From assembly GCA_007376445.1 (NCBI GenBank), contig VMGF01000002.1, positions 167,928-231,927 on the forward strand: 64,000 nucleotides of DNA, written 5' to 3'. Origin of the DNA: Parcubacteria group bacterium Gr01-1014_3. Its GTDB lineage: Bacteria; Patescibacteriota; Minisyncoccia; UBA6257; WO2-44-18. Numbering within the stretch: the first letter of the stretch is position 1; each line of letters opens with the position of its first letter. This document shows positions 1-64,000 of the stretch, piece by piece. A program made the translations under genes and the position numbers. The notes beneath the pieces were generated by a model, which made no database searches, was not told the origin of the DNA, and saw only the letters and a program-made list of their open reading frames with translations.

Positions 1-639
1 TTCGAACTTAGAAAACGTCGGACCATTCTCCAGGGTAGAGAAATCTACCGCCGTGCCGAGCTGATGCTCGGAATAACCCTGATCGGCGGAGAATTGATTG
101 GAAGTCCCGGCGCCATAAGTCACCGAATAGCCGGATTTTACCGAAGCCTGCTCATAAAACGATCGGTAGGCGGATAAGATCAGTAAATTCATTCCCTCAG
201 CCTTCGCCGCTTCGAGCAGGCTGCCTAGACGGCCCGAAACTCCCGAGTGGATCAGCTGAGTCCGATTCTTTTCATATAGATATTGCGGATCGAGGCTGGA
301 AAGCTGGGCCGGGGCATAGTTTTCGCTCAAAAAATAAACCTTGGAATATTTCCGCAACAACTCCGGATCGGTGGCGCTCCACTTTTGAAGATTCCCCACG
401 ATGCTAGAGAGTTCGCTGATCTTTACCTCAAAGGCGCCGGTCTTGCTCCGCTCGGTATTTAAGGCCTGGAGCAGATTGTTGTTCTCCTCCCCCGCTTTGA
501 CGAGCGACTGCTCAAGATCGGTGATCTTAGCGCCACGAGCGGTATTCTCTTCTGAGGTTTGCCAGTAGCTATATCCGCCATAACCAAGCAATCCCGCTCC
601 GCCGATGATCAATAAAATTTTGGTTAAATTGAGCTTCAT
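1..639 (-). CDS. D-Ala-D-Ala carboxypeptidase, VanY/M15 family (5' part; continues left of window)
   Basis: Translation of the minus strand from the ATG at 637-639 gives MKLNLTKILLIIGG (membrane anchor) and later ...GYSEHQLGTAVDF, the M15 zinc-binding motif. Not in the ORF track because it is truncated. Confidence 0.65.
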   Translation of the reverse strand, partial: MKLNLTKILLIIGGAGLLGYGGYSYWQTSEENTARGAKITDLEQSLVKAGEENNNLLQALNTERSKTGAFEVKISELSSIVGNLQKWSATDPELLRKYSKVYFLSENYAPAQLSSLDPQYLYEKNRTQLIHSGVSGRLGSLLEAAKAEGMNLLILSAYRSFYEQASVKSGYSVTYGAGTSNQFSADQGYSEHQLGTAVDFSTLENGPTFSKFE

Positions 640-743
640 CCCGTTAGAGATTTTGAAAAATAATTTTATAATATTCGCCGACATTAAAACAATTCATTTT
701 CCCTCGCTATGATTTTGCCGAAGTCGACATTATCTCTAACGGG
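640..743. repeat. CCCGTTAGA inverted-repeat element, copy 1 (CCCGTTAGAGAT ... ATCTCTAACGGG, AT-rich interior)
   Basis: Perfect 12-bp terminal inverted repeat. The right end abuts the ATG of the VanY-like gene on the minus strand (TCTAACGGG|ATG). Confidence 0.7.
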
Positions 744-827
744 ACTTCACTGATTAATTTTAACATGAATTATACCGCCCGATTTTCTTATGGGCTAATT
801 CGTGCGAATTAGCCCATAAGACTAAAT

Positions 828-1964
828 TTATTTTTGGCCCAGCATTTTACTCACTACGCGCTTGGCGCTCATAAAACAGGCAACTTGAGTGGCGGCGCCG
901 GCGATCGTGACGGTATTCCCTTTAAATTGAATGAATGGTTGATAATTCTTGGTAACCCCGAAGGTCCCAGACCAGGCATACTCGGCCCGAAGGTTCAGAT
1001 AAGGAAATAATTTCTTTAGAAAAGTTTTTATATTTTTTAAATGCGGGAAATGCGGATCTTTTTTCTTATGTTTTTTATTCACAGTCAGCGTCCCAAATCC
1101 GGCTAGGATTCTTCTATCCTTAGTTACTTTGAAGTAGGTATAACGATTTCTGGCGTCAAAAATTATTTTTTTCTTCACCAGCCCGGTTTTGGTCAATTCG
1201 CCTTCTGTCAGAGGCCGTGTAACAATAATCGTTGATTTCTGACTTTTTACCTGTTTCGCGGGATGATCCGCGTCTATAGCCATAATAAGTTTTTTATATT
1301 TTATGGTGCCATGCCCAGTTCTGGCCGTGTTTCCGGACAATTCTAAAAGAGCGGTGTTTTCGTAGATTTTAACCCCGTATTTCTCCACTGCTTTGGAAAA
1401 ATTTTGGGTGAACTTCAAAGGATTCAGGGAGAGTCCGTGATTGATAGATAATATTCCTTGGGTGAAAAGTTCGGTATTAATTTCCTCTTTTAATTCCTTG
1501 CCGCTAAGAAATTTAGTGGCCTGTTCGAGGTTTTTTTCTGCCTCGTATTCTTTTCGCAAGTAATTTATCAGGGATCTGTGTTTGAAGGCGCAATACAGGG
1601 TATCTTGCGGCTCAGCGTCGCAATCTATCTTCTCGTCCTGAATAACTTTTTTGATGCCCTGCAATCCTTCACGAATCGCTCGCCAATATATTTTACCTTT
1701 ATTTTTTCCGTAAGTTTTAATGATCTGTAAGAGATCTGATTCTCCGCGCAACACTAGAGTACCCGCCGCTTTTCCCGTGGCGCCACTCGCGATGTGGAGC
1801 TTTTCAATTAAAACAATGTTTTTGGCTCCGGATTTCGCGAGAAAATAAGCGGCCGACACTCCGGTAACTCCGCCGCCGACAATAAGATAATCGCACTCTA
1901 TGTCGCTTTGTAATTCTGGTCTGACTTTGTAGCCAGGATTTTTCCAAAAGACTTCAAATTTCAT
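828..1964 (-). CDS. FAD-dependent oxidoreductase (DadA/glycine-oxidase-like)
   Basis: DYLIVGGGVTGVSAAYFLAK Rossmann motif. Likely starts at the internal Met (MKFEVFW); the longer ORF would overlap the next gene. Confidence 0.65.
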   Translation of the reverse strand: MKFEVFWKNPGYKVRPELQSDIECDYLIVGGGVTGVSAAYFLAKSGAKNIVLIEKLHIASGATGKAAGTLVLRGESDLLQIIKTYGKNKGKIYWRAIREGLQGIKKVIQDEKIDCDAEPQDTLYCAFKHRSLINYLRKEYEAEKNLEQATKFLSGKELKEEINTELFTQGILSINHGLSLNPLKFTQNFSKAVEKYGVKIYENTALLELSGNTARTGHGTIKYKKLIMAIDADHPAKQVKSQKSTIIVTRPLTEGELTKTGLVKKKIIFDARNRYTYFKVTKDRRILAGFGTLTVNKKHKKKDPHFPHLKNIKTFLKKLFPYLNLRAEYAWSGTFGVTKNYQPFIQFKGNTVTIAGAATQVACFMSAKRVVSKMLGQK

Positions 1965-2008
1965 GAATACATTGAAGTATAGAGGAATTCTGATATGATT
2001 TAAAGAAT

Positions 2009-3163
2009 ATGAAATTCGATTTCTTGGTTCTGGGAGCAACGGGAATGCAAGGCAGAATCGTCACGGCCGATTTGATTGGAAAGGGTTACAAAGTTTTTGG
2101 TTCTAGCCGGCACGCGAAGGGGTTAGAAAAAGTTCAAGAACAGCATCCGACTTTTCAGTTTGAGGAGTTGGATCTATCCGATAGTAAAAAGATCGCGGAA
2201 TTAATCTCCAGAGTTAATCCGGGAGTCGTCATCAACTGCGCCGAAGGAGATTGGAACTTCGAAGTTTATCAGGCGGCTCTTGAAGCGGGAGCGAATGTGA
2301 TTGATCTTGGTTCCGATATTCCGACCACTCAAAAGCAGATGGCCCTTGATCAAGCGTTCAAAGAAAAAGGACTGACCGCTATTACCGGCTGTGGTTCCAC
2401 GCCGGGAGTAAACGACGTGATGCTCAGATACGCGTCAGGCTTTTTAGACACCATTGATACGATCGAGGCGGGTTTTGCCTGGAATTCCGAGCCTCAAACA
2501 TTCGTCGTGCCATTTTCGATGGAAAGCATCTTCGAGGAGTTCACTGATCCGGCGCAGGTCTTTGAAAACGGCGAGTGGGGCGTGAAAGTGCCTATGGAAA
2601 CCGTTCAAGACAAAGAATTCCGTGAAGTAGGAAATCAAAAAGTCTTTCTAGTCCGGCATCCGGAAACTTACACCTTTTATTACTACTTCCAGGATCTCGG
2701 GGTGAAAACAGTTCGCTTCTACGCCGGATTCCCCGATCATTCCTTTAATGTCATACAAGATTATATAAAACGGGGGCTAACTAAAGATCGGAAGTTTTGT
2801 TTGGATGGAGAAAATTGCGCCCCCCTCACAGCTCTTACTAAAATCCTTCAGGAAAAACACGCTCCGCCGGAAGGATATGAGGAAAAAGAAAATTTGTGGG
2901 TTTCTCTGACCGGCACTAAAAACGGCAGAAAGGAAACGATCTTGATGGAATGCATCGTCCCGACTCTCCCCGACTGGAAGAGCGCCGGTTGCAATATTGA
3001 TACCGGCTTTCCGGCTTCAATCATGGCTCAGATGATCCTAAATAAAGTAGTTGCTGACCGTGGCAGTTTTGCCCCGGCCGGGATTATTCCGCCGGAACCA
3101 TTTTTCGAGGAATTGAAAAAGAGAAGCATGAGAATCTACATGAACGGAGCGCAAATCGTTTAA
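2009..3163 (+). CDS. saccharopine dehydrogenase-like NAD(P)-binding oxidoreductase
   Basis: N-terminal LVLGATGMQGRIV Rossmann motif; Sacchrp_dh-like length and architecture. Confidence 0.55.
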   Translation: MKFDFLVLGATGMQGRIVTADLIGKGYKVFGSSRHAKGLEKVQEQHPTFQFEELDLSDSKKIAELISRVNPGVVINCAEGDWNFEVYQAALEAGANVIDLGSDIPTTQKQMALDQAFKEKGLTAITGCGSTPGVNDVMLRYASGFLDTIDTIEAGFAWNSEPQTFVVPFSMESIFEEFTDPAQVFENGEWGVKVPMETVQDKEFREVGNQKVFLVRHPETYTFYYYFQDLGVKTVRFYAGFPDHSFNVIQDYIKRGLTKDRKFCLDGENCAPLTALTKILQEKHAPPEGYEEKENLWVSLTGTKNGRKETILMECIVPTLPDWKSAGCNIDTGFPASIMAQMILNKVVADRGSFAPAGIIPPEPFFEELKKRSMRIYMNGAQIV

Positions 3164-4461
3164 GCGGCTGAATCACCAGCTACATAACCGGTCGTCCAAC
3201 AGAGTTGAAGCGAGTAGCCGCCCGAGGGCCGATCTACATTTAATACGTCGCCAACGAGATAAAGCCATGGGATTAAGCGGGACTGCATTGTTTTGAAATT
3301 CACCTCTTCGAGCGCCACACCCCCGGACGAAACAATCGCTTTATTGGCCCCGAGTAAACCGGAAACATTGAGCGGAACCGCTTTCAGGAGCGCGACTATT
3401 TTCTTTCGAGATTCGGCGCTGACGCTGTGATTGGCCGTCTCCCCGCTGATCTCGGCAATCTCCAAAAGCGCGGACACTAGCGCGGCGGGGATCAGTTTGT
3501 TTAAAACATTTTTCAGCTTTTTATTGCTCTCGCCTATTAAAAGTTCCTGGAGTTTTTTGCGAAGCGAACCAAGATCGGTCTTTGGAAAAAGATCGAGCTC
3601 GATAACTACCTCGCCATATTTTAAAAGTTCGCCAATCTCTTTGCTTATATTCAAGACCGTCGGGCCGCTGATGCCAAAGTGCGTAAAGAGAAGTTTGCCA
3701 TTCACGCTGATCTGTTTTTGCCGGTTTTGTCCTCCAGAGGCGGATCCGCCCCAGGCGGAAAAAATCGTGAGCTTGATGTCTTTTAACGTAACGCCGCCAA
3801 GTTTTTTGGCCCACGCGTCTGAAAGTGCAATCGGAACAAGAGCGAAATCGTTGTCGACGATTGTATGCCCTAGTTTTTTAAGCCATTTGAATCCTTCGCC
3901 GGTCGAGCCGGTCTCCGGACGGGATGTGCCGCCAGTAGCCAGAACGCACGACTTGGTGATAATTTCCCCGCCCACATCGCTAAGCGAAGTGTGGCGGGCA
4001 GGTTTTCCGCCTTTTACTTTGATAATAATATTTTTTGTATCCGGATCGACTGAAAGCCCGGCAACCTCAACGCCCGTCTGAACTTTCACGCCACCCTCTT
4101 TCATATACTCAACCAGCACATCCCAGACGGACTTCGCGCTATCCGATACCGGGAAAATTCTACCCTCATTTTCTTCTTTGGTGGCCATGCCTCTTTTGTT
4201 AAAAAAATCTAGCGCTTCTGTAACTCCAAACTGGGAAAAAGCGGAAAAAAGAAACTGGTCATTGCCTTTGTATTTTTCAACCATCAGACGAACCGCCGGT
4301 TTATTGTTGGTCACATTACACCGCCCACCGCCGGTAATAAGCAGTTTTTTGCCCAAACCAGGATTCTTTTCAAGTAATAAAACAGAACGGCCTTTGCTTG
4401 CCGCTCTACCAGCCGCCATCATCCCAGCCGGCCCTCCGCCGATAACTACGACGTCATACAT
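3160..4461 (-). CDS. HI0933/YhiN-family FAD flavoprotein
   Basis: VVVIGGGPAGMMAA and GGGRCNVTN motifs. Carries the in-frame palindromic element (FSAWGGSASGGQ). Confidence 0.7.
   Translation of the reverse strand: MYDVVVIGGGPAGMMAAGRAASKGRSVLLLEKNPGLGKKLLITGGGRCNVTNNKPAVRLMVEKYKGNDQFLFSAFSQFGVTEALDFFNKRGMATKEENEGRIFPVSDSAKSVWDVLVEYMKEGGVKVQTGVEVAGLSVDPDTKNIIIKVKGGKPARHTSLSDVGGEIITKSCVLATGGTSRPETGSTGEGFKWLKKLGHTIVDNDFALVPIALSDAWAKKLGGVTLKDIKLTIFSAWGGSASGGQNRQKQISVNGKLLFTHFGISGPTVLNISKEIGELLKYGEVVIELDLFPKTDLGSLRKKLQELLIGESNKKLKNVLNKLIPAALVSALLEIAEISGETANHSVSAESRKKIVALLKAVPLNVSGLLGANKAIVSSGGVALEEVNFKTMQSRLIPWLYLVGDVLNVDRPSGGYSLQLCWTTGYVAGDSAA
3730..3762 (-). repeat. in-frame double-hairpin palindromic mini-element, copy 1
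   Basis: Plus strand TCCTCCagaGGCGGATCCGCCccaGGCGGAAAA; sense strand of host gene TTT TCC GCC tgg GGC GGA TCC GCC tct GGA GGA. Confidence 0.8.
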
Positions 4462-4928
4462 TAAGACTTTAATCCGGCGTCCTTCAGGATTTTTATTAAC
4501 TGAGGATCCCAGCTACGATCGATCTTACGGAAATGCTTCCATTCATAATAATCGCAATGCTTACTATCCAACTCAGGGCCTTTCCAGGGTTTTATTGGCT
4601 TCATTAAAAACGCGAAGTCGATATTTTGCAGAGGTTTTACGCCAAATGGGCCTTCTGGGAAGCGCAGATCGTAGACTCCGATCAATCGTACGACCTTGGC
4701 GTCGATCGACATCTCCTCTTTAGTTTTCCTTACCGCCGCCGCTTCAAGAGATTCCCCTTTTTTCATGCGGCCTCCAGGAATCCACCACCCATCTTTTACT
4801 GGCTGGTTCTTGCGCTTTATGACCAAAAAACCGTCGCTGGTTTCAATCAACAGATCGACGGTTACAATTGGCATCTCTGCCAATATCTTTTTATATACGT
4901 TAAGCGGAATGAAGCTTTTCTTCGCCAT
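4461..4928 (-). CDS. NUDIX hydrolase
   Basis: Nudix box GGRMKKGESLEAAAVRKTKEEMSI. Confidence 0.75.
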   Translation of the reverse strand: MAKKSFIPLNVYKKILAEMPIVTVDLLIETSDGFLVIKRKNQPVKDGWWIPGGRMKKGESLEAAAVRKTKEEMSIDAKVVRLIGVYDLRFPEGPFGVKPLQNIDFAFLMKPIKPWKGPELDSKHCDYYEWKHFRKIDRSWDPQLIKILKDAGLKS

Positions 4929-6186
4929 TTTTAGTAATTATATGCGGATACGGCATCGGGAAAAAGAGCTTGCCGCCCTGCTCCAGATACGGCCGCTCGC
5001 GCTTGATCAATTCATCTTTAAAGAACCAGATCAACACCAACATCGCGCTGGGCTTTAATTCTCTGGCGCGTTCTTCAGAAACTAATTCAATATCGGTGCC
5101 TAAAGTTTTCAAACCGACTTTCTCCGGATTCCGCTCGCTCAAATACGGAATCATCTTTTTATCTATGCCGAAAAACTGCAACAAAACATTGCCCTTGGTG
5201 GAAGCGCCCAAACCGATTACCATTCCTCCTTTTTCTTTTTCCGCTTTAATGAAATCAAGCGTCGTCTTTTTCAGAGCGTCGATCTTGCGGGAAAATTCCC
5301 GGTAAGTTTCCGCGTCATATAATCGCATCTGCTTTTCTTTTTCATAAATCTCGGCAAGAGCTGCTGAAATTGGCCGAGGATTATTTTTATGGGTGACAAA
5401 AATTCTCAAACTGCCCCCGTTAACGGTGTTTAAAGAGGCGTCAAAAATATACAGATCATGACGATTCATTAAATTTTCCAAAACCTGCAAGGAATAATAC
5501 AAAAGATGTTCGTGGCAGATATCATAAAAATTCAATGTTTCCAGCGTAGTCGGCAAATGGCTTAGCTGAACACACCACACCCCATCAGGCGCTAAAACGG
5601 ACTTAATCTCGGAAACAAACGCATTGGGATCGTCGAGATCGTAGAACATAGCCACTGAGCTGATCGAGCGGAACTTCGCGCCGCCGCTCGCATTGAATAC
5701 TTTTGGTCCGGAAAAATAATCCTTGATGATAGTAATCGACTTATCTAATCCGCTGATGTCAATATTTTGCGCCGGATCAATGCCGCGCCTGATCGTATCG
5801 GTCGGAAAATAGCTCAACATCGTGCCGTCATTGCAGCCGATATCCAGAACGTGATCCCCCGGATTCAAAGTGATCTTTTGCGAAATCTCTTTAACGATGT
5901 CTTGTAGGGCCTCGCGCATCATTGGATTCGTGCCGGAACGATAAAAATAGCTGCGGTACATCAGATCACGATCTACAGTTTCTTTCAGCTGAACCAGGCC
6001 GCAGGCGGATTCATTTTTACTCCGATCACACAAAACCAGCGTAAGCGGGATCCGGATCTTGGAAAGTTCTTCCTTAGAATTATCCGCCACGAATGAAGAG
6101 GCCAGATATTGCTCGCCTAACCCGATAACCTCGGTGAGATCCGGATTTCCGCAAATACGGCACTTTTGTACTGTAGAATAATACAT
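4900..6186 (-). CDS. SAM-dependent (sugar) C-methyltransferase with N-terminal zinc-ribbon
   Basis: N-terminal CRICGN...CDR...C zinc ribbon; LDIGCNDG SAM motif I; C-methyltransferase-like C-terminal domain. Confidence 0.55.
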   Translation of the reverse strand: MYYSTVQKCRICGNPDLTEVIGLGEQYLASSFVADNSKEELSKIRIPLTLVLCDRSKNESACGLVQLKETVDRDLMYRSYFYRSGTNPMMREALQDIVKEISQKITLNPGDHVLDIGCNDGTMLSYFPTDTIRRGIDPAQNIDISGLDKSITIIKDYFSGPKVFNASGGAKFRSISSVAMFYDLDDPNAFVSEIKSVLAPDGVWCVQLSHLPTTLETLNFYDICHEHLLYYSLQVLENLMNRHDLYIFDASLNTVNGGSLRIFVTHKNNPRPISAALAEIYEKEKQMRLYDAETYREFSRKIDALKKTTLDFIKAEKEKGGMVIGLGASTKGNVLLQFFGIDKKMIPYLSERNPEKVGLKTLGTDIELVSEERARELKPSAMLVLIWFFKDELIKRERPYLEQGGKLFFPMPYPHIITKNGEEKLHSA

Positions 6187-6855
6187 TTATTTTTTAGTAA
6201 AACGCTCTTTCAGCATCAGCATTAAAATTTCCCAGCCGGTTTTAAATGGCGACATTTTTCGCACACCGCCGATGCGCTCCGGTTCATCTGCCGCGATCTC
6301 TGCCACGCGCAATCCCCGCTTGATGAATTTGATCGGCATTTGAATGGACCAGGACAATCCCTTGGCATCCATATTCAGATCTTTGAAAACCGATCTCCGG
6401 TATCCCCGAAAACCAACCAATACATCCGAATACGATGACCAAAAAAGAAGATTGACCATTTTTGTAAACATCCAATTACCCTTTGATGTTAAAAAGTCAT
6501 CATCATAATTCACGGCTGGTGGCTTATACCGCGAAGCAATGACAAAATCGTAACCCTCATTCAACTTATTTACCACATCAGAAATCTTTTCTGGAAGGGA
6601 ATTGCCGTCCGCCGGAAATTCGATCACGAAATCTCCCGTGGCCAGTTCATAACCCTCCTGCATGGCATTTCCATAGCCCTTGCCGGACTGACGATGAACC
6701 CGGTAGCCGTTGGCGCGGCAAAACTCAACGGTCCCATCCGTAGATCCCCCGTCAACGACTATCAGCTCGTCCACCCATTCTTTTTTAATTTTTGGCAGCA
6801 CCGCCCGGACCGCCTCAATCTCGTTCAGTGTTGGCGCGATTAATGTGACTTTCAT
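6187..6855 (-). CDS. family 2 glycosyltransferase (DPM synthase-like)
   Basis: LIVVDGGSTDGT and DxD-type motifs; about 220 aa GT2 catalytic domain. Confidence 0.75.
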   Translation of the reverse strand: MKVTLIAPTLNEIEAVRAVLPKIKKEWVDELIVVDGGSTDGTVEFCRANGYRVHRQSGKGYGNAMQEGYELATGDFVIEFPADGNSLPEKISDVVNKLNEGYDFVIASRYKPPAVNYDDDFLTSKGNWMFTKMVNLLFWSSYSDVLVGFRGYRRSVFKDLNMDAKGLSWSIQMPIKFIKRGLRVAEIAADEPERIGGVRKMSPFKTGWEILMLMLKERFTKK

Positions 6856-7838
6856 AATCCTCGTTTTGCCTTTTCCGTTTTATACCAATTAATAGTACTG
6901 GCTAAACCATCTCGTAGCAAGATTCTCGAAGAAAAACCGATCTTTTCCTTTGCCTTCCGGGTATCACAAGTTCGCCGAGGCTGACCGTCCGGCTTAGTGG
7001 AGTCAAACACGATGTCTAATTTAGCGCCGGTAAGCTCAACTAATAATTTGGCAAGATCCCCGATGGAGGTCTCTTCATCGCTTCCGATATTCAGCGGATC
7101 GGCCACCGGATATTTTTCGCACACATCTAAAAGGCCGCGCGCGAAATCTTTCGCGTAAAGAAATGATCTGGTTTGCTTCCCGCTGCCCCAGACCACCAGT
7201 GGATTCTCGCCGCTCAATATCCGCTTGATCAAACTCGGGATCACATGATTGGTCGGGGCGAAAAAATCATCCCTGGGGCCATACGCGTTGTAAGGGCGGG
7301 CTATCGCTATCTTCATGCCGAATTCTTCGGCGTATGCTTTTCCAAGATACTCCTCCATCCGCTTTGACCAGCCATAGCCGGCATTGCTTGGATCCGGCTG
7401 ATCTTTCACGCCTTCCTCTTCTGGAGTCGGGCTGGTCGTATTCGTGGGGTAAACACAGGCCGAGCTGACCACTAAAAAACGCTCAACGCCAACCTCACGC
7501 GCGGCATCAATGACATTCATAAATGAGGTTATGTTGTCCCGGAACAAGCTCGCGTGGTGAGCCATGCTATGCGCGATTCCGCCGCCCTTAGCCGCCGCCA
7601 GGTTCAAAACGATCTCCTGGCCTTTCATGGCACGTAAAACACTCGGTTTATCAAATAGATCGACCTCAACAACGGTAATCTTATCGCGTACAGATTCTAA
7701 GAAATCTAATTTAGTGGTTTTGCGGACCGGAACAGTCACTTTCGCTCCACGCTCCACCAGCATTTCTACTAAGTGACTTCCAATAAGCCCGGCGCCACCG
7801 GTGACAAATACTTTTTTATTTGCATAAAAATCAGCCAT
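6852..7838 (-). CDS. NAD-dependent epimerase/dehydratase (SDR extended family)
   Basis: VFVTGGAGLIGSHLV Rossmann motif; YxxxK region. Confidence 0.8.
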   Translation of the reverse strand: MADFYANKKVFVTGGAGLIGSHLVEMLVERGAKVTVPVRKTTKLDFLESVRDKITVVEVDLFDKPSVLRAMKGQEIVLNLAAAKGGGIAHSMAHHASLFRDNITSFMNVIDAAREVGVERFLVVSSACVYPTNTTSPTPEEEGVKDQPDPSNAGYGWSKRMEEYLGKAYAEEFGMKIAIARPYNAYGPRDDFFAPTNHVIPSLIKRILSGENPLVVWGSGKQTRSFLYAKDFARGLLDVCEKYPVADPLNIGSDEETSIGDLAKLLVELTGAKLDIVFDSTKPDGQPRRTCDTRKAKEKIGFSSRILLRDGLASTINWYKTEKAKRGL

Positions 7839-7876
7839 TAATGTATTCCGATTCTATTATAAATACGCCCTCTCCG

Positions 7877-9781
7877 TCAACGAATAATTTTATAAATACT
7901 GACCGAATTATCCCGATAAATTCTCTCTAATTCCGGGTCCAGATCTAAGTCGCGTATGCCTATTTGTGACTCTAACGGGCCGACATATACATATTCGGCA
8001 TTTAACTTAGTCCAACCTGCCTTCACCGCGCTATACCGACCGAGTAACTCTTCTACCTTTTCGGCTTTTTTCTCCGCGATAACTGCATGATCGGAGGCGG
8101 AGATATACTGATCAAATGAACCGTACCGGCTTGGAAAATAATTGCCGAATAAATTACCGAAGCTATCGTTGAGATTGCTGCCTTTGTCCGGAAAACATTC
8201 ATATCCTTCGCAACCAGCGTCCATCTTACTGCTGAGCCGAGCTCGCAAAGTCTTTTCTGTAACTCCAAAGACTTTATGCGCCATCAAATAACGATCTTCC
8301 AGTTCCCGCATACTTAAGAGAGAAGTGAAGGCGGTGGCGAGATATGGGCGGACGGCGGTGTGCGTTGTTAGGTAAAAAGAAGTCATAGTTGATGGCGACA
8401 CCATCGCCGGCTCGCCGGGAAGATTTTCATTGATCCATCGCCATGATCGCGCGACATCGCTCGGAAATTTATAGTAATCCACGAGATGTGACTGCATGCA
8501 GCAACTGATCTTGGCGATATTGATAGCTTTCTTGGCCATTAAAAATACGCTCAATACGATCAGCAATCCAATAAATATCTTTTTTAATGCCGGCCAACGA
8601 ATTTCCAAACGAGAAAAGATTTCATACGCGAAAATAAATAAAATAATAAAAATAATGGGAGAAATTGAGCGGCGGAAAAATTGCGGCACGGGAACGTATC
8701 CGATCACCACCTGTACATTCCAGACAACGGTCATGGCAGCTAAAAGACCGCCTAGCCAAATGGCTTTGAGGCGGTCACGCTTCCAATAAAGTACGTACGC
8801 GACTACGGCTAGGGCCACATATACCAAGTATTCCGCCCATAAATTCGAGTTAAATCCGAAACTTCTGCCAGGAGCAATGCCTTCGCGCCAAATAAAATCT
8901 TCGGCTCCGCTGGTGTGGCTGAAAGCAAAATAAATCGCGAAATACGGGACCACGGTAATCACTAAAGCGAGGAGGAGAATCAAATAATTTTTAAATCTGA
9001 TAGGCTCTTGCTTGCGCATAAACCAAGCGGCGATGAAAAGCAGGCCGACTACGATGGTCCAATAAACCCAGTGATGAAAATAGGTATAGAAAATAAGTCC
9101 GGCAGCCGCGCCAGCGACGATGGCAGTTTTACGGGCTGGATTACGCCAGAAAATATACATCGCGAGAATGGCCAAAAGATATATCGGGTATGTCAGCAAT
9201 GGTTCGTCAATTCTCGCCAGGTACAGCTGATCAAACTGAGTATTCACCATCGGAATGAAGTTATTCAGAAAAAATGCCTGAAATTCCGCCAATCCCTGCC
9301 ACTTATAAAAAGGTAATTTCACAATGATCGGCGTCAGCGTGGCCACCAGAGCGAAGAAGATCGCGCGGAGACGGGAAATAAAAAGCGCGCGGCCCAGCAG
9401 GTACGCGATTATAAAAATAATACCGACAAAGACAAACTGCGCCGCGATATACGCGGAATCCGTGTTCCCCTTAAACAAAAACATGAATAGGGAAAAGGCG
9501 GCTGTTGGAATTATATTTTGTATGGTTGGCGGCTGTTCCTCTGCGTATAGTTCGGACGGAGGAAAATGACCATCATAAACCTCATGAGCCCGCGGAAGAT
9601 AAGCCTGTACGGAATCTCGGTAAGTTTTATATTGCGATAAAACGAACTCTTCGCCGGAAGATTCTATATTTTTCTGGACCATCAACGGCGGACCGGCATA
9701 AAAAAATCCTACAGCCAGCGCGAGCGTAAGCACGATAAACCCATAGCGATACTGATAAAAAAATGCCTTCACGGCTTCCAT
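7877..9781 (-). CDS. polytopic membrane protein, putative GT-C-type glycosyltransferase or polymerase
   Basis: More than 12 predicted TM helices in the N-terminal two-thirds plus a soluble C-terminal domain. Sits in an operon with GT2, epimerase and methyltransferase genes. Confidence 0.45.
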   Translation of the reverse strand: MEAVKAFFYQYRYGFIVLTLALAVGFFYAGPPLMVQKNIESSGEEFVLSQYKTYRDSVQAYLPRAHEVYDGHFPPSELYAEEQPPTIQNIIPTAAFSLFMFLFKGNTDSAYIAAQFVFVGIIFIIAYLLGRALFISRLRAIFFALVATLTPIIVKLPFYKWQGLAEFQAFFLNNFIPMVNTQFDQLYLARIDEPLLTYPIYLLAILAMYIFWRNPARKTAIVAGAAAGLIFYTYFHHWVYWTIVVGLLFIAAWFMRKQEPIRFKNYLILLLALVITVVPYFAIYFAFSHTSGAEDFIWREGIAPGRSFGFNSNLWAEYLVYVALAVVAYVLYWKRDRLKAIWLGGLLAAMTVVWNVQVVIGYVPVPQFFRRSISPIIFIILFIFAYEIFSRLEIRWPALKKIFIGLLIVLSVFLMAKKAINIAKISCCMQSHLVDYYKFPSDVARSWRWINENLPGEPAMVSPSTMTSFYLTTHTAVRPYLATAFTSLLSMRELEDRYLMAHKVFGVTEKTLRARLSSKMDAGCEGYECFPDKGSNLNDSFGNLFGNYFPSRYGSFDQYISASDHAVIAEKKAEKVEELLGRYSAVKAGWTKLNAEYVYVGPLESQIGIRDLDLDPELERIYRDNSVSIYKIIR

Positions 9782-9868
9782 CGTTTGAGATTAACACGCG
9801 AGGAATTCATTGGGCAAATTCCGCTTAATACGATTAGGCCTATTTGGGTCTAAATGCCGTAGATTGAT

Positions 9869-9936
9869 CCCGTTAGAAACCGCGCCCGCGCTTAGCGCGC
9901 CCCGGAGGGGCCTATGGGCGGGCTGTTTCTAACGGG
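9869..9936. repeat. CCCGTTAGA inverted-repeat element, copy 2 (68 bp, GC-rich nested-hairpin core)
   Basis: CCCGTTAGAAAC ... GTTTCTAACGGG with internal GCCCGC/GCGGGC and GCCCCggaGGGGC stems. Confidence 0.75.
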
Positions 9937-9937
9937 A

Positions 9938-9966
9938 TTGACATATATAATAGAATATGGTATAAT
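9938..9966 (+). promoter_or_regulatory. consensus sigma70 promoter fused to the element (TTGACA-17-TATAAT)
   Basis: TTGACA at 9938-9943, exact 17-nt spacer, TATAAT at 9961-9966. ATG of the next gene at 9976. Confidence 0.6.
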
Positions 9967-9975
9967 ATAGGAGTT

Positions 9976-10485
9976 ATGATTTACTATGACAACATCCCCC
10001 ATTATTCGCAGTTCCTGGATATCCCGCGCGTTGAGTGGCGGGCCGAAGGCTGTGGAATCGCGGCTTTAGCCATGGAAATTGAGTTCTATAAGCCAAAAAG
10101 CGTGTCTATTCCTTCCCTGCTCTCCCAGGCTATTAAGTCTGGCGCGCATGAGCTTGGTGTCGGCTGGAAGCATAAGCAGTTAGCCGATCTCGCTGAATTG
10201 TATGGCTTAGACGGAATTAACTATGACCTTACCGGCATGAGCAAGCAAGAAGCTTTTGGTGAGTTTAAGGATCGCTTAGCGGAAGGACCGGTGATCGTAT
10301 CCGTCCACAATAAGTTCGATCCTAGGGCTGCTCTTGGCCACATGGTAGTGGTAACCGGTATGGATAACGGTTACGTCTTTTATCACGATCCGGCCTATGA
10401 TAATAAGATCGCGAAAATGATCTCTGAGAAAGGATTTATGAAGGGTTGGAAACAGCGCTTCATCACGGTGCGAGAAAAATCCTAG
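9976..10485 (+). CDS. C39-like/papain-like cysteine peptidase domain protein
   Basis: AEGCGIAALAM (catalytic Cys context) and GHMVVVTG (His) resemble Peptidase_C39_2. Confidence 0.45.
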   Translation: MIYYDNIPHYSQFLDIPRVEWRAEGCGIAALAMEIEFYKPKSVSIPSLLSQAIKSGAHELGVGWKHKQLADLAELYGLDGINYDLTGMSKQEAFGEFKDRLAEGPVIVSVHNKFDPRAALGHMVVVTGMDNGYVFYHDPAYDNKIAKMISEKGFMKGWKQRFITVREKS

Positions 10486-10491
10486 AACTAA

Positions 10492-10518
10492 AAAGACCCC
10501 GCTTGCGGGGTCTTTTTA
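10492..10518 (+). terminator. rho-independent terminator
   Basis: AAAGACCCCGCttgcGCGGGGTCTTTTT. Confidence 0.7.
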
Positions 10519-10711
10519 GTGAGGACTCCAGTATCTATACCAAAGCTTTCGCCCTGCTCGGTTCACCCTTACGAATAAACCTTCTGTTCCAAAATCCTCA
10601 TTCTTATTTTCAAAAATAAATGCATCAGTGTCAAGGTAGTCCTTGGGGATAACTATTCCACTATTCATGCGCCTTTCCTTATTCGCCCATTCGTACGAAT
10701 AAGGCCGTAAG

Positions 10712-10739
10712 AGAAAATAAAAAAACCGCGGTTAGGCGG
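10712..10739 (-). terminator. rho-independent terminator
   Basis: On the minus strand: AACCGCctaaccGCGGTTTTTTTT. Confidence 0.65.
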
Positions 10740-11177
10740 TTATTTTGCTTCTTTCTTCAGCTTTTTCAGTTCGGCCTTCAGTTCATTAAAATCATCGAAA
10801 ACACCGGTCGCGAAAAGATACATCACGTCCCAGCGCTCTGGGTCATCCACTAGAATATAGCCCCTTTTGCCTTTTCCAAGATGAACTCCCAGCTCCAGGT
10901 GCCCAGACTTTCCGGCCGGCATCTGAAGAACCGCGATGTCGCATTCATCCAGATGCTTCCGGTCGAACTGGAACACATGCTTGGCGGCGTAACCCTTCAG
11001 CGCTTCTTTGAAACTATGTCCTCTGCCTTTTTCATAATCGCGCCACTTGTCATCCGCTTCCGGACCGGCTGCATACCAGTCATCAAACACTTCAAATCCC
11101 AATTCTCTGATCTGATTTGCCAACTTAGGAACTTCCGGATTTCTCAAAGAGCCTATCAGATAGACCTTCATGGCCAT
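10740..11177 (-). CDS. nucleoside 2-deoxyribosyltransferase-like protein
   Basis: KVYLIGSL ... AGKSGHLELGVHLGKGK resembles the Nuc_deoxyrib_tr fold (active-site Glu context). Internal Met start preferred. Confidence 0.45.
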   Translation of the reverse strand: MAMKVYLIGSLRNPEVPKLANQIRELGFEVFDDWYAAGPEADDKWRDYEKGRGHSFKEALKGYAAKHVFQFDRKHLDECDIAVLQMPAGKSGHLELGVHLGKGKRGYILVDDPERWDVMYLFATGVFDDFNELKAELKKLKKEAK

Positions 11178-11281
11178 CTTGATTCCTTTCTTAGAACACC
11201 TCCAATTTAGCAAAGGATTTTAAGTCGCGCAAGTTTGAAATTTTTAAACTTTGAGTTATAATACAAAGCAGTTCTTAATAT

Positions 11282-11572
11282 TCCCCGGTAGCTCAGCGGT
11301 AGAGCAGCTCGCTGTGAAATAGCGCAGCCTCCTAGAGTAATCTAGGTTGAATAACGAGGTGAACTCGGTGAAACCCCTTTGGGGCAATACCGAGCCAAGC
11401 CCAGATGAAAATCTGGGAAGGTGTAGAGACTATCCCGAAAGGGAGTACTCCAGCGAAAGCTGGCGGAAGCGCCTCGATCCGACAAAGGTCGGATATGATA
11501 TAGTCCACCCCTATTAGTAATAGTAGGACAAGTGTAACGAGAAGGTCCCAGGTTCGATCCCTGGCCGGGGAG
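11282..11572 (+). tRNA. tRNA interrupted by a roughly 219-nt group I intron in the anticodon loop; mature anticodon most likely GUU (Asn), alternatively UGU (Thr)
   Basis: 5' half TCCCCGG-TA-GCTC-AGCGGTA-GAGC-A-GCTCG-CUGU; 3' half UAA-CGAGA-AGGTC-CCAGG-TTCGATC-CCTGG-CCGGGGA-G. P1 pairs exon GCUGU with intron GCAGC through a U.G wobble. Confidence 0.7.
11316..11534 (+). ncRNA. group I intron (self-splicing type) within the tRNA
   Basis: Conserved core elements GACUAUC (R, about 11428) and GAUAUAGUCC (S, about 11498); terminal G; 5' exon ends in U. Confidence 0.65.
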
Positions 11573-11617
11573 CAAATAAAAAAGCCAAGTATTTCAACTT
11601 GGCTAAAAATTTCACGA

Positions 11618-11932
11618 CTACGCATTGGCCATGAGCATCTGCCGATGGGAATGCTCCTTCTTCATCTTCCCGAGCGTAGTAGTTTCCCATGTCGCGAAAA
11701 GATCATCTGCCTTGAGCCATCCATCATGATTGCTAGAACCGGGACCGAGAACATCGCGCTGCAGCTTACCATCCCAAAACGCATAGCAGATAGTAATGAA
11801 CCGCTTTGACTTCTTATTCCACTGAATTGCTCCCGTCTCATACCCTTTTGGGCGGATAAGGCATCCTTCGTCTTTGGCTCTCTGCATTGCGGTCAAAAAG
11901 TCCATATTCATACCTCCTAGAACTTGCCACAT
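11618..11932 (-). CDS. hypothetical protein
   Basis: ORF only; no recognisable motif. Confidence 0.35.
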   Translation of the reverse strand: MWQVLGGMNMDFLTAMQRAKDEGCLIRPKGYETGAIQWNKKSKRFITICYAFWDGKLQRDVLGPGSSNHDGWLKADDLFATWETTTLGKMKKEHSHRQMLMANA

Positions 11933-12021
11933 ATTACAATATAAAATTTTCTATGTCAAATCGCTTGCGCTTGTAAAAACGCTTTGTTAAATTTTAGTCA
12001 GTACATTCAAGGAGTGGCCAG

Positions 12022-12465
12022 TTGAAACTGCCGAACCAATATTGGACCAAGAAAGATATTCAGGATGTTAAGAAGGCGAAAAGTTTTGGCGATCTTTCGG
12101 TGGTAGCAATGCGGGTGGTCGCGCGGATGCCCCAGCCGGTTGGCGAGGTTTGCGGACCGATCACCTCCGGCGGACTCGGCTCACGAGAAAAGAATCTAAA
12201 AGCCTTTAATCAGGCAATCGATAAGCTACGTAAAGCCGGCAACTGCATTTTTGATCAGATTCCGTTTGAGGAAAAGCTTTACGAGTTCACGCAGGCTAAG
12301 TGGTATAAAGGCGGACTTCAGCTCTTGAGTGAGTTTTATCTTCCGATCTTCAAGTCAGGACTGATCGATACTTTCTACTTTATGTCGCTCTGGCACACCT
12401 CAATGGGAGCCAAGTGGGAGCATGATCAGGCCAAGGCGCTTGGGATCAGGATAGTTTATTTATAA
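12022..12465 (+). CDS. hypothetical protein (TTG start, AAGGAG RBS)
   Basis: RBS AAGGAG 8 nt upstream of TTG. CGPITSGG motif; possibly a nucleoside-transferase-like fold. Confidence 0.4.
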   Translation: MKLPNQYWTKKDIQDVKKAKSFGDLSVVAMRVVARMPQPVGEVCGPITSGGLGSREKNLKAFNQAIDKLRKAGNCIFDQIPFEEKLYEFTQAKWYKGGLQLLSEFYLPIFKSGLIDTFYFMSLWHTSMGAKWEHDQAKALGIRIVYL

Positions 12466-12470
12466 AAAAG

Positions 12471-12505
12471 TCCCCTTCCGCCAGTTGGCGGAGGGGATTT
12501 TTATT
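12471..12505. terminator. bidirectional rho-independent terminator (TCCCCT-TCCGCCagttGGCGGA-GGGGA + T-run)
   Basis: Hairpin flanked by A-run and T-run between convergent genes. Confidence 0.7.
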
Positions 12506-12808
12506 TTAGTCGCGCATATTTACTTCATAAGTCTCTCGGTATGATATCACATAGCGTACCGGGATCAATACGACCATACGGCCCGCAGCGCCTTTGGGTA
12601 TGTAGGTTACCCTCAGACAATCTTCGTTCGTAGCCAAAGCTTTGATCGGCTGTTCATCGATCTCGGCGCTCGGGGCTAATTGATAGGCTGGATTCAAAGA
12701 TTCGACAACCAAATCTTCTGGAAGAATGTGCCCGTCCAGCAACCAATCGGAGCCACTCCGCTCAAGATACCAATTGAAAAGGATTACGACCCTGCGAAAA
12801 GACCACAT
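12506..12808 (-). CDS. hypothetical small protein
   Basis: ORF preceded by the family-3 leader that supplies GGGAGG 6 nt upstream of the ATG. Confidence 0.45.
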   Translation of the reverse strand: MWSFRRVVILFNWYLERSGSDWLLDGHILPEDLVVESLNPAYQLAPSAEIDEQPIKALATNEDCLRVTYIPKGAAGRMVVLIPVRYVISYRETYEVNMRD

Positions 12809-12814
12809 ATTTAG

Positions 12815-12882
12815 CCTCCCTAAATCAAATCCCTGATTTGATCGGGCGACCTAACTCACCACATAGTGAGTTAGGTTTAGCC
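12815..12882 (-). promoter_or_regulatory. conserved structured 5' leader (family 3, copy A)
   Basis: mRNA sense: GGCUAAACC-[ACCUAACUCAC..GUGAGUUAGGU hairpin]-CGCCCG-[AUCAAAU cagggAUUUGAU hairpin]-UUAGGGAGG-N6-AUG. Confidence 0.6.
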
Positions 12883-12949
12883 TCAAATCACTGGCCCAAC
12901 TATACCACTATATATAGAAGACGTCCAGGCTTGGTTCTAAGCCGCCCTA

Positions 12950-12978
12950 TTGACATTTAGCATTCTATCTATTATAAT
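12950..12978 (+). promoter_or_regulatory. consensus sigma70 promoter (TTGACA-17-TATAAT)
   Basis: Exact -35 and -10 hexamers with a 17-nt spacer, upstream of the surface-protein gene. Confidence 0.55.
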
Positions 12979-13006
12979 GTGCCTATCAAATAAAAAGGAA
13001 CGAAGT

Positions 13007-13106
13007 CCCGTTAGAACTGGCCAATACGGCTATTTCTAGGGAGGCATCGTAAAAAAAATACACATAAAATATGAAGATAATTAAAAATATCACCAGTTCT
13101 AACGGG
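13007..13106. repeat. CCCGTTAGA inverted-repeat element, copy 3 (CCCGTTAGAAC ... GTTCTAACGGG)
   Basis: 11-bp perfect terminal inverted repeat around an AT-rich interior that contains GGGAGG. The right end abuts the ATG at 13107. Confidence 0.65.
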
Positions 13107-14612
13107 ATGAAAAAACTCATCGTTTTCGGCCTTTTAATGGGCCTGATCGCAGTCAATTTAATACAAGTTAACGTCGTGGAAGCGGCCAGCGAGCCGTGGT
13201 GCTATTTCATCTTCCAGAAGTGCAATGACAACGATGATTCCAGCGCGCCTAGCTCCGCTCCGGCGACTAATAATCCTCCGGTTTGGACTAGTGGGCAGAC
13301 TTCTTATAGCGCCAAAACTGGCGAGCTTTTACAGTTCACGGTAAACGCCATGGATCCGGAAGGAGCCACGCTCATCTATCGGGCTTCTTTTATTCCAAAC
13401 AGCGCGAACTTTAACGAAAACACTCATGTCTTTTCTTGGACTCCAAGTGACAACCAGCTTGGTAATTATTCCATTGAATTCAGCGCTTATGACGGCACTA
13501 ACCGCATTTACCAGAACATTAACGTCCAGGTCATTAAGGGCGTTCAGAATCCGGGCAACAGCCGCCCAGTTTGGACCACGATTCCAAGTCAAACCGCTTA
13601 TGTCGGCCAGACTTTGCAATTCTCTGTCTATGCCAACGACAACGACGGCGACACTGTAAACTATTCCGCTTTGAATTTACCGAGCGGCTCTAACTTCCAA
13701 GAATCCAACCGGACTTTCACTTGGAATCCGAGCTCCGGCCAGGTTGGTTCTCACATCGTCAGCTTCCGCGCTTCTGATGGCACCAACTATGCCGATATGG
13801 GCGTGACTATCACTGTCATCAATGGCACTCCGGTCGTGGGAAATAATAAACCGGTTTTAACCGGCTTCAACCCGCCGATCCGCGCCAATGTCGGTAAGCT
13901 CTATATTTATGATGTTAATTCTACTGATCCAGATGGCGACCCGATCTTCTATATTTTGAATTCCGGTCCGGCCGGTCTGACGATGAATTCCGTCAACGGC
14001 GTTATCAGCTGGGTTCCGTCCGCGAATCAGTTGAACTTCAATCAGGTCAACTTCTCCGTCTCTGACGGCAAGACTCCGACTACTGTCAGCTTCTTCATCT
14101 TCGTGGAAGCCGCGACCGCTCCGGCTCCGGCTGAACCGATCATTGTTGAGCCAAGCGAAGCTCGCGTAGTTATCAGCGATTTGAGCATGCGCGCTGAGGA
14201 TGGCGTGGTCATTGTTTCTTGGAATACCAATATTCCGACCCGCGCTCGCGTGATCTTCGGTGATACTTCCGAAGCGACTAAGACCCGCAACTTTACCTAT
14301 GACGACGCGACTCCGGAAATTCTCGCTATGAGCCGGGACCATGAAGTGAAGCTTGAAGATTTGGAAATGGAAAAGGTTTATTACCTCCGCGCGGTCGCCA
14401 AGACCGACGGCCAGACCGTCACCAGCCGCGAAGTCACCTTTGTGCAACTTCCTGGCCAGGGTGGTCTCCAGTTCTTTGGAGCCGCTTCCCTCTTGTCCAC
14501 CTTGGGCAACTTGCTGACGGAACCGATCGTACTCTTACTCGCGATTGTCGGCATGTTGATCTTTATGTATCTCCAGAATAAGAAAATCGCGAAGCTGAAA
14601 TCACCGTTATAA
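13107..14612 (+). CDS. cell-surface protein with four Ig-like (He_PIG/cadherin-like) repeats and a C-terminal TM anchor
   Basis: Signal peptide MKKLIVFGLLMGLIAV. Four roughly 90-aa repeats (PVWT..G.T..F.V.A.D.DGD). C-terminal hydrophobic helix. An alternative start exists at 13071. Confidence 0.6.
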   Translation: MKKLIVFGLLMGLIAVNLIQVNVVEAASEPWCYFIFQKCNDNDDSSAPSSAPATNNPPVWTSGQTSYSAKTGELLQFTVNAMDPEGATLIYRASFIPNSANFNENTHVFSWTPSDNQLGNYSIEFSAYDGTNRIYQNINVQVIKGVQNPGNSRPVWTTIPSQTAYVGQTLQFSVYANDNDGDTVNYSALNLPSGSNFQESNRTFTWNPSSGQVGSHIVSFRASDGTNYADMGVTITVINGTPVVGNNKPVLTGFNPPIRANVGKLYIYDVNSTDPDGDPIFYILNSGPAGLTMNSVNGVISWVPSANQLNFNQVNFSVSDGKTPTTVSFFIFVEAATAPAPAEPIIVEPSEARVVISDLSMRAEDGVVIVSWNTNIPTRARVIFGDTSEATKTRNFTYDDATPEILAMSRDHEVKLEDLEMEKVYYLRAVAKTDGQTVTSREVTFVQLPGQGGLQFFGAASLLSTLGNLLTEPIVLLLAIVGMLIFMYLQNKKIAKLKSPL

Positions 14613-14621
14613 CGAAGTTTC

Positions 14622-14653
14622 AAAACCGCCCGGTCGAATGACCGGGCGGTTTT
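14622..14653 (+). terminator. rho-independent terminator (AAAACCGCCCGGTCgaatGACCGGGCGGTTTT)
   Basis: Perfect 10-bp stem plus T-run. Confidence 0.75.
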
Positions 14654-14669
14654 GTTGTATAATAAAACA

Positions 14670-15386
14670 ATGAGGCTGCACAGATTCATCGGAAATTTTA
14701 ATCTATCAAAAAACAAGCTGACTATTTCGGATAAGGAAATAGTGAATCAGATCCTTAAAGTTCTTCGGCTTAAGGTTGGCGATGAGATCTATCTCGGCGA
14801 TGGGAAAGAGAATAGCGCGCTCGCGAAAATTTCGGCAATTTCTAAAACCGGCATCGAAGTTCAGCTTTCTGAAGTTGGTAAAAATGAGAGTGAACTTCCG
14901 GTTTACGGCATTCTTTACTGTTCGATTCTCAAGCGGGAAAATTTTGAACTGGTGGCGCAAAAAGCTACCGAGATCGGCATCAAAGAGATCGTACCAATCA
15001 TTTCTAGCCGAACCATCAAACTAAGCCTACGCGAAGACCGCCTGGAGAAAATCATAAAAGAAGCGGCGGAGCAGTCCGGCCGGGGCGAACTTCCGATTCT
15101 CCATAAACCGATGAAGTTCGATGACGCGCTGACGCACTCACGAGCCAATGATTTAAATGTATTTTGTCATCCGGGCGGCGAACTACTGAAAGACATAAAA
15201 CACGCATTTCAAAAGGTGGGAATTTTCGTGGGGCCGGAGGGTGGCTGGGACGAAGCGGAAGAAAAGGCGGTGACTAACTTAAGCACAGGCGCCGGACACT
15301 ACAAGATTGCCAACCTCGGCCCACTCACACTCCGCGCGGAAACCGCCGCGATCGTGGCTACTTATGCCGTCTTAAATCTGAAGTAA
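14670..15386 (+). CDS. rsmE: 16S rRNA (uracil1498-N3)-methyltransferase
   Basis: RsmE-like N-terminal PUA-like domain and C-terminal SPOUT domain. Length about 240 aa. TATAAT 10 nt upstream. Confidence 0.7.
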   Translation: MRLHRFIGNFNLSKNKLTISDKEIVNQILKVLRLKVGDEIYLGDGKENSALAKISAISKTGIEVQLSEVGKNESELPVYGILYCSILKRENFELVAQKATEIGIKEIVPIISSRTIKLSLREDRLEKIIKEAAEQSGRGELPILHKPMKFDDALTHSRANDLNVFCHPGGELLKDIKHAFQKVGIFVGPEGGWDEAEEKAVTNLSTGAGHYKIANLGPLTLRAETAAIVATYAVLNLK

Positions 15387-15391
15387 ATAAA

Positions 15392-15721
15392 ATGGAGCTC
15401 ATCAAATTTGAAGATTTTCAGAAGATAGAGCTCAAAATTGCCAAAGTTCTGGAGGCCAGCCAGGTTGAAGGCTCGGACAAACTTTTAAAACTGAAAGTTT
15501 CGCTTGGCGAAGCCGGAGAACGACAAATAATTGCCGGGATCGGAAAAAGCTATGAGCCGGATTTTTTGATCGGCAAAGAAGTCGCCATCGTGGCCAATCT
15601 CGAACCGCGGATGCTGATGGGGCTGGAAAGCCAAGGCATGATCTTAGCCGCCAAGGGCGAAGCTGGGCCAATCGTGCTCTTTCCGGAAAAGGAAGTCTCG
15701 CCAGGAGCCACAATAAGTTAG
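15392..15721 (+). CDS. tRNA-binding domain protein (CsaA/Trbp111/MetRS C-terminal-like)
   Basis: IELKIAKVLEA ... KLKVSLGE ... IIAGI ... LEPRMLMG, an OB-fold tRNA-binding signature. Confidence 0.7.
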   Translation: MELIKFEDFQKIELKIAKVLEASQVEGSDKLLKLKVSLGEAGERQIIAGIGKSYEPDFLIGKEVAIVANLEPRMLMGLESQGMILAAKGEAGPIVLFPEKEVSPGATIS

Positions 15722-15778
15722 TAATTAAGTAATTGGTAATTTGTAATTACATAATGACTTAATAACTCAATTACTAAA

Positions 15779-16837
15779 TTGAATTCATCTTTTTTTCTTA
15801 AAATTTTGTTTCTATTGGTAGCCTTAGTGGTCGTCGGATCTTTTGCTGTTCCTGACCCGGAACCTATCGTTTTAGATATTTCCGTGAGCGACATCACGAT
15901 CGAGCCGATCAAGGAAGTAATAACGGCGCCAAAGCCAGCTCCAATTACTAAACCGAAACCCGTCCCTGTCGTGGTATCTAAACCTCCAGTCATTGAAATA
16001 CCAACAAGCACCCCAATCGTTGAAGTACCAGCTGTAGTTAAACCACTCACGCCATCTCTCCCGCCTTTAACTCAAAATGATCTTGAAAATATTATGTACG
16101 CGGTGGTGCGAATCCGCTGCGGCGGAACTTATGGATCTGGCGCTGTGATCCGAGTTGAAGATAAACGCTACGCGCTGACGGCCGCTCACGTGGTGGTGGA
16201 TCGGATCGCGGCGAAAAAAGAAACTTGTGATATTATTTTCCCAAGAAAAGATGATTTTGGAGTATTTAAAGAAGCTTATTATCGGCCGGGCAAGATCTTG
16301 GCGCCGGAACAGACCCAATCACAATATAAAAATAACGCCCATGATATCGCTGTCCTGGAAATCTTGCCGATAGAAGAAGACGCGCGGGTATTTCCGGATG
16401 GCCAGCCATTCGTGAATTACGCTTTTTGCCCAGCCAATACACTTCAGGACGACACGCTTTTGATCGGCTACCCGATCAACGCCGGAACTACGGCCACTCC
16501 GGGCGGGGTTATATCTAAATTCCCAGGCGTGGTCGCCCAATATTCTGATATCGATGGAGTTGAAGCGCGGGCCGAAGCTCAATTCTCCGGCGGTTTTGCT
16601 TATTACCCGATTTTAAAAAATACCAAAGATACTACCAGCTATCACCCGATCACCATTAGCGTCAGCACTAATAATTTCTCCGGCGCTTCCGGCGGATTAG
16701 TTTTTAATATCAGCAAACAATGCGTTCTTGGTATCAACACCGCCACCGGCTCGGTAAATAATGTAATTTACGGAATCAGTATGAACCCGGCATTCCAGCC
16801 AATCGTAGATTTCCTGGAAACCGCGATGAGTTTGTAA
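15779..16837 (+). CDS. secreted trypsin-like (S1) serine protease with Pro-rich linker
   Basis: Signal peptide, then PKPAPITKPKPVPVV linker. TAAHVV (His) and GASGG (Ser) motifs. Confidence 0.65.
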   Translation: MNSSFFLKILFLLVALVVVGSFAVPDPEPIVLDISVSDITIEPIKEVITAPKPAPITKPKPVPVVVSKPPVIEIPTSTPIVEVPAVVKPLTPSLPPLTQNDLENIMYAVVRIRCGGTYGSGAVIRVEDKRYALTAAHVVVDRIAAKKETCDIIFPRKDDFGVFKEAYYRPGKILAPEQTQSQYKNNAHDIAVLEILPIEEDARVFPDGQPFVNYAFCPANTLQDDTLLIGYPINAGTTATPGGVISKFPGVVAQYSDIDGVEARAEAQFSGGFAYYPILKNTKDTTSYHPITISVSTNNFSGASGGLVFNISKQCVLGINTATGSVNNVIYGISMNPAFQPIVDFLETAMSL

Positions 16838-18874
16838 TTATTGCACCACCACTTTTCCACCAGCCTTAAAGACATTGCTCGCCGGCCACCAGGAGCCGAA
16901 CTCAAAAGATTCATCCGCTAAAAACTCTACCGTGCCGATCTGTCCGGGAGCTAAGCCTCCAGTTTTAAATTTGGAGCTACGCACTTCCAATCCAGCCGGA
17001 TAAACATTTTCTCTGCGGATGATGAAAGTAATTCTGACCTTGGCGCCGCGCGGCACGGTCAAAACTGACGACGGATAAAAACCGGCATCATCGGCCTCGA
17101 TCTTGAATTCACGGATAGACGGCTCGGTCGTGGAAGTAGGCTTAATAGGTTCAATTTCAAGCGGCATGATGATCGGATCGATAGTCGGAGCTGGCTTCGG
17201 AGTCGGCGCCATGACAGGAGTTTTAACGCCAAGGCACTCCTGATACGCCTTATTCAATGCTTCAGATTTTATCTGATAATCCTTCTCGCTGAGCAGATTG
17301 GAGATGACCAACTCTTTCAAACGGCGCATTTCGGACAGGATCTTTTCGCAGGCATCGGAGGTTCTCGGTTCTATGGTTTTTTGCTCAACCGCCGGCCGGA
17401 GAGCGCCTTCAATCATGCGGGCCAGATCCTGTAAAAAACCTTTGACGTGGCCGATGTGAAGATTGGCCCCAGCCAAATCTTTCTTCGCGAACGCGTCCCG
17501 GGCATACTGGAGGTGTTGCTTGGCCTGATCCAATAAGGCATAGGCTTTCGGATTATTTTCCTGGGTCATCTTGCGATCGATCAGGAGCATCTCGTATTTT
17601 TTAATCCGAAGATCAAATTCGGCAAATATCTTTTCAAGCTCACCGGTATCGGTGGTATTTTTTTCTCCCAGCAATCTGATCGCGTTTCTCGCTAAAACCT
17701 CAGCAGATCTAGCCTGCCCGAAAGCTTCCCCGGCTTTCCCGTTAGTCAGGGCAGAGCCAGCTTCGCGTAAATGCGCCTCGGCTTCTTTGAGTAGCGATGC
17801 CGCCACGCCAGTCGTGTCTTTACGTTCGGCAAGCAGTTTTTTAGCCTCTTCGATAACCTTGGCGGCCCGATCCATCTGCTCTTTTGCTCGTTGAGTGAGG
17901 TCTTCCTCACCTTTGATCAAAGCCTCATAGCTGGAGGATATTTTCCTGATCGCCTCGGAAACCCGGCGGTCAGCCTGCTCCCGAATTTCCTGTAAAATTA
18001 CCGAACGCCGGACATAGTCACCCGGCAAACCCTCAATAGCTTCGCCCACTCCTTCCACTCCATCTTTATCTAAAACATCATTCAGATCTTTTTCTAACTG
18101 CTCGCCGAGACCGTGGCGAAGTTTCTCAAATGCCTCGCGAACATCTTCAGAAGATTTCCTTTGGATGCGGTCGATGATCTCCAGAGACCGGATGTGCTTC
18201 AACTCTCCTCCCTCACCCTCCAAGAGAGCCTGCTCAAATTTTGCCACTAAATTAGAGGGATCTTCTTTGTCAGCCGCGGCGGCGATACCCTCTTCGATAT
18301 TGCCCTTAGCATCTTCGGCGATATCTTTGATCTCTTGCGAATCATCAAAACGGGTGATCAGTTCATCGAAAACTTTTTCATGCTGAATGGTCCGTTCGGC
18401 TAGTTTGGAAAGCAGTTTATCCACTTCCGGGTTTTTAGAAGTTTCACGCAGAGCTTCAAGTCGGGCCTTCAATCTCGCTTGCGCTGCCTGGTAATTTTCC
18501 ACGGCGTCTAAAATCGCCTCGTGATCATCCCCGCTCACCTCCTCTACCTTCTTAAGCTCGGCTAGTTTAGTGTTGGCGATATCTAGCTCAAGTGTGACGC
18601 GACTGGTTGGGTTGAAAGTAAAAACTCTCTGAATAGTCCGTCCCAGTTCCTTAAAAAAATAAAACGGGTTGGATGGCAAGATTCCCGGATTCTCCACGCC
18701 AAGTTCGGCGGCAGAAACCGATTCATCCGCGGAAATTGTTATTTCGACGGGCTCACCCGCCGCCGTTAAAACTCCGGCGGGCAAGCCCGCTTGGGCGAGG
18801 GCAAAGTTGGTAATACCAGCGCTGGATAAGGTCATTAAGCCAGCCGCGGTTAAACTGATAATGATTTTTTTCAT
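16838..18874 (-). CDS. secreted helical/coiled-coil protein with C-terminal cupredoxin-like beta domain
   Basis: Signal peptide, long helical region, Pro-rich linker, then about 90-aa beta-rich C-terminal domain. Confidence 0.4.
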   Translation of the reverse strand: MKKIIISLTAAGLMTLSSAGITNFALAQAGLPAGVLTAAGEPVEITISADESVSAAELGVENPGILPSNPFYFFKELGRTIQRVFTFNPTSRVTLELDIANTKLAELKKVEEVSGDDHEAILDAVENYQAAQARLKARLEALRETSKNPEVDKLLSKLAERTIQHEKVFDELITRFDDSQEIKDIAEDAKGNIEEGIAAAADKEDPSNLVAKFEQALLEGEGGELKHIRSLEIIDRIQRKSSEDVREAFEKLRHGLGEQLEKDLNDVLDKDGVEGVGEAIEGLPGDYVRRSVILQEIREQADRRVSEAIRKISSSYEALIKGEEDLTQRAKEQMDRAAKVIEEAKKLLAERKDTTGVAASLLKEAEAHLREAGSALTNGKAGEAFGQARSAEVLARNAIRLLGEKNTTDTGELEKIFAEFDLRIKKYEMLLIDRKMTQENNPKAYALLDQAKQHLQYARDAFAKKDLAGANLHIGHVKGFLQDLARMIEGALRPAVEQKTIEPRTSDACEKILSEMRRLKELVISNLLSEKDYQIKSEALNKAYQECLGVKTPVMAPTPKPAPTIDPIIMPLEIEPIKPTSTTEPSIREFKIEADDAGFYPSSVLTVPRGAKVRITFIIRRENVYPAGLEVRSSKFKTGGLAPGQIGTVEFLADESFEFGSWWPASNVFKAGGKVVVQ

Positions 18875-18906
18875 ATATTACATAATAGCATAAAATAGGG
18901 CGGCAT

Positions 18907-19731
18907 TTGACAGCTTCTATTCTAAAAACTAAAATTATACCTATGATTAAAAAATTAATAACAACGGTCGCTTTGTCGTTAGTAGTCGCCATGCCAGTCG
19001 CGGCGCAGGAAGCTACAAACGTCCAGCCTACCGGTATTAGAAAAGAGGTTCGAGAAATGCGGGAAGAAACCCTCAAGGATATAAAGGGTATTCGGACCGA
19101 TGCTCAAGCTCAAGTAAAGAGCCTGCGCGATAGCCTACAGGTTGATCTGAAGGCCAAGAGAGAAGAGTTCCAGAAAACAGTTGACGCGAAACGCGAAGAA
19201 GTAAAAACTAAAATCGAGGCTCAGCGCGCGGAATTAAAGGCCCGCCTGGAAAAAATTAAAGATGAGCGCAAGAAGTCGTTAGTCGAGAAGTTGGCGAAGA
19301 GACTCGACGAAATTAACGACAACCGGACCAGGCACTATGGTGAAGTCGTGACTAAAATCGAAAAATCCCTGGAGCGTGTTGCTTCCAGGACCGATAAGGC
19401 CGCTAGCCGAGGATTAGATGTAGCCGCGGTAAAAACCGCGATTGAAGCCGCCAAGAAAGCGATTGCCGATGCCCGGACCGCTATTCAGACTCAAGCCGGT
19501 AAAACCTATCCGATCAACGTGACTACCGAAGTAGCCCTCCGCGCCGCTGTTAAAGCCGCGCATGACGCTTTGAAGGATGATCTTAAGAAAGTTCATGATG
19601 CTGTAAAAGCCGCTCATGACGCCGTCCGCAAGGCCGCTGTGGCTTTAGCGCAAATTCCAAAAGTAGATGATGATTCCGCAACCACAACTCCTTCTTCGGT
19701 CGACAACAACAATCCAACTAATAATCCGTAA
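18907..19731 (+). CDS. secreted coiled-coil protein
   Basis: Signal or TM helix at N-terminus, then heptad-rich sequence with an Asn/Pro tail. Confidence 0.4.
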   Translation: MTASILKTKIIPMIKKLITTVALSLVVAMPVAAQEATNVQPTGIRKEVREMREETLKDIKGIRTDAQAQVKSLRDSLQVDLKAKREEFQKTVDAKREEVKTKIEAQRAELKARLEKIKDERKKSLVEKLAKRLDEINDNRTRHYGEVVTKIEKSLERVASRTDKAASRGLDVAAVKTAIEAAKKAIADARTAIQTQAGKTYPINVTTEVALRAAVKAAHDALKDDLKKVHDAVKAAHDAVRKAAVALAQIPKVDDDSATTTPSSVDNNNPTNNP

Positions 19732-19742
19732 ACATTAAACCT

Positions 19743-19949
19743 ATGAGCAAAACACTTATGGCGATCGTCGTTTTGGCGGTAGTAGTTATCTTGGGCTTCT
19801 GGCTGATGGGTCCATCCGCTGAGGCTCCGAGCGATACCGCCAGCGAAGCCGATACTACGGCGATGATCTCGCAGGAATTAGACAGCGTGAATCTTGGCGA
19901 TCTGGATAAGGAAATGCAAGATGTCACAGCCGAGTTGAACAACCTCTAA
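19743..19949 (+). CDS. small membrane protein
   Basis: Single TM helix, acidic tail. Confidence 0.35.
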   Translation: MSKTLMAIVVLAVVVILGFWLMGPSAEAPSDTASEADTTAMISQELDSVNLGDLDKEMQDVTAELNNL

Positions 19950-19954
19950 AAATA

Positions 19955-19989
19955 AAAAACCACCCGGTCGAATGACTGGGTGGTTTTTT
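19955..19989 (+). terminator. rho-independent terminator (paralog of the 14622 hairpin with compensatory stem changes)
   Basis: AAAAACCACCCGGTCgaatGACTGGGTGGTTTTTT. Confidence 0.75.
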
Positions 19990-20014
19990 ATTTCAAATCG
20001 TTTAAAATAGAAAC

Positions 20015-20725
20015 ATGCATAAAAAACTCTCAGGATTTTTGAATCTGCCAACTGCAATATTTTTAGCCGGACTAATGGTCGCCGTAGCCCTCATCTACGC
20101 CACGGGAAAAGATATCATTCAGCCAGCCTCGCCAGCTCAGCTAGGCGGGCCGAGCCAAGCCAATGTTTTTGATACCCTACTCGCTGGTTCAGATTATTAC
20201 GTACGTGGCAATCCGAACGCGCCCGTGAAGATCATCGAATATTCGGATCTTGAATGTCCATTTTGTAAAAAATTTCAATTAACCATGCAGGAAGTCATGA
20301 GCGCTTATGGCGATCAGGTGGCTTGGATCTATAAGCATTTCCCGCTAGATAGTATTCACTCGAAAGCCCGCGCGGAGGCGAATGCCGCCGAATGCGCCGG
20401 CGAACAGGGCGGTAATAAATCCTTTTGGGATTATCTCGACCGGATCTTCGCCATTACGCCATCGAATAATGGCCTCGACCTGAATGAACTCCCAAAAATC
20501 GCGCAATCTTTGAACTTAAACATGCAAAAATTTCAGCAATGCCTGACTTCAAATAAGTTTGCCTCTCGTATTGAGTCGCATTATCAGGAAGGATTGGAAG
20601 TCGGCGCGCTTGGAACTCCATATTCGATCGTGATCGCGCCAAATGGACAAAAAGGCGTGATTAATGGCGCTCAAGATTATTCCGCGGTTAAGAAGATCAT
20701 CGACACCGCGTTAAAGCTTAAATAG
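20015..20725 (+). CDS. DsbA-family thiol:disulfide oxidoreductase
   Basis: N-terminal TM helix. CPFC active site within a thioredoxin fold. Confidence 0.7.
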   Translation: MHKKLSGFLNLPTAIFLAGLMVAVALIYATGKDIIQPASPAQLGGPSQANVFDTLLAGSDYYVRGNPNAPVKIIEYSDLECPFCKKFQLTMQEVMSAYGDQVAWIYKHFPLDSIHSKARAEANAAECAGEQGGNKSFWDYLDRIFAITPSNNGLDLNELPKIAQSLNLNMQKFQQCLTSNKFASRIESHYQEGLEVGALGTPYSIVIAPNGQKGVINGAQDYSAVKKIIDTALKLK

Positions 20726-21127
20726 TTACTTTTTATCTTCGCAATTAACCGGTTCTGAACTTAGGAACTGGGCCGGTAAAATACTTTCGGCAGCCTTTGT
20801 TAAAACCGAGGAAAGCAGGCTGGGCTTGTCATCATTCTTCGCGCGAAGATCGGTAATCAGTTTTTCCGCTTCTTCGGCAAAGCTTTTCGGAATCGTACTC
20901 GTGGTCTTTACTTCAACTAACTTGGTCTCTAATTTAGAGATCACTTTTTCCCGCTTCTCTGCTGGAGTTGATAAAAAATCTTCCGCTGCCTCTTTGACCT
21001 TAGCGGGGGCGGCTTTAAGCTCAGAAATCGCCGTTTTAGCCTTATTTGCCACGTCTTCGGGTAAGCCATAGAGAAAGACCCACCCGGCTAACGCCGTGGA
21101 GATAATGATGAAAAATAAGGTCTTCAT
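20726..21127 (-). CDS. hypothetical secreted/membrane-anchored protein
   Basis: N-terminal TM helix MKTLFFIIISTALAGWVFL. Confidence 0.4.
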   Translation of the reverse strand: MKTLFFIIISTALAGWVFLYGLPEDVANKAKTAISELKAAPAKVKEAAEDFLSTPAEKREKVISKLETKLVEVKTTSTIPKSFAEEAEKLITDLRAKNDDKPSLLSSVLTKAAESILPAQFLSSEPVNCEDKK

Positions 21128-21187
21128 AAATTCATTATATCATCACTAAATAAAAAGCCCTCCAACTGATTAGTTGGAGGGGAATTA

Positions 21188-23449
21188 TTATCTCAGCTCA
21201 CAAGCACCAGCCGAGCAGGCCAGCTCGCGGGCGCCTTTTGTCTCATCATCCTTTTCGTAAAGCAGGATCTGAGAGAAATCTATCTCGGGAAAATTCTTGG
21301 CCATCTCTTCGTACTGCTCTTTGGTAATTTCTTCGTAGGGAGCCAGAGAATAAACGTGCTCTTCGCGGGGAAAGAAAGAAAGTCCGCCAACCATATCCCA
21401 GTTCTTATCCAGCCAGTTAGCGACCTCAAGCCACTCACTCTTACCGACATAAACCGAAACGGAAGGGTTGTGCTCGGTGAAATTTTCTTTTACCAACTTC
21501 CAGCGTTCCAGCTGTTGCAAAGCAGTCACGTCTTTCATAGTAATAGAACCTTCCGGAGATTTTACCGGGAATTCCAGCACGTAAGTCGCCGCCGTATCCT
21601 CGTTCTGTCCGTTCTCCGGGAAATAGTTGATTTTCTGATCTTTGAGCATCTTAAACAAACTGTCAGTGGCCGAAATCCGGTATCGCCGAATGTAATACGG
21701 GAAATAACGGGTGTGTAGGCCGGAGGATGAATCAACCAGCTGAGAAACAGTGCCCGATGGCTTAACACAAGTAACCGCCACGGATGAATTGATGCCGATC
21801 CGCTTGGAATACAGCCGGTTGGTCGCGATAGCATGCGTCTTCAGCTTCTGGAAAATTTCCGGATTATTTAGCAGTGGACAGTCCCACTGACCAGTAATCG
21901 AAACACCCAGTAAGCGCTCTTGTTCGCAGTTCTTCTGCCACTCTTCTGATAGATATGGGAAATAAGTCAGCGAGGACTGATAAGTGCCGAGAATCGAAGC
22001 AATTCTAATCTTTTTCAACAGCGTTTCTTCGGTATCTTCCGCGCGCGCCACGACCTCGGTCAGATTACAGAATTCTTTGGATTTCAGCACGATCTCACCG
22101 CAAGGATTGGTGCCGCAGGTATCAGCGTCTTTCGCGAATATTTTCCAGCGCCTGGCCGGAAGTTGTTTTTCCAGTCCACCGCGATTAAAGATGCCGCGCT
22201 CACCACTGCCAGCCTTCGCCAGCGCGAGCCATTCTTCCATAAACTCGACCGTATCAGGTTTTTGATTGTAAGCAACGGAGTTATTCGCCATCTTACGCTG
22301 TTCATCGGTCTGGTGGAAATAACCGGTTTTGGCGGCTCGCATATCGAGATCATCCAGATCCGAAAGCGAAAGCATGGCACTCCGGCGGACTCCGCCCATC
22401 TCCACGATCTCACCGATCTTACAGAGAATGTCGTGGACATCGATCGGCTTCAGCCGACGACCTTGGCGCTTCAAAATTCTTTGACGAGTAAACTCCATCA
22501 AGGCCATTAGTGGCCCCGGACCGGAACTACGTCCACCCATCGTGCGCAAACGCGTGCCAGCCCTACGAATCTTGGAATAGTCGAATTTAACATCTTCACC
22601 GGCATACCAGGTCTCCATTCCGAAAATTATCGTGTCCGCCCAGCCTTCTTTGCTATCCGGAACGACATGAACCGGCCGCGTTTTTCCTGCCTGCTTCTTG
22701 ATCTGTGGAAGCTGTTCGACATTCTGGTATTCAACCGAGAAGCCGACACCCGTGCCGCACATCGAAAGATACATAACTTCACCGAAATCCCTGATTTTAG
22801 TAATCGCCACGAACGAGCAGTTATACGCCGCGGCATTAGTCGCCGCAGCCGCTTTACCGGCGCTCCATATCAGACGCATTGAAGGCATCGCACCTTGCGT
22901 TAAAATTGCTTCCCGAACCTCGGCGTATTCTTCATCGGTCAACTTATCGCCAAGATTTTCCTTCATAAAGGCCATATAGCGATCTACAGACTCGACCCAG
23001 GTCTCGCGGCGCACTTCTTCTTCGATCCAACGCGAATAGCTGCGAAAATAAATGAATTCACCTTCCAGTCCGCGGAAGTATTTCTTACTTTCCGCGACCA
23101 GCTGCTTGACCCTCTCTGGTACAACCCGGCTCTTTTCGCGGAGCTCGGCTCGATTCACCCGATAAAGGATGTAAGCTTTGGCGGTTTTCGCGTATTCCTC
23201 AAGAATCAGAATTTTTTCGGCGGTATCTTGAATTTGCTCGATATTTAAAACCTGCTTGGGACGATATTCCTTCAGCAGATCAGCGACAACCTTATCAGCT
23301 ACCTTATAAGCATCTTTCTCACTTCCTTCACCGACAGCCTGCATAGCTTTCCAGACGGCCGCGGCAATCCGCTCTTCGTTAAAAGGCACAACACTGCCAT
23401 CGCGTTTTCTCACCTGAGTAAACATTTTGGCGTTTTTGTCTTTTTGCAC
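21188..23449 (-). CDS. nrdJ: adenosylcobalamin-dependent ribonucleotide reductase, class II (GTG start)
   Basis: N-terminal ATP-cone (VRKRDGSVVPFNEERI). About 750 aa. Cys/Glu active-site region conserved among class I/II RNRs. No NrdB partner present. Confidence 0.8.
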   Translation of the reverse strand: MQKDKNAKMFTQVRKRDGSVVPFNEERIAAAVWKAMQAVGEGSEKDAYKVADKVVADLLKEYRPKQVLNIEQIQDTAEKILILEEYAKTAKAYILYRVNRAELREKSRVVPERVKQLVAESKKYFRGLEGEFIYFRSYSRWIEEEVRRETWVESVDRYMAFMKENLGDKLTDEEYAEVREAILTQGAMPSMRLIWSAGKAAAATNAAAYNCSFVAITKIRDFGEVMYLSMCGTGVGFSVEYQNVEQLPQIKKQAGKTRPVHVVPDSKEGWADTIIFGMETWYAGEDVKFDYSKIRRAGTRLRTMGGRSSGPGPLMALMEFTRQRILKRQGRRLKPIDVHDILCKIGEIVEMGGVRRSAMLSLSDLDDLDMRAAKTGYFHQTDEQRKMANNSVAYNQKPDTVEFMEEWLALAKAGSGERGIFNRGGLEKQLPARRWKIFAKDADTCGTNPCGEIVLKSKEFCNLTEVVARAEDTEETLLKKIRIASILGTYQSSLTYFPYLSEEWQKNCEQERLLGVSITGQWDCPLLNNPEIFQKLKTHAIATNRLYSKRIGINSSVAVTCVKPSGTVSQLVDSSSGLHTRYFPYYIRRYRISATDSLFKMLKDQKINYFPENGQNEDTAATYVLEFPVKSPEGSITMKDVTALQQLERWKLVKENFTEHNPSVSVYVGKSEWLEVANWLDKNWDMVGGLSFFPREEHVYSLAPYEEITKEQYEEMAKNFPEIDFSQILLYEKDDETKGARELACSAGACELR

Positions 23450-23547
23450 TAGTCTCTCCCCTTTCTCTAAAGAGAAAAATTGATTTGTAAAACTACTAAT
23501 TACAAATTATACAGGAGCGGTACAAAAAAGAACAATATTTTGGATTG

Positions 23548-23619
23548 TGCCGCGGGAGGGAATTGAACCCCCGACACGACGCTCTTCAGGCGTCTGCTCT
23601 ACCACTGAGCTACCGCGGC
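23548..23619 (-). tRNA. tRNA-Phe (GAA)
   Basis: GCCGCGG-TA-GCTC-AGTGGTA-GAGC ... GACGC-CUGAAGA-GCGUC ... TTCAATT T-loop. Cloverleaf folds. Confidence 0.85.
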
Positions 23620-23688
23620 AATAGGAACATTTTATCACATTCTTGAATTATATCAATTATAAAAAACTACCGCTTGGGTAGTTTTTAA

Positions 23689-24309
23689 TTATTTTATTAC
23701 ACGCTTTTTCTTATTTTCTTCCTGTTTACGTTCAAGGTCGGAATTCAAGAATACAAATTTATAATAATCTATTTCCAACCCGGCTTTTTCCAACTCATCG
23801 CTGATGTCCTGAAGGTTCTTCTCCAAAATTTTCTTGATCTCCGGGGTAATTTCAATCGCCTGATAAAAATTAAAATCGTATTCCGGAGCAAGGGCGGCGC
23901 CGATCTTATCAAGGCTCGCGCCGTAGAAATTATCGCACCGATTCACGCCACTGCACCGGTATCGCCCATCAGGCATTAGTGTAATGGCGGCGAGGTGCAT
24001 GATCCTATCAATGCCAGAAACATGGTGATCGGGGGTTTTCATATAGTCCACGTAATGCCCGAGCCATATTAGCCAAGCCCGCTGGCCTTTATTCATAGCC
24101 GCTACAACTTCTACAGAAGCTCCGTCTTCACAATCCCCTTTTCCCATGGAAAGAGTGTAGGGCACGCCTTGCCATTTATCTTCACCCTCCGGCTCGGCAA
24201 CATATTCGAATCTCGCGCCACTAACCGGTAGTCGGTAATCATCCCGGAAAATACTACACGCCAATAAAAATAAAAGCGGGGTAACAAAAAACGCGCGTTT
24301 TATATTCAT
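23689..24309 (-). CDS. transglutaminase-like cysteine peptidase lipoprotein
   Basis: Lipobox LLAC. KGDCEDGA (Cys), DHHVSG (His) and Asp spacing as in the BTLCP/transglutaminase-like core. Confidence 0.5.
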   Translation of the reverse strand: MNIKRAFFVTPLLFLLACSIFRDDYRLPVSGARFEYVAEPEGEDKWQGVPYTLSMGKGDCEDGASVEVVAAMNKGQRAWLIWLGHYVDYMKTPDHHVSGIDRIMHLAAITLMPDGRYRCSGVNRCDNFYGASLDKIGAALAPEYDFNFYQAIEITPEIKKILEKNLQDISDELEKAGLEIDYYKFVFLNSDLERKQEENKKKRVIK

Positions 24310-24360
24310 GCAAACCCTCTTCTTTCAAAAGACTTATTTAATTATACCAATTCACGGAAT

Positions 24361-26139
24361 CTAGCTCTCCTTTTTCTTCAAAGATTCTGCAATAGCTTTT
24401 TTAAGCGCTTCGATATCTACTGGTTTTTTTATCGAGCTCATTGGTTTTATATTTTTAGCCTCTTCATCAATCAGATCCGGCGGACGCGAAACTAGTTCTT
24501 TTAAGGACGCCTGCTTGGCCGGCGCTTGTGGGATATTTTCGAATTTTGGCTTGCCCGCCTCTGGCGCTGGCTTGAGTGGAATACGAGGACTTTCCTGGCG
24601 ATCAACCCTGGTCGCCTTTGGCGCCGCCATAGGCGGGTAAATTGGCGTTATGGGTATCTCGCGACGGATATCAACCCTACGAATTTCGGGCTTGCCCGCC
24701 ATGGCGGGCTTATTGCCATAGCTAGTTTGATTTTGATGACCAGGCGCTTCTCTACGAAAACCGTCCATATTGCCCATGCTGATCGGACGATCGGGGCGAT
24801 ATTCTGGACGTGGCCGCCGGATGTCACTACCCATTTGATCTCCTCCTGCGCCACCCTGTTGAAGAAACTCTCCGGCGATCTTTGCTGAAACCACGGCAAT
24901 TGGAGTGGCGTAGGTCTTACGGGTATACTCAATGATCTCCTGAGCATAGGAAGTTGGGGGTTTAGAAATCGGATCCATGGTTTTAGCGGAAAAAGGCCGC
25001 GAAGCCACGCCGTCGATCATCAACTTCACGTAAACGTTATATTTCGCCAGATTCAAAATATCGGTAGCCATAAAATCCGGTTCATATTCTTTTTCTAAAA
25101 ATTCCGCGTCCTCCGCGCCAACCCGGAAGGTTATTAGAGTGCCGACGTTACCGAAAACCGCGTCCCTCATCCTAGTATTCATATCGTGAACCAGCTGACG
25201 GATATATTGATGCGCCAGAATAAGCGAAAGGCGGTATTTTCTGGCCTCAGATAAAATATTCGCGAAAGAATCGGTGGCAAAATTCTGAAACTCGTCTACA
25301 TATAAGAAAAAGTCTTTGCGATCTTTTTCCGCTAAATCAACGCGAGACATAGCCGCTAATTGTAGTTTAGTGATGATCATGGCGCCAAGAAGGGCGGAGT
25401 TATCCTCGCCGATACGGCCCTTGGATAGGTTGAAAATCAGGATTTTCTGCTCATCCATAGCCCTCCGTAAATTCATGGCCGATTTTGGCTGACCAAGAAT
25501 GTTGCGGACGGTTGGATTAGCGACCAGCTGACCGATCTTATTTTGAATAGCGGCAGTCGCTTCGGTCTCGAATTTTTGCGCGTAACGCGCGTACTCATTA
25601 ACCCAAAAACCTTTAATGACCGGGTCTTTCAGCTGGTCAACGATCCTGGCGCGGTATTCCTTGTCGGAGAAGATCCTTAACACACCAAGAATAGTAGAAT
25701 CGCTGAACTCAAGAAGCGCCAAGAGGGCGTTATTCAAAATGTATTCCATGCGAGCGGACCAGACATCCGGCCAGATCTTTTTGAAGACGCCCATGATACT
25801 GGACGCGATCAGCGGGCGCATCTCGTTGGTAACCTGCTCTAATGGATTAAAGGCGATCGGAAAATCGCTGTCGGATGGATTGAAATAGATAACGTCCTTG
25901 ATGCGCTCTTTTGGAACATAATCCAACATCTTTTCCGCGAAATCTCCGTGCGGATCCACCACGCCAACGCCGTGACCGTTCATGATGTCAGAAATAACCA
26001 TGTTCTCCAGCATGGTGGTTTTACCCATTCCGGTCTTACCGATGATGTACATGTGGCGGCGGCGGTCATCTACTTTAATGCCGAATTTTTTATTCGCCCC
26101 GCGGAAATTGGTTTGTCCAAATAATGTAATTTTATCCAT
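24361..26139 (-). CDS. TraG/VirD4-like (T4CP-like) P-loop ATPase with long disordered Pro/Arg-rich C-terminal tail
   Basis: Walker A IIGKTGMGKTT; Walker B FFLYVDEFQNF; ILAHQ motif. No TM segment. About 160-aa low-complexity tail. Confidence 0.5.
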   Translation of the reverse strand: MDKITLFGQTNFRGANKKFGIKVDDRRRHMYIIGKTGMGKTTMLENMVISDIMNGHGVGVVDPHGDFAEKMLDYVPKERIKDVIYFNPSDSDFPIAFNPLEQVTNEMRPLIASSIMGVFKKIWPDVWSARMEYILNNALLALLEFSDSTILGVLRIFSDKEYRARIVDQLKDPVIKGFWVNEYARYAQKFETEATAAIQNKIGQLVANPTVRNILGQPKSAMNLRRAMDEQKILIFNLSKGRIGEDNSALLGAMIITKLQLAAMSRVDLAEKDRKDFFLYVDEFQNFATDSFANILSEARKYRLSLILAHQYIRQLVHDMNTRMRDAVFGNVGTLITFRVGAEDAEFLEKEYEPDFMATDILNLAKYNVYVKLMIDGVASRPFSAKTMDPISKPPTSYAQEIIEYTRKTYATPIAVVSAKIAGEFLQQGGAGGDQMGSDIRRPRPEYRPDRPISMGNMDGFRREAPGHQNQTSYGNKPAMAGKPEIRRVDIRREIPITPIYPPMAAPKATRVDRQESPRIPLKPAPEAGKPKFENIPQAPAKQASLKELVSRPPDLIDEEAKNIKPMSSIKKPVDIEALKKAIAESLKKKES

Positions 26140-26160
26140 ATAGTTTATTAACCGTTGCCA

Positions 26161-27417
26161 TTATTCTACCGGTAATTCGGCCGGTGGCTCGCCTTTCTTG
26201 GTGCCTAAGCGACGCAACAGCGGAGCTTCAACAACGATACTCGGGAAGTGATAAAGCGTGGCTAATTCTTCGATATTTAAGATGCCTACCTTACGTGGCC
26301 AGTACCGGCGCCGATAAGCTTCAAAAAGTTGGCGTTTCTTTAAGAAAACTACTTGTTTTTTAAACAATCCTCGTCCGATGGTGATAGTGTTTGTGTTCGG
26401 CCGGAGACCGTTGATGTGTTGCCCGGTAAACTGGTGGAAGGTAGACATAATAGCCGCGATGTTGCCGCGGGTAAAACTTTTTCGCTTATCGATATAAAGA
26501 AACCGGACATTGGATTCAAAAGCGATCTTACTAAGCTTAGTCTCGACAGCCTCCACGACATCTTTCTCGCCGGGAGTCAGAGCCAGCATCCTAGTTTCTT
26601 TTTCTGGCTTCATCGCCTCCGGCCATTCCGGAGGTTTGACAGGAGCATTGAATAAATTTTTCGCGAAGGTAATGATGCCATCAACGAATCCCGCCGGAGC
26701 CGGCGGAGCTTTCCGTCCGATCAGTTTATCACGGATCACCTCGCCTTTCTTTTTCCATTCCGGGCCGGTCGGCCGGATCAAAATTTGAATCCAAACCGCC
26801 TCGTCGCTTTTCAAGCGAGACATAGCCTCAGCAACCGTGGCGATCGGATCCAACCGCTTTTCCGGAACACTTTCCTCAAAATATTCATGAGTGCGGATCG
26901 GATAGGCGTCTTCTCTTATCAAATGATAGTCAGTGCCCCAGATATCATAAACTTTGTTCGGCAAGGTGGCCGGCATCATGTCCATGTAGTCACTGGTGGC
27001 CAAACTGATCTCCGCGTCCGGATATTGGGCGTAAATAGCTGATTCGATCAAATTCCGATGGCCTTCAATACAACGAATATAAAAATGGATGCCGCTGGAA
27101 TGGCCGACTAACTCAAAGGACATAAAATCCTCTTTTATTTTTCCGTCCCAATATTTTTCAGTAAAACGAAGACCGAAGGAATACATACCATAGCAAGCGG
27201 CAAAAACCTGCTCCATCGCCTTTGGAGTTTTCTCAATTCCCTGCGGGATCTTCGCTTCTAATAGAACCCATTTTTGGCTACGAAGATAGTTGACGTATAC
27301 ATAATAGATCCAAAACTCCCAGGCAACGAAAATTAGCGCCAAGGGCAATAAAATCCACCAAGTGGCGCTTAAAACTATAAGAATACTATTTAAAATTCCT
27401 TGAAGAACTTCTATCAT
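26161..27417 (-). CDS. membrane-anchored protein of unknown function (partner of the ATPase)
   Basis: N-terminal TM hairpin followed by about 370-aa soluble domain. Stop is 22 nt before the ATPase start. Confidence 0.45.
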   Translation of the reverse strand: MIEVLQGILNSILIVLSATWWILLPLALIFVAWEFWIYYVYVNYLRSQKWVLLEAKIPQGIEKTPKAMEQVFAACYGMYSFGLRFTEKYWDGKIKEDFMSFELVGHSSGIHFYIRCIEGHRNLIESAIYAQYPDAEISLATSDYMDMMPATLPNKVYDIWGTDYHLIREDAYPIRTHEYFEESVPEKRLDPIATVAEAMSRLKSDEAVWIQILIRPTGPEWKKKGEVIRDKLIGRKAPPAPAGFVDGIITFAKNLFNAPVKPPEWPEAMKPEKETRMLALTPGEKDVVEAVETKLSKIAFESNVRFLYIDKRKSFTRGNIAAIMSTFHQFTGQHINGLRPNTNTITIGRGLFKKQVVFLKKRQLFEAYRRRYWPRKVGILNIEELATLYHFPSIVVEAPLLRRLGTKKGEPPAELPVE

Positions 27418-27507
27418 GAGTAATCGCTGAAGTGTCAGCTAATCATATTTCCGCGGATAAGTTTATTATACCACGGCCCAACTCTGACACTATAAGCAAT
27501 TCCTCGA

Positions 27508-28536
27508 TTAAACTAGGGTCGTATAACGGCCGTCCTCTAACCTCTTAAAGTGCTTCTTATTCTGGAGGTTGATGAGAATGGTGTTTTCCTTGAACAAACG
27601 ATCCTTCAAGACATGTCCCATGACTTCTTTCGGCTTAAGCGGACCGTGCTGTTTGATGAAGTGAGCGATGATCTCGCGGGCGGTGCCCGGAACGATACCG
27701 AACTCTTTCAAGCTATAAGTGCCTTTGCCAACCAAAACGAATTTGTCGTCCTTGATCAGTTCGTTGTGGATAGTTGGAGCGTGAACCGGAGTAGCCTTCA
27801 ACTCGCTGACTTTCTTAGCTAATTCATTGAAGTGCATCGGGCGCTGTTCTTTCTTCAAAACCAAGTAGGCCCAATCGCGGGCAGTCTTCGGATTGATCTC
27901 AGCGGCGGCGGACGGACCGACTTCGCCATAACGGTTAACCGCTACATGCTTAGAGATCGCCGCGTAACCCATCGCTACCGAGTCAGTTAAATTAGCCGCC
28001 TTGGCGGTAGAAGCAAAAACGGCGTTATATTCGCCTTTCTTAGAATTCCAGCCATTCAAAACCTTAGATACGAAACCTAAAGCTTTCTTCTGATCATCGG
28101 AACCAATGTGCCAATGAGCTCGGTGGTCATCGGTTTCTTTAGCGAACTTGAATGAACCGCAAACTTCCAGCAGGAATTTTACTTTATTAGAAAGAAGGGC
28201 AACCGGTTCTTTATCCGTGGCCAGAGAAACTAAATCGCCGGAAAGGAAATCCTCTCGGCGGCAATTACCCGCATTTTTTAAATTAGCCGAAACTGCGGAG
28301 ACAAAAGACGCCAAATCAACTGAAGCGGCTTTTGCCTTAACGGTTTTCAAAGCCAATGCCTCGATCTGACGGATACGCTCACGAGTCAAATTATATTTAG
28401 TGCCTAGTTCAGCGAGGGTTTTGGAGTCCGCGCTAGTTAGACCATAACGACCTTCTAAAACCTCTTTGTGGCGGACCGGAAGACCGACGAGAATCGCCTT
28501 TACGAATTGATTGATTTTATAATTCGGGCTGGACAT
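27508..28536 (-). CDS. DNA-binding protein with N-terminal sigma-70 region-4-like HTH and C-terminal HARE-HTH
   Basis: TLAELGTKYNLTRERIRQIEALAL (region 4.2-like); C-terminal MHFNELAKKV...FVLVGKGTYSLKEFG (HARE-HTH-like). Confidence 0.45.
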   Translation of the reverse strand: MSSPNYKINQFVKAILVGLPVRHKEVLEGRYGLTSADSKTLAELGTKYNLTRERIRQIEALALKTVKAKAASVDLASFVSAVSANLKNAGNCRREDFLSGDLVSLATDKEPVALLSNKVKFLLEVCGSFKFAKETDDHRAHWHIGSDDQKKALGFVSKVLNGWNSKKGEYNAVFASTAKAANLTDSVAMGYAAISKHVAVNRYGEVGPSAAAEINPKTARDWAYLVLKKEQRPMHFNELAKKVSELKATPVHAPTIHNELIKDDKFVLVGKGTYSLKEFGIVPGTAREIIAHFIKQHGPLKPKEVMGHVLKDRLFKENTILINLQNKKHFKRLEDGRYTTLV

Positions 28537-28622
28537 GTGTTTATATTTATATTGGTTTTACTCGGAAATTCTAACACATTTCAAAATATAGGTCAATAGG
28601 CTAACTGGCTGGTCAAAAACCC

Positions 28623-29543
28623 CTAAATTCTCTTGTTTTTTTGCCATAAAGTGAGAAGAGGGCTGGCAATAAAAATTGAAGAGTAAGTGCCGAAAACCGT
28701 ACCCACCAGTATCACCAAAATGAAATACTTAAGAGCCGCCGGACCGAGGAAAAATAGGGCTAAAAGCGTCAAAACTAGGGTCAGGGAGGTGTTGATCGAT
28801 CGGGCCATAGTTTCATTGACGCTCCGGTTAACTAGATTGTTAAAATCCTCGGAGGAACTACCAGATTTACCGGCAAACGAGATCCGTAAGTTTTCCCGGA
28901 TACGATCAAAGACCACGATCGTGTCGTGCACCGAAAAACCCATCACTACCAGGACCGCCACGATGAAATTAGTATCAACTTCGACGTTCAAGAAATAACC
29001 CAGCACCGCGAACATGCCCGCCGGGATCAGCGCGTCGTGGAACAGCGTCAAAAGAGTGATGATGCCATACTTCCAAGAACTCACCGGCTTCGAAACCTTG
29101 CGGAACGCGAATGCCACATAAAGAGAGATGCCGAGCAAGACTAAGCCAAAGGCGATCAGGGCTTTTTGACGGAGATCATTACCTACCGTCGGTCCGATGT
29201 TCTGAAACTGCATCTCCTCTACCTTTCCAAATTTCTTTTGCAGACCCTGGAGCGCAATCCCTTTTTGCTGTTCGGTGATATCTTTGGCGCGGATCAAAAA
29301 ACTTTGCCCATCCCCTCCCTGCGGCAAAACTATCGCGTCCGGAACATTGAACTGATTTATCAAAGACTCAACAAGCTCTTCTTTTACCACTGTATTTTCA
29401 CTGAATTTCAGTTCCCAGGCCACGCCACCGGCAAAATCAATTCCTGGCTTTAAACCAAAGAAAAGAATCGCCGCGATGCTTAGGGCGGTCATGGCGCCGG
29501 AGAAACCAAGGTAGATATATTTTTTGCCGATTACGTTCATCAT
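28623..29543 (-). CDS. secF: protein translocase subunit SecF
   Basis: Six TM helices; SecD/SecF family motifs; immediately downstream of secD. Confidence 0.85.
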   Translation of the reverse strand: MMNVIGKKYIYLGFSGAMTALSIAAILFFGLKPGIDFAGGVAWELKFSENTVVKEELVESLINQFNVPDAIVLPQGGDGQSFLIRAKDITEQQKGIALQGLQKKFGKVEEMQFQNIGPTVGNDLRQKALIAFGLVLLGISLYVAFAFRKVSKPVSSWKYGIITLLTLFHDALIPAGMFAVLGYFLNVEVDTNFIVAVLVVMGFSVHDTIVVFDRIRENLRISFAGKSGSSSEDFNNLVNRSVNETMARSINTSLTLVLTLLALFFLGPAALKYFILVILVGTVFGTYSSIFIASPLLTLWQKNKRI

Positions 29544-29544
29544 T

Positions 29545-30771
29545 TTATTTAGTAAGACTTCTTAAGATCGCGCGAGTGACCGTGATCGCGCTAAACATGC
29601 TCATCAACACACCCACCAATAAAGCCAGGGCAAAACCGCGGACGAAGCTTGAGGTGAAGTAATACAAGATTACCGAAGTGATAATAGTAGAAATATTGGA
29701 ATCACGGATCGAAGTCCAGGCTCGCTTGAAGCCCTCCTCTAAAGCGGCAGAAAACGGCGCGCCTTTTTTCACTTCCTCTTTAGTCCGAGCGAATACCAAA
29801 ATGTTGGCGTCCACGGCCATACCTATAGATAGGATGAAGCCGGCAATGCCCGAAAGGGTCATGGTGATGCCAACAAGCTTGAAGACCGCGAGTGTCAGTA
29901 TAATGTAAATCACTAAAGCCAGCGCGGAAAAGAGGCCGAGGCGACGGTAATAAAGGATCATAAATAGGATGATAGCGAGGGTGCCGATCATTCCAGCAAA
30001 GAGCGCTTTATTTAAAGAATCCAGGCCCAAAGAAGGACCGATGGTCTGCTGGCTGATGACTTTAACCGGCGCCGGCAAGGCTCCGGCATTCAGTAAGCTG
30101 ACAAGCTGCTGAGCTTCTTTGAAGGTGAACTGGCCGGAGATTTGCGCTTCGCCGCCAGCGATCTTTTCCTGAACGACCGGAATTGAAATAATATTACCGT
30201 CGAGTAAGATACCGATTGGCTTTCCGACTGAGCGGATGGTCATTTCTTCAAATAATCTTGATCCTTCTTTATCAAAGGAGATGGCGATCTGCGGCAGGCC
30301 GGTTTGCGGATTAGTGACCACCTGCGCGGTCTTGAGGTAACGTCCAGTCAACTTGGTTGGGAGAAACTCTACTTCACCTTCTTTAGCGGTAGACTTTACT
30401 TCACGGAACTCCAGCTGGGCCGTGCGGCCGATCTGATTGATGGCGGCCTGTACGTCTTTGATACCGGCAAGCTCCACCGTGATCTGATATGAATCGCCCT
30501 GTTTGGCCGTGGTCACGCGCGGTTCGCTGACGCCGAATACATTCACGCGCTTCTCCAACACATCGCGTAGACCATTCATGACCGAACTCCGGTCAGCCGC
30601 CGCCACAGAAGACATATCCACTTCATATACTAAGTAAGTGCCACCCACTAGATCCAAGCCGAGATTCCACGGCAAAACTTTCGAGCCAAGTCCTTTCGGA
30701 TAAATGAAAAATCCGGCCAGAACGGTCAGTACCAAAACAAAAAATAAAATCAGTTGAGCCTTTGATCGCAT
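29545..30771 (-). CDS. secD: protein translocase subunit SecD
   Basis: Periplasmic domain plus six-TM C-terminal domain. Adjacent to secF. Confidence 0.85.
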   Translation of the reverse strand: MRSKAQLILFFVLVLTVLAGFFIYPKGLGSKVLPWNLGLDLVGGTYLVYEVDMSSVAAADRSSVMNGLRDVLEKRVNVFGVSEPRVTTAKQGDSYQITVELAGIKDVQAAINQIGRTAQLEFREVKSTAKEGEVEFLPTKLTGRYLKTAQVVTNPQTGLPQIAISFDKEGSRLFEEMTIRSVGKPIGILLDGNIISIPVVQEKIAGGEAQISGQFTFKEAQQLVSLLNAGALPAPVKVISQQTIGPSLGLDSLNKALFAGMIGTLAIILFMILYYRRLGLFSALALVIYIILTLAVFKLVGITMTLSGIAGFILSIGMAVDANILVFARTKEEVKKGAPFSAALEEGFKRAWTSIRDSNISTIITSVILYYFTSSFVRGFALALLVGVLMSMFSAITVTRAILRSLTK

Positions 30772-31000
30772 AAGTTAAAAAGTGATTTTAAGTATAAACA
30801 ATTAAATAAAACTTTCAACCCCACGCCCCCCCCACAGGAACAAGGCTTTCGCTCCGCTCAAGCTCGAACACTTCCGCCGCACCCCGACCCCCGCTTAAGA
30901 CACCTTCGGTTTCTTACCCTCGTCCGCCATCCGCCAACTGGCGGAGGCGGACTCGGATCTTCCTGGTACGGGGTGCGGCTGGTTCGATTCCATGTAGCAA

Positions 31001-31037
31001 ATCAAAAACTGGCCTTAGGCCAGTTTTTGATTTGGTG
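31001..31037. terminator. perfect palindrome CAAATCAAAAACTGGCC-tta-GGCCAGTTTTTGATTTG (bidirectional terminator 3' of tRNA-Lys)
   Basis: 17-bp perfect stem with T/A runs. Confidence 0.65.
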
Positions 31038-31106
31038 CCCCCACATGGAATCGAACCATGGTCAACTGCTTAAAAGGCAGCTGCTCTACCATTGAGCTAT
31101 GGAGGC
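31033..31106 (-). tRNA. tRNA-Lys (UUU)
   Basis: GCCUCCA-UA-GCUC-AAUGGUA-GAGC ... CUGCC-UUUUAAG-GCAG ... GGTTCGATTCC. CCA encoded. Confidence 0.8.
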
Positions 31107-31179
31107 TTGATACGAAAAATATTAATACAAAAATTGAGTTTGGTAAAGAGAGCGTATATAATGTACCTAGCTATTTGAG

Positions 31180-31458
31180 GTGAAAATGACCAAACGAAAT
31201 AAGGTCAATCTAGAACCCCTTTTCCGAGTGAACTACCGAATGCGCGTGTATGATCCAACTCGTGAAGAGATGTCGGAAAGCGAACGGGAAGAAATTATCA
31301 ATGCCGCGACGCCGGAGCAGGCTCTCGAAAAAGCGAAAGAAAAACTGGAGATAATCGCCCAAAGAACCGAGCAGGATTTCGGAGCCTCGCTATATGAATT
31401 CACCAACTTTCTAGTAACAGCCATCTGCCCGCACTGTCGCGGAACTGGACTTGCTTAA
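31180..31458 (+). CDS. hypothetical small protein ending in a DnaJ-type CPHCRGTG zinc-finger motif
   Basis: ORF; C-terminal CxxCxGxG. Confidence 0.35.
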   Translation: MKMTKRNKVNLEPLFRVNYRMRVYDPTREEMSESEREEIINAATPEQALEKAKEKLEIIAQRTEQDFGASLYEFTNFLVTAICPHCRGTGLA

Positions 31459-31486
31459 ACGCCCCGATATATCGGGGCGTTTTCTT

Positions 31487-32590
31487 CTAAATCTCTTCCG
31501 CTAGCTCCTCCAACAGTTTCTTCGCCTTCGCGCTTAATTTTTTCGGAGTTTTCACGTGCCACTCTATATAAAGATCACCGCGGCCAAAACCGCCAAAGCG
31601 CTTCATGCCGCGTCCGGACACCCGAAGTTGTTCTTTCAAATTAAAATCCGCCGGAATTTCCACGTGAATCTTCTCGCCGGAAATATCCTGAACCTCGATC
31701 TTTTTTCCAAGCACCGCGTCCACGAAGCCAACTTCTTTTTTCAGCAACAAATCATCGCCATGGCGTTCAAAGTTCTTATCGGCTTTCACTTTAATACGAA
31801 TATATAAGTCGCCCTGCTCGGCGCCGCGCTCTCCCACTTCACCAGCCTTGGTAATCTTCATCATCTGGCCATCACCGACACCCGGAGTTATATCGATCTC
31901 AAGAGTCCTCTCGCCTATCGCGCGGCCAACGCCTTTGCAGGTTGAGCAGGTCTTGTTTGGGATCTGGCCGGTGCCGCTGCACTTGGCGCAGGCCCGGACT
32001 TGGGAAAAACTGCCGAAGAATGTATTCCGCGCTTCACGGATCTCTCCGCGGCCGTTGCAGGTGTCACAGGTAGTCGTGCCTTCCTTTGGGAAATGACCGA
32101 CGCCAGCGCATTCTTTACAAGCTATAAAAGTTTTAATGTGAACCGCCCGCTTCACTCCGGTAAACGCCTCTTCAAGAGTAATTTGTTGAACCACTTCAAG
32201 ATCCGCGCCCCGCTGATAAGTCTTTCGTTTCTTAACTCCCAAGCCCTCGAAGATCGCGTCAAAAACTTCGCTCATATTACCCATATCTTCAAAATTGGAC
32301 GGATCAAAGCCCGCGCCGAAATCAAAACCACCGAAAGGATTGCCAAATGGGCCGTCTCCTCCCGAGGAGGATCCGCCTCCGGCGGAAAAAACCCGGCCAA
32401 ACTGGTCGTACTGCGACCGTTTGTCTTTGTTGGAGAGCACCTGATAAGCCTCATTGATCTCTTTAAATTTCTGCTCATCGCCGTGAGATTTATCCGGATG
32501 ATACTGATGCGCCAGCTTGCGATAAGCTTTTTTAATATCTTCCTCAGTCGCTTCTTTCTCCACGCCTAAAATTTTGTAGTAGTCTTTCAT
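31487..32590 (-). CDS. dnaJ: molecular chaperone DnaJ
   Basis: J domain with HPD. G/F region. Four CxxCxGxG repeats. Carries the in-frame palindromic element in the G/F region. Confidence 0.9.
   Translation of the reverse strand: MKDYYKILGVEKEATEEDIKKAYRKLAHQYHPDKSHGDEQKFKEINEAYQVLSNKDKRSQYDQFGRVFSAGGGSSSGGDGPFGNPFGGFDFGAGFDPSNFEDMGNMSEVFDAIFEGLGVKKRKTYQRGADLEVVQQITLEEAFTGVKRAVHIKTFIACKECAGVGHFPKEGTTTCDTCNGRGEIREARNTFFGSFSQVRACAKCSGTGQIPNKTCSTCKGVGRAIGERTLEIDITPGVGDGQMMKITKAGEVGERGAEQGDLYIRIKVKADKNFERHGDDLLLKKEVGFVDAVLGKKIEVQDISGEKIHVEIPADFNLKEQLRVSGRGMKRFGGFGRGDLYIEWHVKTPKKLSAKAKKLLEELAEEI
32357..32391 (-). repeat. in-frame double-hairpin palindromic mini-element, copy 2
   Basis: TCCTCCcgaGGAGGATCCGCCtccGGCGGAAAAAA; sense strand encodes FSAGGGSSSGGD. 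Confidence 0.8.
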
Positions 32591-32694
32591 GTGTTTACAC
32601 TGTATAACACCAATCTACGAATTTTACACGAATGACACGAATATTTGTGGCATTAGTGTCCATTTGTGGATTTGTGTTTTGTTTATTACGGACT

Positions 32695-33621
32695 TTATAA
32701 ACTTATTACGTATTTCTCGACGCTTTGGGTTTGTATTTTGAAAAATCCTAGATTAAAAAGCGCCTGATAAAGCAGCCAGCCCAGGCCAAGCGCCAGCCAG
32801 TTCACGAAGATCAGTAGGAATTTTATCAACAAAAAGATTAGGAATCCGCCGAAGACCAGAAAAACCGTCCGTAGAATTGGCGGAAGATTAGATAGACGGC
32901 CGAGAGTTAAGTCGTAGAGAATGTCCGTGATCGTGTCGGCCGGACGGATCTTGAGTCCGGTAAAATTACCGATCACTTCCGCGACACGCTGGGCCGCTTC
33001 CTGCACAATCAACTGACGCGCGCCGGGAGCGATACTGTCGGCTTCTTTGGGTAAAAGCTTTAAAGAAATATCGGTCAGAGAATTTTCAATAGAAAACTTC
33101 GGAATATAAGCCGAGGCGATAGGCTCGAGCGGACGGATTGCGATACCGATATGCTGCTTAGCCGCGGCGGGGTCTTCAAAATCCAAGATCGAAATAAAGG
33201 CCACGATCACGAAAATCGCGATGGCGGATGAAGCTCCCCTCAGAATCACCTGGCCGGTTTTGAAAAAACGGATCTCGAGATTATTTTTAACCTCCAGCCG
33301 TCCGTTATAGTAAGCGCTGATCAATAAAGCGATCGCGATAAGAATAGCCGCGAACATCACCAAGGAAAGCGAACCGCCGAGAAAAATGGTCATCGCCGCG
33401 ACCTGCGCCACGATCATGCCAGCGCTGATCAAAAAATTGTCCACTAAAAGGACCTGAATAACGAAAGCTGAAAGAAATAAAACGGAGGCGATGAACGTCC
33501 AAAATGCCGAGGAGAAACTGCCGATGCTTAATAAATTACCCGCGGCATAGCTGAAAATAAGGGCGAAGAAAGCCACTACCCCACCCAGAGAAATGATTTT
33601 TGTGATTACAGGTCGATTCAT
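32695..33621 (-). CDS. polytopic membrane protein of unknown function embedded in the dnaK operon
   Basis: About 7 TM helices; no conserved motif recognised. Confidence 0.45.
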   Translation of the reverse strand: MNRPVITKIISLGGVVAFFALIFSYAAGNLLSIGSFSSAFWTFIASVLFLSAFVIQVLLVDNFLISAGMIVAQVAAMTIFLGGSLSLVMFAAILIAIALLISAYYNGRLEVKNNLEIRFFKTGQVILRGASSAIAIFVIVAFISILDFEDPAAAKQHIGIAIRPLEPIASAYIPKFSIENSLTDISLKLLPKEADSIAPGARQLIVQEAAQRVAEVIGNFTGLKIRPADTITDILYDLTLGRLSNLPPILRTVFLVFGGFLIFLLIKFLLIFVNWLALGLGWLLYQALFNLGFFKIQTQSVEKYVISL

Positions 33622-33666
33622 CCTCTATCAAATGGCTATATAAATTAATTGTACCACAAGGCGGCC

Positions 33667-35541
33667 TTAAGCGGCCTTCGGGGGTTCTTGCTTACTATTC
33701 ATCGCCGACCCGATTTTTTGGATCTCAGCTGACAACTCCGAAACAGCCGCTTTAATTGCCTCGCTGTCCTGGCCATCTTTGACCGATTTTACTTTTTCGA
33801 TCTTGGCGGTGATAGCGTCTTGAATTTCTTTGGGAACTTTATCGCCCGCGTCTTTCAAGGATTTTTCGGAAACATAAACCAGCTGCTCGGCGTTGTTTTT
33901 TGACTCCACTAAATCTTTTTTCTTGCGGTCTTCATCGGCGTGCTTAGCCGCTTCGTTTTTTAATCGCTCGATCTCTTCCTTGGATAAATTCGTGGAAGCC
34001 TCGATGCGAACAGATTGCGTGCGGCCGGATGCTTTGTCTTTGGCAGAGACGCTCAAAATGCCGTTGGCATCAATATCAAAAGTAACTTCAACTTGCGGCG
34101 CGCCGCGCGGAGACGGAGGAATACCATCCAGAATAAATCTGGCTAAAGTTTTATTGTCGGAAGCCATCGAACGCTCACCCTGAAGAATATGGATCTCTAC
34201 TGAAGTTTGATTATCAGCCGCGGTTGAGAATACCTGACTCTTGGCAGTCGGAATGGTGGTATTTTTTTCGATCAGTTTGGTCATTACGCTTCCTAGGGTT
34301 TCAATACCAACCGAAAGCGGGGTAACATCGAGCAAAAGCACGTCTTTAACTTCACCTTCTGGTTTACGGCCTTCTTCTTTAGCCGACAGAATTTCTGCCT
34401 GAACCGCGGCGCCAATCGCCACTACTTCGTCCGGATTCACGCCGAGATGCGGCTCTTTGCCGAACATTTTTTTCACCGCTTCCTGTATCGCCGGCATACG
34501 AGTCTGCCCGCCAACCATAACGATCTCATTGATGTCAGAAATTTTAAATCCGGCGTCTTTCACCGTCTTTTGGGTAAGCTCGATCGAACGATCCAGCATA
34601 TCCTGAACCAAAGATTCCAATTTGGCGCGAGTCAGCTTCATCGCGAAGTGTTTCGGACCGGAAGCATCGGAGCTGATGTAAGGAATGCTGATCTCCGTCT
34701 CCAAGGACGCGGAAAGTTCATGTTTGGCGCGCTCAGCCGCCTCTTTCAGGCGCTGAACCGCGAGCATATCCTTACTGACATCAATACCCTCCTGTTTTTT
34801 GTACTCTGCGACTAAAAATTCATTTATCCGTTTATCAAAATCATCACCACCCAGGTGCGTATCGCCGCCAGTCGCGCGGACTTCGATAGTATTGTCGGCG
34901 ATCTCCAGTACGGATACATCAAAGGTACCGCCACCAAAATCATAAACGACGATCTTTTCATTCTTCGCTTTGTTTAAACCATAGGCCAACGCCGCCGCGG
35001 TCGGCTCGTTGATAATGCGATGTACTTTAAATCCAGCGATCTCACCGGCGTTTTTGGTGGCCTGACGCTGGCTGTCGTCAAAATATGCCGGCACAGTGAT
35101 CACGGCGCCATCGATCTTTTCACCAAGACGCGCCTCGGCGTCAGCTTTGAGTTTGGCAAGAACCATGGCGGAAATTTCTTCCGGCTTGTACCAGGTAGCC
35201 TGCCCTGAGACCCCCGAAGGGTCACCCATTTTCACATCCACGCCGCCGGTCGCGGATTCTTTGATGTCGTATGGCAGCCATTTCTTATCGCTCTGCACCT
35301 CCGCGTCGGAAAATTTGCGGCCGATCAGCCGCTTTACGGAATAAATAGTGTTCTTCGGATTTACGCCGCCCTGGCGTTTAGCCAAAAGCCCGGCAACACG
35401 TTCGTTGTTTTTAGTGATCGCCACGATCGAAGGCGTGGTGCGGTTGCCTTCGGAATTTTCTAAAATTCTCGGCGAACCAGCGTCCACTACCGCCACCGCG
35501 GAATTAGTTGTACCAAGATCAATACCAATTATTTTACTCAT
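33667..35541 (-). CDS. dnaK: molecular chaperone DnaK (Hsp70)
   Basis: [18 protein letters not shown] and VGGQTRMP Hsp70 signatures. Confidence 0.95.
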
Positions 35542-35659
35542 GTGAAATTTATAATTTACAATTTTTAATTTTCATTCAATTTTCAATTTGTTAATTTTCA
35601 AGTTGTTTGTTTATTGGTACTTGTAAATTGATTGGAAATTGTTAATTGATAATTGAAAA

Positions 35660-36109
35660 TTATTTATTCTGACCTTTGCTTAATTTAATTCTTACTGGCT
35701 TTATAACCTTACCGTTCAGTATATACCCTTGTTCCAATACCTCGGCGATCGATCCTGGCGGATGATCGGATTCCATCTCGCCTACCGCTTCGTGAAAGGA
35801 TGGATCAAATGTTCCGCCAGCTTCCACTATCATCGCTTCCACTCCCTGACGCTTAAGCGTATCGGCGATCTGAGACCTTATCATATATATACCCTTATCC
35901 ACCGGTCCTTGTTTCTCCAGCGCCGCGATAGCCAGGTCAAAGTTATCCAATGAACCAACCAGGTCCTTAATAATAGAGATGTTGGCGAATTTAGCGAACT
36001 CTTCAAAACGTTTTTGCTCATCTTTCTGATAATTGATCAGATCAGCCTTGGCGCGCTTCCAGCCGTTGAGATATTCCTCTGTTAAATTTTCCGTCTTTTT
36101 ATCATCCAT
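35660..36109 (-). CDS. grpE: nucleotide exchange factor GrpE
   Basis: GrpE-like coiled-coil plus C-terminal beta domain (GTFDPSFHEAV). Confidence 0.85.
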   Translation of the reverse strand: MDDKKTENLTEEYLNGWKRAKADLINYQKDEQKRFEEFAKFANISIIKDLVGSLDNFDLAIAALEKQGPVDKGIYMIRSQIADTLKRQGVEAMIVEAGGTFDPSFHEAVGEMESDHPPGSIAEVLEQGYILNGKVIKPVRIKLSKGQNK

Positions 36110-36163
36110 CTTGGTGATATTATAGCTAAGTTTGTAAGGTCCGTAAAGTCGAAAGTCAGCTAG

Positions 36164-36198
36164 AAAGCTTTATAGACTTTATGAACTTTATAGACTTT
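36164..36198. repeat. shared upstream motif AAAGCTTTATAGACTTTA(T/A)GAACTTT (copy 1, grpE/corA-like divergent region)
   Basis: Near-identical copy at 40191-40223 upstream of recR. Confidence 0.55.
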
Positions 36199-36215
36199 CT
36201 ACTATAATTAAGTAT

Positions 36216-37121
36216 ATGTGGATAACGAAGGGTAAGGCTAACTGGATCGACATTTTGAAGCCGACCAAGGCCGATATTGATTTCCTTAAAAAACAACACA
36301 AGTTCCATCCGATCATTCTCGACGAACTTTTGCATCTCTCCGCCCGCTCCCGGGTTGAGTTTTATCAGAGCTATCTTTTTTTAACTTATCACCTGCCGAT
36401 ATACGACCAGGAACTCAAAACTTCCCGCCGGGCGGAAATTGACTTTCTAATCACTAAAGACGAGATCATCACCGTCCACTATGAGGACCTGGAGCCGATC
36501 AGCACGTTCATGCGGACGATCAGCAATCAGCCCGCCATCAAAACTCGCGCCTTCGAAAGTTCGGAACGCCTCGCGTATTACCTGATCCAGGAGATCATTC
36601 ACTTTTCGATGCGACAGCTCCGGCATGTTGAAGAAAACATCCGGTATATTTCACAGGAAATATTCAAACATAAGGAAGCCGAAATGCTGCAAAAAATTTC
36701 CTACGCGAAACGCGACATCTTGGATTATGGCGTCATCAGCTCTCCCCAGGAAATTCTTTTGAATTCCCTATTGGAAGTCGGCACGAAATTCTGGGGACCC
36801 GAGCATCGGATCTATCTTTCCGATCTAGTTGGCGATCACTACAAGGTTACCCAGCACCTGGAAAACTACCGCCAGGTCATCGAATCGCTCGAAACCACGA
36901 ATGGCCAGCTCTTGAACGCTAAAACCAACCACGTCATGCAGCGTTTCACCATCTTCGCGTTTTTGGCTTTTCCGATCTCTTTGTTCTTCTCGCTCCTCTC
37001 GGTAAGTTTTATTGGTAACTTCATCCTTGCCTCACCAACGCGCTTTTGGGCTATCTTTATCGGTGTCGGCGCCCTGATCATTTCGCTGGTATTATTCTTT
37101 AGGAAAAAAGGATGGCTATAA
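36216..37121 (+). CDS. CorA-like divalent cation transporter family protein (GMN motif replaced by GNF)
   Basis: Cytoplasmic N-terminal domain plus two C-terminal TM helices. Loop reads FIGNF rather than YGMNF. Confidence 0.5.
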   Translation: MWITKGKANWIDILKPTKADIDFLKKQHKFHPIILDELLHLSARSRVEFYQSYLFLTYHLPIYDQELKTSRRAEIDFLITKDEIITVHYEDLEPISTFMRTISNQPAIKTRAFESSERLAYYLIQEIIHFSMRQLRHVEENIRYISQEIFKHKEAEMLQKISYAKRDILDYGVISSPQEILLNSLLEVGTKFWGPEHRIYLSDLVGDHYKVTQHLENYRQVIESLETTNGQLLNAKTNHVMQRFTIFAFLAFPISLFFSLLSVSFIGNFILASPTRFWAIFIGVGALIISLVLFFRKKGWL

Positions 37122-37248
37122 CCGCTTCGCGGCAAATTCCAAATGACAAATTTCAATTATCAAATAAATTCCGGGTCGTCCAGAATTTCGATCATTGATA
37201 TTTGGAGCTTATTTGTAATTTGGCGCTTGGAATTTGGAATTTTTAATT

Positions 37249-38712
37249 ATGCAAATCTTTAATTCTCTCTCTCAAACAAAAGAAAAACTCGAAGACGTGA
37301 TAACCGGCAAAAAAGTCCGGCTCTTCGTCTGCGGTCCCACGGTCTATCACGACGCGCACATCGGCAACGCCCGCACCTATATTTCTTTTGATATTATCGC
37401 CCGCTATCTCCGCTCGGCCGGTTTCAGAGTTTATTATCTCCAGAATATCACCGATATCGACGATAAGATCATCCGCCGCTCGGCCGCGGAAAACACTACC
37501 CCGCAAGCGCTCGCCAAAAAATATGAAAAGATCTATCACGAAGATGAGAAAAAGCTCGGAATCATCTCGGTCAATAAATACGCCCGGGCGACTTCCTATA
37601 TAAAGCAGATCGTGAAGCAGGTGCAGACCCTGATCGACAAAGGCCACGCCTACAAGATTGACGACGGATATTACTTCGACCTCTCCACTTTTCCGGATTA
37701 CGGCAAACTCGCCCGCCGGACGGTACTTCAGGCGGAAGATTCCACTTCGCGTATTGATGAGAATCCGAATAAAAAAAATCGGGGTGATTTCGTGCTGTGG
37801 AAATTTTCTTCCGCCCAAGGCGGATCCTCCTCCGGAGGAAAAGAAGGCGCCGCCCCTACCGGGGGCGAGCCTCGCCCTGAGGCAGGGCGGGAGCCATCTT
37901 GGAACACCAAGTTAGGCAGTGGACGGCCAGGCTGGCACATCGAAGACACGGCGATCACCGAGTATCAGTTCGGCCCACAGTATGATATTCACGGTGGCGC
38001 GATCGATCTGAAGTTCCCCCATCACGAAGCCGAGATCGCCCAACAGGAGGCCGCCTCCGGCAAAAAACCGATGGTGAAGATCTGGATGCACGCGGGCTTT
38101 TTAAATATCGGCGGAGAGAAGATGTCGAAGAGCTTTGGTGAATTCGTCACGATCCGGGAATTTTTAGAAAAACATTCCGCGCTAGTCTTGCGATTCATGG
38201 TGGCAAGTCACCACTACCGAGCGCCGATGGATTACTCTGAGGCGTTGCTCCGGCAATCCAAAAATACCTTACTCAATCTAATGGGTTTTCTGGGGAAGTT
38301 GGAGATGGCCCGAGGCTCCGCCAAAGCCTTGGCGGCGGAAGAGTTAGTAAAGAAAATGGCGGAGGAATTCCAAGCCGCCATGCAAGACGATTTCAATACG
38401 CCAGAAGCTCTCGCGGCAATATTTTCGCTGATCAATCAGTTCCAAAAATCTGTTTGGGAGCTGGATAAAAAATCAGCCAAGTTGATCACAAAATCCATCG
38501 TCAGCTCGCTTGAAGTCCTAGGGCTAGAGCTTCCGAAGGTCAAAATCCCCTCTCAAATCCAGAAAAAAGTGAAGGAGCGAGAGTTATACAGAGGAAATGC
38601 ACAATTTATCCCAGCAGACACTTTGCGGCAAGAAATAGAAGCGTTAGGATATACAGTAGACGACACACCCCGCGGACCATTAGTATTGCCGCGGGAAATA
38701 ACTAATTCCTAA
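37249..38712 (+). CDS. cysS: cysteine--tRNA ligase
   Basis: HIGN (HIGH), KMSKS and GRPGWHIE motifs. About 27-aa insertion after DFVLWK made of palindromic elements. Confidence 0.85.
   Translation: MQIFNSLSQTKEKLEDVITGKKVRLFVCGPTVYHDAHIGNARTYISFDIIARYLRSAGFRVYYLQNITDIDDKIIRRSAAENTTPQALAKKYEKIYHEDEKKLGIISVNKYARATSYIKQIVKQVQTLIDKGHAYKIDDGYYFDLSTFPDYGKLARRTVLQAEDSTSRIDENPNKKNRGDFVLWKFSSAQGGSSSGGKEGAAPTGGEPRPEAGREPSWNTKLGSGRPGWHIEDTAITEYQFGPQYDIHGGAIDLKFPHHEAEIAQQEAASGKKPMVKIWMHAGFLNIGGEKMSKSFGEFVTIREFLEKHSALVLRFMVASHHYRAPMDYSEALLRQSKNTLLNLMGFLGKLEMARGSAKALAAEELVKKMAEEFQAAMQDDFNTPEALAAIFSLINQFQKSVWELDKKSAKLITKSIVSSLEVLGLELPKVKIPSQIQKKVKERELYRGNAQFIPADTLRQEIEALGYTVDDTPRGPLVLPREITNS
37806..37842 (+). 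repeat. in-frame double-hairpin palindromic mini-element, copy 3 (followed by three more GC hairpins to about 37896)
   Basis: TTT TCT TCC GCC caa GGC GGA TCC TCC tcc GGA GGA AAA encodes FSSAQGGSSSGGK. Confidence 0.8.
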
Positions 38713-38811
38713 ATTGTTGAATTTTAAATTTTTAATTATAAATTTGAAATTAATTTAAAATTTCAAAATTTAAAATTGAAAATTACGCAAAGTTAGGTTA
38801 ATTAGAAATTT

Positions 38812-40164
38812 ATGGCCAAAAAGTTATTAAAGCTTCCACCGAGCAACGTCGAAGCGGAACAGTCCGTGATCGGCGCTTTAATGCTGGATAAAAACGCGAT
38901 CATCAACGTGGCGGACATTCTCCAGCCGGACGATTTTTATACGCCCGCCAACGCCAAGATCTATGAAACTATTCTGGAGCTTTACGCGAAAAGCCAGCCG
39001 ATCGATATTCTGAGCGTCAGTAATCGCCTCAAAGAAAAAGAGTATCTCCAAGACATTGGTGGCTCTACTTATGTTTCCAAACTCATTGACGGAGTTCCGA
39101 CAGCGTCGCATGTCGCCTACTACGCCAACCTGGTCAAAGAAAAGAAAATTATGCGTGATCTGATTCACGCCTCCGCCAAGATCACCGAAAAAGCTTTTGA
39201 TGTGTCGGGTAACCTGGATGAAACTTTAGACGAAATCGAACGATCGATCTTCGGCATCTCCCAGCGCGCCGTGCCGCAAAAATTCGTCCTGATCAAAGAT
39301 GAACTCCCTAAAGCCTACGAACGCGTGGAAAAACTGCATCGTGGTGAAAAAGCTCTCGGTGGTTTGGGCACCGGTTTCATCCAACTCGACAACATCACCT
39401 CCGGTCTCCGGCCATCCGATATGATCGTCATCGGCGCCCGGCCTTCGCTTGGTAAAACTTCCCTGGCGCTGGATATCGCCAGGCACGTGGCGCTCAATGA
39501 GAAAGTCCCGGTTGGTATATTCTCACTTGAAATGTCGCGTGATCAGCTGGTGGACCGCTTGCTCTCGGCCGTTTCCGGCGTGCCTCTCTGGAAACTCCGC
39601 ACCGGCCGCTTGAGCGATGAAGCCGATTTTGAGCTTCTTCAAGCTGGTTTGGACAAACTCTCCGGCGCCCCAATATTCATAGAAGACAACGCTTCGCCAA
39701 ATATCCTGGAGATGCGCTCCATGGCCCGTCGTCTGCAAGCCGAACACGGCCTCGGACTCCTGGTCATCGATTATCTTCAGCTCATCCAGCCCCGCACCAA
39801 GTCGGATAACGTAGTTCAGCAGGTCACCGAAGTCTCCCGCGGCATCAAGGGCCTGGCCCGTGAACTAAATATCCCGGTCATCGCTCTCTCTCAGCTATCC
39901 CGTAACGTCGAACAGCGCGAAACTGGTGTACCTCGGCTCGCCGACCTTCGTGAGTCCGGCTCTATCGAACAAGACAGCGATTTAGTTATGTTCATCTCCA
40001 GAAAAGACAAAACTAAAACCAATCTTCCGCCGGAAGAAGAAAACTGCGTTGAAATTCACATCGCTAAGCACCGCAACGGTCCGCTCGGTATGGTTAAGTT
40101 AAAATTCGATTCAGACAGAGTCAGCTTCCAGAATATCGACACGGCGCATACGAACGCTAGTTAA
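38812..40164 (+). CDS. dnaB: replicative DNA helicase DnaB
   Basis: DnaB N-terminal domain (AEQSVIGALMLD); Walker A GARPSLGKTS; RecA-like C-terminal domain. Confidence 0.9.
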   Translation: MAKKLLKLPPSNVEAEQSVIGALMLDKNAIINVADILQPDDFYTPANAKIYETILELYAKSQPIDILSVSNRLKEKEYLQDIGGSTYVSKLIDGVPTASHVAYYANLVKEKKIMRDLIHASAKITEKAFDVSGNLDETLDEIERSIFGISQRAVPQKFVLIKDELPKAYERVEKLHRGEKALGGLGTGFIQLDNITSGLRPSDMIVIGARPSLGKTSLALDIARHVALNEKVPVGIFSLEMSRDQLVDRLLSAVSGVPLWKLRTGRLSDEADFELLQAGLDKLSGAPIFIEDNASPNILEMRSMARRLQAEHGLGLLVIDYLQLIQPRTKSDNVVQQVTEVSRGIKGLARELNIPVIALSQLSRNVEQRETGVPRLADLRESGSIEQDSDLVMFISRKDKTKTNLPPEEENCVEIHIAKHRNGPLGMVKLKFDSDRVSFQNIDTAHTNAS

Positions 40165-40190
40165 AAGTCCATCAAGTCCGTAAGGTCCAT

Positions 40191-40223
40191 AAAGCTTTAT
40201 AGACTTTAAGAACTTTCGACTTT
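40191..40223. repeat. shared upstream motif, copy 2 (upstream of recR)
   Basis: AAAGCTTTATAGACTTTAAGAACTTTCGACTTT. Confidence 0.55.
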
Positions 40224-40234
40224 AGACTAATCCT

Positions 40235-40813
40235 ATGCTTCCTGAACCCATAAAAAATCTAGTAGACCAGTTGGCGCAACTGCCGTCGATTGGGCCGCGC
40301 CAAGCTATCCGCCTAGCCTTTCATATTAAAAATCGTGGTGATAGCGCCGTGGAGCAGTTAGCTTCCTCGATAGCCGGACTGGCCAAGCTGAAGACTTGTC
40401 CGAGTTGCTTCTTGGTGCATGAAAGCGGAAATTCGGCGGGCCTCTGCCATATCTGCGATAATCCTCAGCGCGATCCGAAACTGGTAGCCGTGGTAGAAAA
40501 AGAGACCGATCTCATCTCGCTTGAACGAACCCAGAGGTATGGCGGGCGGTACTTGATCCTTGGCGAATTAAAAAAGGATGGCTCATTAAGCATTGAACAG
40601 AAAGCCAGGCTAGCCTCGATTAAAGATGCCGAAGAGATAATTTTAGGCATCAGCCCGACGACCTTCGGCGACCTGAATGTGGCCTTCATCAATCAGGAGT
40701 TAAAAAACTCCGCTAAAAAAATCACCCGCCTCGGCCGCGGCTTGCCGACCGGCGGCGAGATCGAATTCGCGGACGACGAAACTCTGGGAAGCGCTCTTGA
40801 AAATCGAAATTAG
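40235..40813 (+). CDS. recR: recombination protein RecR
   Basis: HhH motif; C4 zinc finger CPSC...CHIC; Toprim domain. Confidence 0.9.
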   Translation: MLPEPIKNLVDQLAQLPSIGPRQAIRLAFHIKNRGDSAVEQLASSIAGLAKLKTCPSCFLVHESGNSAGLCHICDNPQRDPKLVAVVEKETDLISLERTQRYGGRYLILGELKKDGSLSIEQKARLASIKDAEEIILGISPTTFGDLNVAFINQELKNSAKKITRLGRGLPTGGEIEFADDETLGSALENRN

Positions 40814-40839
40814 TTCTGGTATTATATCTTCAGTATTTT

Positions 40840-40907
40840 GGCTAAACCAAATTCGTTATGTGGCGAATTTGGTCGCCCGATCAAATCAGGGATTTGATTT
40901 AGGGAGG
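40840..40907 (+). promoter_or_regulatory. conserved structured 5' leader (family 3, copy C)
   Basis: GGCUAAACC-[AAAUUCG..CGAAUUU hairpin]-GGUCGCCCG-[AUCAAAUcagggAUUUGAU]-UUAGGGAGG-N5-AUG. Confidence 0.6.
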
Positions 40908-40912
40908 TGGCG

Positions 40913-41182
40913 ATGAACGCGAAGCGTCTGATCATGGGAGCGATTGCTGTTATCGGCCTCGCATTATCTTCAATAGGAATTTATGGCTACATTACGCACG
41001 ACAAGGTATTGGCCGATAATGTTGGTGTCTTAACTGGACTCGTGATTATGATGCTGGTGGCCATGTACTGGCCCAAGGTGGAAAAGCAGGCCTGTGGTGA
41101 CTGCGGATTCGAACACTGTAAATGTAATCCGCCGGCCAAAGAGGGAAAACCGGCCGAAGAGAAGAAGGACGAAAAGTGCTGA
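40913..41182 (+). CDS. small two-TM membrane protein with C-terminal Cys-rich motif (CGDCGFEHCKC)
   Basis: ATG 5 nt after GGGAGG. Two hydrophobic helices. Confidence 0.45.
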   Translation: MNAKRLIMGAIAVIGLALSSIGIYGYITHDKVLADNVGVLTGLVIMMLVAMYWPKVEKQACGDCGFEHCKCNPPAKEGKPAEEKKDEKC

Positions 41183-41245
41183 GGCGGACATAAGCCAGGC
41201 GCGTGACGCCCAGATTCAAAAAGTCCCCATTACGGGGACTTTTTT

Positions 41246-41557
41246 CTATTTAATACTGGTAATCTCTACTTCCGTGAAATACTGGCGGTGTCCTTTCTTT
41301 TTGCGCTGGCGGGTCTTGGAGTGATACTTGAAGACAATAAGCTTCTTGTGGCGGTTCTGGGTGATGACCTTCGCGTCTACTTTAGCACCGCTGACATAAG
41401 GAGCGCCGACTTTGACATCGTCGCCATCAGTAGTCATCAAAACTTTATCAAACACAATATTGCCGTTCACTTCGGCCTCCAATTTCTCAATTTTTAGTTT
41501 TTGACCGAGGGTTACAACGTATTGTTTACCACCCGTTTCTATAACTGCTAAATTCAT
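41246..41557 (-). CDS. rplU: 50S ribosomal protein L21
   Basis: MNLAVIETGGKQYVV...KVLM...GAP L21 signature. Confidence 0.85.
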   Translation of the reverse strand: MNLAVIETGGKQYVVTLGQKLKIEKLEAEVNGNIVFDKVLMTTDGDDVKVGAPYVSGAKVDAKVITQNRHKKLIVFKYHSKTRQRKKKGHRQYFTEVEITSIK

Positions 41558-41574
41558 TTTATTATTTGATCAAT

Positions 41575-41680
41575 GGTGTGATTACGAATATCGAATTTAT
41601 ACGAACAAGCGAATAAACGAATTACGAATTAACCATTCGATTATTCGTATATTCGTTCAGATTGGTTATTCGCTAATTAA
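41575..41680. repeat. TTCGTATA/CGAATA-word repeat block (family 7, copy 1)
   Basis: 3' 46 nt are 41/46 identical to 50656-50701. Ends at the stop of the minus-strand gene. Confidence 0.6.
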
Positions 41681-41987
41681 TGGATAGTATAACAGCCAGT
41701 ACGATCAAAAGCAAGAGCGCGATCAAGGTTGAAGAGAAATAAAATAATCTGGATAAAAATATATCCCGCGCGGAAAAAGCCTTTCCTAAACCAAGATTCA
41801 TTAGGACCATTCCAGAAACCAGGATCAGAATACCCAATACATCGCCCCGGTCGCCAAGCAGATCGATCCCCCGCTCGTTGCTAAAGTGGATCACCATAAT
41901 ATCCGCGCTGGAGCTCAAGAAATTAAAATAAAGTCCCCAAGAAATTGCCAGCAATATTAAACTCAAAGTCGCTATTATCTTTGCCAT
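41673..41987 (-). CDS. small three-TM membrane protein
   Basis: Hydrophobic ORF. Confidence 0.4.
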   Translation of the reverse strand: MAKIIATLSLILLAISWGLYFNFLSSSADIMVIHFSNERGIDLLGDRGDVLGILILVSGMVLMNLGLGKAFSARDIFLSRLFYFSSTLIALLLLIVLAVILSIN

Positions 41988-42120
41988 CTACAGTTATTGG
42001 AATTCTTTTTCTTCATATAAATTTTATACTCCACCAATATACGAATCAAGCGCGAATATACTAATTCGTGAATCTGTATATTGGTATATTAGTGCTAGAT
42101 TGGTCATATTAGTGAAGTTT

Positions 42121-43398
42121 TTATAGTGTAAATGAAGCCGTTAAAGCTTCAAGCAACGACCGGTCCTGCTCGTTGATGTCTTCAGTCGGTGGCACCTCGA
42201 CTTTGAACGGATTCACATAACTCCCGAATTTATGCATTTCGTAATGAAGGTGCGGCCCCGTGGAAAGTCCGGTCGAGCCAACATAGCCAACCACCTGGCC
42301 CTGCTTCACATGCGCCCCTTTTCTGATGCCTTTTGGTAGGGCTGAAAAATGGCCGTAGCGGGTGGTATAGGTGTCGTTGTGGCGGACAGTCACCGAGAGC
42401 CCATAGTAGCCATTCCAACCGGCCTGCGTGACCGTGCCATCGCCCACCGAGACGGCCGGAGTGCCGGTGTTAGCCACGTAATCTATGCCACGATGCGGAG
42501 ATACCTTTTTGGTGATCGGATTGAGTCTGGCGCCGGTATAGCCGGAGCTGATGTATTTATATTGAAGCGGAGATTTTAAGAAAATTTTCTGAAGCGATTT
42601 CCCTTTTTCGTCATAATATCCAATCTTAGTATTCGGGCCTTCAAATAAATAACCGTTGAAAGTTTCGCCATCATTAATAAACTGGGCTGCTAAGATCCGG
42701 CCGGGCATTGCATACTCGCCATCCAGATACCGATCTTCATGAATTACCTTGAAAGAATCACCGCTCCGGATATCGGCTGCAAAATCCACCTGCCAGGCAA
42801 AGACTTCGGCGACCGCGAGCGCCAGGCGCTGATCAAAGCCTGAGCCGACCATGGTCTCATAAAGTGAAGTCTCGATCGTGCCGCTGGCTTCGCTGATCTT
42901 TACCTCATACGGAATATCGGCGACTTCCACCAACCAGCCCACCGCGGCAGGCAAGCCTGCCTGCCGGTAGGCATGGCTCGGTGGCGAGACCAGACCTTCT
43001 TCGGCTTCTAAAACCTGCGCTGTTAAATTGGCGCCATCCGGTGAAGAAGTCGCTACCCAGATGGTCAACTGTCTTTCGGTATCAATTTTATAAATCAACT
43101 TCTCAAAGATCGCGCCGGTGTGATCATATTGGAAAATTGCCTCGCGACCGGCGATGATGGTCGCGAAATCATAAACCGGTTTAGCCGCCGCCAGAATTTC
43201 AGAAGCCGTGCCAGTGGAAAAACCCTGACCGGTCATAAAGCTGATAAAGGTGGCACCGGCCGGGACTTTAGAGCGGATAATTACCTTGGACGGTTCAGGT
43301 TTGATAAAAAGTTTTTCTATCCCGCCGGTCAGGCCAGAAACGACCGCGAGAATCCCGAAAATGGCCAATCCCGCCGGAATTATTAGCTTTCTTGACAT
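42121..43398 (-). CDS. M23-family (LytM-like) metallopeptidase
   Basis: HRGIDY...GSTGLSTGPHLHYE M23 motifs; N-terminal TM. Confidence 0.75.
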   Translation of the reverse strand: MSRKLIIPAGLAIFGILAVVSGLTGGIEKLFIKPEPSKVIIRSKVPAGATFISFMTGQGFSTGTASEILAAAKPVYDFATIIAGREAIFQYDHTGAIFEKLIYKIDTERQLTIWVATSSPDGANLTAQVLEAEEGLVSPPSHAYRQAGLPAAVGWLVEVADIPYEVKISEASGTIETSLYETMVGSGFDQRLALAVAEVFAWQVDFAADIRSGDSFKVIHEDRYLDGEYAMPGRILAAQFINDGETFNGYLFEGPNTKIGYYDEKGKSLQKIFLKSPLQYKYISSGYTGARLNPITKKVSPHRGIDYVANTGTPAVSVGDGTVTQAGWNGYYGLSVTVRHNDTYTTRYGHFSALPKGIRKGAHVKQGQVVGYVGSTGLSTGPHLHYEMHKFGSYVNPFKVEVPPTEDINEQDRSLLEALTASFTL

Positions 43399-43519
43399 TG
43401 AGAAAATAATATGCTATAATTTAACCAGTATCTTTTATATGTGTGGAGGCGCAAGCCGACGCCAAAGGCGGGCAAGCCTTCACACCAAAGCTCGGCAGAT
43501 ATGCTGAATTTTGGTGTGA

Positions 43520-43591
43520 AGGCCTGTAGCTCAGAGGCTAGAGCATCCGACTCATAATCGGTTGACCAGGGTTCGATTCCCTGCAGGCCCA
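43520..43591 (+). tRNA. tRNA-Met (CAU); position 1-72 mismatch (A.C)
   Basis: AGGCCUG-UA-GCUC-AGAGGCUA-GAGC ... CUCAUAA anticodon loop ... CAGGG-TTCGATT-CCCTG. Confidence 0.75.
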
Positions 43592-43597
43592 TACCTT

Positions 43598-43625
43598 ATA
43601 CCCCCAACCTTGGGGGTATTAATTT
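43598..43625 (+). terminator. rho-independent terminator (ATACCCCCAAccTTGGGGGTAT + T/A run)
   Basis: 10-bp perfect stem directly after the tRNA. Confidence 0.65.
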
Positions 43626-43639
43626 ACAATTTTCAATTA

Positions 43640-44497
43640 TCACTTTTCAAACTTGATCGCGCTAATAGCAAGGAACATTGGGATCTCTTTTCGGATACGA
43701 TTCTCCGCCTTGGCTCGCGGTCCTGGTTCGCTCTCTTTGTGCGATATCCACTCTTCCAGGTTCTCAACTAGAAAACCCGCTTTAGCGAGCGAACCAAAAT
43801 ACGCCGAAAGCGGCCGGTGGAAAGACCAGGTAATTTCCTTTGGTTTATCGCCCGGATGCATCTGGATCGGCACTTTCATCTCCGACATATAACTGTCGAT
43901 GCGGCGATACTGAGATTTCCGCTCTTCGTCCCAGCCCCAGCCGCTTTGGCGTGGAATGCGGAAAACCGGATGATTCATCACGATCACTAACTTACCGCCG
44001 AATTTCAAGATTCGATGAGCTTCACGGAAAACACCATCCATTTCGGCGATATTTTGAACCGTAAGAATCTTTACCACAGCATCAAAGTAATTAGTCTTGA
44101 AGAGGCTTAACTTATCGGCTGGAGCCACTTCATAGCGGATCTTTTTATCCGAACGCTTCCGAGCAATATTGATCAGCTCCGTCGAGACATCAACTCCGAT
44201 AACTTCGGCGCCTTTTTTGAAAAATTCGCGCGCGAAATATCCCTGTCCGCAAGCAAGGTCAAGAATATACTGCCCTTTCCGGAGATCGAGCAATCGCAAA
44301 ACACCAGGTAAAATCACCTGGCTCTGATAGGTACCTTCCCTGCCCTCCATCATCGTGTCGTACCATTTGGCAACTTTGCCCCAGGAGGTTGGTTTATCCC
44401 ACCTAGCTTTCGCTTGGCGAGGCTCGCCCAAAGGTTGGGCGGCTTCTCTTCGCGGACCGCCCCGGCTCGGGCCTGGTCTACCTTCCATTTTTCGCAT
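43640..44497 (-). CDS. class I SAM-dependent methyltransferase with Arg-rich N-terminal extension
   Basis: ILDLACGQGYF motif I, post-I acidic residue, motif II; about 60-aa basic N-terminal tail. Confidence 0.7.
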   Translation of the reverse strand: MRKMEGRPGPSRGGPRREAAQPLGEPRQAKARWDKPTSWGKVAKWYDTMMEGREGTYQSQVILPGVLRLLDLRKGQYILDLACGQGYFAREFFKKGAEVIGVDVSTELINIARKRSDKKIRYEVAPADKLSLFKTNYFDAVVKILTVQNIAEMDGVFREAHRILKFGGKLVIVMNHPVFRIPRQSGWGWDEERKSQYRRIDSYMSEMKVPIQMHPGDKPKEITWSFHRPLSAYFGSLAKAGFLVENLEEWISHKESEPGPRAKAENRIRKEIPMFLAISAIKFEK

Positions 44498-44602
44498 AGG
44501 ACTATTTTAGCAGAAAAACACATCTTTTGGAAGCTCGAAAAATTGACATTAGGAATAAAAATTTTTAGAATAGTACCAGTCTTTTAACAGCGAGGAGGAA
44601 TT

Positions 44603-44953
44603 ATGGACCTAGTGATTCTGTTCGGGTCTTTTGCTAGGCCATTGGCAGTAGTTTTATTCATTGCCTGCGGCTATGTTTTTGCAATTGGAAATGTTTGGCT
44701 ATCTTTAATCCTGGGACTAGCCGGTCTTTGTCTCAGCTTCTTTTCGATAACGACAGCCTCCACGCAACCCTGTACTCCGGAAATAGAGGTCCGGCAACCG
44801 ATAAATTATAATGATCCCGAAACCTGCGTCCTCTGCAAGGCTGAAACGCCATATAAGAAAAACACCCACATCGATCATCGTCAGCACTACATCGAAGGCT
44901 CCGGCCAACTCTGCGAAAAGTGCTTTAAAGAAACTTACGGGGAGGAGTCGTGA
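44603..44953 (+). CDS. small membrane protein with C-terminal CxxC...CxxC zinc ribbon
   Basis: Two TM helices; CVLCKA...CEKC. Confidence 0.4.
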   Translation: MDLVILFGSFARPLAVVLFIACGYVFAIGNVWLSLILGLAGLCLSFFSITTASTQPCTPEIEVRQPINYNDPETCVLCKAETPYKKNTHIDHRQHYIEGSGQLCEKCFKETYGEES

Positions 44954-45156
44954 GCGCCACGTCCTCGCTGATATTCGCCTTCGTCTTTCTCGTATTGTTC
45001 GGTTCTACCTGCCGTTCCATTAGCCGGTGCCTAAAGAAGATGAATACTTCTCAGTCGCAAGGCTTGGTCTGGACCCTACACGGCCTGACAATTCTCGCGC
45101 TGGTTGCTTTTGTGCTATCCCTTTACTTCGCCGTGGTGACTTTCACAAAATCATAA
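44950..45156 (+). CDS. small membrane protein (ATGA-overlapped with the previous gene)
   Basis: Two hydrophobic helices. Terminator AAACCGCCCaataaGGGCGGTTTTTT follows at about 45155-45182. Confidence 0.35.
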   Translation: MSATSSLIFAFVFLVLFGSTCRSISRCLKKMNTSQSQGLVWTLHGLTILALVAFVLSLYFAVVTFTKS

Positions 45157-45196
45157 AACCGCCCAATAAGGGCGGTTTTTTATACTAAATAAAAAC

Positions 45197-45979
45197 CTAG
45201 GAGGGCCATTCGGGGCCTTTAGACTCAATTTGTCCGATCCGATCCAGGAATTTAATCAGAAGCCATCCTTCGTCCAACTCGAACCACCGCTCGCCCGTAC
45301 GTAATCTGGGGCTACTTTGATATTTGTGGTGATTGTTGTGCAATCCTTCGCCACAGGTTAGAAAAGCGATGAATCGGTTGTTGTAGGCGTCGGCGTCTTT
45401 ATAGGTTTTATAACCCCTCTTGTGACAGTGCGAGTTAACTAATCCGGTAGCAAGAAGATAATCGAGGCCGAGAAGAAGATGCGCGCCCGCGCCGAACAAT
45501 ACACCGATGAAAAAACCTAAACTTAACAACCATCCAAACACACCAAAAACAACACAGACTAGTATGAAACCAGATAATAGGCCTAAATTACTATGCTTAT
45601 CTAACCAGTCATACGTAGGAACTCCCTTTCCCCAATAATTAAGATCAATTTTTTTGGCTTCGCTCTGGTAAAGAAAAATATTCCCGAGCAGAACACTCCA
45701 ATAACCATTCACGAATGGGCTGTGAGGATCGCCTTCAATGTCGGTATATTTATGATGCTTTCGATGAACAGCCGCGAATTCTCTTGGTATAGATCCTAGA
45801 AGCAGCCAGCAGCTAACGCGGAAGATCATTTCCGCGGGCCTTTTTAGTTTAAAGGAGAAATGCGTGAGAGAGCGATGAAGGTAAACGGTGGTAGTAAGTT
45901 TCGCGACCTTGCTTATAATCCGCTCATAAAGAATGCTCGCGATCAAAATTATGATCACCGACGTCCAGGTGGTTGTCAT
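45197..45979 (-). CDS. acyl-CoA/acyl-lipid fatty-acid desaturase (Delta9-like)
   Basis: His boxes HRKHH and HNNHH plus GEGWHNNHH-like context; TM helices. Confidence 0.65.
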   Translation of the reverse strand: MTTTWTSVIIILIASILYERIISKVAKLTTTVYLHRSLTHFSFKLKRPAEMIFRVSCWLLLGSIPREFAAVHRKHHKYTDIEGDPHSPFVNGYWSVLLGNIFLYQSEAKKIDLNYWGKGVPTYDWLDKHSNLGLLSGFILVCVVFGVFGWLLSLGFFIGVLFGAGAHLLLGLDYLLATGLVNSHCHKRGYKTYKDADAYNNRFIAFLTCGEGLHNNHHKYQSSPRLRTGERWFELDEGWLLIKFLDRIGQIESKGPEWPS

Positions 45980-46028
45980 TCTGAAACTCCTTGGATTTCA
46001 AGAAACTGCTATTAGCCTAAACGAAAAT

Positions 46029-46247
46029 CTAAAGAATTTCAACAATCTTCTTTTTTGAGGTGTGGCCGGCGACAATTCGCACAGCGCCAGCTGGAACCTT
46101 AAAATATTTCGCGATGGCCGAAATAACCGCGCCGTTCGCCTTCCCCTGCACCGGCGGTTCTTTTACCGATACACGATAATTTATCTCGTCGAGCTTTTCT
46201 ACTGATTGCTCATGAGCATTGGCCTTCACCTGAATAAAAATCTTCAT
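46029..46247 (-). CDS. YggU/DUF167 family protein
   Basis: KIFIQVKANA...GKANGAVISAIAKYF...VAGHTSKKKIVEI matches DUF167. Confidence 0.7.
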   Translation of the reverse strand: MKIFIQVKANAHEQSVEKLDEINYRVSVKEPPVQGKANGAVISAIAKYFKVPAGAVRIVAGHTSKKKIVEIL

Positions 46248-46284
46248 CTTTATATTATATCAATAAAAAAACCGCCATTGGCGG

Positions 46285-46539
46285 TTAGTGTGAGATTGAT
46301 GTATTCGTGAACCACGAGGACCACTTCCAATAAGTTATGTGCCAGCCACATTTTTTACAAGTCTTACTAACCCTTGGCTCTCTTGTTGCGGACATCATCA
46401 AGATCGGCTTTTCAACCATGATCTCTTCCATTTCCCAATCATGCTTACAAAAGACTTGCCGAAGATAATTGACGAACCAGCGCATACAACCTCCAATAGA
46501 AACTAGTGTGATGATAAATAATAAACATGTATCTGTCAA
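46285..46539 (-). CDS. hypothetical small membrane/CxxC protein
   Basis: ORF only. Confidence 0.3.
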   Translation of the reverse strand: MTDTCLLFIITLVSIGGCMRWFVNYLRQVFCKHDWEMEEIMVEKPILMMSATREPRVSKTCKKCGWHITYWKWSSWFTNTSISH

Positions 46540-46558
46540 GAAATAAAAAGGCCCAGCT

Positions 46559-47398
46559 TTATACTGAGCCTAGCTTCTGGAAAGTCTTCACGGCGTTCAT
46601 GAAGTACGCTTCGGCTTTCTTTCGATTGTATTTATCGTTTCCGTATCCTTCACCGAGCTTGTCGCGAAGGCCGCCTTCCGCGTCGATCGAGAATCTGACA
46701 CCGTCAAGCTTATTGCCCATGCGACGCTTGATCTCCGTCAATGATTTCGCGACTGTCTTACCATTCAAGCCACCGGCAAATCCCAACTTAGATGCCGAGC
46801 AAAAATCCAGCATATTCTTGGCCACGAACGTGGCAAGCTGTGGATTCAGCGGAGTTCCTGTGCCACCAGAAGCATCAATCAGGAAATGATCGGCGTACGG
46901 CTCCATCTTGGCAACGCTATGCATCATCACATTGATCGGAAAATCCGTCAGAAATTCTTTGTGCATTTGAATTATAATTTTCAGCTGCGGATACTTTTCG
47001 CGAATGCGCGCCATCTGATCTGGCGTAATTTTAGTCAGCACTTTATTAAGCTGTAATCCTTTTACGATTTGAGGATCATGCCCGCCCATCTTTTCAAAGA
47101 TCTCATCGACCGAACTCTTAAGCTCCGCGAAATTCTTCGCGCTGAAATGAATTACGGTAAAAATCTCTTTGTGATACGAAATGGCATGGTCAAAAATTCC
47201 CCAAATTTCTTCAATGGCCGGTAATCTCCTGTTCTGATTCTTCTCGCCGCGTAAACTGCGTTCGGTAACTTGAACTCCGATCTGCGGGGCGTGTAATGGG
47301 TAGCCGGTTTTGCACAAAACCCGCTGAACCATTTTGGCGGTCCAGATCGCGTCAAACATGCTGGTGATGCCAACGATACCGATATACGGTCGTTCCAT
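46559..47398 (-). CDS. TIM-barrel-like protein, distantly TrpF(PRAI)-like; function unknown
   Basis: FLIDASGGTGTPL resembles the PRAI phosphate-binding loop. Weak. Confidence 0.3.
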   Translation of the reverse strand: MERPYIGIVGITSMFDAIWTAKMVQRVLCKTGYPLHAPQIGVQVTERSLRGEKNQNRRLPAIEEIWGIFDHAISYHKEIFTVIHFSAKNFAELKSSVDEIFEKMGGHDPQIVKGLQLNKVLTKITPDQMARIREKYPQLKIIIQMHKEFLTDFPINVMMHSVAKMEPYADHFLIDASGGTGTPLNPQLATFVAKNMLDFCSASKLGFAGGLNGKTVAKSLTEIKRRMGNKLDGVRFSIDAEGGLRDKLGEGYGNDKYNRKKAEAYFMNAVKTFQKLGSV

Positions 47399-47436
47399 TT
47401 CGTCCCCTTTTTCAATGTGCGTAGGGAAATTTTAAC

Positions 47437-47994
47437 TTAATCTAAAAGTTTTCTCAACAACTCATCCCAAGTTTTGACGCGAGAAAAGGCCGGGGTATCC
47501 GAAAAAACCCCGTGTTGATCAAAAAGGTATTTATTTTTCACGCTGGCTAAAACATCCAGGATCCGAATCTCATCGTCCACATAATGCGTGACTCCCAAGC
47601 GGCGCGCCTCAGTCTCTTTATCGATCGGATCTTTTACGAAAAACGCGTTCGCTTCATTAAAATACAGCGGCCAGAGGTCATGTTTTTTTAAAAGTTCTTT
47701 GGCAACAGCGGCATTCTGTCGTCGAGAAATAAGATAAAATGGCATTTTTGATTCCTTAACCGCCGATAATCCCGCCAAAGCGCCATCTAGCATGGGCGAT
47801 TGAAGCGCGTAATTTGGATCGTCATAAAGCTCGTGTTGAATTTCATGCAAAATCGGCCCAGGAATATAGTTCCGGATCAAGGATGAGACGGTCTGCTCCG
47901 GTTTTAAGACAAAGCCTCGCTTTGCGGCGAGAAGGATCTTTGGCATAGTGTGGTCGATGATGACTCCGTCCATATCGAATCCGAATATTTTCAT
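47437..47994 (-). CDS. HAD-superfamily 5'(3')-deoxyribonucleotidase-like phosphatase
   Basis: HAD motif I FDMDGVI; conserved downstream Asp motifs. Confidence 0.55.
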   Translation of the reverse strand: MKIFGFDMDGVIIDHTMPKILLAAKRGFVLKPEQTVSSLIRNYIPGPILHEIQHELYDDPNYALQSPMLDGALAGLSAVKESKMPFYLISRRQNAAVAKELLKKHDLWPLYFNEANAFFVKDPIDKETEARRLGVTHYVDDEIRILDVLASVKNKYLFDQHGVFSDTPAFSRVKTWDELLRKLLD

Positions 47995-48168
47995 AATAGT
48001 TTTAATATAGCAGAAACTTATTCATCCCGCACCTTGCTTCTACGCGTAGAAGCAAGGTGCGGGATTGACAACTCGGCAAATAAATCTTTTTTTGGCTTTT
48101 TTCTTGTAAAAGATTGTATTACTCTACTATATAGTGCTTTGACAAAATTCCATTGAAAGGAAAAGGCC

Positions 48169-48861
48169 ATGCCAAAGTGGAACATCGCGCGTGATGAATA
48201 TTTTAAAAGATTGAATCTGCAGCCGATCGATTTTCTGGAGCGCATCCGCGTACCTAAATTGGATCGCTTAACTGCAGTTATTCCATTGAGGGATATTGCC
48301 GTGGTTGAAGCGGTTTCTGTCATTCATAAAGATCTTCTTGGCGAACTGATCAAAAAGATCACCACTCTCGACAAGCAAAATCTTTGCGCGCAGCCGCGCT
48401 TTACGATTACCAAGCTCGACCCGCGCTCGCTTAAGATCGGGCAGAAATTCGTGTACAGGGAAACTTATCAGAGCATCGTGGAGCACATGGCCGATAAATT
48501 CTCAGACTACGCGATGTCGGCTCGCGGCTTCAGCGATCTCGGCGCGTATTTTGTCTTCGGACAAGACACTGCCGGCGCCTACTCCATGGCCTGTTATCTG
48601 CCTCCCATTATTGAGCGGCATGGCGACGACCTGGTGGTGATGGACGGCATTCACCGCAACTTTCTGGCTAAGCAGATGGGTATCACGCTGAACGCTATCG
48701 TGCTGGAAAACGTTTCGGCGCCATTCCCCTGCGCGGTCAAGAGCTGGTCGGAAATCCAAGTAATTCCCGTGGCTGATAAACCAAAGGCTCTCGAGGACCG
48801 ATATTTCAGTCTACGAAAAGAGCTGTTCCGTGATCTAAAATATTTAGGGATTGATGGATGA
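48169..48861 (+). CDS. ParB/Srx-like nuclease-domain protein
   Basis: VMDGIHRNFLAKQMG (ParB N-terminal DGxHR motif). Confidence 0.5.
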   Translation: MPKWNIARDEYFKRLNLQPIDFLERIRVPKLDRLTAVIPLRDIAVVEAVSVIHKDLLGELIKKITTLDKQNLCAQPRFTITKLDPRSLKIGQKFVYRETYQSIVEHMADKFSDYAMSARGFSDLGAYFVFGQDTAGAYSMACYLPPIIERHGDDLVVMDGIHRNFLAKQMGITLNAIVLENVSAPFPCAVKSWSEIQVIPVADKPKALEDRYFSLRKELFRDLKYLGIDG

Positions 48862-49385
48862 TAAAACAACCGCCGGAAGAAATTCACTGCCATGCTAAGG
48901 CCATGGAGATCTTCGTCAAGAAAGCGCACGAAGCAAAGTTATACCGGCCGGTGGCCGTGGCGATCATCCAGAACCGCCATAACAAGATTCTCATCGTGGA
49001 ATCGGCAAAGAATAAAAATGAATCCAATCCGCCTCAAGGCGGCATTGAAGAAGACGAGGAGATCATTGACGCTCTCTTCCGGGAAATAAAGGAAGAGGTT
49101 GGCATCAGCAAAAAACACTTGAAACTAACCGCCTACTTAGGCGTCCAGGATCTGGACTCACAGAAATCCAAGCGGGGCGCTCGCGGATTCGCTCTCGGAA
49201 AAAGATATTTCTTTTTTTGTCTGCGATATCGCGGACCCGCGAAGATCAAGATCCAGAAGTCGGAAGTGAAAAATTACCGCTGGGTTCGGCTCGGCGCCAT
49301 GAAACGGGCCCTAGCCAAGACCCGGCGAAGCAAGCGTTTAATGTTGCTGGAATTTTTCCAGCGGGCCGGGCCTTATCTAACCTAA
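48858..49385 (+). CDS. NUDIX hydrolase (start overlaps previous stop, ATGA)
   Basis: Nudix box GGIEEDEEIIDALFREIKEEVGI. Confidence 0.7.
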   Translation: MIKQPPEEIHCHAKAMEIFVKKAHEAKLYRPVAVAIIQNRHNKILIVESAKNKNESNPPQGGIEEDEEIIDALFREIKEEVGISKKHLKLTAYLGVQDLDSQKSKRGARGFALGKRYFFFCLRYRGPAKIKIQKSEVKNYRWVRLGAMKRALAKTRRSKRLMLLEFFQRAGPYLT

Positions 49386-49395
49386 GGAGGGAAAG

Positions 49396-50118
49396 ATGGC
49401 CACGAATGAAAAAATATTTGAAGAAAAGGCCCAGACAATCCTGAAATACCTGAAAAGCTCGAAGCGATACGACGAAAGCTTTATGCCAAGACCATTCTTC
49501 ATTGAATTCACCGGGTCACCTTCAGCTGGCAAAACTACGACTATCACCGAGTTGGACAAGTTCCTTCGTCGGCAAGGCTTCAGAGTTTTACGCCCACAAG
49601 AAGGCGCCGAAGTGGTCCGCCATATTTCCCGCTCTACACCGCTTTATAACATCCGAACGGCGCTCTATGCGCTTGTGATGCTGATCGATCTAAGCCATGG
49701 CCACCTTTATGATATCGTTATCTTCGATCGCTGCGCTTTCGATGCTTATAGCTGGATGATGTACTGGGAAGAAAAGGAACAGCTTGGCGAAGACGAAAAG
49801 ATGCTTCTGCAGTCCTTCTTCCTCTCCCGTTTCTGGATAGACAAGATCGATGCCGCTTACTTCATGGTCTGCAATCCCGAGATAGCGATGCAACGCGAAC
49901 AACGGATCGCTCTTAGCCAAAAATTGGGCGAAACGACAAACCCGAAAACTATCCATTCCTTGATCGGCCGCTACCGAACCGCCCACATAGAATTGTCTCC
50001 GAGGTTCAAACAACTTCAGCTCATTGATACCACGCAGATGGGCGAACAAGAAATGGTAGAAATGATCGCCAAGAAGACCCTGGATATTCTAGAACAGAAA
50101 GCCAAGACCTCTCGATAG
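49396..50118 (+). CDS. P-loop deoxynucleoside/nucleotide kinase-like protein
   Basis: Walker A FTGSPSAGKTT; dNK-like length; DRC motif. Confidence 0.5.
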   Translation: MATNEKIFEEKAQTILKYLKSSKRYDESFMPRPFFIEFTGSPSAGKTTTITELDKFLRRQGFRVLRPQEGAEVVRHISRSTPLYNIRTALYALVMLIDLSHGHLYDIVIFDRCAFDAYSWMMYWEEKEQLGEDEKMLLQSFFLSRFWIDKIDAAYFMVCNPEIAMQREQRIALSQKLGETTNPKTIHSLIGRYRTAHIELSPRFKQLQLIDTTQMGEQEMVEMIAKKTLDILEQKAKTSR

Positions 50119-50138
50119 AGAGGTCTTTTTTAATTTCA

Positions 50139-50600
50139 CTATCGGAATCTTATCGAAACCCTCACATCCGCATCATGTTCTGGAAGACCAGATGGATTAT
50201 CCTTTTGGAAAACCAGCGTGCCGGTATCGGTCGCCGGGGCTTTAAATTCCAAGGTCGCCTCAAATGGCACAAGCTCAATAGTCATCCAGTTGTCCTGCGC
50301 CTGCGCGACAGCTATCGCGATCTGATTGCCATTGCCGTCTAAAAGCTTGATCGGGAAAGATGCCTCAAAATACCAGATCCCCCTCGCCTCTCCGGTGATC
50401 TTGAACGGACTTTTGATTATGGAATTGGCCAAACTCTTATCCAACTTCACCACATCACCAAGATTAATAACGGAGTTACCACTAGGCTGATTGCTATCAA
50501 TGATCAGCTCCGGAACATCCGGTGTCCGGCTGGTATAAAAAATCACGCCCGCGATAACCGCGACTAAAGCCATGATCGATAATGCAACAAGGTTTTTCAT
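50139..50600 (-). CDS. hypothetical secreted protein
   Basis: N-terminal TM/signal MKNLVALSIMALVAVIAGVIF. Confidence 0.4.
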   Translation of the reverse strand: MKNLVALSIMALVAVIAGVIFYTSRTPDVPELIIDSNQPSGNSVINLGDVVKLDKSLANSIIKSPFKITGEARGIWYFEASFPIKLLDGNGNQIAIAVAQAQDNWMTIELVPFEATLEFKAPATDTGTLVFQKDNPSGLPEHDADVRVSIRFR

Positions 50601-50701
50601 AAATTAACTAATAACGAATTTGTTACGAATAAGCAAATATACGAATATGTGCCGATTCGTTTATTCGTATATTAGTTCAGATTAGTTATTCGTTAATTTG
50701 G
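50601..50701. repeat. TTCGTATA/CGAATA-word repeat block (family 7, copy 2)
   Basis: GATTCGTTTATTCGTATATTAGTTCAGATTAGTTATTCGTTAATT. Ends at the truB stop. Confidence 0.6.
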
Positions 50702-51377
50702 TGAAATCCGCCAGAGTTAAAGCTTTCTCTTTTTTTCCTCCGGAGGAGGATCCGCCTCTGGCGGAAAATTGACCTACCCGCGTCCTCTCCAGGCCGGCCA
50801 AATACCCGCCAACTTTTAATTTTTTGCCCAAATCCCGCGCCAATGAACGGATATAAACTCCTGGGCCGGTCACCACCCGCAATTCTAAAAATGGCCACTT
50901 ATATTTCAATAAGGAGATCTTTTTAATGAATGCCGGGCGGGATTTCATCTTAACTTTCTGACCTTTCCTGGCGAGCTTATAAGCTTCTTTGCCGGCGATC
51001 TTGATCGCGCTGAAAATCGGCGGTGTCTGGCGGATATTTCCAACGAATTTTTTCATTGCCACGCGAATCTCTTTCAGCTCCGGTTTCTTGGAAAATTCAA
51101 CCGCGGATTTTTCACCTTCATCATCGTCGGTCGTGCTGTAAAATCCTAGCTTAATCTTGGCTAGATATTCTTTTTCTTTTTTGACGACTTCGCCGAGTTG
51201 TTTTGTGCCAGGACGGCCGATGCCGATCACCAGAACACCGCTGGCCAGCGGATCTAAAGTTCCAGCATGCCCGATCTTGCGGATGCCGGTGATTTTCCGG
51301 AGGCGGTTCAAAAAGCCGTTAGAAGTCGGTCCTTTCGGTTTATACGCGCCATAAATACCTTCAATGGTCTTCTTCAT
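50682..51377 (-). CDS. truB: tRNA pseudouridine(55) synthase
   Basis: GHAGTLDPLASGVL catalytic motif. C-terminal PUA-like region interrupted by the in-frame element. Confidence 0.85.
   Translation of the reverse strand: MKKTIEGIYGAYKPKGPTSNGFLNRLRKITGIRKIGHAGTLDPLASGVLVIGIGRPGTKQLGEVVKKEKEYLAKIKLGFYSTTDDDEGEKSAVEFSKKPELKEIRVAMKKFVGNIRQTPPIFSAIKIAGKEAYKLARKGQKVKMKSRPAFIKKISLLKYKWPFLELRVVTGPGVYIRSLARDLGKKLKVGGYLAGLERTRVGQFSARGGSSSGGKKEKALTLADFTKLTNN
50736..50768 (-). repeat. in-frame double-hairpin palindromic mini-element, copy 4
   Basis: TCCTCCggaGGAGGATCCGCCtctGGCGGAAAA; sense strand encodes FSARGGSSSGGKK. Confidence 0.8.
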
Positions 51378-51985
51378 TAGACGAATTTTTGGATCTGGGG
51401 CAAAAGTTGCTCGATCGCTATGTGACGGTGCCCTATCTTCGACTCTTCGGCAATCGTCATTTCTCCCAAGGCCTTGCCGATCTTCGGAACGTAAAATAAA
51501 GAACGGAACGGAAATCCGGGAGTAATTTTAGAAACCGTTTTTTCCAAGATAAACCCGCGGGTAATTCCCTCCGCCAGGATCGGCTTGGAATCTTTTGTAT
51601 GTTTGATCGCGACTACCACTCTAAATTGCGCGCCTCTCCTGCCAAATGGCACGCCCTTAAGCTTTTCCAGGGCAGTGTCTATCAACTCTTCGTCGGTACA
51701 CTTCCGACCAAGCCATCGGCGGGATAAAACTCCCGGCTCGCCGTTCAGATAATCAATTTCCAGGCCGGAATCCTCGGCCAAAACCGGCTTATCAAAAAGC
51801 GGGGCGTAATATTCCACTTTTTTAATAGCATTCTCTTCGAAAGTTTTACCGTCTTCCTCCGGCTCATCCTGAACTTTTAAATCTTTGAGTGTATATAATT
51901 TAAAATCCGCGCCTAAGAGCGCCTGATATTCAATGATCTTTCCCGGATTATGCGTCGCGATGATTAACTCTTTCATTTGCGCCAA
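51377..51985 (-). CDS. rdgB: non-canonical purine NTP pyrophosphatase (RdgB/HAM1)
   Basis: IATHNPGK ... EDSGLEIDYLNGEPGV HAM1 motifs. Confidence 0.8.
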   Translation of the reverse strand: MAQMKELIIATHNPGKIIEYQALLGADFKLYTLKDLKVQDEPEEDGKTFEENAIKKVEYYAPLFDKPVLAEDSGLEIDYLNGEPGVLSRRWLGRKCTDEELIDTALEKLKGVPFGRRGAQFRVVVAIKHTKDSKPILAEGITRGFILEKTVSKITPGFPFRSLFYVPKIGKALGEMTIAEESKIGHRHIAIEQLLPQIQKFV

Positions 51986-51986
51986 A

Positions 51987-52835
51987 TTATATCACAAAAC
52001 AAGATTTTAGTATATCCAGATTATCCTTATCCGGTCCGAGATCATCAAATCCCGGCACCTCCAACATCCAGGCCTTATTATGCAAAGATTTTTCACTGGC
52101 TAAATTACGAAAACCCTCCAAGCCGATCTTTCCAACGCCAAGATTCTCGTGGCGGTCGTGATGTGAATCGCATTCGCTCTTAGAATCGTTGATATGCATC
52201 GCCACTAGATTTTCCAAACCGATGTGCCGATCAATTTCTTTCAAGAGCTTCTTAATATTATCTGACTCGTAAGATTTAATAATTCCGGACTCAAAAATAT
52301 GCGCCGTATCCAGACAAAATTTCGCCCGCGGTGAATCCGCTAATTTTAAGATTCGGCCGATCTCTTCGGGATCCGATCCGATCTTGGTTCCTCCGCCGGC
52401 GCCGTTCTCCAGGATCAACTGAGCCTTGCCGGGCACGGATTCCAGCGCTAGCCGCATGCCTTCAGCCACTTTTTTCACCGCGCGGCCGTTATCTCCATCT
52501 TTGGCGGAGCCGACATGAAAAATTAAACCATTCGCGCCGAGCATTTCGACGATCTTGAGATGCGCGGTTAAATTATCCACCGATTTAAACCAAAGGTCAG
52601 CGTTATCGCTCGCCAGATTCACCAAATAGCTGGCATGCAAATAAACCTCCGCGATTTCACTTTCTTTCCAATGCTTCTGAAATGCCTCAATCTCCGTCTT
52701 GGACGGAAATTTAACCGACCATTGTCGCGGTGACGAACCGAAAAACTGCACTGCCCTGGCCCCTAAACGAGTTCCATTCTCAATTGCCTGGTACAATCCG
52801 CCGGCCGTCGAAACATGCGCTCCGAGTTTTAACAT
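51987..52835 (-). CDS. nfo: deoxyribonuclease IV (endonuclease IV)
   Basis: TIM-barrel AP endonuclease family 2 motifs (GAHVS, HASYLVNLAS, HINDSK). Confidence 0.85.
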   Translation of the reverse strand: MLKLGAHVSTAGGLYQAIENGTRLGARAVQFFGSSPRQWSVKFPSKTEIEAFQKHWKESEIAEVYLHASYLVNLASDNADLWFKSVDNLTAHLKIVEMLGANGLIFHVGSAKDGDNGRAVKKVAEGMRLALESVPGKAQLILENGAGGGTKIGSDPEEIGRILKLADSPRAKFCLDTAHIFESGIIKSYESDNIKKLLKEIDRHIGLENLVAMHINDSKSECDSHHDRHENLGVGKIGLEGFRNLASEKSLHNKAWMLEVPGFDDLGPDKDNLDILKSCFVI

Positions 52836-52838
52836 TAA

Positions 52839-53840
52839 TTAAACTTTATCCGAACGGGGCGGAACTGCCAAATACGACATCAGCCATCCTACAATACCGG
52901 CGATCACGATCGAGCCCGTCCAAAGATGAATCGACATCCAGGTACCCTCGGTCAACATAACTATCAAGAAAAATCCTTTGTAAAATATCGCCGGCGCCAA
53001 AAACGCGGTCAGGCGGAACCGCCGGACCGACCAAGGCCAGTGTGTGGAAATCGAGTAAATAATATCCATCACTAATCCGGAAACAATCGCGCCAATCACG
53101 AAATAATAAAAGTCATGCATAAAACTCAAACCGAACGCGGGAAGCGAAAAAAGTATCGTGAAACTGCCGAACGGCAACCTAATCTTTTTCAGTAAAATCA
53201 ACAAACCTCCCATCAAAATCCCGGTTTGAATGAGAAGGCTTCCCACGCTCAACGCTTCACTATAAAAAATCCGCGCGGTTTTCTGGCTCAGAAGCGGCCA
53301 GGGCCGGGAAGACAAGCTCACATATTGAGTCATAAAAGCTATCACCGACATTAAAACGGCAAGGGCAATGACCGCCAAAATTTTATGACTCACGTTAGCT
53401 TTTTCCCGGCTGTACCAGAGCGCGCGGATCGGCGCGGTCACTATGAACCCAAGCCCGATCGCAAGAAGAAGATGTGTCGGACTCAAAAGCGCGTCCACAT
53501 TCGATTCAATACCGAAAATAAGGTGCCAGGCCATATCCAGCGCGCCACCGAGGCCAAAAATTATCACTCCGACTATCGATAATACATATTCCTTAGGCAC
53601 GGACCTTAGCCAGGAATACCCTCGCCTCCTTCCAATGATCGCGTAGATGAGCAAGGCAATGCCGAGCAAACCAAACCCTCCATAGAAGATCGCGTGCCAG
53701 GGCGTAAAGAAAGTTTCCAGCGCGGAATCCAAATGATTATGCGCCCAGCCATCTACATAAAGACCGCCGACAAAGATTGCCGAAAAAATAACGAATACAA
53801 TATCAAAAAATAAATTTGGTTTGGGGTATTTAACCGGCAT
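52839..53840 (-). CDS. polytopic membrane protein of unknown function
   Basis: About 9 TM helices. Confidence 0.4.
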   Translation of the reverse strand: MPVKYPKPNLFFDIVFVIFSAIFVGGLYVDGWAHNHLDSALETFFTPWHAIFYGGFGLLGIALLIYAIIGRRRGYSWLRSVPKEYVLSIVGVIIFGLGGALDMAWHLIFGIESNVDALLSPTHLLLAIGLGFIVTAPIRALWYSREKANVSHKILAVIALAVLMSVIAFMTQYVSLSSRPWPLLSQKTARIFYSEALSVGSLLIQTGILMGGLLILLKKIRLPFGSFTILFSLPAFGLSFMHDFYYFVIGAIVSGLVMDIIYSISTHWPWSVRRFRLTAFLAPAIFYKGFFLIVMLTEGTWMSIHLWTGSIVIAGIVGWLMSYLAVPPRSDKV

Positions 53841-53846
53841 ATCTGA

Positions 53847-54284
53847 TTATTTTAGCTTTTTCACGCCATACCCGCCAATCACCAGTCCGGCGGATATCAA
53901 TACTAAATTTTTAATCACAAACTCCCCTTCCACGGTAAGCAGAAGCGGATTGTACCCGGAAAAAAACATTGCCGGCTTAAGAATAAAAGTAAAAAGCGTG
54001 CCAGCCATCTGCAGCCAAAGAAGGGCCAGTGTCGCGCGAAGAGCGATATTAAAGATTAAACCAAGCCCAACCGCGGCCTCCCAGATCCCAAGTATTAAAA
54101 TGAATTCCTTTGTCGGAAAGAAATAATAAGTTTCTTGGATTAACCCAACCACCGGACTGACCCCGAAAACCTTTAAAAGTCCGAACCAGAGAAAAACGAT
54201 TCCCAAACAAACTCGCAGAATCGGCACCGCCCAAGCATGCATCCGGTCTATAAAAACTTCATCTAAAACTTTTAACCAGGTCAT
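53847..54284 (-). CDS. DoxX-family membrane protein
   Basis: Four TM helices with DoxX-like RVCLGIVFLWFGLLK. Confidence 0.6.
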   Translation of the reverse strand: MTWLKVLDEVFIDRMHAWAVPILRVCLGIVFLWFGLLKVFGVSPVVGLIQETYYFFPTKEFILILGIWEAAVGLGLIFNIALRATLALLWLQMAGTLFTFILKPAMFFSGYNPLLLTVEGEFVIKNLVLISAGLVIGGYGVKKLK

Positions 54285-54344
54285 TTTTTAATTATACAAT
54301 AGAAAAATAAAAACCGCTCCGATTTCTCGGAGCGGTATAATATG

Positions 54345-55679
54345 CTACTTTTTCTCTTCTTTCTTCTGGCCCTTCACTTCGAGGTCCAGCGCCAAATCCT
54401 TGGCCGTCTTCACCGTCAGCATATCGATCAAAGCCTGCGCGCCATTCGTGGTACCAGACTGATTACTCGGCCCCATCACCACGCTCGGCACCCAATGGCC
54501 TTGATACTTGGCGATCGCGTCAGCGTACAGCCGGTTCACCTCAATGTAGGCATCCAGCTTCTGCTTGAGCGCGCCGTCAGCTTCCATGATCATGCGCTTC
54601 TTTTCCGACTCACCCTGGCCGTCCAAGATATTCCTCTGCTTGTTCGCTTCCGCCGCGTCTCTCTGCAGTTTGGCGACCTCAACCTCACGCTGAGCGTTGG
54701 TCTCGCCGACCTGCTTCTGAAGCTTGGCGACCGAAAGTTCCCTGGCCGCCGCGGTCTCGGCAACTTCCTTTTCCTTGGAAGCCTCAACCACCGCGCGAAC
54801 CTTCTTCTGCTCTTCCTCATACTTCGCCTTCATAACCTCGGCCTTACCCTTCGCTTCCTCGGTCAGCGCGTCCTGCTCGGCCTTCTGCGCGTTGGCGCGA
54901 GCCGTCGCGACTGCCATCAGGGCCTGTTGCTGAGCCGCGATCTGCTCCTTAACCTTGTCCGCGTACACGAAGTTCTTGATCTCAAAATTAGACAATGAAA
55001 TACCGGTTCCGTGGAAAGGATTCGCCTGACGGACAACATTACCCTTGGTGTCCCTGCGGATCACCTTTACGATCCGGGTAACTGTGTCGCCGGAGACTGG
55101 ATCCTTTTCCTTGTGAATCTCTTCATCGATCTCGTAAAGACCGTTCTGAACCTGATCCCAAGCCCAGTTTACATACTCCGGTCGCTTCTCCGAGTAAGAT
55201 TCGCGAGCCGACATCAAGTTGGCTGTGCGGTTTAGGGCATTTCGGATCACCGGCAGAAGCAGTTTGTTCTCCACGTCATGGTGGCTGCGAAAGCCGTGCT
55301 TCATAGCGAGCGCAATTGCCTCCTGTTCGATGTTAGGCATCGACACACGGCAAGTTCCCGAGATCTTACAAGCCGAGCCGTCGTTAAAAGTTACCTCAAT
55401 GCTTTGATCTGCCAACTTGCCTTCGTTGTGATCGGCGGTAAAAAAGAAAGTTTCGGCTTTCGGCCAGGTCGTGATCGTGCCGAACCACTGCCACCACATT
55501 CCAGGGTCCATCTTAACAGACATCTCACCGTAAATCGCTGACTGCTTGATCTGATAAGTATCGGGAGCATTTGTTTCAACAATACTTCCACCAAGAAATA
55601 CCGCGAACAATAAAACCACAACCGCGGCCACACCGAGAACCACCTTTTTGACGGGAAATTCATTTTGTTCCATCGCCAC
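54345..55679 (-). CDS. SPFH/band-7 domain protein with C-terminal coiled coil
   Basis: N-terminal TM, SPFH-like core, long Ala/Glu/Lys-rich coiled coil. Confidence 0.6.
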   Translation of the reverse strand: MAMEQNEFPVKKVVLGVAAVVVLLFAVFLGGSIVETNAPDTYQIKQSAIYGEMSVKMDPGMWWQWFGTITTWPKAETFFFTADHNEGKLADQSIEVTFNDGSACKISGTCRVSMPNIEQEAIALAMKHGFRSHHDVENKLLLPVIRNALNRTANLMSARESYSEKRPEYVNWAWDQVQNGLYEIDEEIHKEKDPVSGDTVTRIVKVIRRDTKGNVVRQANPFHGTGISLSNFEIKNFVYADKVKEQIAAQQQALMAVATARANAQKAEQDALTEEAKGKAEVMKAKYEEEQKKVRAVVEASKEKEVAETAAARELSVAKLQKQVGETNAQREVEVAKLQRDAAEANKQRNILDGQGESEKKRMIMEADGALKQKLDAYIEVNRLYADAIAKYQGHWVPSVVMGPSNQSGTTNGAQALIDMLTVKTAKDLALDLEVKGQKKEEKK

Positions 55680-55770
55680 TTCTCCTTCTGCCTTTTGGGC
55701 AGCTTTGAGGTTAAATGCCCCGCCTTACGACATGTAAAGCGGGGCATGCCTGGAACCAAATAAGTTAAAG

Positions 55771-56082
55771 TTATTTATCCTTAACTTCCCAACGACCTGA
55801 GTCAAATTCGGCAAGCTCGTTTCGCAAGCGCAGAATCTCGGCGTCTAACTCCGCTAACTGTTCCGCGACATCCTGATGCGCGAGCTCTTCAAGTTCTTTC
55901 TGTTTCTTCTTCAGTTCATCGAGCTTCTTTCGAAGCTTAGCGCCATATTTCGGATCCCTCTCATCAAACTGACCGGTATCCTTGTTTCCTATTAATCTAA
56001 GAATTGGTCGAACAACGGCGAGCCACAGAATCGAGAAAATCGCGACAATCATGATCGCTTCCAGCAATACCTGAATAAGCAT
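55771..56082 (-). CDS. small membrane protein with coiled-coil tail
   Basis: ATG 7 nt after GGGAGG supplied by the family-3 leader. Confidence 0.45.
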   Translation of the reverse strand: MLIQVLLEAIMIVAIFSILWLAVVRPILRLIGNKDTGQFDERDPKYGAKLRKKLDELKKKQKELEELAHQDVAEQLAELDAEILRLRNELAEFDSGRWEVKDK

Positions 56083-56089
56083 CTAGCCA

Positions 56090-56155
56090 CCTCCCTAAAT
56101 CAAATCCCTGATTTGATCGGGCGACCAACTTGCCACAAGGCAAGTTGGTTTAGCC
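56090..56155 (-). promoter_or_regulatory. conserved structured 5' leader (family 3, copy B)
   Basis: GGCUAAACC-[AACUUGCC uugu GGCAAGUU]-GGUCGCCCG-[AUCAAAUcagggAUUUGAU]-UUAGGGAGG-N7-AUG. Confidence 0.6.
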
Positions 56156-56233
56156 TTCTCTAGTTATAAAAGTGCCGAACTACCTTAACAGAAACCTTTG
56201 CGATAGTCAATTAGACCCACGCCGTTGGCGGGG

Positions 56234-56288
56234 TTAATTTCCGGCTAGCCGGAAATTAAAATGCCCCTGCTGTTTTCACAGCAGGGGC
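56234..56288 (-). terminator. tandem perfect hairpins (TTAATTTCCGGCTAGCCGGAAATTAA and GCCCCTGCTGttttcaCAGCAGGGGC) downstream of the GC-rich gene
   Basis: On the minus strand the second hairpin is followed by AUUUUAAUUU. Confidence 0.6.
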
Positions 56289-56293
56289 GGGTA

Positions 56294-56716
56294 CTACATC
56301 GAGATCCTGGAATTCGGCGGGAAGGCCTTGGCCTGAGCCGCTTCGGCTCGGCGTTCGGCGGCCGCCCTCAGGATACCGTGCCTCACGGAACCTTCGGAGA
56401 CGATGACCGGAAACGGGCCGGACCAGTCGATCTGGTGGTTGGCGTGCAGTTCATTGAGCTGCTGCGCCACCTCCACCGCCACCACCCGGCCGTGCCAACC
56501 ACCGACAGTGTCGATCGGTCCGATGAGCGGTACGGCGAGCACCGAGATCTGCCCGTTGCGGAACGTACCGATAACACGATACTCCCGCTCGCTCGGAATC
56601 CGTCCGCGCTTCCGGCCAGACCACTCCACAAAAAACGGAGGATCCAGCACATCCCGCCTGGCGGGAAGCTGAGACATCGGAACGATCGGAATGCCGTTCA
56701 TCAACTCGAAAGCCAT
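56294..56716 (-). CDS. hypothetical protein, GC-rich (about 62% GC against about 48% background)
   Basis: ORF with strongly atypical composition; no motif recognised. Confidence 0.45.
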   Translation of the reverse strand: MAFELMNGIPIVPMSQLPARRDVLDPPFFVEWSGRKRGRIPSEREYRVIGTFRNGQISVLAVPLIGPIDTVGGWHGRVVAVEVAQQLNELHANHQIDWSGPFPVIVSEGSVRHGILRAAAERRAEAAQAKAFPPNSRISM

Positions 56717-56819
56717 CAGATACCTCCCTAAGTTGTTAATCTACACTTCGTATATTATAGCATACCTTATAATTAAAGTCAAATAATAAAGCCCAGTCAT
56801 TCGACTGGGCTAGTTTTCG

Positions 56820-57725
56820 CTAGTATTCGGCTCGCTGAGGCTTGTCCTGAGCTTGCTTGTGGTGAGCTTGTCGAATCCGTCGAACGGACTTCCTCTTCTG
56901 ACCATAGTCATCGAGGGAGAACTTGAAGAGCGGTTCCTCGATCCACTCGCTGTCCGGATCACGCCAGGTCGGATCGATTACGCAATGTTCCATGAGAAAG
57001 AAGTTGTTAATTGGCAAATTATATCTATATTCTCCCGATAGATAATGCCTATATGGGCTAACAAAAACTCTCATCTTCCGGTCATCATCCAGTTCGATAA
57101 TCAACGGCCAGCGCTCGCCTGCCGGCTCTATTTTCAAGAGCTTGGCGGATCTGACGTAAATCGAAGTCAGCGGTTCGGTATTGGTCTGGAGTTCTGGCGC
57201 GGCTGGCTGACTGACATTCGTAGCCACCGCCATCGGTTCTGCCGGCATCTTAGCCGCCGCGGTCAGCCGATCAATTTCGGCCTTCTTCTCGCTAAGCGCC
57301 TTAGTTTGCATCATACAAATGCAGAACAAGACTACTGTAGCCAGCGTCACAGCCCCAATAACTATACCCATAGTCGCAGTTCGATTATCAAGCTCGTTAT
57401 TTGATCTCCACTCCCTATTCCTCAAACCATAGCTTTCCCTTTGCGCTTCATCCAACTGTTTCCCTATTTTATTATTCTCATTAACCAGAAGCAGATTTTG
57501 CTCTTTCTGAACACGAAGATCTTCCACGCTAGGACCATGCGAAATGACGCGCAGATTCTCCGCCTCCACACGTTTGTTTTCAGCCTCTAGCTTAGCGATG
57601 TAATCCTCAGCCTCTTCCATCGTCATACCCAGATCGCCGCGCGGCTCATTTGGATTAAAAACAATGTCATCCTCCTCGATCGGCTTCGCGTCACTCGGCA
57701 AATCCTTCTTCGGCTCATCAGCCAT
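56820..57725 (-). CDS. hypothetical membrane protein (single central TM)
   Basis: ORF. GGAGG RBS. TCCGCCagttGGCGGA hairpin in the 5' UTR (57740-57755). Confidence 0.45.
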   Translation of the reverse strand: MADEPKKDLPSDAKPIEEDDIVFNPNEPRGDLGMTMEEAEDYIAKLEAENKRVEAENLRVISHGPSVEDLRVQKEQNLLLVNENNKIGKQLDEAQRESYGLRNREWRSNNELDNRTATMGIVIGAVTLATVVLFCICMMQTKALSEKKAEIDRLTAAAKMPAEPMAVATNVSQPAAPELQTNTEPLTSIYVRSAKLLKIEPAGERWPLIIELDDDRKMRVFVSPYRHYLSGEYRYNLPINNFFLMEHCVIDPTWRDPDSEWIEEPLFKFSLDDYGQKRKSVRRIRQAHHKQAQDKPQRAEY

Positions 57726-57845
57726 ACAACCTCCTTGCCTCCGCCAGTTGGCGGATGGCGGGCGAATACTGTAAAGAAACTTTGAATATATTAATAAAAT
57801 ACACCGATAAAGTCAACCGCTCGATTAATTTCTCATGATATTGAT

Positions 57846-57913
57846 CCCGTTAGAAGTCGCGCCCGCGCTTTGCGCGCCCCAAAGGGGCCTATGGGCGGGC
57901 TACTTCTAACGGG
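57846..57913. repeat. CCCGTTAGA inverted-repeat element, copy 4 (68 bp, about 90% identical to copy 2 with compensatory stem changes)
   Basis: CCCGTTAGAAGT ... ACTTCTAACGGG; inner GCCCCaaaGGGGC hairpin. Confidence 0.75.
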
Positions 57914-57914
57914 A

Positions 57915-57943
57915 TTGACAATAGGCTTAATGTATGCTATAAT
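57915..57943 (+). promoter_or_regulatory. consensus sigma70 promoter fused to the element (TTGACA-17-TATAAT)
   Basis: Same offset from the element as at 9938. AAGGAGA RBS and ATG at 57993. Confidence 0.6.
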
Positions 57944-57992
57944 CCAAAAAGTAATTTAGAGTGCTTTTTAACAACTTCAATAAGGAGAACCC

Positions 57993-58424
57993 ATGGTCGA
58001 CACATCAGCTTACGGATCCCAGATTCTGGACCTGGTCGCGGCTCGAGAAACCGCCGTCAAAAAGTACACGGCGCGGGACGCGGCCTGGAAGGAGCGGCAG
58101 ATGACCAAGGAGCAGCGTCAGGCCGAAGAGGAGAACGAGATCCAGCGGGCCAAGGTGGAGATCCTAAGGATCGAGGCGCGAATCATGGAGGTCAAGGAGC
58201 TCGGGGGAACGAGGCTGGAGAATATCCGCTTTGTGCCCCTGTCCATCTGCGCGATGCCCGTCAGCGTCCAAAGCTGGTACGAGATCCGCACGTCCTGGAT
58301 CAGAAATCCGGAGCGCATGATCTTGGCGGCTTTCGATCGTGGTAACCGCCGGATTGACTTCGCTGAGAAGATCGACCCGACGACTCAGACCAGAGGCTTC
58401 TCTGTTTCGATCTCCTGGGACTAA
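57993..58424 (+). CDS. hypothetical protein (GC-rich orphan)
   Basis: ORF with RBS AAGGAGA 5 nt upstream; about 58% GC. Confidence 0.45.
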   Translation: MVDTSAYGSQILDLVAARETAVKKYTARDAAWKERQMTKEQRQAEEENEIQRAKVEILRIEARIMEVKELGGTRLENIRFVPLSICAMPVSVQSWYEIRTSWIRNPERMILAAFDRGNRRIDFAEKIDPTTQTRGFSVSISWD

Positions 58425-58427
58425 AGT

Positions 58428-58458
58428 AAAAAGCCGAGCGCAATGCTCGGCTTTTTTT
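58428..58458. terminator. bidirectional rho-independent terminator (AAAAGCCGAGCgcaatGCTCGGCTTTTTTT)
   Basis: Between convergent genes. Confidence 0.75.
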
Positions 58459-58461
58459 ATT

Positions 58462-58929
58462 TTAACCGCTATCAAAATCCCGGATGTAGGTACCGCATTT
58501 CGCGCAATGAATTTCGCCATCTCCCCACATAATGCTGTGATTCCGGACATCGTATTGATCGGAACCGCAATCGGGACAATTCAGCTTGCTACCGGCCTTA
58601 CGTCTAGCCTCAAGGTAATCCTTGACCGCTTGGTAAATCATTGCCCTCATAAAGATCTCGTTTTTGGTCAGGCCAGAAAAATCTTTGAGCGTCTTAGGAT
58701 CCAGCTTAACCATCAGAGTCTCTACATTCTCTTCGGCTTGCAGGTCGGCGCGCATCCGATCAACGCAATGCGAACAAGGAGGTTCTTCTTTATATTTCAA
58801 TAAAAAAATCTCGACTGCCTTATCAACCAGAGCCTCTGGCTTTTTTCTGTCTTTCTCCGCGTAACGATTCAGATCCTTCAGATACTTCTGATTCAGAGCG
58901 ATCGAGAAAATGAGATCTTCCTTCATCAT
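58462..58929 (-). CDS. hypothetical protein with C-terminal zinc ribbon (CPDC...CAKC)
   Basis: Internal Met start preferred (MMKEDLIF). Confidence 0.35.
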   Translation of the reverse strand: MMKEDLIFSIALNQKYLKDLNRYAEKDRKKPEALVDKAVEIFLLKYKEEPPCSHCVDRMRADLQAEENVETLMVKLDPKTLKDFSGLTKNEIFMRAMIYQAVKDYLEARRKAGSKLNCPDCGSDQYDVRNHSIMWGDGEIHCAKCGTYIRDFDSG

Positions 58930-59031
58930 GCGAAACCTTAAATGAACCGACATTATCGTAGCATGGACATTCTGGATTTGACAAATCAAAAAGAATCTTA
59001 TATTATTTATCCAGATTTTTGAGGAGGAATT

Positions 59032-59256
59032 ATGGACGCGAATTGCCGGTACTGCGGAAGTCCGGAAGGCTCCGAATGCCACAAGCACTGTCCGGCATTA
59101 GCTGGGCCTGGAGAAAAAGAGATCTGGGAGCGTGGTTACAAAAACGGCCGGATCGGAAAGCCTTATGATGGCTATGGGCCGCATTACAATTTGGGCTATC
59201 TCCGCGGCAAAGCCGAGCTAGACGTCGCGGTTGCCGAACAACCACCCGGCTGGTAA
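59032..59256 (+). CDS. small Cys-rich protein (CRYC...CHKHC), GC-rich
   Basis: ORF with GGAGG RBS. Terminator GCCCCGC...GCGGGGC + T-run follows at about 59270-59310. Confidence 0.35.
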   Translation: MDANCRYCGSPEGSECHKHCPALAGPGEKEIWERGYKNGRIGKPYDGYGPHYNLGYLRGKAELDVAVAEQPPGW

Positions 59257-59336
59257 TCAGCTGAAGCCCCGCCAACATCTTATAAAGTTGTAGCGGGGCA
59301 TTATTTTTTAGTAATATATTAAGTTAAAATAAGAAA

Positions 59337-60311
59337 ATGCTAATCGACGAAGTAAAAATCAGGGTTAATTCTGGAAAAGGCGGCAAGGGCGCTATAGCTT
59401 TTGATAAAAACAAAATGGCCATCGGTCCGGCCGGAGGTAGCGGCGGTAATGGCGGCAGTGTTTATCTGGAGGGCATTATTGATCTGGGCGCTTTGCGTCA
59501 ATTTAGGCATCAGAAAGAACACGCGGCCGAGAACGGCCGGGATGGCCGCGGGCAATATCTCGATGGACACGTTGGTGAAGACTTAACCCTGAAAGTTCCG
59601 GTCGGCACCGTCGTTCACAATCTGGACACGGATTTTAAAGAAGAAATCACGAAAGTCGGTCAACGGATCATGGTAGCTAAAGGTGGCCGGGGTGGTAAAG
59701 GTAATTTCCTCTTCCGCGCGCCGCACCGCACCAGCCCAATGATCGCCCAGCCCGGTTTGCCTGGCGAGAGCTACAATCTCCTTCTCGAATTAAAGATGAT
59801 CGCCGATGTTGGCCTGATTGGCTTACCGAATGCCGGTAAATCCAGCCTAATCAATGAACTCACCGCCGCGAAAAGCAAGGTGGCGAACTATCCCTTTACC
59901 ACGCTTGAGCCAAACCTCGGCGTTTATTATGAATTAATTCTAGCCGATATCCCGGGACTGATCGAAGGCGCTTCCACCGGGAAAGGTCTTGGCACGAAAT
60001 TTTTGCGTCACATCGAAAGAACCACTGTGCTTTTTCATCTGATCTCGGCTGAATCTGCTAAACCGGTCACTGATTATAAAGTCATCCGCGCCGAACTAAA
60101 AAAACATAATCCGAAGCTAATCGAAAAAGATGAGTATGTATTTTTAAGCAAAACCGATCTAACCACGCCGGCGAACGTTAAAAAGACAATGGCTATTTTG
60201 AAAAAACAAAATCCGAAAATAGCGGCCATTTCGATTCATGATTGGGATAGCTTAGAAAAAGTGAAAAAGATTTTGAATAAGATCAAAGCAGAGAAAATGG
60301 GTGGAGTATAA
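59337..60311 (+). CDS. obg: GTPase Obg/CgtA
   Basis: Obg fold Gly-rich N-terminal domain; G1-G4 motifs (GLPNAGKS, DIPG, SKTD). Confidence 0.9.
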   Translation: MLIDEVKIRVNSGKGGKGAIAFDKNKMAIGPAGGSGGNGGSVYLEGIIDLGALRQFRHQKEHAAENGRDGRGQYLDGHVGEDLTLKVPVGTVVHNLDTDFKEEITKVGQRIMVAKGGRGGKGNFLFRAPHRTSPMIAQPGLPGESYNLLLELKMIADVGLIGLPNAGKSSLINELTAAKSKVANYPFTTLEPNLGVYYELILADIPGLIEGASTGKGLGTKFLRHIERTTVLFHLISAESAKPVTDYKVIRAELKKHNPKLIEKDEYVFLSKTDLTTPANVKKTMAILKKQNPKIAAISIHDWDSLEKVKKILNKIKAEKMGGV

Positions 60312-60351
60312 ATAAAAGGCCCCTCATGACCTAAGTCATAAGGGGCCAACG

Positions 60352-60810
60352 TCAGCGGGGCGGGGGTTTCGAGCGGCGTCTTCGCTCCAGCTCTTCCTTG
60401 CCGGGACCGGCGAAGTAGAACTTGATCGTCGCCCGGGCATTCATAGCGTTCGCTTCCGCGATTGCCGATGGAATGCCCCAGACCCAGAACATCGACAGGG
60501 AAATGAACTGACCGGCCTGCGGTCCTTCCTGGGACGCCCAGTTGAGAGTTCCCGCGAGGTCCCAGGCGCCGATCACCGCCGGCACCGCCTGCCACGGCTC
60601 GCCATTGATGGCGAGATACGCGCTTCCGGCGCCCGGAATGACGTTCAGCGCGCCGGCCAGCAACGGGCTGACCACCGGCTTTTCTGGTAAGCCCAACTCG
60701 CGGATCTCGCGGATCTGCCAACGCTCCTCATCAGAGAGCGGATGCAGGGCGCACCCCATCGCTGTAATCGCCGTGAACCCGATCAGAACCAACAGAACCA
60801 GCTTCTTCAT
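60352..60810 (-). CDS. hypothetical lipoprotein, GC-rich (about 63% GC)
   Basis: Signal plus lipobox (TAMGC). Many spurious overlapping ORFs in other frames, typical of a high-GC insert. Confidence 0.45.
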   Translation of the reverse strand: MKKLVLLVLIGFTAITAMGCALHPLSDEERWQIREIRELGLPEKPVVSPLLAGALNVIPGAGSAYLAINGEPWQAVPAVIGAWDLAGTLNWASQEGPQAGQFISLSMFWVWGIPSAIAEANAMNARATIKFYFAGPGKEELERRRRSKPPPR

Positions 60811-60879
60811 TAACCACCTCCATTTTATACTCGAAAGTAACTGTGGGCAGTATAGCAGAAAATAAGAGATTTGTCAATC

Positions 60880-62931
<2,052 letters not shown>

Positions 62932-62971
62932 TCACAAAAAACCGGCTTTTTGCCGGTTTTAATCAATCATT

Positions 62972-63589
62972 TTACGAAGTTTTCTCAATCAACTTCCGAT
63001 ATACCAAAACCGTGGCCATCATGGAAACCGGCACCGTCACGAGCAGGCCCACGAATAAGATCAGGCTGCCGGCCAGGTTGATCAGCGCAAGCACGAAAAG
63101 CAAGACAAAAAGTTCCCAGACATGACCCTTGGTCATTGCCCAGCTGGCCTTCAGGGCCTCGATCGGATTCATGCCTTTATCGATGATTAAGTAATCAAAA
63201 AACTTTAGGCGGACTGCCAAGATAATTCCGGGAATAATCAAAAGAATTAAGCCGGCCGCCACAGCGACGCCATATAAAACTGAGCCGATGAAATACTTGA
63301 AAAACCACGGAGCGCCGGACCAGAGGTCTTTAAAAATGGCCGGATGACCAGCGTTCAGCTTAAGCGAAATCCGCAATAAACCGATGGTCACAAAAGTCTG
63401 GAGTACCCAGCTGACGATATTTAGCATGCCCAGCTTAACCGGCTCCTGGCCGATTTCGGCGGCAAACAGTGATGGCAAAAAGGAAACCAAGCCCATCACG
63501 ATGCCAACTATCAAAAATAATTTGAAGTTTTTCGTAAACTGCCCCCAGCCGTACTCAAGAGTGCTTTTTAAATTAAATAGTTTCGGCAT
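62972..63589 (-). CDS. DUF975-like polytopic membrane protein
   Basis: Five or six TM helices with a Gly/Trp-rich N-terminus. Confidence 0.45.
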   Translation of the reverse strand: MPKLFNLKSTLEYGWGQFTKNFKLFLIVGIVMGLVSFLPSLFAAEIGQEPVKLGMLNIVSWVLQTFVTIGLLRISLKLNAGHPAIFKDLWSGAPWFFKYFIGSVLYGVAVAAGLILLIIPGIILAVRLKFFDYLIIDKGMNPIEALKASWAMTKGHVWELFVLLFVLALINLAGSLILFVGLLVTVPVSMMATVLVYRKLIEKTS

Positions 63590-63590
63590 C

Positions 63591-63983
63591 TTAGAAATAT
63601 TTATCTATTATAACATGCCCGCAAAATAAATAGAGCATTGAAGCAGTGGCGAGAAATGGCCCGAACGGCAAAGCGTCTTTCCAGCCCCTCTTCCCGCTTA
63701 GTAAAATACCCGTCGCTGCTAATCCGCCAAATATAAACGCGCCCATCAGGATCACTAATATCCCCTGCCAGCCGAATAAGAATCCCAGCGCGCCAGCCAG
63801 CTTTAAATCGCCTAACCCCATGCCGCGGCCTTTGGTTAATAAGACTATTAGGCTAAAAATTACCAAACCAATCGCCGCGCCCAGCAAATGGTCTTTCCAA
63901 ACTGCCCAATCGGATATACCTGAAACTCCTATTAAAGCCGCGCCGCCCAGAACCAACGCAAGATTCAGTTGGTCCGGTATCAC
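63591..63983 (-). CDS. A24-family prepilin peptidase-like protein (short TadV/CpaA type)
   Basis: GMGLGDLKLAGALGFLFGW matches the A24 catalytic Asp region. May extend beyond the window end. Confidence 0.5.
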   Translation of the reverse strand: MIPDQLNLALVLGGAALIGVSGISDWAVWKDHLLGAAIGLVIFSLIVLLTKGRGMGLGDLKLAGALGFLFGWQGILVILMGAFIFGGLAATGILLSGKRGWKDALPFGPFLATASMLYLFCGHVIIDKYF

Positions 63984-64000
63984 GTAATGTCGAAGATCGA

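What the first reader, a model, noticed from the sequence alone, without database searches (positions are those of the whole stretch)
12815..12882. Conserved two-hairpin 5' leader that supplies the Shine-Dalgarno for three unrelated small-protein genes (copy A)
The three copies are at 12815-12882 (gene 12506-12808, minus), 40840-40907 (gene 40913-41182, plus) and 56090-56155 (gene 55771-56082, minus). In mRNA sense each reads GGCUAAACC, then an 8-11 bp variable stem with a UGU-containing loop, then GGUCGCCCG, then AUCAAAU-cagggAUUUGAU, then UUAGGGAGG, then 5-7 nt and AUG. The 3' 37 nt are identical in all copies. The first hairpin has a completely different sequence in each copy yet remains perfectly paired (ACCUAACUCAC, ACCAACUUGCC and CCAAAUUCG stems). 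That is textbook covariation for a functional RNA. All three downstream genes encode proteins of about 90-105 aa, two of them small membrane proteins. Candidate roles include a riboregulator or thermosensor, an RNase processing site, or a mobile RBS module.
Basis: seen in the sequence. Interest (0 to 1): 0.7.

Follow-up and report, generated by a model that had tools for sequence, protein, structure and literature searches.

The report
Tiny mobile hairpin element inserted at ribosome-binding sites
The three "conserved leaders" are copies of a roughly 60-base mobile DNA element of a small group of Parcubacteria that inserts precisely at the GG of a gene's existing ribosome-binding site (or at the first bases of a tRNA gene), so it is a transposon-like insertion carried in the mRNA leader and not a dedicated RNA regulator that supplies the ribosome-binding site.

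Summary
There are three copies, with an identical 37-nt 3' part and identical GGCTAAACC, and hairpin 1 differs by compensated changes. Rfam has no match. The interpretation needs revising.

Orthologues of all three genes in related Parcubacteria keep the same promoter and a GGAGG Shine-Dalgarno (SD) but lack the element. One close relative (L210) gives a reciprocal case. It lacks the copy at gene A but carries one before the neighbouring DUF4406 gene, where the window has none. Each filled site equals the empty site plus 59-61 nt plus GG: ...GG|CTAAAYC...GATTTAG|GG AGG. The termini are imperfect inverted repeats (7-12 of 13).

A context-blind metagenome scan found 14 more distinct copies. All lie after a promoter and share the orientation of the downstream gene. 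They precede unrelated genes (S13, acyl-CoA dehydrogenase, an AAA ATPase, small ORFs). In two contigs the element abuts tRNA-Glu exactly at position -1.

Hairpin 1 covaries (9 of 11 pairs). The hairpin 2 loop is free. Predicted SD accessibility is unchanged.

Best reading: a non-autonomous MITE/REPIN-like element with GG at both junctions and striking SD/tRNA-start targeting. The mobilising enzyme is unknown.

The parts
12820..12880 (-). Copy A, element proper (61 nt, CTAAACC...GATTTAG). Hairpin 1 is at 12876-12849 and hairpin 2 at 12842-12824.
   Evidence: The orthologous sites in L210 and L084 are empty.
12881..12882 (-). Copy A, left flanking GG (direct repeat of the target dinucleotide).
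   Evidence: The empty site in L210 reads atttgaGGAGGct. The filled site reads atttgaGG[61 nt]GGAGGct.
12815..12819 (-). Copy A, pre-existing Shine-Dalgarno GGAGG. Its first GG is the right flanking GG. The start codon is at 12808-12806.
12506..12808 (-). Gene A, 100 aa. It has no Pfam family and no hydrophobic segment, and it evolves fast.
12899..12927 (-). Promoter-like site of gene A (TGGACG-17-TATAGT with TG). It is identical in the relatives that lack the element.
40842..40902 (+). Copy B, element proper (61 nt). Hairpin 1 is at 40846-40873 and hairpin 2 at 40880-40898.
   Evidence: The orthologous site in L085 is empty.
40840..40841 (+). Copy B, left flanking GG.
40903..40907 (+). Copy B, pre-existing Shine-Dalgarno GGAGG. 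The start codon is at 40913.
   Evidence: The NCBI protein of 89 aa matches at 100%.
40913..41182 (+). Gene B, 89 aa, with two hydrophobic segments. It lies downstream of recR.
40797..40825 (+). Promoter-like site of gene B (TTGAAA-17-TATTAT with TG).
56095..56153 (-). Copy C, element proper (59 nt). Hairpin 1 is at 56149-56124 and hairpin 2 at 56117-56099.
   Evidence: The orthologous sites in L086 and L087 are empty.
56154..56155 (-). Copy C, left flanking GG.
56090..56094 (-). Copy C, pre-existing Shine-Dalgarno GGAGG. The start codon is at 56082-56080.
55771..56082 (-). Gene C, 103 aa, with an N-terminal hydrophobic segment followed by a charged helical tail.
56182..56210 (-). Probable promoter of gene C (TTGACT-N17-TAAGGT). 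It was read by eye and is conserved in L086 and L087. The consensus scanner did not call it.
12011..12012 (+). Unoccupied target GG in the window, within the SD AAGGAG of the DUF4406 gene (12022-12465). The close relative L210 carries a copy of the element exactly here.

Best explanation
The three repeats are copies of a miniature, non-coding mobile element 48-62 nt long, of the MITE/REPIN-like kind, found in a narrow clade of Parcubacteria (Paceibacteria).

Anatomy: a terminal inverted repeat CTAAAYCAA.. / ..TTGATTTAG; a first hairpin whose stem sequence is free but must pair; the linker CGCCCG; and a second hairpin ATCAAAT-N5-ATTTGAT with a free loop.

Shown:
- It integrates at a GG and ends up with GG on both sides.
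- The GG it uses is almost always the first GG of an existing (A)AGGAG(G) Shine-Dalgarno in a short 5' UTR, or G1G2 of a tRNA gene.
- It therefore always lies between promoter and gene, in the sense orientation, and leaves the SD or the mature tRNA intact.

Inferred:
- It is moved in trans by a recombinase or transposase encoded elsewhere in the genome.
- The abutted ends RE-GG-LE form an inverted repeat about a 2-bp core. This is the geometry of a serine-recombinase crossover site (IS607 uses a GG overlap) or of a 2-bp-spacer circle junction of DDE elements such as IS30.
- Once inserted it is co-transcribed as two self-contained hairpins that neither provide nor mask the SD.
- Any effect on mRNA stability or processing is secondary and unproven.
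For: Precise presence/absence:
- Gene A has the element in the window. It is absent in L210 (flanks nearly identical) and in L084.
- Gene B's orthologue in L085 lacks it. Gene C's orthologues in L086 and L087 lack it.
- In the reverse direction, the DUF4406 gene has it in L210 (that protein is 94% identical to the window's) but not in the window or L084.
- In every case, filled site = empty site + element + GG.

Inverted termini:
- 7-12 of 13 terminal positions match between the left end and the reverse complement of the right end in 17 copies. CTAAA is shared by 16 of 17.

Multicopy and dispersed:
- 3 copies in 64 kb here and 2 in 10 kb of L208. There are 17 distinct copies at 15 distinct loci, and all share the orientation of the downstream gene.

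Unrelated cargo genes:
- S13, acyl-CoA dehydrogenase, AAA ATPase, DUF4406, small ORFs and tRNA-Glu.

Conserved ends with a variable, compensated stem:
- 9 of 11 P1 pairs change on both sides and 98% of cells are paired. 0 of 500 shuffles reach this. REPINs show this pattern (PMC3116915).
- P1 'types' are shared between different loci in different genomes (winB/L209, winC/L207, L210/L212). Variants therefore propagate by copying.

GG junctions:
- IS607 inserts only at GG and carries GG at its termini (PMC6188088; PMC4058570).

No sign of a dedicated RNA role:
- No Rfam family matches. Predicted SD accessibility is the same with and without the element.

Target statistics:
- Only 8 of 68 genes in the window have GGAGG upstream, and 3 of those 8 carry the element.
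- 728 GG dinucleotides lie in intergenic DNA. The SD location is therefore highly non-random.
Against: - No transposase or recombinase gene lies in the window (Pfam on 68 ORFs). No full-length autonomous element with these ends was found, so the mobilising enzyme is unidentified.
- Exclusive sense orientation and an exclusive promoter-proximal position are unusual for a selfish MITE. They could instead reflect a host function.
- The element is retained at orthologous loci in two species pairs (acyl-CoA dehydrogenase in L199/L203; tRNA-Glu in L194/L205). The non-P1 sequence is conserved there, which fits purifying selection as well as hotspot re-insertion.
- A double-strand recombinase would not need hairpin 1 to pair. 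This fits a single-stranded (HUH-type) intermediate or an RNA-level constraint better.
- The metagenome pattern fixed the stem of hairpin 2, so that stem's apparent invariance is partly an ascertainment effect.
- No transcript data are available.
Confidence: 0.7

Rival explanations
1. It is a host-beneficial, portable 5'-leader module, either a domesticated mobile element or a leader spread by recombination. In this reading the two hairpins act in the RNA. They could serve as a 5' stabiliser against exonucleolytic or 5'-end-dependent decay, or as a processing signal that defines a clean 5' end just upstream of the SD or the tRNA.
For: - All 15 loci are transcribed-strand, promoter-proximal and immediately 5' of the functional start: the SD, or tRNA position +1.
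- The hairpins are stable (z = -2.5 to -5.2).
- P1 pairing is maintained, including between orthologous copies L199/L203.
- The element is retained at tRNA-Glu in two divergent genomes.
- Occupancy of SD-led genes is high, 3 of 8.
Against: - Orthologues work without it in relatives, including a very close one.
- There is no strand signature of RNA selection. Five G-U cells compare with three non-standard cells, which by manual reading are all A-C/C-A, that is, wobble pairs on the other strand.
- Predicted SD accessibility is unchanged.
- No transcript or 5'-end data exist.
- This explanation is compatible with the best explanation rather than exclusive of it.
Confidence: 0.17
2. It is a cis-regulatory RNA switch: a riboswitch, an RNA thermometer, or a protein-binding leader (for example CsrA-like binding to CAGGGA in the hairpin 2 loop plus GGA in the SD). 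It would control translation of a regulon of small proteins.
For: - The window's copies have CAGGGAU in the hairpin 2 loop and GGGAGG 11 nt downstream.
- CCC of the linker can pair either with the 5' GGC or with the GGG at the SD, giving mutually exclusive closing helices.
- There is covariation in P1.
Against: - The hairpin 2 loop is not conserved across the family: CAGAA, CCCCG, TTTCA, CCTTG, CAAAG, CGAAG and others.
- Downstream genes are functionally unrelated and include a tRNA, which has no SD.
- The element is absent from orthologues.
- No CsrA or Hfq was detected in the window.
- There is no Rfam match.
- Predicted SD accessibility is unchanged.
Confidence: 0.05
3. It results from ordinary segmental duplication or gene conversion of one 5' UTR among paralogous loci, with no dedicated mobility mechanism.
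For: The 37-nt 3' part is identical in the three copies.
Against: - The boundaries are exactly the same at 15 loci in several genomes, with GG on both sides and inverted termini.
- The flanks and downstream genes are unrelated.
- Reciprocal clean indels separate close relatives.
Confidence: 0.03

Closest known systems
Bacterial MITEs that lodge in transcribed leaders (e.g. Neisseria Correia elements, enterobacterial ERIC/IRU; from my own knowledge, not checked here)
   Same: It is short, non-coding and multicopy. It has terminal inverted repeats and a short direct repeat of the target. It shows presence/absence polymorphism between relatives. It is co-transcribed with neighbouring genes as a hairpin-forming RNA.
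   Different: - It is much smaller, at 48-62 nt against about 100-150 nt.
- The flanking repeat is GG, not TA.
- Every copy seen is in one orientation and at one functional position (the GG of the SD, or tRNA +1). Copies are not scattered through intergenic DNA.
- No cognate IS is known.
REPINs / REP sequences mobilised by RAYT (TnpA-REP) (PMC3116915)
   Same: It has conserved terminal sequence blocks separated by a stem whose sequence drifts but stays paired through compensatory changes. It persists as a diversified population of variants within genomes. It is thought to be moved in trans by a single-copy enzyme.
   Different: - REPINs are two inverted REPs forming one long hairpin. They lie mostly between convergent genes or at 3' ends.
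- Here there are two different hairpins side by side, a GG-flanked insertion, and a 5'-leader position.
- No RAYT could be looked for.
IS607-family serine-recombinase transposons (PMC6188088, PMC4058570)
   Same: They insert only at a GG, prefer (G)GG, carry GG at both element-host junctions and add no other host sequence. Excision and integration are scarless, via a circle whose joined ends form the crossover site.
   Different: - IS607 elements are described as lacking terminal inverted repeats, with short direct subterminal repeats instead. This element has inverted termini.
- IS607 shows almost no target preference beyond GG, whereas this element shows extreme positional specificity.
- No serine recombinase is in the window.
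IS200/IS605-derived palindrome-associated elements (single-strand HUH transposition; from my own knowledge)
   Same: It has subterminal hairpins at both ends that are recognised as structure. Insertion is strand-specific, next to a short target. There is no real target duplication. This would explain why hairpin 1 needs only to pair.
   Different: - Those elements lack inverted termini and use an invariant 4-5 nt target.
- Their orientation follows replication, not transcription. Here copies A and C versus B lie on opposite strands within one replichore by GC skew, yet all follow their gene.

Membership tests
MITE (miniature inverted-repeat transposable element) | Short (<~300 bp) with no coding capacity | tested here: met
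   The element is 48-62 nt. There is no room for an ORF.
MITE (miniature inverted-repeat transposable element) | Terminal inverted repeats | tested here: met
   The left end and the reverse complement of the right end match at 7-12 of 13 positions in 17 copies. CTAAA is shared by 16 of 17.
MITE (miniature inverted-repeat transposable element) | Short direct repeat of the target at both ends | tested here: met
   GG is on both sides in 17 of 17 copies. Empty sites carry a single GG. Duplication cannot be told apart from exchange across a GG overlap.
MITE (miniature inverted-repeat transposable element) | Multiple dispersed copies and filled/empty polymorphism between relatives | tested here: met
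   3 copies in the window, 14 further distinct copies in metagenomes. Four loci have empty orthologous sites, one of them reciprocal.
MITE (miniature inverted-repeat transposable element) | A cognate autonomous element or transposase with matching ends | not testable with these tools
   None is in the window or in the held loci.
IS607-family derivative | Insertion at GG, with GG at both junctions and no other duplication | tested here: met
   compared with PMC6188088.
IS607-family derivative | No terminal inverted repeats; short direct subterminal repeats instead | tested here: not met
   The termini are inverted repeats. The IS607 description is from the abstract of PMC6188088.
IS607-family derivative | Serine recombinase TnpA encoded in the genome | not testable with these tools
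   None is in the 64-kb window. The remainder of the genome is not available.
REP/REPIN | Two inverted REP units forming one long hairpin, extragenic and mostly at 3' ends, with an associated RAYT | tested here: not met
   There are two different adjacent hairpins and a 5'-leader position in all copies. The RAYT is not testable.
Cis-regulatory leader RNA (riboswitch, thermometer or protein-binding leader) | Conserved upstream of orthologous genes and/or of a functionally coherent gene set | tested here: not met
   Orthologues lack it. The downstream genes are unrelated and include tRNA-Glu.
Cis-regulatory leader RNA (riboswitch, thermometer or protein-binding leader) | Match to a curated RNA family | tested here: not met
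   An Rfam 15 gathering-threshold scan of the window found only 3 tRNAs and a group I intron. An E-value scan of copy B gave only chance matches with E above 3.
CsrA/Rsm-regulated leader | Conserved GGA motif in a hairpin loop plus a GGA at the SD | tested here: not met
   The hairpin 2 loop varies freely across the family, and several loops lack GGA. No CsrA was found in the window.

The most novel reading that the evidence does not exclude
The element may be a mobile 5'-leader cassette whose integration machinery recognises the start of a functional RNA unit just downstream of a promoter. That start is the GG of the Shine-Dalgarno, or G1G2 of a tRNA. Recognition could occur through single-stranded non-template DNA in promoter-proximal transcription complexes, which would explain the invariable sense orientation and the structure-only constraint on hairpin 1. 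The resulting structured leader may have been co-opted by the host, for example for 5'-end protection or processing, in an organism where most genes lack an SD. This would be a bacterial counterpart of transcription-start-targeted integration, and a new way of spreading a cis-acting RNA module.
Probability: 0.15. Interest if true: 0.75.

Novelty: new variant of a known kind. Interest (0 to 1): 0.5.

Why it matters
Candidate Phyla Radiation (CPR) bacteria have tiny, gene-dense genomes and are thought to carry little repetitive DNA. A very small mobile element that survives there by landing exactly between promoter and ribosome-binding site (or at tRNA +1) without breaking either shows one way selfish DNA can persist in streamlined genomes.

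It also provides a natural set of filled and empty alleles. These can be used to test how a structured 5' leader affects expression in organisms that cannot be cultured.

The case is a caution for RNA-motif discovery as well. Perfect covariation and a fixed position before start codons can come from a mobile palindromic element and need not indicate a riboregulator.

If the targeting proves to be enzymatic and not a product of selection, the enzyme would be a recombinase with an unusual and potentially useful site preference.

Tried and rejected
- CsrA-type leader. The loop CAGGGAU resembles the CsrA consensus. I rejected this because the loop is variable across the family and the window has no CsrA or Hfq.
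- SD sequestration or a thermometer. Partition-function folding of each mRNA, with the element and with the reconstructed empty site, gives similar SD and AUG accessibility.
- Known RNA family. Rfam gathering-threshold and E-value scans were both negative.
- Exact pattern GGTCGCCCG-N7-CAGGG-N7-TTAGGGAGG. It gave 0 hits in genome, viral and metagenome collections. It was too strict, because it required the window's loop and the flanking GAGG.
- First covariance model R1 (3 sequences) and second model R2 (17 sequences), run on 1.3 Mb around recR from 80 other Paceibacteria. No copies were found, so the family is clade-restricted.
- Loose 5'-half pattern in viral contigs. It gave 105 chance hits and none had the second hairpin. 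Three further viral patterns gave 0 hits.
- Plasmid and phage BLAST gave no match.
- 'TTAGGGAGG' before gene 56294-56716 as an excision footprint. I rejected this because the relative L087 has the same native leader context.
- 'Inserts at the first GG of the transcript'. By manual reading of the left flanks listed, this fails in at least three loci (L197, L201, L210), which have another GG a few bases upstream.
- Similarity between the right arm of hairpin 1 and the start-codon region of each gene. I judged it coincidental, because it rests on the invariant TGTGG plus the common GGTGG after SDs.
- The four metagenome hits without the 5' half (L196, L200, L202, L204) as possible right ends of an autonomous element. 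The one I examined (L196) lies inside a long ORF and is a chance match.
- Exact-sequence look-up of L21 to reach more contigs of relatives. It is not on record.

Full report
**Observation**

The 37-nt 3' block GGTCGCCCGATCAAATCAGGGATTTGATTTAGGGAGG occurs three times with no mismatch and never in 100 shuffles. Each copy is preceded by GGCTAAACC.

When aligned, hairpin 1 is less different than described. Six of its 11 pairs are invariant, four change on both sides, one changes C-G to U-G, and one pair is deleted on both sides. All 57 other columns are identical. Each copy folds into two local hairpins with z-scores of -2.5 to -5.2.

A sigma-70-like promoter lies 14-26 nt upstream of each copy, and an intrinsic terminator follows each short gene. 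An unfiltered covariance-model search finds no further copy in the window.

**Setting**

The window is ordinary chromosome of a Parcubacteria/Paceibacteria bacterium. NCBI names the identical proteins 'Parcubacteria group bacterium Gr01-1014_3'. It carries recR, dnaB, dnaK/dnaJ/grpE, secDF, ligA, obg and L21, and no transposase or recombinase. The best RecR relative among 185,579 species genomes is only 58% identical.

Only 8 of 68 crude gene calls have GGAGG within 25 nt upstream. Three of those eight are the genes carrying the element.

**Not a known RNA family**

Rfam at gathering thresholds finds only three tRNAs and a group I intron in the window. An E-value scan of copy B gives only chance matches. 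Plasmid and phage collections have no similar DNA.

**The decisive result: orthologous empty sites**

Homologues of the three small proteins exist only in a few metagenome contigs. In all of them the promoter and the Shine-Dalgarno (SD) are conserved, but the element is missing:
- Gene A in L084...tatagttgggccagt tataaGGAGGtggcgaATG.
- Gene B in L085...tggtatgatttagccagtaatttGGAGGtgtcggaATG.
- Gene C in L086...cacttttataatagaGGAGGtggtcaGTG. In L087...catttacaaGGAGtgttagATG.

A much closer relative turned up later. This is L210, whose DUF4406 protein is 94% identical and whose intergenic DNA is almost identical. It gives a reciprocal pair. Upstream of gene A, L210 reads cagttatttgaGGAGGctgtATG, where the window reads cagtgatttgaGG[61 nt]GGAGGctaaatATG. 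Upstream of the adjacent DUF4406 gene, L210 carries a copy (755-818), where the window reads gtacattcaaGGAGtggccagTTG. The more distant L084 is empty at both loci.

These are therefore two recent, independent gains in sister lineages. In every comparison the filled site equals the empty site plus the element plus GG. The SD is not supplied by the element. It was there first, and the element landed on its first GG.

**The wider family**

My first, strict pattern found nothing in any collection. A second pattern required only hairpin 2 and TTTAGG and placed no condition on the flanks. It returned 19 metagenome loci. Four are chance matches. Fifteen loci (two of them duplicate records) carry the complete element, which gives 14 distinct copies from 13 non-duplicate loci, since L208 carries two.

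Together with the window this makes 17 distinct copies at 15 distinct loci. All lie 14-30 nt after a -10 box and all share the orientation of the downstream gene. If orientation were random, the probability would be about 6e-5.
- Twelve of the 14 metagenome copies are followed by GGAG(G/T/A) and a start codon 5-12 nt later.
- One (L197, ribosomal protein S13) is followed by GGATAAAAATAAAACAATG.
- Two (L194, L205) abut a tRNA-Glu(UUC) gene. ARAGORN places tRNA position 1 so that the element ends at -1 and the flanking GG is G1G2 of the tRNA.

Downstream genes are unrelated. They include S13, a 652-aa acyl-CoA dehydrogenase, an AAA ATPase, DUF4406, a P-loop protein and several small ORFs without a family.

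A 17-sequence covariance model finds no copy in 1.3 Mb from 80 other Paceibacteria. The family is therefore clade-restricted.

**Anatomy**

Between the two GGs the element is 48-62 nt long. Its termini are imperfect inverted repeats: CTAAAYCAA(T)T on the left and the reverse complement of ATTTGATTTAG on the right. They match at 7-12 of 13 positions, and the first five match in 16 of 17 copies.

Hairpin 1 is free in sequence but paired. Nine of 11 pairs change on both sides, 98% of cells are paired, and no shuffle or slid register comes close. The linker CGCCCG and the stem of hairpin 2 are constant. The stem's constancy is partly forced by my search pattern. The loop of hairpin 2 is free, with eleven different pentamers.

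Both hairpins share one architecture, a 3-bp G/C clamp, TAA opposite a single C or G, then the stem, in mirror orientation. The two clamps compete for the same CC of the linker.

P1 variants recur at different loci in different genomes (winB/L209, winC/L207, L210/L212). The variants are therefore propagated lineages and not local drift.

Five G-U cells compare with three non-standard cells. By manual reading these three are all A-C type, which gives no evidence that selection acts on the sense RNA rather than on DNA.

**How it most likely works**

Shown:
- Clean gain and loss at GG.
- Inverted termini.
- Many dispersed copies.
- Unrelated neighbouring genes.
- Fixed position and orientation.

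Inferred:
- The element is non-autonomous and is moved in trans.
- When the ends are abutted they read ATTTGATTTAG-GG-CTAAATCAAT, an inverted repeat about a 2-bp core.
  - That is the geometry of a serine-recombinase crossover site. The IS607 family uses exactly a GG overlap, inserts only at GG (preferring GGG) and leaves no other duplication (PMC6188088; PMC4058570).
  - However, IS607 elements are described as lacking inverted termini and as nearly target-blind. Membership is therefore not supported.
  - A DDE element with a 2-bp duplication remains possible.
  - So does a single-strand HUH mechanism, which would explain the structure-only constraint on hairpin 1.
- Position and orientation can be explained by a target that includes the asymmetric A-rich-GG-AG motif.
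- They can also be explained by a bare GG preference filtered by selection. The genome is 89% coding, and the SD is almost the only GG in AT-rich leaders. The window has 728 intergenic GG but only 8 at SDs.
- I cannot separate these two explanations.
- Replication-linked strand bias does not explain the orientation. Copies A and C versus B lie on opposite strands within one GC-skew domain.

**Consequences for the RNA**

The element is co-transcribed as two self-contained hairpins ending 4 nt before the SD. Folding each mRNA with the element, and with the reconstructed empty site, gives similar predicted accessibility of SD and AUG. There is thus no support for SD sequestration.

The CsrA idea prompted by the CAGGGAU loop fails on the variable loop and the tRNA association. 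A role as a 5' stabiliser or processing signal is not excluded. The element is retained at orthologous acyl-CoA dehydrogenase loci (L199/L203, with a compensatory change) and at tRNA-Glu in two divergent genomes. No data here test that role.

**Comparison and novelty**

The closest known kinds are bacterial MITEs carried in leaders, REPINs, and IS607. REPINs share the conserved blocks with a compensated variable stem (PMC3116915). IS607 shares the GG junctions.

This element differs in four ways. It is extremely small. It combines inverted termini with GG junctions. It is confined to a CPR clade. Above all, it is found only at the GG of an SD or at tRNA +1, in sense orientation. I rate it a new variant of a known kind.

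Limits:
- No autonomous partner was found.
- The rest of the genome was not available.
- There are no transcript data.
- The search pattern introduced ascertainment bias in hairpin 2.

Noticed in passing
window 9863-9943 and 57840-57920: There is a second palindromic repeat family of 81 nt, with two copies 91% identical. The outer stem is TCCCGTTAGAAAC/GTTTCTAACGGGA, and the copies differ by two compensated changes. Its 3' end provides a TTGACA 17-18 nt upstream of a TATAAT, in front of + strand genes 9976-10485 and 57993-58424. It may be a promoter-carrying MITE or an operator.
   Followed up: partly
window 11227-11527 (+): A group I intron matches Rfam RF00028 at 57.8 bits against a gathering score of 50. 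The host gene and exons were not identified. Small ORFs without Pfam hits overlap it on the opposite strand.
   Followed up: no
whole window (e.g. starts at 9976, 20726-21127, 36216, 46029-46247, 60880-62913): Only 8 of 68 crude gene calls have GGAGG within 25 nt upstream. Many start codons follow a TATAAT-like box directly. The organism therefore seems to use mostly SD-less or leaderless initiation.
   Followed up: partly
L086 560-585 (relative), compared with window 56717-56760 and L087 1255-1285: A different GC-rich hairpin (gcccacgccgatggcggggc) sits just 5' of the SD of the 140-aa gene in L086. It is absent from the window and from L087. Other small hairpin insertions may also accumulate immediately upstream of SDs in this clade.
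   Followed up: no
window 12506-12808 compared with L210 1317-1634: Gene A appears only about half identical (estimated by eye, not computed) between the window and L210. The convergent DUF4406 neighbour is 94% identical and the intergenic DNA is nearly identical. Gene A is therefore a very fast-evolving small protein.
   Followed up: partly
window 24361-26139 (-) and 27508-28536 (-): A TrwB/TraG-like type IV coupling ATPase and a protein with sigma-70 region 4 plus a HARE-HTH domain lie in the chromosome between RNR and secDF. This may be a remnant of a conjugative or competence system.
   Followed up: no
window 14622-14653, 19956-19987, 12473-12496, 30930-30948, 57740-57758: Terminator hairpins recur as near-identical sequence families (AAAACCRCCCGGTCGAATGACYGGGYGGTTTT and TCCGCCAGTTGGCGGAGGG). 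This suggests that terminators are also copied or converted between loci.
   Followed up: no

What the first reader, a model, noticed from the sequence alone, without database searches (positions are those of the whole stretch)
12950..13109. Perfect consensus promoter followed by a CCCGTTAGA inverted-repeat element that ends exactly at the start codon of a surface Ig-repeat protein
TTGACA-17-TATAAT lies at 12950-12978. The element CCCGTTAGAAC...GTTCTAACGGG at 13007-13106 would sit wholly in the 5' UTR. Its 11-bp closing stem ends at the nucleotide before ATG at 13107, and an internal GGGAGG lies at about 13039. This arrangement suggests translational or stability control of a secreted surface protein by a long-range stem. 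Start-codon choice between 13071 and 13107 is ambiguous because of the element.
Basis: partly seen in the sequence, partly recalled or inferred. Interest (0 to 1): 0.55.

Follow-up and report, generated by a model that had tools for sequence, protein, structure and literature searches.

The report
Mobile palindrome sitting on start codon
The hairpin in front of this surface-protein gene is one copy of a widespread, apparently undescribed small mobile palindrome of ultra-small (CPR) bacteria that inserts exactly at start codons and rebuilds the start codon with its own last base.

Summary
TTGACA-17-TATAAT lies at 12950-12978. A perfect 15-bp inverted repeat (13006-13020 / 13093-13107) has as its last base the A of the ATG at 13107.

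It is not a regulator private to this gene. The same element, (T/C)CCCGTTAGA...TCTAACGGG(A/G), occurs four times in the window and in about 250 sampled copies from other genomes and metagenomes. Most are Patescibacteria (CPR); some are Omnitrophota, Planctomycetota and Deltaproteobacteria. Its interior varies from 60 to 130 nt.

Copies are flanked by a 4-nt direct repeat, T-N-N-A, which is the signature of a MITE-like transposable element. In 36-45% of copies the element sits exactly on a start codon, and its terminal A or G plus the repeat's TG forms the ATG or GTG. The null expectation is about 10%.

At start codons the orientation is fixed: 46 copies match the gene and 2 oppose it. The reading frame opened by the upstream copy of the start codon is stop-free through the element three times more often than control frames. 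This points to translation through the hairpin and restart.

Orthologues show that the ancestral start is 13107. In this allele the in-frame ATG at 13071, in the open loop, may serve as the entry point. No transposase partner and no empty site were found.

The parts
12950..12955 (+). -35 hexamer TTGACA of the likely promoter of the Ig-repeat gene
   Evidence: This is a consensus match only; the transcription start is inferred at about 12985.
12973..12978 (+). -10 hexamer TATAAT, 17 nt after the -35
13001..13005 (+). Decayed upstream copy of the target duplication (CGAAG, against TGAAA downstream). The former upstream start codon now reads ACG (13000-13002).
   Evidence: Comparison with copy D, whose flanks are G-TGAAG-T / A-TGAAG, and with the family rule. 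This is an inference for this copy: only 3 of 5 bases match.
13006..13107 (+). Element copy B, 102 nt: T-CCCGTTAGAA...TTCTAACGGG-A
   Evidence: It belongs to the same family as about 250 copies elsewhere.
13006..13020 (+). 5' arm of the perfect 15-bp inverted repeat
13093..13107 (+). 3' arm of the repeat. It contains TAA at 13100-13102, and its last base is the A of the start codon.
13034..13044 (+). Internal TTCTAGGGAGG, a partial copy of the 3' arm. It can pair with the 5' arm in a local hairpin spanning 13000-13050 (-21.4 kcal/mol, z = -3.9).
   Evidence: A family-wide GGGR motif lies near the 5' arm only: 21 copies against 0 for the mirror image.
13071..13073 (+). In-frame ATG in the A/U-rich, unpaired loop. 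It would add MKIIKNITSSNG to the signal peptide. It is the start used in the public annotation (513 aa).
13107..14612 (+). Ig-repeat (He_PIG/Big_9) surface protein gene read from the ancestral start codon. The downstream copy of the target duplication is TGAAA at 13108-13112.
   Evidence: Pfam scan. Orthologues P0002-P0005, P0007 and P0008 begin MKK/MNK at this position, and P0006 has MKK after 6 extra residues.
9868..9937 (+). Element copy A, 70 nt with a G+C-rich interior. It is flanked by TTGA (9864-9867 and 9938-9941) and abuts the perfect promoter at 9938-9966.
57845..57914 (+). Element copy C, 70 nt, closely similar to A by eye. The stem positions that differ between A and C stay complementary. 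It is flanked by TTGA (57841-57844 and 57915-57918) and abuts the perfect promoter at 57915-57943.
639..744 (-). Element copy D, 106 nt, with arms CCCGTTAGAG/CTCTAACGGG. It sits at the start codon (complement of 637-639) of a minus-strand gene. It has a perfect 5-nt duplication TGAAG (634-638 and 745-749, read on the minus strand). An internal open reading frame (GAGGGAAAATG..., 17 codons) ends at the TAA of the 3' arm.

Best explanation
The inverted repeat at 13006-13107 is one copy of a family of small non-coding palindromic mobile elements (MITE-like).

What is shown about the family:
- Its ends are (T/C)CCCGTTAGA...TCTAACGGG(A/G).
- It inserts into R-TNNA-Y sites and duplicates 4 nt (5 nt in copy D of this genome).
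- When the target is A|TGNA of a start codon, the upstream copy keeps the old ATG. The element's own terminal A or G plus the downstream TG rebuilds an ATG or GTG directly in front of the intact gene. That is why the stem ends exactly at the start codon.

What is inferred about expression in the family:
- Ribosomes start at the upstream copy of the start codon. This copy is often the 5' end of a leaderless mRNA.
- They translate a short frame (M-x-P-V-R-...) through the palindrome and melt it.
- They then stop at the TAA of the 3' arm (4 nt before the gene's ATG) or at an ATGA overlap, and restart.

What is inferred for copy B:
- The upstream start copy has decayed to ACG.
- The 3' arm is therefore probably opened by ribosomes that start at the in-frame ATG at 13071 in the open loop. 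This would give a pre-protein with a 12-residue longer signal peptide. Alternatively, 13107 is used directly when the 5' arm is held in its local hairpin.
- Any effect on the level of the Ig-repeat protein is a by-product of the insertion, not a purpose-built switch.
For: Recurrence:
- There are 4 copies in the window.
- The genome-collection scan returned 119 stretches and the metagenome scan 120.

Target duplication:
- An exact 4-nt flanking repeat occurs in 82/132 copies, against 8.4 in shuffled pairings. Other lengths show no excess. The flank consensus is R-TNNA-Y.
- The metagenome sample replicates this with 71/116.
- Viral contigs act as a pattern control: 0/19 hits have the repeat.

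Start codons:
- 59/132 and 42/116 copies have their terminal base forming the start codon of an ORF of at least 60 codons.
- Among copies with a clean duplication at sites that do not disrupt coding, 37/60 are at starts. The expectation from all TNNA sites is 10.4% (p = 8e-22).
- Elements that end in C...G give a GTG downstream while the upstream copy remains ATG (L022, L024, L051, L083).
- The junction ORFs align from position 1-3 of the DnaA, TopA, AtpD, L1, AhcY, GlyRS and LysRS profiles.
- Where two genes overlap as ATGA, the upstream gene's TGA stop is kept.

Translation through the element:
- The interior is stop-free in the upstream-start frame in 35/79 copies, against 22/158 control frames.
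- Among unrelated singleton copies the figures are 25/57 against 17/114 (p = 6e-5).

Orientation:
- The intrinsic orientation matches the gene in 29 copies against 1, and in 17 against 1, at start codons.
- At other sites it is random, 12 against 12.

Copy B:
- Orthologues begin at the position of 13107.
- One orthologous locus (L121) has an independent copy at its -35, flanked by TTGA. Three other orthologous loci have none.
- Copies B and D share their 5' half.
Against: - No autonomous element or transposase bounded by these arms was found in about 1.8 Mb of fetched loci.
- No filled-versus-empty pair of sites was found. Mobility is therefore inferred from the duplications and the dispersal, and is not shown directly.
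- Copy B itself lacks a clean duplication: CGAAG against TGAAA.
- The arms are conserved across phyla while the interiors differ widely. This is unusual for a MITE family that spreads from master copies.
- The restart model has no expression data behind it. About half of the start-codon copies have an early stop in the upstream frame.
- A test for a 5' decoy hairpin was not significant (p = 0.06-0.12).
Confidence: 0.75

Rival explanations
1. A dedicated cis-regulatory RNA leader, such as a thermometer or a ligand- or protein-responsive long-range stem. It would have evolved to control translation or stability of the Ig-repeat surface protein by hiding the start codon.
For: - The stem is very stable and buries positions -15 to +1 of the ATG at 13107.
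- An alternative 5' hairpin (13000-13050, -21.4 kcal/mol) could free the start codon.
- At start codons the element's orientation is fixed relative to the gene.
Against: - The same element precedes unrelated housekeeping genes, so it is not tied to a regulon.
- In this window it also sits upstream of -35 boxes, outside the sense transcript.
- It has flanking target duplications.
- There is no G-U against A-C asymmetry and no sense/antisense energy difference.
- No Rfam family matches. The best hit is a sub-threshold 25.5 bits against a gathering score of 51.5.
- Three of four orthologues examined lack it.
Confidence: 0.1
2. A DNA-level site: a conserved palindrome or cruciform bound by a widespread DNA-binding protein that acts at promoters and transcription start points. 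On this view it would not be a transposon end.
For: - The arms are conserved in sequence rather than merely in pairing, across phyla.
- The complementarity is strand-symmetric.
- Three of the four perfect consensus promoters in the window lie next to copies.
- Many start-codon copies lie at the +1 of leaderless genes: 15/43 against 16% for ORF starts in general.
Against: - A binding site does not explain the variable 4-nt direct repeats on both flanks.
- It does not explain the regeneration of ATG or GTG by the terminal base.
- It does not explain the excess of open frames.
- It does not explain an orientation bias that appears only at start codons.
- The family-wide association with near-consensus promoters is weak: 9/85 against 5.7% expected, p = 0.06.
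Confidence: 0.07
3. The palindrome is removed or skipped at the RNA level. Either the hairpin is excised and the ends re-joined between the two direct repeats, or the ribosome hops from the upstream copy of ATG-NNN to the downstream copy, as in phage T4 gene 60.
For: - Identical 4-6-nt repeats, including the start codon, lie on either side of a strong hairpin.
- Essential genes tolerate the insert.
Against: - The excess of stop-free upstream frames argues that the interior is read, not skipped.
- Stops placed at the 3' arm argue the same way.
- Copy B and 13 others in the genome sample (14 of 57 start-codon copies) lack the upstream repeat of the start codon, yet keep intact genes.
- No ribozyme or intron model matches.
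Confidence: 0.04

Closest known systems
Bacterial MITEs in general (Correia/NEMIS of Neisseria, RUP, Nezha, ERIC)
   Same: They are short and non-coding, with terminal inverted repeats, flanking target duplications, many dispersed copies and a long stem-loop as RNA. This is the definition given in PMC3184786. Such elements are often co-transcribed with the neighbouring gene.
   Different: The arm sequence is unrelated to those families (recalled from memory, not tested). The duplication is 4 nt, TNNA, rather than TA. Interiors are highly diverse while the arms stay constant across phyla. The element shows a strong excess exactly at start codons with regeneration of the codon, and no partner IS is known.
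MIRUs of Mycobacterium (Supply et al. 1997, as summarised in PMC3184786)
   Same: They are 40-100-nt intergenic repeats inside operons, with tetranucleotide direct repeats at filled sites. They carry small open reading frames whose ends overlap the stop and start codons of the flanking genes. That layout suits translational coupling.
   Different: MIRUs are G+C-rich with imperfect inverted repeats and occur in one genus. Here there is a perfect 13-16-bp terminal palindrome, the start codon's first base is supplied by the element, and many targets are leaderless genes in CPR bacteria.
IS1380 family / piggyBac superfamily transposons
   Same: piggyBac elements make a 4-bp target duplication (TTAA, sometimes TAAA, TCAA or TATG), and their terminal repeats begin with CCC. 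IS1380 transposases are used as their prokaryotic outgroup (PMC10813416). From memory, IS1380 elements make 4-5-bp duplications and have CC ends.
   Different: No transposase was found near any copy, and the arm sequence was not matched to any known IS. This is a lead, not a membership.
Neisseria REP2 repeats
   Same: This repeat sits immediately upstream of genes and supplies the translational start site.
   Different: REP2 carries its own promoter and ribosome-binding site and has no terminal inverted repeats. Here only the first base of the start codon comes from the element.
Structured initiation regions: T4 gene 38/25 split ribosome-binding sites, termination-reinitiation coupling, T4 gene 60 bypass (from memory)
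   Same: In each case a hairpin lies between a translation signal and the start codon, and expression depends on folding or on an upstream ribosome.
   Different: Those are single evolved loci. Here the arrangement is created again and again by insertion of a mobile element.

Membership tests
MITE (miniature inverted-repeat transposable element) | Short (under about 400 bp) with no transposase gene | tested here: met
   Copies are 60-131 nt. Copy B is 102 nt.
MITE (miniature inverted-repeat transposable element) | Terminal inverted repeats | tested here: met
   Symmetric terminal stems of 13-16 bp occur in 54 of 57 start-codon copies, with the other three at 12, 17 and 18 bp. Copy B has a perfect 15-bp stem.
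MITE (miniature inverted-repeat transposable element) | Target-site duplication flanking the copies | tested here: met
   Family: an exact 4-nt repeat in 82/132 and 71/116 copies, against about 8/132 in shuffled pairings. Window copies A and C have TTGA, and D has TGAAG. Copy B matches at only 3 of 5 positions, so it is inconclusive for this copy.
MITE (miniature inverted-repeat transposable element) | Multiple dispersed copies with unrelated flanks | tested here: met
   There are 4 copies in 64 kb and up to 3 in the 8 kb held for a locus (L048). About 250 copies were found in the samples.
MITE (miniature inverted-repeat transposable element) | Filled and empty sites in related genomes | tested here: inconclusive
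   No empty site was found among the fetched loci. Orthologous Ig-gene loci at 42-47% protein identity have no copy (L122-L124) or a copy at a different position (L121), but they are too distant to align.
MITE (miniature inverted-repeat transposable element) | A partner IS with the same ends, encoding the transposase | tested here: not met
   No pair of arms 0.6-3.5 kb apart with matching extensions or a duplication was found in about 1.8 Mb. The public collections could not be scanned for kilobase-scale pairs.
cis-regulatory structured RNA (riboswitch, thermometer, leader) | Membership of a curated RNA family | tested here: not met
   Rfam 15 gave no hit at gathering scores, and only sub-threshold chance-level hits in the E-value searches.
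cis-regulatory structured RNA (riboswitch, thermometer, leader) | Structure conserved on the transcribed strand (G-U pairs, sense more stable than antisense) | tested here: not met
   There are 14 G-U against 10 A-C pairs. The sense-minus-antisense energy difference is -0.6 kcal/mol, p = 0.43.
cis-regulatory structured RNA (riboswitch, thermometer, leader) | Association with one gene class or pathway | tested here: not met
   Downstream genes include DnaA, TopA, AtpD, L1, TyrRS, AhcY, Pgk, GlyRS and LysRS, as well as surface proteins.
Integron attC site | Order 5'-RYYYAAC ... GTTRRRY-3' on either strand | tested here: not met
   The order here is 5'-GTTAGAA ... TTCTAAC-3', which is the reverse (read directly from the sequence). 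The attC consensus is recalled from memory.
IS1380/piggyBac-type element | 4-5-bp duplication and CCC...GGG ends | tested here: met
   The family traits come from PMC10813416 and from memory.
IS1380/piggyBac-type element | Mobilised by a transposase of that family | not tested
   No transposase was identified.
REP/REPIN elements | No target duplication; associated with a RAYT transposase; GTAG head | tested here: not met
   A target duplication is present and there is no GTAG head. RAYT was not looked for.

The most novel reading that the evidence does not exclude
The CCCGTTAGA element is a transposon that seeks or is retained at start codons, and it has become a self-contained translational restart cassette. 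It duplicates the start codon and keeps the native promoter or leaderless 5' end on a short frame that runs through its own hairpin. It places stop codons in its 3' arm or in an ATGA overlap, so that ribosomes are handed to a start codon it regenerates. This would let it spread into the starts of essential genes across CPR bacteria and several other phyla. It could also give hosts a uniform hairpin-gated layer of control over leaderless genes.
Probability: 0.35. Interest if true: 0.8.

Novelty: new variant of a known kind. Interest (0 to 1): 0.65.

Why it matters
Practical value: the finding resolves a recurrent annotation problem in CPR genomes. Start codons next to these palindromes are ambiguous, and here the public record uses 13071 although homology points to 13107.

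It also defines a widespread repeat family for which I found no Rfam model and no description in the searchable literature.

Biological value: if the restart model holds, this is a mobile element that can sit on the start codons of essential genes without killing them, because its ends and stop codons are shaped to preserve translation. That would bear on how leaderless and Shine-Dalgarno-poor translation works in CPR bacteria. It would also show how mobile DNA survives in very compact genomes.

Tried and rejected
- Rfam at gathering scores and at permissive E-values gave nothing.
- The integron attC reading was rejected because the core sites are in the reverse order.
- The reading of GGGAGG as a Shine-Dalgarno site was rejected. 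No start codon lies within 26 nt, and the motif is a family-wide partial copy of the arm.
- A test for RNA-specific pairing (G-U excess, sense against antisense energy) was negative.
- A test for a 5' decoy hairpin that frees the 3' arm showed only a non-significant trend.
- In-frame ATGs inside the element are not a family feature: 8/43 and 3/14.
- The promoter association seen in the window is not significant family-wide.
- Searches for an autonomous IS, as arm pairs 0.6-3.5 kb apart, found none.
- L021 looked like a composite element, but it encodes a secreted protein and not a transposase.
- An empty-site search among all loci found none.
- Viral contigs gave 17 pattern hits. Most lack canonical ends and none has the duplication, so they serve only as a control.
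- Six literature searches found no description of this element.
- Looking up the exact Ig protein found only the same genome again.
Full report
OBSERVATION

TTGACA is at 12950-12955, followed by a 17-nt spacer and TATAAT at 12973-12978. CCCGTTAGAAC is at 13007-13017 and GTTCTAACGGG at 13096-13106. GGGAGG is at 13039-13044, and there are ATGs at 13071 and 13107.

The repeat is longer than stated. It is a perfect 15-bp inverted repeat, 13006-13020 / 13093-13107, whose last base is the A of the ATG at 13107. As RNA the 102-nt element folds at -29.9 kcal/mol, z = -5.9.

Neither feature is chance:
- The two-arm pattern is expected 0.00 times in shuffles.
- Perfect TTGACA-N16-18-TATAAT occurs four times in the window against 0.01 expected.

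THE ELEMENT IS REPEATED

The same arms occur at three other places in the window.
- Copies A (9868-9937) and C (57845-57914) are 70 nt long. They share a G+C-rich interior, and the stem positions that differ between them stay complementary. Each abuts the -35 hexamer of another perfect promoter and is flanked by TTGA on both sides.
- Copy D (639-744) has arms CCCGTTAGAG/CTCTAACGGG. It sits on the start codon of a minus-strand gene and is flanked by a perfect TGAAG repeat.
- Copies B and D share their 5' half.

Most come from Patescibacteria: Saccharibacteria, Nomura-, Kerfeld-, Doudna-, Kaiser-, Yanofsky-, Komeili-, Moran- and Nealsonbacteria. Some come from Omnitrophota, Planctomycetota and Deltaproteobacteria. 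A metagenome scan returned 120 more stretches. Interiors range from about 40 to 110 nt and are very diverse, while the arms are constant.

The window itself comes from Parcubacteria group bacterium Gr01-1014_3.

SIGNATURE OF TRANSPOSITION

With the element defined as (T/C)CCCG...CGGG(A/G), the four bases before it equal the four bases after it in 82 of 132 copies. Shuffled pairings give 8.4, and no other repeat length shows an excess. The flank consensus is R-TNNA-Y. The metagenome sample replicates this with 71/116.

Viral contigs serve as a control. There the bare pattern mostly hits palindromes without the canonical ends, and 0 of 19 have the repeat. The duplication is therefore not produced by the search pattern.

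Short size, terminal inverted repeats, target duplications, dispersal and a long stem-loop are the defining traits of bacterial MITEs (PMC3184786).

Two things are missing. No partner IS was found in about 1.8 Mb of fetched DNA, and no empty site was found. Mobility is therefore inferred.

The 4-nt T..A duplication and the CCC...GGG ends resemble piggyBac elements, for which IS1380 transposases serve as the prokaryotic outgroup (PMC10813416). This is only a lead.

WHY THE STEM ENDS AT THE START CODON

In 59 of 132 genome copies and 42 of 116 metagenome copies, the element's terminal A or G plus the TG of the duplication is the start codon of an ORF of at least 60 codons.

Taking all TNNA sites in the reconstructed pre-insertion sequences, 10.4% of the sites that do not disrupt coding are start codons. 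Among copies with a clean duplication the observed figure is 37/60 (p = 8e-22).

Several further results support this reading:
- The upstream copy of the start codon is still present in 43 of 57 cases in the genome sample and 34 of 42 in the metagenome sample.
- When the element ends in C...G, the upstream copy reads ATG and the downstream start reads GTG. The first base of the working start codon is therefore element-derived.
- The ORFs are native full-length genes. They align from position 1-3 of the DnaA, TopA, AtpD, L1, AhcY, GlyRS and LysRS profiles.
- Where two genes overlapped as ATGA, the insertion keeps the TGA stop for the upstream gene and the ATG for the downstream one.
- About a third of the upstream copies lie 4-11 nt after a strong -10 box, the geometry of leaderless genes. 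The figure is 15/43, against 16% for ORF starts in general.

EVIDENCE THAT THE ELEMENT IS TRANSLATED THROUGH

The frame opened by the upstream start copy is fixed by the geometry: ATG-NAY-CCC-GTT-AGA, giving M-x-P-V-R. Depending on the element's length, this frame has one of three outcomes:
- It meets the TAA of the 3' arm (TTC TAA CGGG ATG).
- It meets a TGA overlapping the ATGA.
- It is in frame with the gene.

The interior is free of stop codons in this frame in 35 of 79 copies, against 22 of 158 for the other two frames. Counting only copies whose interiors are unrelated gives 25/57 against 17/114 (p = 6e-5).

Orientation gives a second line of evidence. It is marked by a GGGR motif near the 5' arm and by an asymmetric bulge next to the 3' arm.
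- At start codons it matches the gene in 29 copies against 1, and in 17 against 1.
- At other sites it is random, 12 against 12.

The stem itself shows no RNA-specific signature: 14 G-U against 10 A-C pairs, and a sense/antisense energy difference with p = 0.43.

My reading is as follows. The palindrome is a DNA feature, the transposon ends. At start codons, only copies whose interior lets a ribosome run from the old start through the hairpin to the rebuilt start have survived. This step is an inference, because I had no expression data.

THIS COPY

Six orthologues of the Ig-repeat protein (42-47% identity) begin MKK.../MNK... exactly where 13107 lies. A seventh begins with six extra residues and then MKK. 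The ancestral start is therefore 13107. The public annotation's 513-aa product starts at 13071.

The left flank of copy B reads A-CGAAG-T, where copy D reads G-TGAAG-T. The downstream flank reads A-TGAAA. The simplest history is a 5-nt duplication of TGAAR, followed by a T-to-C change that killed the upstream start. No upstream frame now reaches the 3' arm.

In the predicted fold of the leader from about 12985, positions -15 to +1 of 13107 are paired. The ATG at 13071 lies in a 72-nt A/U-rich loop. I therefore think ribosomes probably enter at 13071. They would read the 3' arm as ...ITSSNG and make a pre-protein whose cleavable signal peptide is 12 residues longer.

There is an alternative. 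The 5' arm can pair locally with the internal TTCTAGGGAGG (13000-13050, -21.4 kcal/mol), which would leave 13107 free. I cannot decide between the two starts. I put it at roughly 60:40 in favour of 13071 as the entry point in this allele. That split is my own judgement, not the result of a calculation.

Copy D solves the same problem differently. An internal GAGGGAAAATG frame of 17 codons ends at the TAA of its 3' arm.

Among orthologous loci, L121 carries an independent 132-nt copy at its -35 (TTGA repeat, 2331-2462), and three others carry none.

COMPARISON WITH KNOWN SYSTEMS

The element fits the MITE definition on four of six features. One feature is inconclusive (empty sites) and one is not met in the DNA I could search (partner IS).

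The nearest functional parallel is the mycobacterial MIRU. It is a short operon-internal repeat with tetranucleotide direct repeats and small frames that overlap the neighbours' stop and start codons. Neisseria REP2 also supplies start sites.

The element is not an attC site, because the core order is reversed. It is not a REP element, because it has a target duplication. It matches no Rfam family. Six literature searches found no description of it.

VERDICT

I rate it as a new variant of a known kind. It is a MITE-like family whose insertion geometry regenerates start codons, with statistical signs of translation through the element.

Noticed in passing
window 11227-11527 (+), with flanks about 11284-11575: A group I intron (Rfam RF00028, 57.8 bits) interrupts what looks like a tRNA gene. 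The 5' half is CCCCGGTAGCTCAGCGGTAGAGCAGCTCGCT and the 3' half is GGTCCCAGGTTCGATCCCTGGCCGGGGAGCA. ARAGORN does not call the split gene. A promoter-like TTGAAA-16-TATAAT lies at 11235-11262.
   Followed up: partly
window 9938-9966, 12950-12978, 43392-43420, 57915-57943: There are four perfect TTGACA-N17-TATAAT promoters in 64 kb, against 0.01 expected. Three lie next to element copies. Across the family the link to near-consensus promoters is weak (9/85 against 5.7% expected, p = 0.06).
   Followed up: yes
window 639-744 (-): This is a fourth element copy, with variant arms CCCGTTAGAG/CTCTAACGGG. It sits on the start codon of a minus-strand membrane or secreted protein gene that runs off the left end of the window. 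It has a perfect 5-nt duplication TGAAG. An internal 17-codon frame ends at the TAA of the 3' arm.
   Followed up: yes
window 12802-12893: A perfect 11-bp hairpin, ACCTAACTCAC/GTGAGTTAGGT (12849-12876), and a pair of roughly 35-nt direct repeats (12802-12835 and 12858-12893) lie between the divergent gene 12506-12808 (-) and the promoter. Their function is unknown.
   Followed up: no
L121 2331-2462: The orthologous Ig-repeat gene of another Patescibacteria genome (GCA_038058795.1) has its own, unrelated 132-nt copy of the element at the -35 box, flanked by TTGA. Two lineages therefore acquired copies independently in the same intergenic region.
   Followed up: partly
L021 2046-2369 and 4832-5155: In bacterium DX4.bin27, inverted repeats of about 330 bp, each containing one element copy, flank a 2.6-kb segment that encodes a 686-aa secreted protein. 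This could be a composite or invertible unit.
   Followed up: partly
L010 2597-2756, L038 7675-7894, L066 4621-4788, L079 180-383: Nested or tandem copies of the element occur, some with variant arms (AGAG/CTCT). In some genomes copies are very dense, for example three at L048 3824-6485, a span of under 3 kb.
   Followed up: no
L245-L261 (IMG/VR viral contigs): The bare arm pattern occurs in 17 viral stretches. Most lack the canonical YCCCG ends and none has the 4-nt flanking repeat, so the family seems essentially absent from this viral collection.
   Followed up: yes

What the first reader, a model, noticed from the sequence alone, without database searches (positions are those of the whole stretch)
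23689..28536. Four-gene minus-strand operon: sigma-r4/HARE-HTH DNA-binding protein, membrane protein, soluble T4CP-like ATPase with disordered tail, and transglutaminase-like lipoprotein
The ATPase (24361-26139) has Walker A GKTGMGKTT, Walker B YVDEFQNF and an ILAHQ motif reminiscent of TraG/VirD4/TrwB coupling proteins. It lacks their N-terminal TM anchor, which may be supplied by the separately encoded upstream membrane protein (26161-27417; 22-nt gap). It also ends in an extraordinary roughly 160-aa Pro/Arg/Glu-rich low-complexity tail. Upstream is a protein combining a sigma-70 region-4-like HTH with a C-terminal HARE-HTH. Downstream is a Cys-His-Asp transglutaminase-like lipoprotein. Together this could be a compact DNA- or protein-translocation or surface-remodelling module not matching a described system.
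Basis: inference. Interest (0 to 1): 0.55.

Follow-up and report, generated by a model that had tools for sequence, protein, structure and literature searches.

The report
Split coupling-protein-like ATPase module in Patescibacteria
Three of the four genes form a module conserved across many Patescibacteria: a DNA-pump-like ATPase of the conjugation "coupling protein" type, a separately encoded membrane anchor, and a DNA- or RNA-polymerase-binding protein, sitting among housekeeping genes with no secretion system nearby; the fourth gene, a lipoprotein, is a bystander.

Summary
The four minus-strand ORFs, the Walker A/B and ILAHQ motifs, the disordered tail and the sigma-r4 and HARE-HTH domains are real. 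The conserved unit, however, is three genes.

In species-representative Patescibacteria loci:
- The sigma-r4/HARE-HTH gene sits directly upstream of the membrane protein (Pfam DUF8128) in 73/75 testable loci.
- The ATPase sits directly downstream in 72/76.
- SecDF lies further upstream in 41/63.
- The lipoprotein is next to the module in 0/80. It has four homologues in 5.8 billion proteins, and one of them lies elsewhere in its genome.

The ATPase has the TrwB/VirD4 fold but no transmembrane segment. DUF8128 supplies the missing N-terminal part. Bacillus phages encode the two as one polypeptide (phrog_5156; phage G gp156). The DUF8128 model's only significant solved-structure matches are TrwK/VirB4, presumably its N-terminal domain.

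The ATPase tail is a variable disordered linker, usually ending in a conserved helix. DUF8128 ends in a conserved PPxxLP peptide.

Published work counted "orphan" coupling-protein homologues in 96% of Patescibacteria genomes, mostly far from virB4, and left their function open. I found no description of the anchor or the sigma-r4/HARE partner.

Architecture is well supported. Function (DNA or nucleoprotein handling at the membrane) is inferred.

The parts
28568..28596 (-). Promoter-like site (TTGACC, 17 nt, TAGAAT, with TG) in the SecF / sigma-r4 gene gap
   Evidence: Consensus scan and the sequence itself. Consensus match only; the count of such sites in the region is no higher than in shuffles.
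27508..28536 (-). Sigma-r4/HARE-HTH protein (342 aa), a conserved partner of the module
   Evidence: Pfam Sigma70_r4 and HARE-HTH. Directly upstream of DUF8128 in 73/75 testable loci; the reverse test gives 14/16.
28336..28491 (-). Sigma-70 region 4 domain (residues 16-67). The recognition helix TRERIRQIE (residues 51-59, 28360-28386) is invariant at seven of its nine positions and nearly so at one more.
   Evidence: Pfam E 3.7e-11. Family profile against PDB: SigA/RpoD region 4, E about 1e-19. Invariant T51 R52 E53 R54 R56 Q57 I58 in 31 homologues.
27700..27879 (-). HARE-HTH winged-helix domain (residues 220-279), followed by a second conserved C-terminal region up to residue 342
   Evidence: Pfam PF05066, E 6.8e-6, 26.8 bits against a cut-off of 25.9. 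Strongly conserved block in alignment A5.
26161..27417 (-). DUF8128 (PF26449) membrane protein (418 aa), the predicted anchor and N-terminal module of the ATPase
   Evidence: Precomputed PF26449. 3,278 clusters at 50% identity with E<=1e-3. AF2 model pLDDT 85.4. Top 14 PDB Foldseek hits are all TrwK/VirB4. Homologous to the N-terminal third of phage G gp156.
27280..27396 (-). Hydrophobic N-terminal helix (residues 8-46; conserved WW..P), the predicted membrane anchor
   Evidence: Kyte-Doolittle windows. AF2 helix 2-47. W20, W21 and P25 conserved.
26164..26223 (-). Conserved but disordered C-terminal peptide of DUF8128 (residues 399-418; ..KKGEPPAELPVE), a likely docking motif
   Evidence: pLDDT below 50, yet P411, P412, L415 and P416 are invariant. 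Motif present in 56/80 homologues. Duplicated at the end of longer variants.
24361..26139 (-). T4CP-like (TrwB/VirD4-fold) P-loop ATPase (592 aa) with no transmembrane segment
   Evidence: Pfam and NCBIfam. Foldseek TrwB E 1e-11. No hydrophobic window. 59-81% identity across 76 species loci, the best-conserved gene of the block.
26014..26040 (-). Walker A, GKTGMGKTT (residues 34-42)
   Evidence: Sequence. G34, K35, T36, G37, G39 and K40 invariant.
25279..25302 (-). Walker B, YVDEFQNF (residues 280-287)
   Evidence: Sequence. V281 through F287 invariant.
25453..25818 (-). All-alpha insertion in the nucleotide-binding domain (residues 108-229), in the position of the T4CP all-alpha domain
   Evidence: AF2 secondary structure is all helices; pLDDT 52-69. 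The Foldseek alignment to TrwBdeltaN70 spans about 420 columns.
24418..24858 (-). Disordered Pro/Lys/Ala/Arg/Glu-rich linker (residues 428-574)
   Evidence: pLDDT below 50. Composition. In homologues the tail varies from 3 to 254 aa, median 106.
24373..24414 (-). Conserved C-terminal amphipathic helix (residues 576-589; VDIEALKKAIAESLKK)
   Evidence: AF2 helix, pLDDT 65-77. A related motif sits at the end of 41/71 homologous tails.
23689..24309 (-). Lineage-specific lipoprotein (206 aa). Probably co-transcribed here, but not part of the conserved module.
   Evidence: Only 4 homologues. 0/80 related loci. Homologue P0123 lies between CorA and GrpE. No family match.
23662..23686 (.). Palindromic terminator-like hairpin just after the lipoprotein stop codon
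   Evidence: Consensus match only.
28623..30771 (-). SecD (29545-30771) and SecF (28623-29543), frequent upstream neighbours of the module
   Evidence: Adjacent in 41/63 testable loci, including divergent lineages.

Best explanation
The functional unit is three genes: sigma-r4/HARE-HTH, DUF8128 and the ATPase.

Shown:
- The ATPase is a catalytically intact TrwB/VirD4-fold P-loop NTPase without a membrane anchor.
- DUF8128 is its obligate genomic neighbour. It corresponds to the N-terminal part of single-chain phage homologues.
- DUF8128 consists of a hydrophobic N-terminal helix followed by a soluble alpha/beta domain whose only significant solved-structure matches are VirB4 (TrwK).
- The sigma-r4/HARE-HTH gene is bound to DUF8128 even more tightly than the ATPase gene is.
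- The block lies among housekeeping genes (SecDF, DnaJ/DnaK, ribonucleotide reductase, EF-P, NusA). No T4SS gene or relaxase was found among the window ORFs scanned, or among the called genes of the four related loci with Pfam listings.

Inferred:
- DUF8128 anchors the ATPase at the cytoplasmic face of the membrane. By analogy with TrwB, FtsK and HerA, the ATPase would form a hexameric ring. DUF8128 would then play the role that the N-terminal transmembrane segments play in a canonical T4CP and that VirB3 plus the VirB4 N-terminal domain play for VirB4.
- The conserved C-terminal PPxxLP peptide of DUF8128, and the ATPase's disordered linker with its terminal helix, are docking elements.
- The sigma-r4/HARE-HTH protein has a recognition helix identical to that of primary sigma factors. 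It would bring -35-like DNA, or RNA polymerase, to the motor, much as TraM is tethered by the TraD tail or as the gamma domain guides FtsK.
- The module would then be a housekeeping, T4SS-independent translocase or remodeller of DNA or nucleoprotein at the membrane.

The direction and purpose of transport (segregation, uptake or export) are not determined. The lipoprotein is an unrelated, recently inserted neighbour.
For: - Domains and fold.
- No transmembrane segment in the ATPase; one in DUF8128.
- Rosetta-stone fusion: phrog_5156 matches DUF8128 (profile positions 50-314, E 2e-15) and the ATPase (387-804, E 4e-62). hhalign of DUF8128 against gp156 residues 15-319 gives probability 96.8%. 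Foldseek against gp156 gives E 2e-16.
- VirB4 resemblance (N-terminal domain inferred): the top 14 PDB hits are all TrwK, E 1e-5 to 2e-3. Phage G gp155 is VirB4-like by sequence and matches DUF8128 by structure (E 1.7e-6).
- Synteny.
- The ATPase is the most conserved gene of the block: median 66% identity against 56% for SecD.
- Motifs in the tails.
- Invariant sigma region 4.2 helix.
- Housekeeping context with no T4SS genes found.
- Essentially absent from viral contigs.
- Literature (PMC12102498): T4CP homologues in 2,918 of 3,035 Patescibacteria genomes, only 148 of 5,713 near virB4. The authors say exaptation cannot be ruled out.
Against: - No experiment bears on this family.
- The VirB4 resemblance is fold-level only, with query-normalised TM 0.31-0.40. 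Foldseek ranges were not shown, so its assignment to the N-terminal domain is inferred. No sequence-profile signal was seen to pGO1 TrsD or TrsE, or to PDB chains.
- Physical contacts (DUF8128 with the ATPase, the tail with sigma-r4/HARE-HTH) are not tested.
- Conserved synteny in small, syntenic CPR genomes can partly reflect inheritance rather than function.
- In some lineages the ATPase gene is not next to DUF8128 (L032, L039, L040, L085, L100, L103, L116).
- The sigma-r4/HARE-HTH protein could be merely a transcription factor.
- The substrate could be protein rather than DNA; T4CPs also deliver proteins.
- I could not verify that the published T4CP counts refer to this exact subfamily.
Confidence: 0.5

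Rival explanations
1. It is the ordinary coupling protein of the Patescibacteria type IV secretion system, which is encoded elsewhere (near oriC). It has simply been split into an anchor and a motor, and it delivers that system's substrates.
For: - TrwB and DotL are the best fold and sequence matches.
- T4CP genes are sometimes far from virB4, and the Southlakia T4SS is reported to include a VirD4-like component (PMC12102498; PMC12857230).
- In phage G the fused homologue gp156 sits next to a VirB4-like gene, gp155.
Against: - Only 148 of 5,713 Patescibacteria T4CP homologues lie near virB4.
- T4CP homologues are in more genomes (2,918) than VirB4 (2,417).
- Relaxases are nearly absent (109).
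- The Southlakia t4cp was not essential although the T4SS genes were.
- No T4SS genes were found among the window ORFs scanned or in the related loci whose genes were listed.
- The constant partner is a sigma-r4/HARE-HTH protein, which is not a known T4SS component.
Confidence: 0.2
2. It is a protein-handling ATPase functionally linked to SecDF (secretion or membrane-protein biogenesis), and the sigma-r4/HARE-HTH protein is only the transcriptional regulator of the cluster.
For: - SecD-SecF lie directly upstream in 41/63 testable loci, including deep lineages.
- Other neighbours are DnaJ/DnaK, trigger factor and EF-P.
- T4CPs can translocate proteins, and long disordered tails recruit adaptors in DotL. 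This last point is from my own knowledge.
Against: - SecDF is missing upstream in about a third of loci while the triad stays intact.
- A promoter-like site separates SecF from the triad.
- The nearest characterised relatives (TrwB, HerA, FtsK clade) are nucleic-acid motors.
- The tightest link is to a DNA- or RNA-polymerase-binding protein.
Confidence: 0.12
3. It is an anti-phage defence module related to MADS (mad8-like ATPase) or to HerA- and DndH-type systems.
For: PADLOC mad8 E 8.8e-20, with weaker HerA and DndH hits. The DndH C-domain appears among the fold hits.
Against: - No other mad, dnd or nuclease genes are adjacent.
- The location is fixed and among housekeeping genes.
- The ATPase shows very high sequence conservation.
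- The family is near-universal rather than patchy.
Confidence: 0.03
4. It is a remnant of an integrated conjugative element or prophage.
For: Homologues occur in Bacillus phages and on a Pontibacillus megaplasmid near a conjugal pilin-like gene.
Against: - GC content and skew are unremarkable.
- No integrase, relaxase or other element genes are present.
- The same chromosomal context recurs in hundreds of species.
- Only one fragment was found in 2.9 million viral contigs.
Confidence: 0.03
5. One reading: the lipoprotein works with the ATPase in surface remodelling.
For: The four genes are co-directional, with a 51-nt gap between the ATPase and the lipoprotein gene, and promoter- and terminator-like sites bracket all four.
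Against: - The lipoprotein is absent from 80/80 related loci.
- It has four homologues in total.
- One of them is encoded elsewhere in its genome.
- It matches no enzyme family.
Confidence: 0.02

Closest known systems
Type IV coupling proteins (VirD4 / TrwB / TraD / DotL)
   Same: - The nucleotide-binding domain has the same fold, with an all-alpha insertion.
- These are the best sequence and structure matches: Pfam TrwB_AAD_bind at 54.7 bits, and TrwB by Foldseek at E 1e-11 with target-normalised TM about 0.60.
- A long C-terminal tail ending in a conserved element recalls the TraD tail that binds TraM and the DotL tail that binds adaptors. The comparison of tails is from my own knowledge.
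   Different: - There are no N-terminal transmembrane helices in the ATPase chain. A separate 418-aa protein with a VirB4-like soluble domain takes that place.
- No T4SS or relaxase genes were found nearby.
- The context is housekeeping and chromosomal.
- The constant partner is a sigma-r4/HARE-HTH protein.
- Scores fall far below the NCBIfam equivalog cut-offs (51.6 against 250; 53.8 against 366).
VirB4 (TrwK), with VirB3 and VirB3-VirB4 fusions
   Same: - DUF8128 (an N-terminal membrane helix plus a soluble domain) has TrwK as its only significant PDB fold matches.
- The order 'membrane helix, VirB4-like soluble domain, ATPase domain' mirrors VirB3-VirB4.
   Different: - The resemblance is at fold level only, with query-normalised TM 0.31-0.40 and no sequence-profile signal; that it lies in the VirB4 N-terminal domain is inferred.
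- The ATPase domain is closer to VirD4 than to VirB4.
- The two parts are separate genes.
- No VirB6, VirB8 or pilin genes are adjacent.
phrog_5156 proteins of Bacillus phages (phage G gp156, SPO1 gp27.4, CP-51, JL)
   Same: They are true homologues of both DUF8128 and the ATPase, joined in one chain (E 2e-15 and 4e-62). Their function is also unknown.
   Different: - They are fused and phage-borne.
- gp156 aligns from its residue 15, so it appears to lack the hydrophobic N-terminal helix.
- Identity is only 21-26%.
- There is no sigma-r4/HARE-HTH neighbour. In phage G the neighbour is a VirB4-like protein.
FtsK / SpoIIIE
   Same: The parts list is comparable: a membrane anchor, a long Pro-rich disordered linker, a ring ATPase of the same superfamily, and a winged-helix DNA reader. 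The function is housekeeping.
   Different: - The parts are spread over three proteins and arranged in a different order.
- Pfam FtsK_SpoIIIE scores below its cut-off (15.1 against 24).
- There is no gamma domain.
- This is an analogy, not family membership.
'Orphan' T4CP homologues of Patescibacteria (Quinonero-Coronel et al. 2025, PMC12102498)
   Same: This is probably the same set of ATPases: VirD4-type hits in 2,918 of 3,035 genomes, mostly far from virB4, with exaptation suggested.
   Different: In the passages I retrieved by term search, that study does not describe the DUF8128 partner, the fusion evidence, the VirB4-like fold, the sigma-r4/HARE-HTH partner or the SecDF synteny. I could not check its hit list against this subfamily.

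Membership tests
Type IV coupling protein (VirD4/TrwB/TraG/TraD) | FtsK/HerA-superfamily P-loop nucleotide-binding domain of the VirD4 type, with intact Walker A and B | tested here: met
   TrwB_AAD_bind 54.7 bits (cut-off 20.5), T4SS-DNA_transf 32.2 (20.1), TraG-D_C 31.8 (22). TrwB is the top Foldseek hit at E 1e-11. Motifs are invariant.
Type IV coupling protein (VirD4/TrwB/TraG/TraD) | All-alpha domain inserted in the nucleotide-binding domain | tested here: inconclusive
   The AF2 model shows an all-helical insertion at residues 108-229, but at pLDDT 52-69. The alignment to TrwBdeltaN70 covers about 420 columns. No domain-level superposition was possible.
Type IV coupling protein (VirD4/TrwB/TraG/TraD) | N-terminal transmembrane anchor in the same polypeptide | tested here: not met
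   No 19-residue window reaches Kyte-Doolittle 1.6 anywhere in the 592 aa.
Type IV coupling protein (VirD4/TrwB/TraG/TraD) | Genetic association with a T4SS (VirB4 and others) and/or a relaxase | tested here: not met
   None among the 24 window ORFs scanned, nor among the called genes of the four related loci with Pfam listings (L001, L003, L004, L010). Genome-wide absence could not be tested.
Type IV coupling protein (VirD4/TrwB/TraG/TraD) | Reaches the curated NCBIfam cut-off of a T4CP family | tested here: not met
   SXT_TraD 53.8 against 366; conju_CD1115 51.6 against 250.
VirB4 | VirB4 N-terminal domain (CagE_TrbE_VirB) joined to the ATPase domain in one chain; TIGR00929 | tested here: not met
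   TIGR00929 18 bits against 643. No CagE_TrbE_VirB hit on DUF8128. Only fold-level similarity of DUF8128 to TrwK.
DUF8128 (PF26449) | Match to the Pfam model | tested here: met
   PF26449 is precomputed for the identical protein P0001 and for all 120 listed homologues. The local Pfam copy returned no match.
FtsK/SpoIIIE | FtsK_SpoIIIE motor domain above threshold, plus a gamma winged-helix domain | tested here: not met
   PF01580 15.1 bits against a cut-off of 24, covering the P-loop only. No gamma domain.
HerA | HerA central domain with an N-terminal HAS barrel and a NurA partner | tested here: not met
   DUF87 36.6 bits, above its cut-off of 23.2, and HerA is among the fold hits at E 2e-10. 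HerA_C scores 12.1 against 22, and no NurA-like neighbour is present.
Sigma-70 family sigma factor | Region 2 (binds the -10 element and the core enzyme) together with region 4 | tested here: not met
   Only region 4 is found. All RpoD and RpoS models match their last 60-80 positions only.
RNA polymerase delta subunit (RpoE) | N-terminal HARE-HTH followed by an acidic tail; TIGR04567 | tested here: not met
   TIGR04567 30.9 bits against a cut-off of 42. The HARE-HTH is internal and no acidic tail is present.
Transglutaminase-like / BTLCP cysteine peptidase (lipoprotein) | Profile match and a Cys-His-Asp triad in the right order | tested here: inconclusive
   No Pfam, NCBIfam or PDB hit, even at E up to 10. 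An invariant GDCED motif plus conserved His and Asp residues exist. No structure model was made.
MADS defence system (mad8) | mad8-like ATPase together with the other mad genes | tested here: not met
   The mad8 model hits at E 8.8e-20, but the neighbours are SecDF, EF-P, MnmA and similar.

The most novel reading that the evidence does not exclude
Patescibacteria carry a near-universal, T4SS-independent membrane machine. In it, a coupling-protein-type ring ATPase is held by a VirB3/VirB4-N-domain-like anchor. A protein built from sigma-factor region 4 and a HARE winged helix then guides the motor to promoter-like (-35) DNA, or to RNA polymerase. This would be either a functional counterpart of FtsK or a new route for moving DNA or nucleoprotein across or along the membrane in these minimal cells. 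It could also be an evolutionary intermediate between VirB4 and VirD4.
Probability: 0.15. Interest if true: 0.8.

Novelty: new variant of a known kind. Interest (0 to 1): 0.55.

Why it matters
Patescibacteria make up a large share of bacterial diversity, have tiny genomes, and keep few genes without need. A published survey found coupling-protein homologues in 96% of their genomes, mostly unlinked to any type IV secretion system, and left their role open.

This locus gives that orphan ATPase a concrete architecture:
- a separately encoded anchor, DUF8128, so far a domain of unknown function;
- a conserved DNA- or RNA-polymerase-binding partner;
- candidate docking peptides.

That turns 'possible exaptation' into testable hypotheses about interactions, DNA binding and gene essentiality. 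The combination of a VirB4-like N-terminal module with a VirD4-like motor also bears on how the two T4SS ATPases diverged.

Tried and rejected
Searches and comparisons that led nowhere:
- Profile searches of DUF8128 against PDB sequences gave nothing meaningful.
- hhalign of DUF8128 against pGO1 TrsD and against the N-terminal part of TrsE (VirB4) gave no signal. Homology to VirB4 or TrsD at sequence level is unproven.
- hhalign of the ATPase against pGO1 TrsK (VirD4-like) and TrsE (VirB4-like) was not discriminating.
- tblastn of DUF8128 against phage genomes found nothing at E 1e-3. The link to phage proteins needed profiles and structure.
It was redone with database proteins.
- Literature searches for DUF8128, PF26449, gp27.4 and phrog_5156 found nothing. 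The Aravind and Iyer HARE-HTH paper is not held.

Ideas tested and rejected:
- The sigma-like gene near the Pontibacillus DUF8128 homologue is not a relative of the sigma-r4/HARE-HTH protein.
- NusA and trigger factor as general downstream neighbours: they occur only in L032 and L039.
- The lipoprotein as a module member or as a transglutaminase.
- Defence-system and mobile-element readings.

Limited result:
- The metagenome scan with the sigma-r4/HARE-HTH profile was largely consumed by ordinary sigma factors. Only 18 full-length relatives were usable.

Full report
**Observation**

The window is a chromosomal piece of 'Parcubacteria group bacterium Gr01-1014_3'. The 418-aa protein is 100% identical to a protein of that organism, G01um10143_634.

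They lie in a long co-directional array: tRNA-Lys, SecD, SecF, the four genes, tRNA-Phe, then a 753-aa ORF that I did not scan and read as a ribonucleotide reductase from its sequence.

A sigma-70-type promoter-like site (28596-28568) lies in the 86-nt gap between SecF and the first gene. A palindromic terminator-like hairpin (23686-23662) follows the fourth gene. In this genome the four genes are therefore plausibly one transcript. Such consensus matches are no more frequent in this region than in shuffled sequence.

GC content and skew are unremarkable.

**The ATPase (26139-24361)**

- Pfam places it above threshold in TrwB_AAD_bind, DUF87, T4SS-DNA_transf and TraG-D_C.
- The best NCBIfam hits are VirD4/TraD-type models, all far below their equivalog cut-offs.
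- The only PDB sequence hits are TrwB and DotL.
- An AlphaFold2 model built with 31 homologues has a confident nucleotide-binding domain (pLDDT 80-95). It also has a less confident all-helical insertion (residues 108-229), a disordered stretch (428-574) and a terminal helix (576-589).
- Foldseek ranks TrwB first (E 1e-11, target-normalised TM about 0.60) and DotL next. HerA, Cag-beta, the DndH C-domain and the VirB4 C-terminal domain follow within one to three orders of magnitude.
- Walker A, Walker B and the AHQ motif are invariant.
- No hydrophobic segment exists.
- NCBI already names close relatives 'type IV secretion system DNA-binding domain-containing protein'.

**The membrane protein (27417-26161)**

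It belongs to Pfam DUF8128 (PF26449). A full HMMER pass over 1.84 billion cluster representatives found 3,278 clusters at E<=1e-3 and 1,059 at E<=1e-30. The best 150 are 277-551 aa long, so the separate, unfused form is the rule among close relatives.

Its AlphaFold2 model is good (pLDDT 85.4, pTM 0.80). It shows a long hydrophobic N-terminal helix (residues 2-47; conserved WW..P), an alpha/beta domain, and a low-confidence tail (399-418). That tail is nevertheless among the best conserved parts of the protein, reading ..KKGEPPxxLPxE. In longer variants the PPxxLP peptide occurs a second time, at the end of a charged extension, which is how a short docking motif behaves.

Basic residues follow the hydrophobic helix, so the soluble domain is predicted to be cytoplasmic. 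This is an inference.

**Link between the two proteins**

Three independent lines tie DUF8128 to the ATPase.

1. Adjacency. The ATPase gene follows DUF8128 in 72 of 76 testable species-representative loci, with a median 25-nt gap.
2. Fusion. The phage family phrog_5156 (824 profile positions) matches DUF8128 over positions 50-314 (E 2e-15) and the ATPase over 387-804 (E 4e-62).
   - Phage G gp156 (825 aa) aligns to DUF8128 over its residues 15-319 (hhalign probability 96.8%). It is also the top structural match (E 2e-16, TM 0.53).
   - Its C-terminal half aligns to the ATPase (26% identity, E 5e-29).
3. A degraded pair outside the phylum. A DUF8128-like gene on a Pontibacillus megaplasmid is followed by ATPase-like pieces in several reading frames.

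**What the DUF8128 domain resembles**

All 14 best PDB matches are TrwK/VirB4 of the R388 secretion system (E 1e-5 to 2e-3, probability 0.97-1.0). Query-normalised TM is only 0.31-0.40 and rmsd is 9-12 A. DUF8128 has no P-loop, so the match is presumably to the VirB4 N-terminal domain. The output did not show the aligned ranges.

Among viral models, phage G gp155 also matches (E 1.7e-6). gp155 is VirB4-like by sequence (conju_CD1110, E 3e-51).

No sequence-profile link to VirB4 or to pGO1 TrsD could be shown. I therefore call this a fold-level resemblance, not membership.

The overall layout is: membrane helix, VirB4-like soluble domain, VirD4-like motor with an all-alpha insertion, disordered tail. 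That is a hybrid of the two T4SS ATPase architectures.

**The sigma-r4/HARE-HTH protein (28536-27508)**

- Region 4 is of the primary-sigma type. The family profile hits SigA/RpoD region 4 at about E 1e-19 and nothing else in the PDB.
- The recognition helix TRERIRQIE is invariant at seven of its nine positions, and nearly so at one more, in 31 homologues. From memory it is identical to E. coli sigma-70 residues 583-591, which contact the -35 hexamer.
- There is no region 2, so it is not a sigma factor.
- The HARE-HTH hit is marginal in single sequences (26.8 bits against 25.9). It sits in a strongly conserved C-terminal half that looks like two winged-helix-like units.
- The gene is directly upstream of DUF8128 in 73 of 75 testable loci.
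- In the reverse test I started from 18 full-length relatives found in metagenomes. DUF8128 follows in 14 of the 16 loci that have enough downstream sequence.
- The pair stays together even where the ATPase gene is not adjacent (L032, L039, L100, L103, L116).

**The tail of the ATPase**

In 71 homologues the tail is 3-254 aa long (median 106) and rich in E, K, P and R. In 41 of the 71 it ends in a helix of the type KxVNIxELRxALxESLxK. Some lineages carry a Cys-rich zinc-ribbon-like insert.

A variable linker plus a conserved terminal element is the pattern of a tether for a partner. TraD with TraM and DotL with its adaptors are precedents, which I cite from memory. Which partner it binds is untested.

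**The lipoprotein (24309-23689)**

- The signal peptide and lipobox cysteine are conserved.
- Only four homologues exist among 5.8 billion proteins.
- None of the 80 related loci has it.
- The 69%-identical homologue lies between CorA and GrpE.
- No enzyme family matches, even at permissive thresholds.

It is a lineage-specific gene that happens to be inserted between the ATPase gene and tRNA-Phe in this genome.

**Context**

SecD-SecF lie directly upstream in 41 of 63 testable loci. This holds in lineages where the ATPase is only 40-59% identical to the window's.

Other neighbours are housekeeping genes: DnaJ, DnaK, EF-P, MnmA, NusA, trigger factor, CysRS, DnaB and LigA. No VirB4, VirB6, relaxase, integrase or defence genes were seen.

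The ATPase is the most conserved gene of the block, with median 66% identity against 56% for SecD. The Patescibacteria form is essentially absent from 2.9 million viral contigs.

**Literature**

Quinonero-Coronel et al. 2025 (PMC12102498) report the following.
- 5,713 VirD4-type T4CP homologues in 2,918 of 3,035 Patescibacteria genomes, with only 148 near virB4.
- VirB4 in 2,417 genomes.
- 109 relaxases in total.
- The t4cp of Southlakia was not essential although the T4SS genes were.
- Exaptation 'cannot be ruled out'.

A 2025 review repeats the T4SS picture (PMC12857230). I found nothing on DUF8128, its link to the ATPase, or the sigma-r4/HARE-HTH partner. That this window's ATPase belongs to the published set is my inference from the shared Pfam families.

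**Interpretation**

The architecture is well supported: a three-gene housekeeping module in which DUF8128 anchors and completes a T4CP-like motor.

The function is inferred. By analogy with the superfamily, the module would be a membrane-bound ring NTPase acting on DNA or nucleoprotein. The sigma-r4/HARE-HTH protein would act as a sequence- or polymerase-directed adaptor, tethered through the disordered tails.

The main rival is that this is simply the coupling protein of the distal T4SS. A protein-handling role linked to SecDF is less likely. Defence and mobile-element readings are disfavoured.

I rate it a new variant of a known kind, of moderate interest.

Noticed in passing
window 23547-23619 (-) and 31033-31106 (-): tRNA-Phe (GAA) lies in the 239-nt gap between the lipoprotein gene and the 753-aa downstream ORF (read as a ribonucleotide reductase), preceded by its own promoter-like site (23656-23629). 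tRNA-Lys (TTT) lies upstream of SecD.
   Followed up: partly
L003 12467-13293 (Candidatus Harrisonbacteria, JACROC010000005.1): A bAvd gene and a reverse transcriptase (RVT_1), the hallmarks of a diversity-generating retroelement, lie about 3.5 kb downstream of the ATPase gene.
   Followed up: no
L032 4190-9208 and L039 8367-11538: In two lineages DUF8128 is followed by NusA and trigger factor, then IF-2 or ClpP, instead of the ATPase. The ATPase is not within 7 kb.
   Followed up: partly
L006 7992-11930 (Pontibacillus sp. ALD_SL1 megaplasmid NZ_CP062975.1): A DUF8128-like gene (22% identity) is followed by ATPase-like pieces in at least five separate frames or segments, which looks like a decayed or interrupted copy. 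A Mbov_0395-family conjugal pilin-like gene is about 7 kb away.
   Followed up: partly
L007 2223-6365 (Bacillus phage G gp155-gp156): The jumbo phage G encodes an adjacent VirB4-like ATPase (gp155; conju_CD1110 E 3e-51) and a VirD4-like ATPase with a DUF8128-like N-terminal domain (gp156). In SPO1 the homologue gp27.4 sits next to a gene annotated as 'replication initiation by nicking' and near a partition gene. What a T4SS-like ATPase pair does in a phage is unknown.
   Followed up: partly
L038 ATPase tail; L094 6864-8873: Some ATPase tails carry a Cys-rich zinc-ribbon-like insert (CAICGK...CYCKEH; weak Pfam zf_Tbcl_2), so the tail can acquire folded modules.
   Followed up: no
P0383, P0367, P0322, P0311 (DUF8128 variants of 516-551 aa): The C-terminal PPxxLP peptide occurs twice, separated by a charged, disordered extension of about 100 aa.
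   Followed up: partly
window 7877-9781 (-), 52839-53840 (-), 54345-55679 (-), 32695-33621 (-): Large ORFs of 634, 333, 444 and 308 aa have no Pfam match at E<=1e-5. The 308-aa ORF, between DnaK and DnaJ, looks like a multi-pass membrane protein.
   Followed up: no
window 13071-14612 (+) and 16838-18874 (-): One protein has a He_PIG/Big_9 Ig-like domain and another (678 aa) has DUF5667. Both are probably cell-surface proteins.
   Followed up: no
L001, L004, L010-L011 (about 3.5-4.2 kb downstream of the ATPase gene): ComEC (DUF4131 plus Competence domains) recurs a few genes downstream of the module in several Paceibacteria lineages (ATPase, EF-P, MnmA, ..., ComEC). It was not among the window ORFs scanned. 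The link may be plain synteny.
   Followed up: no
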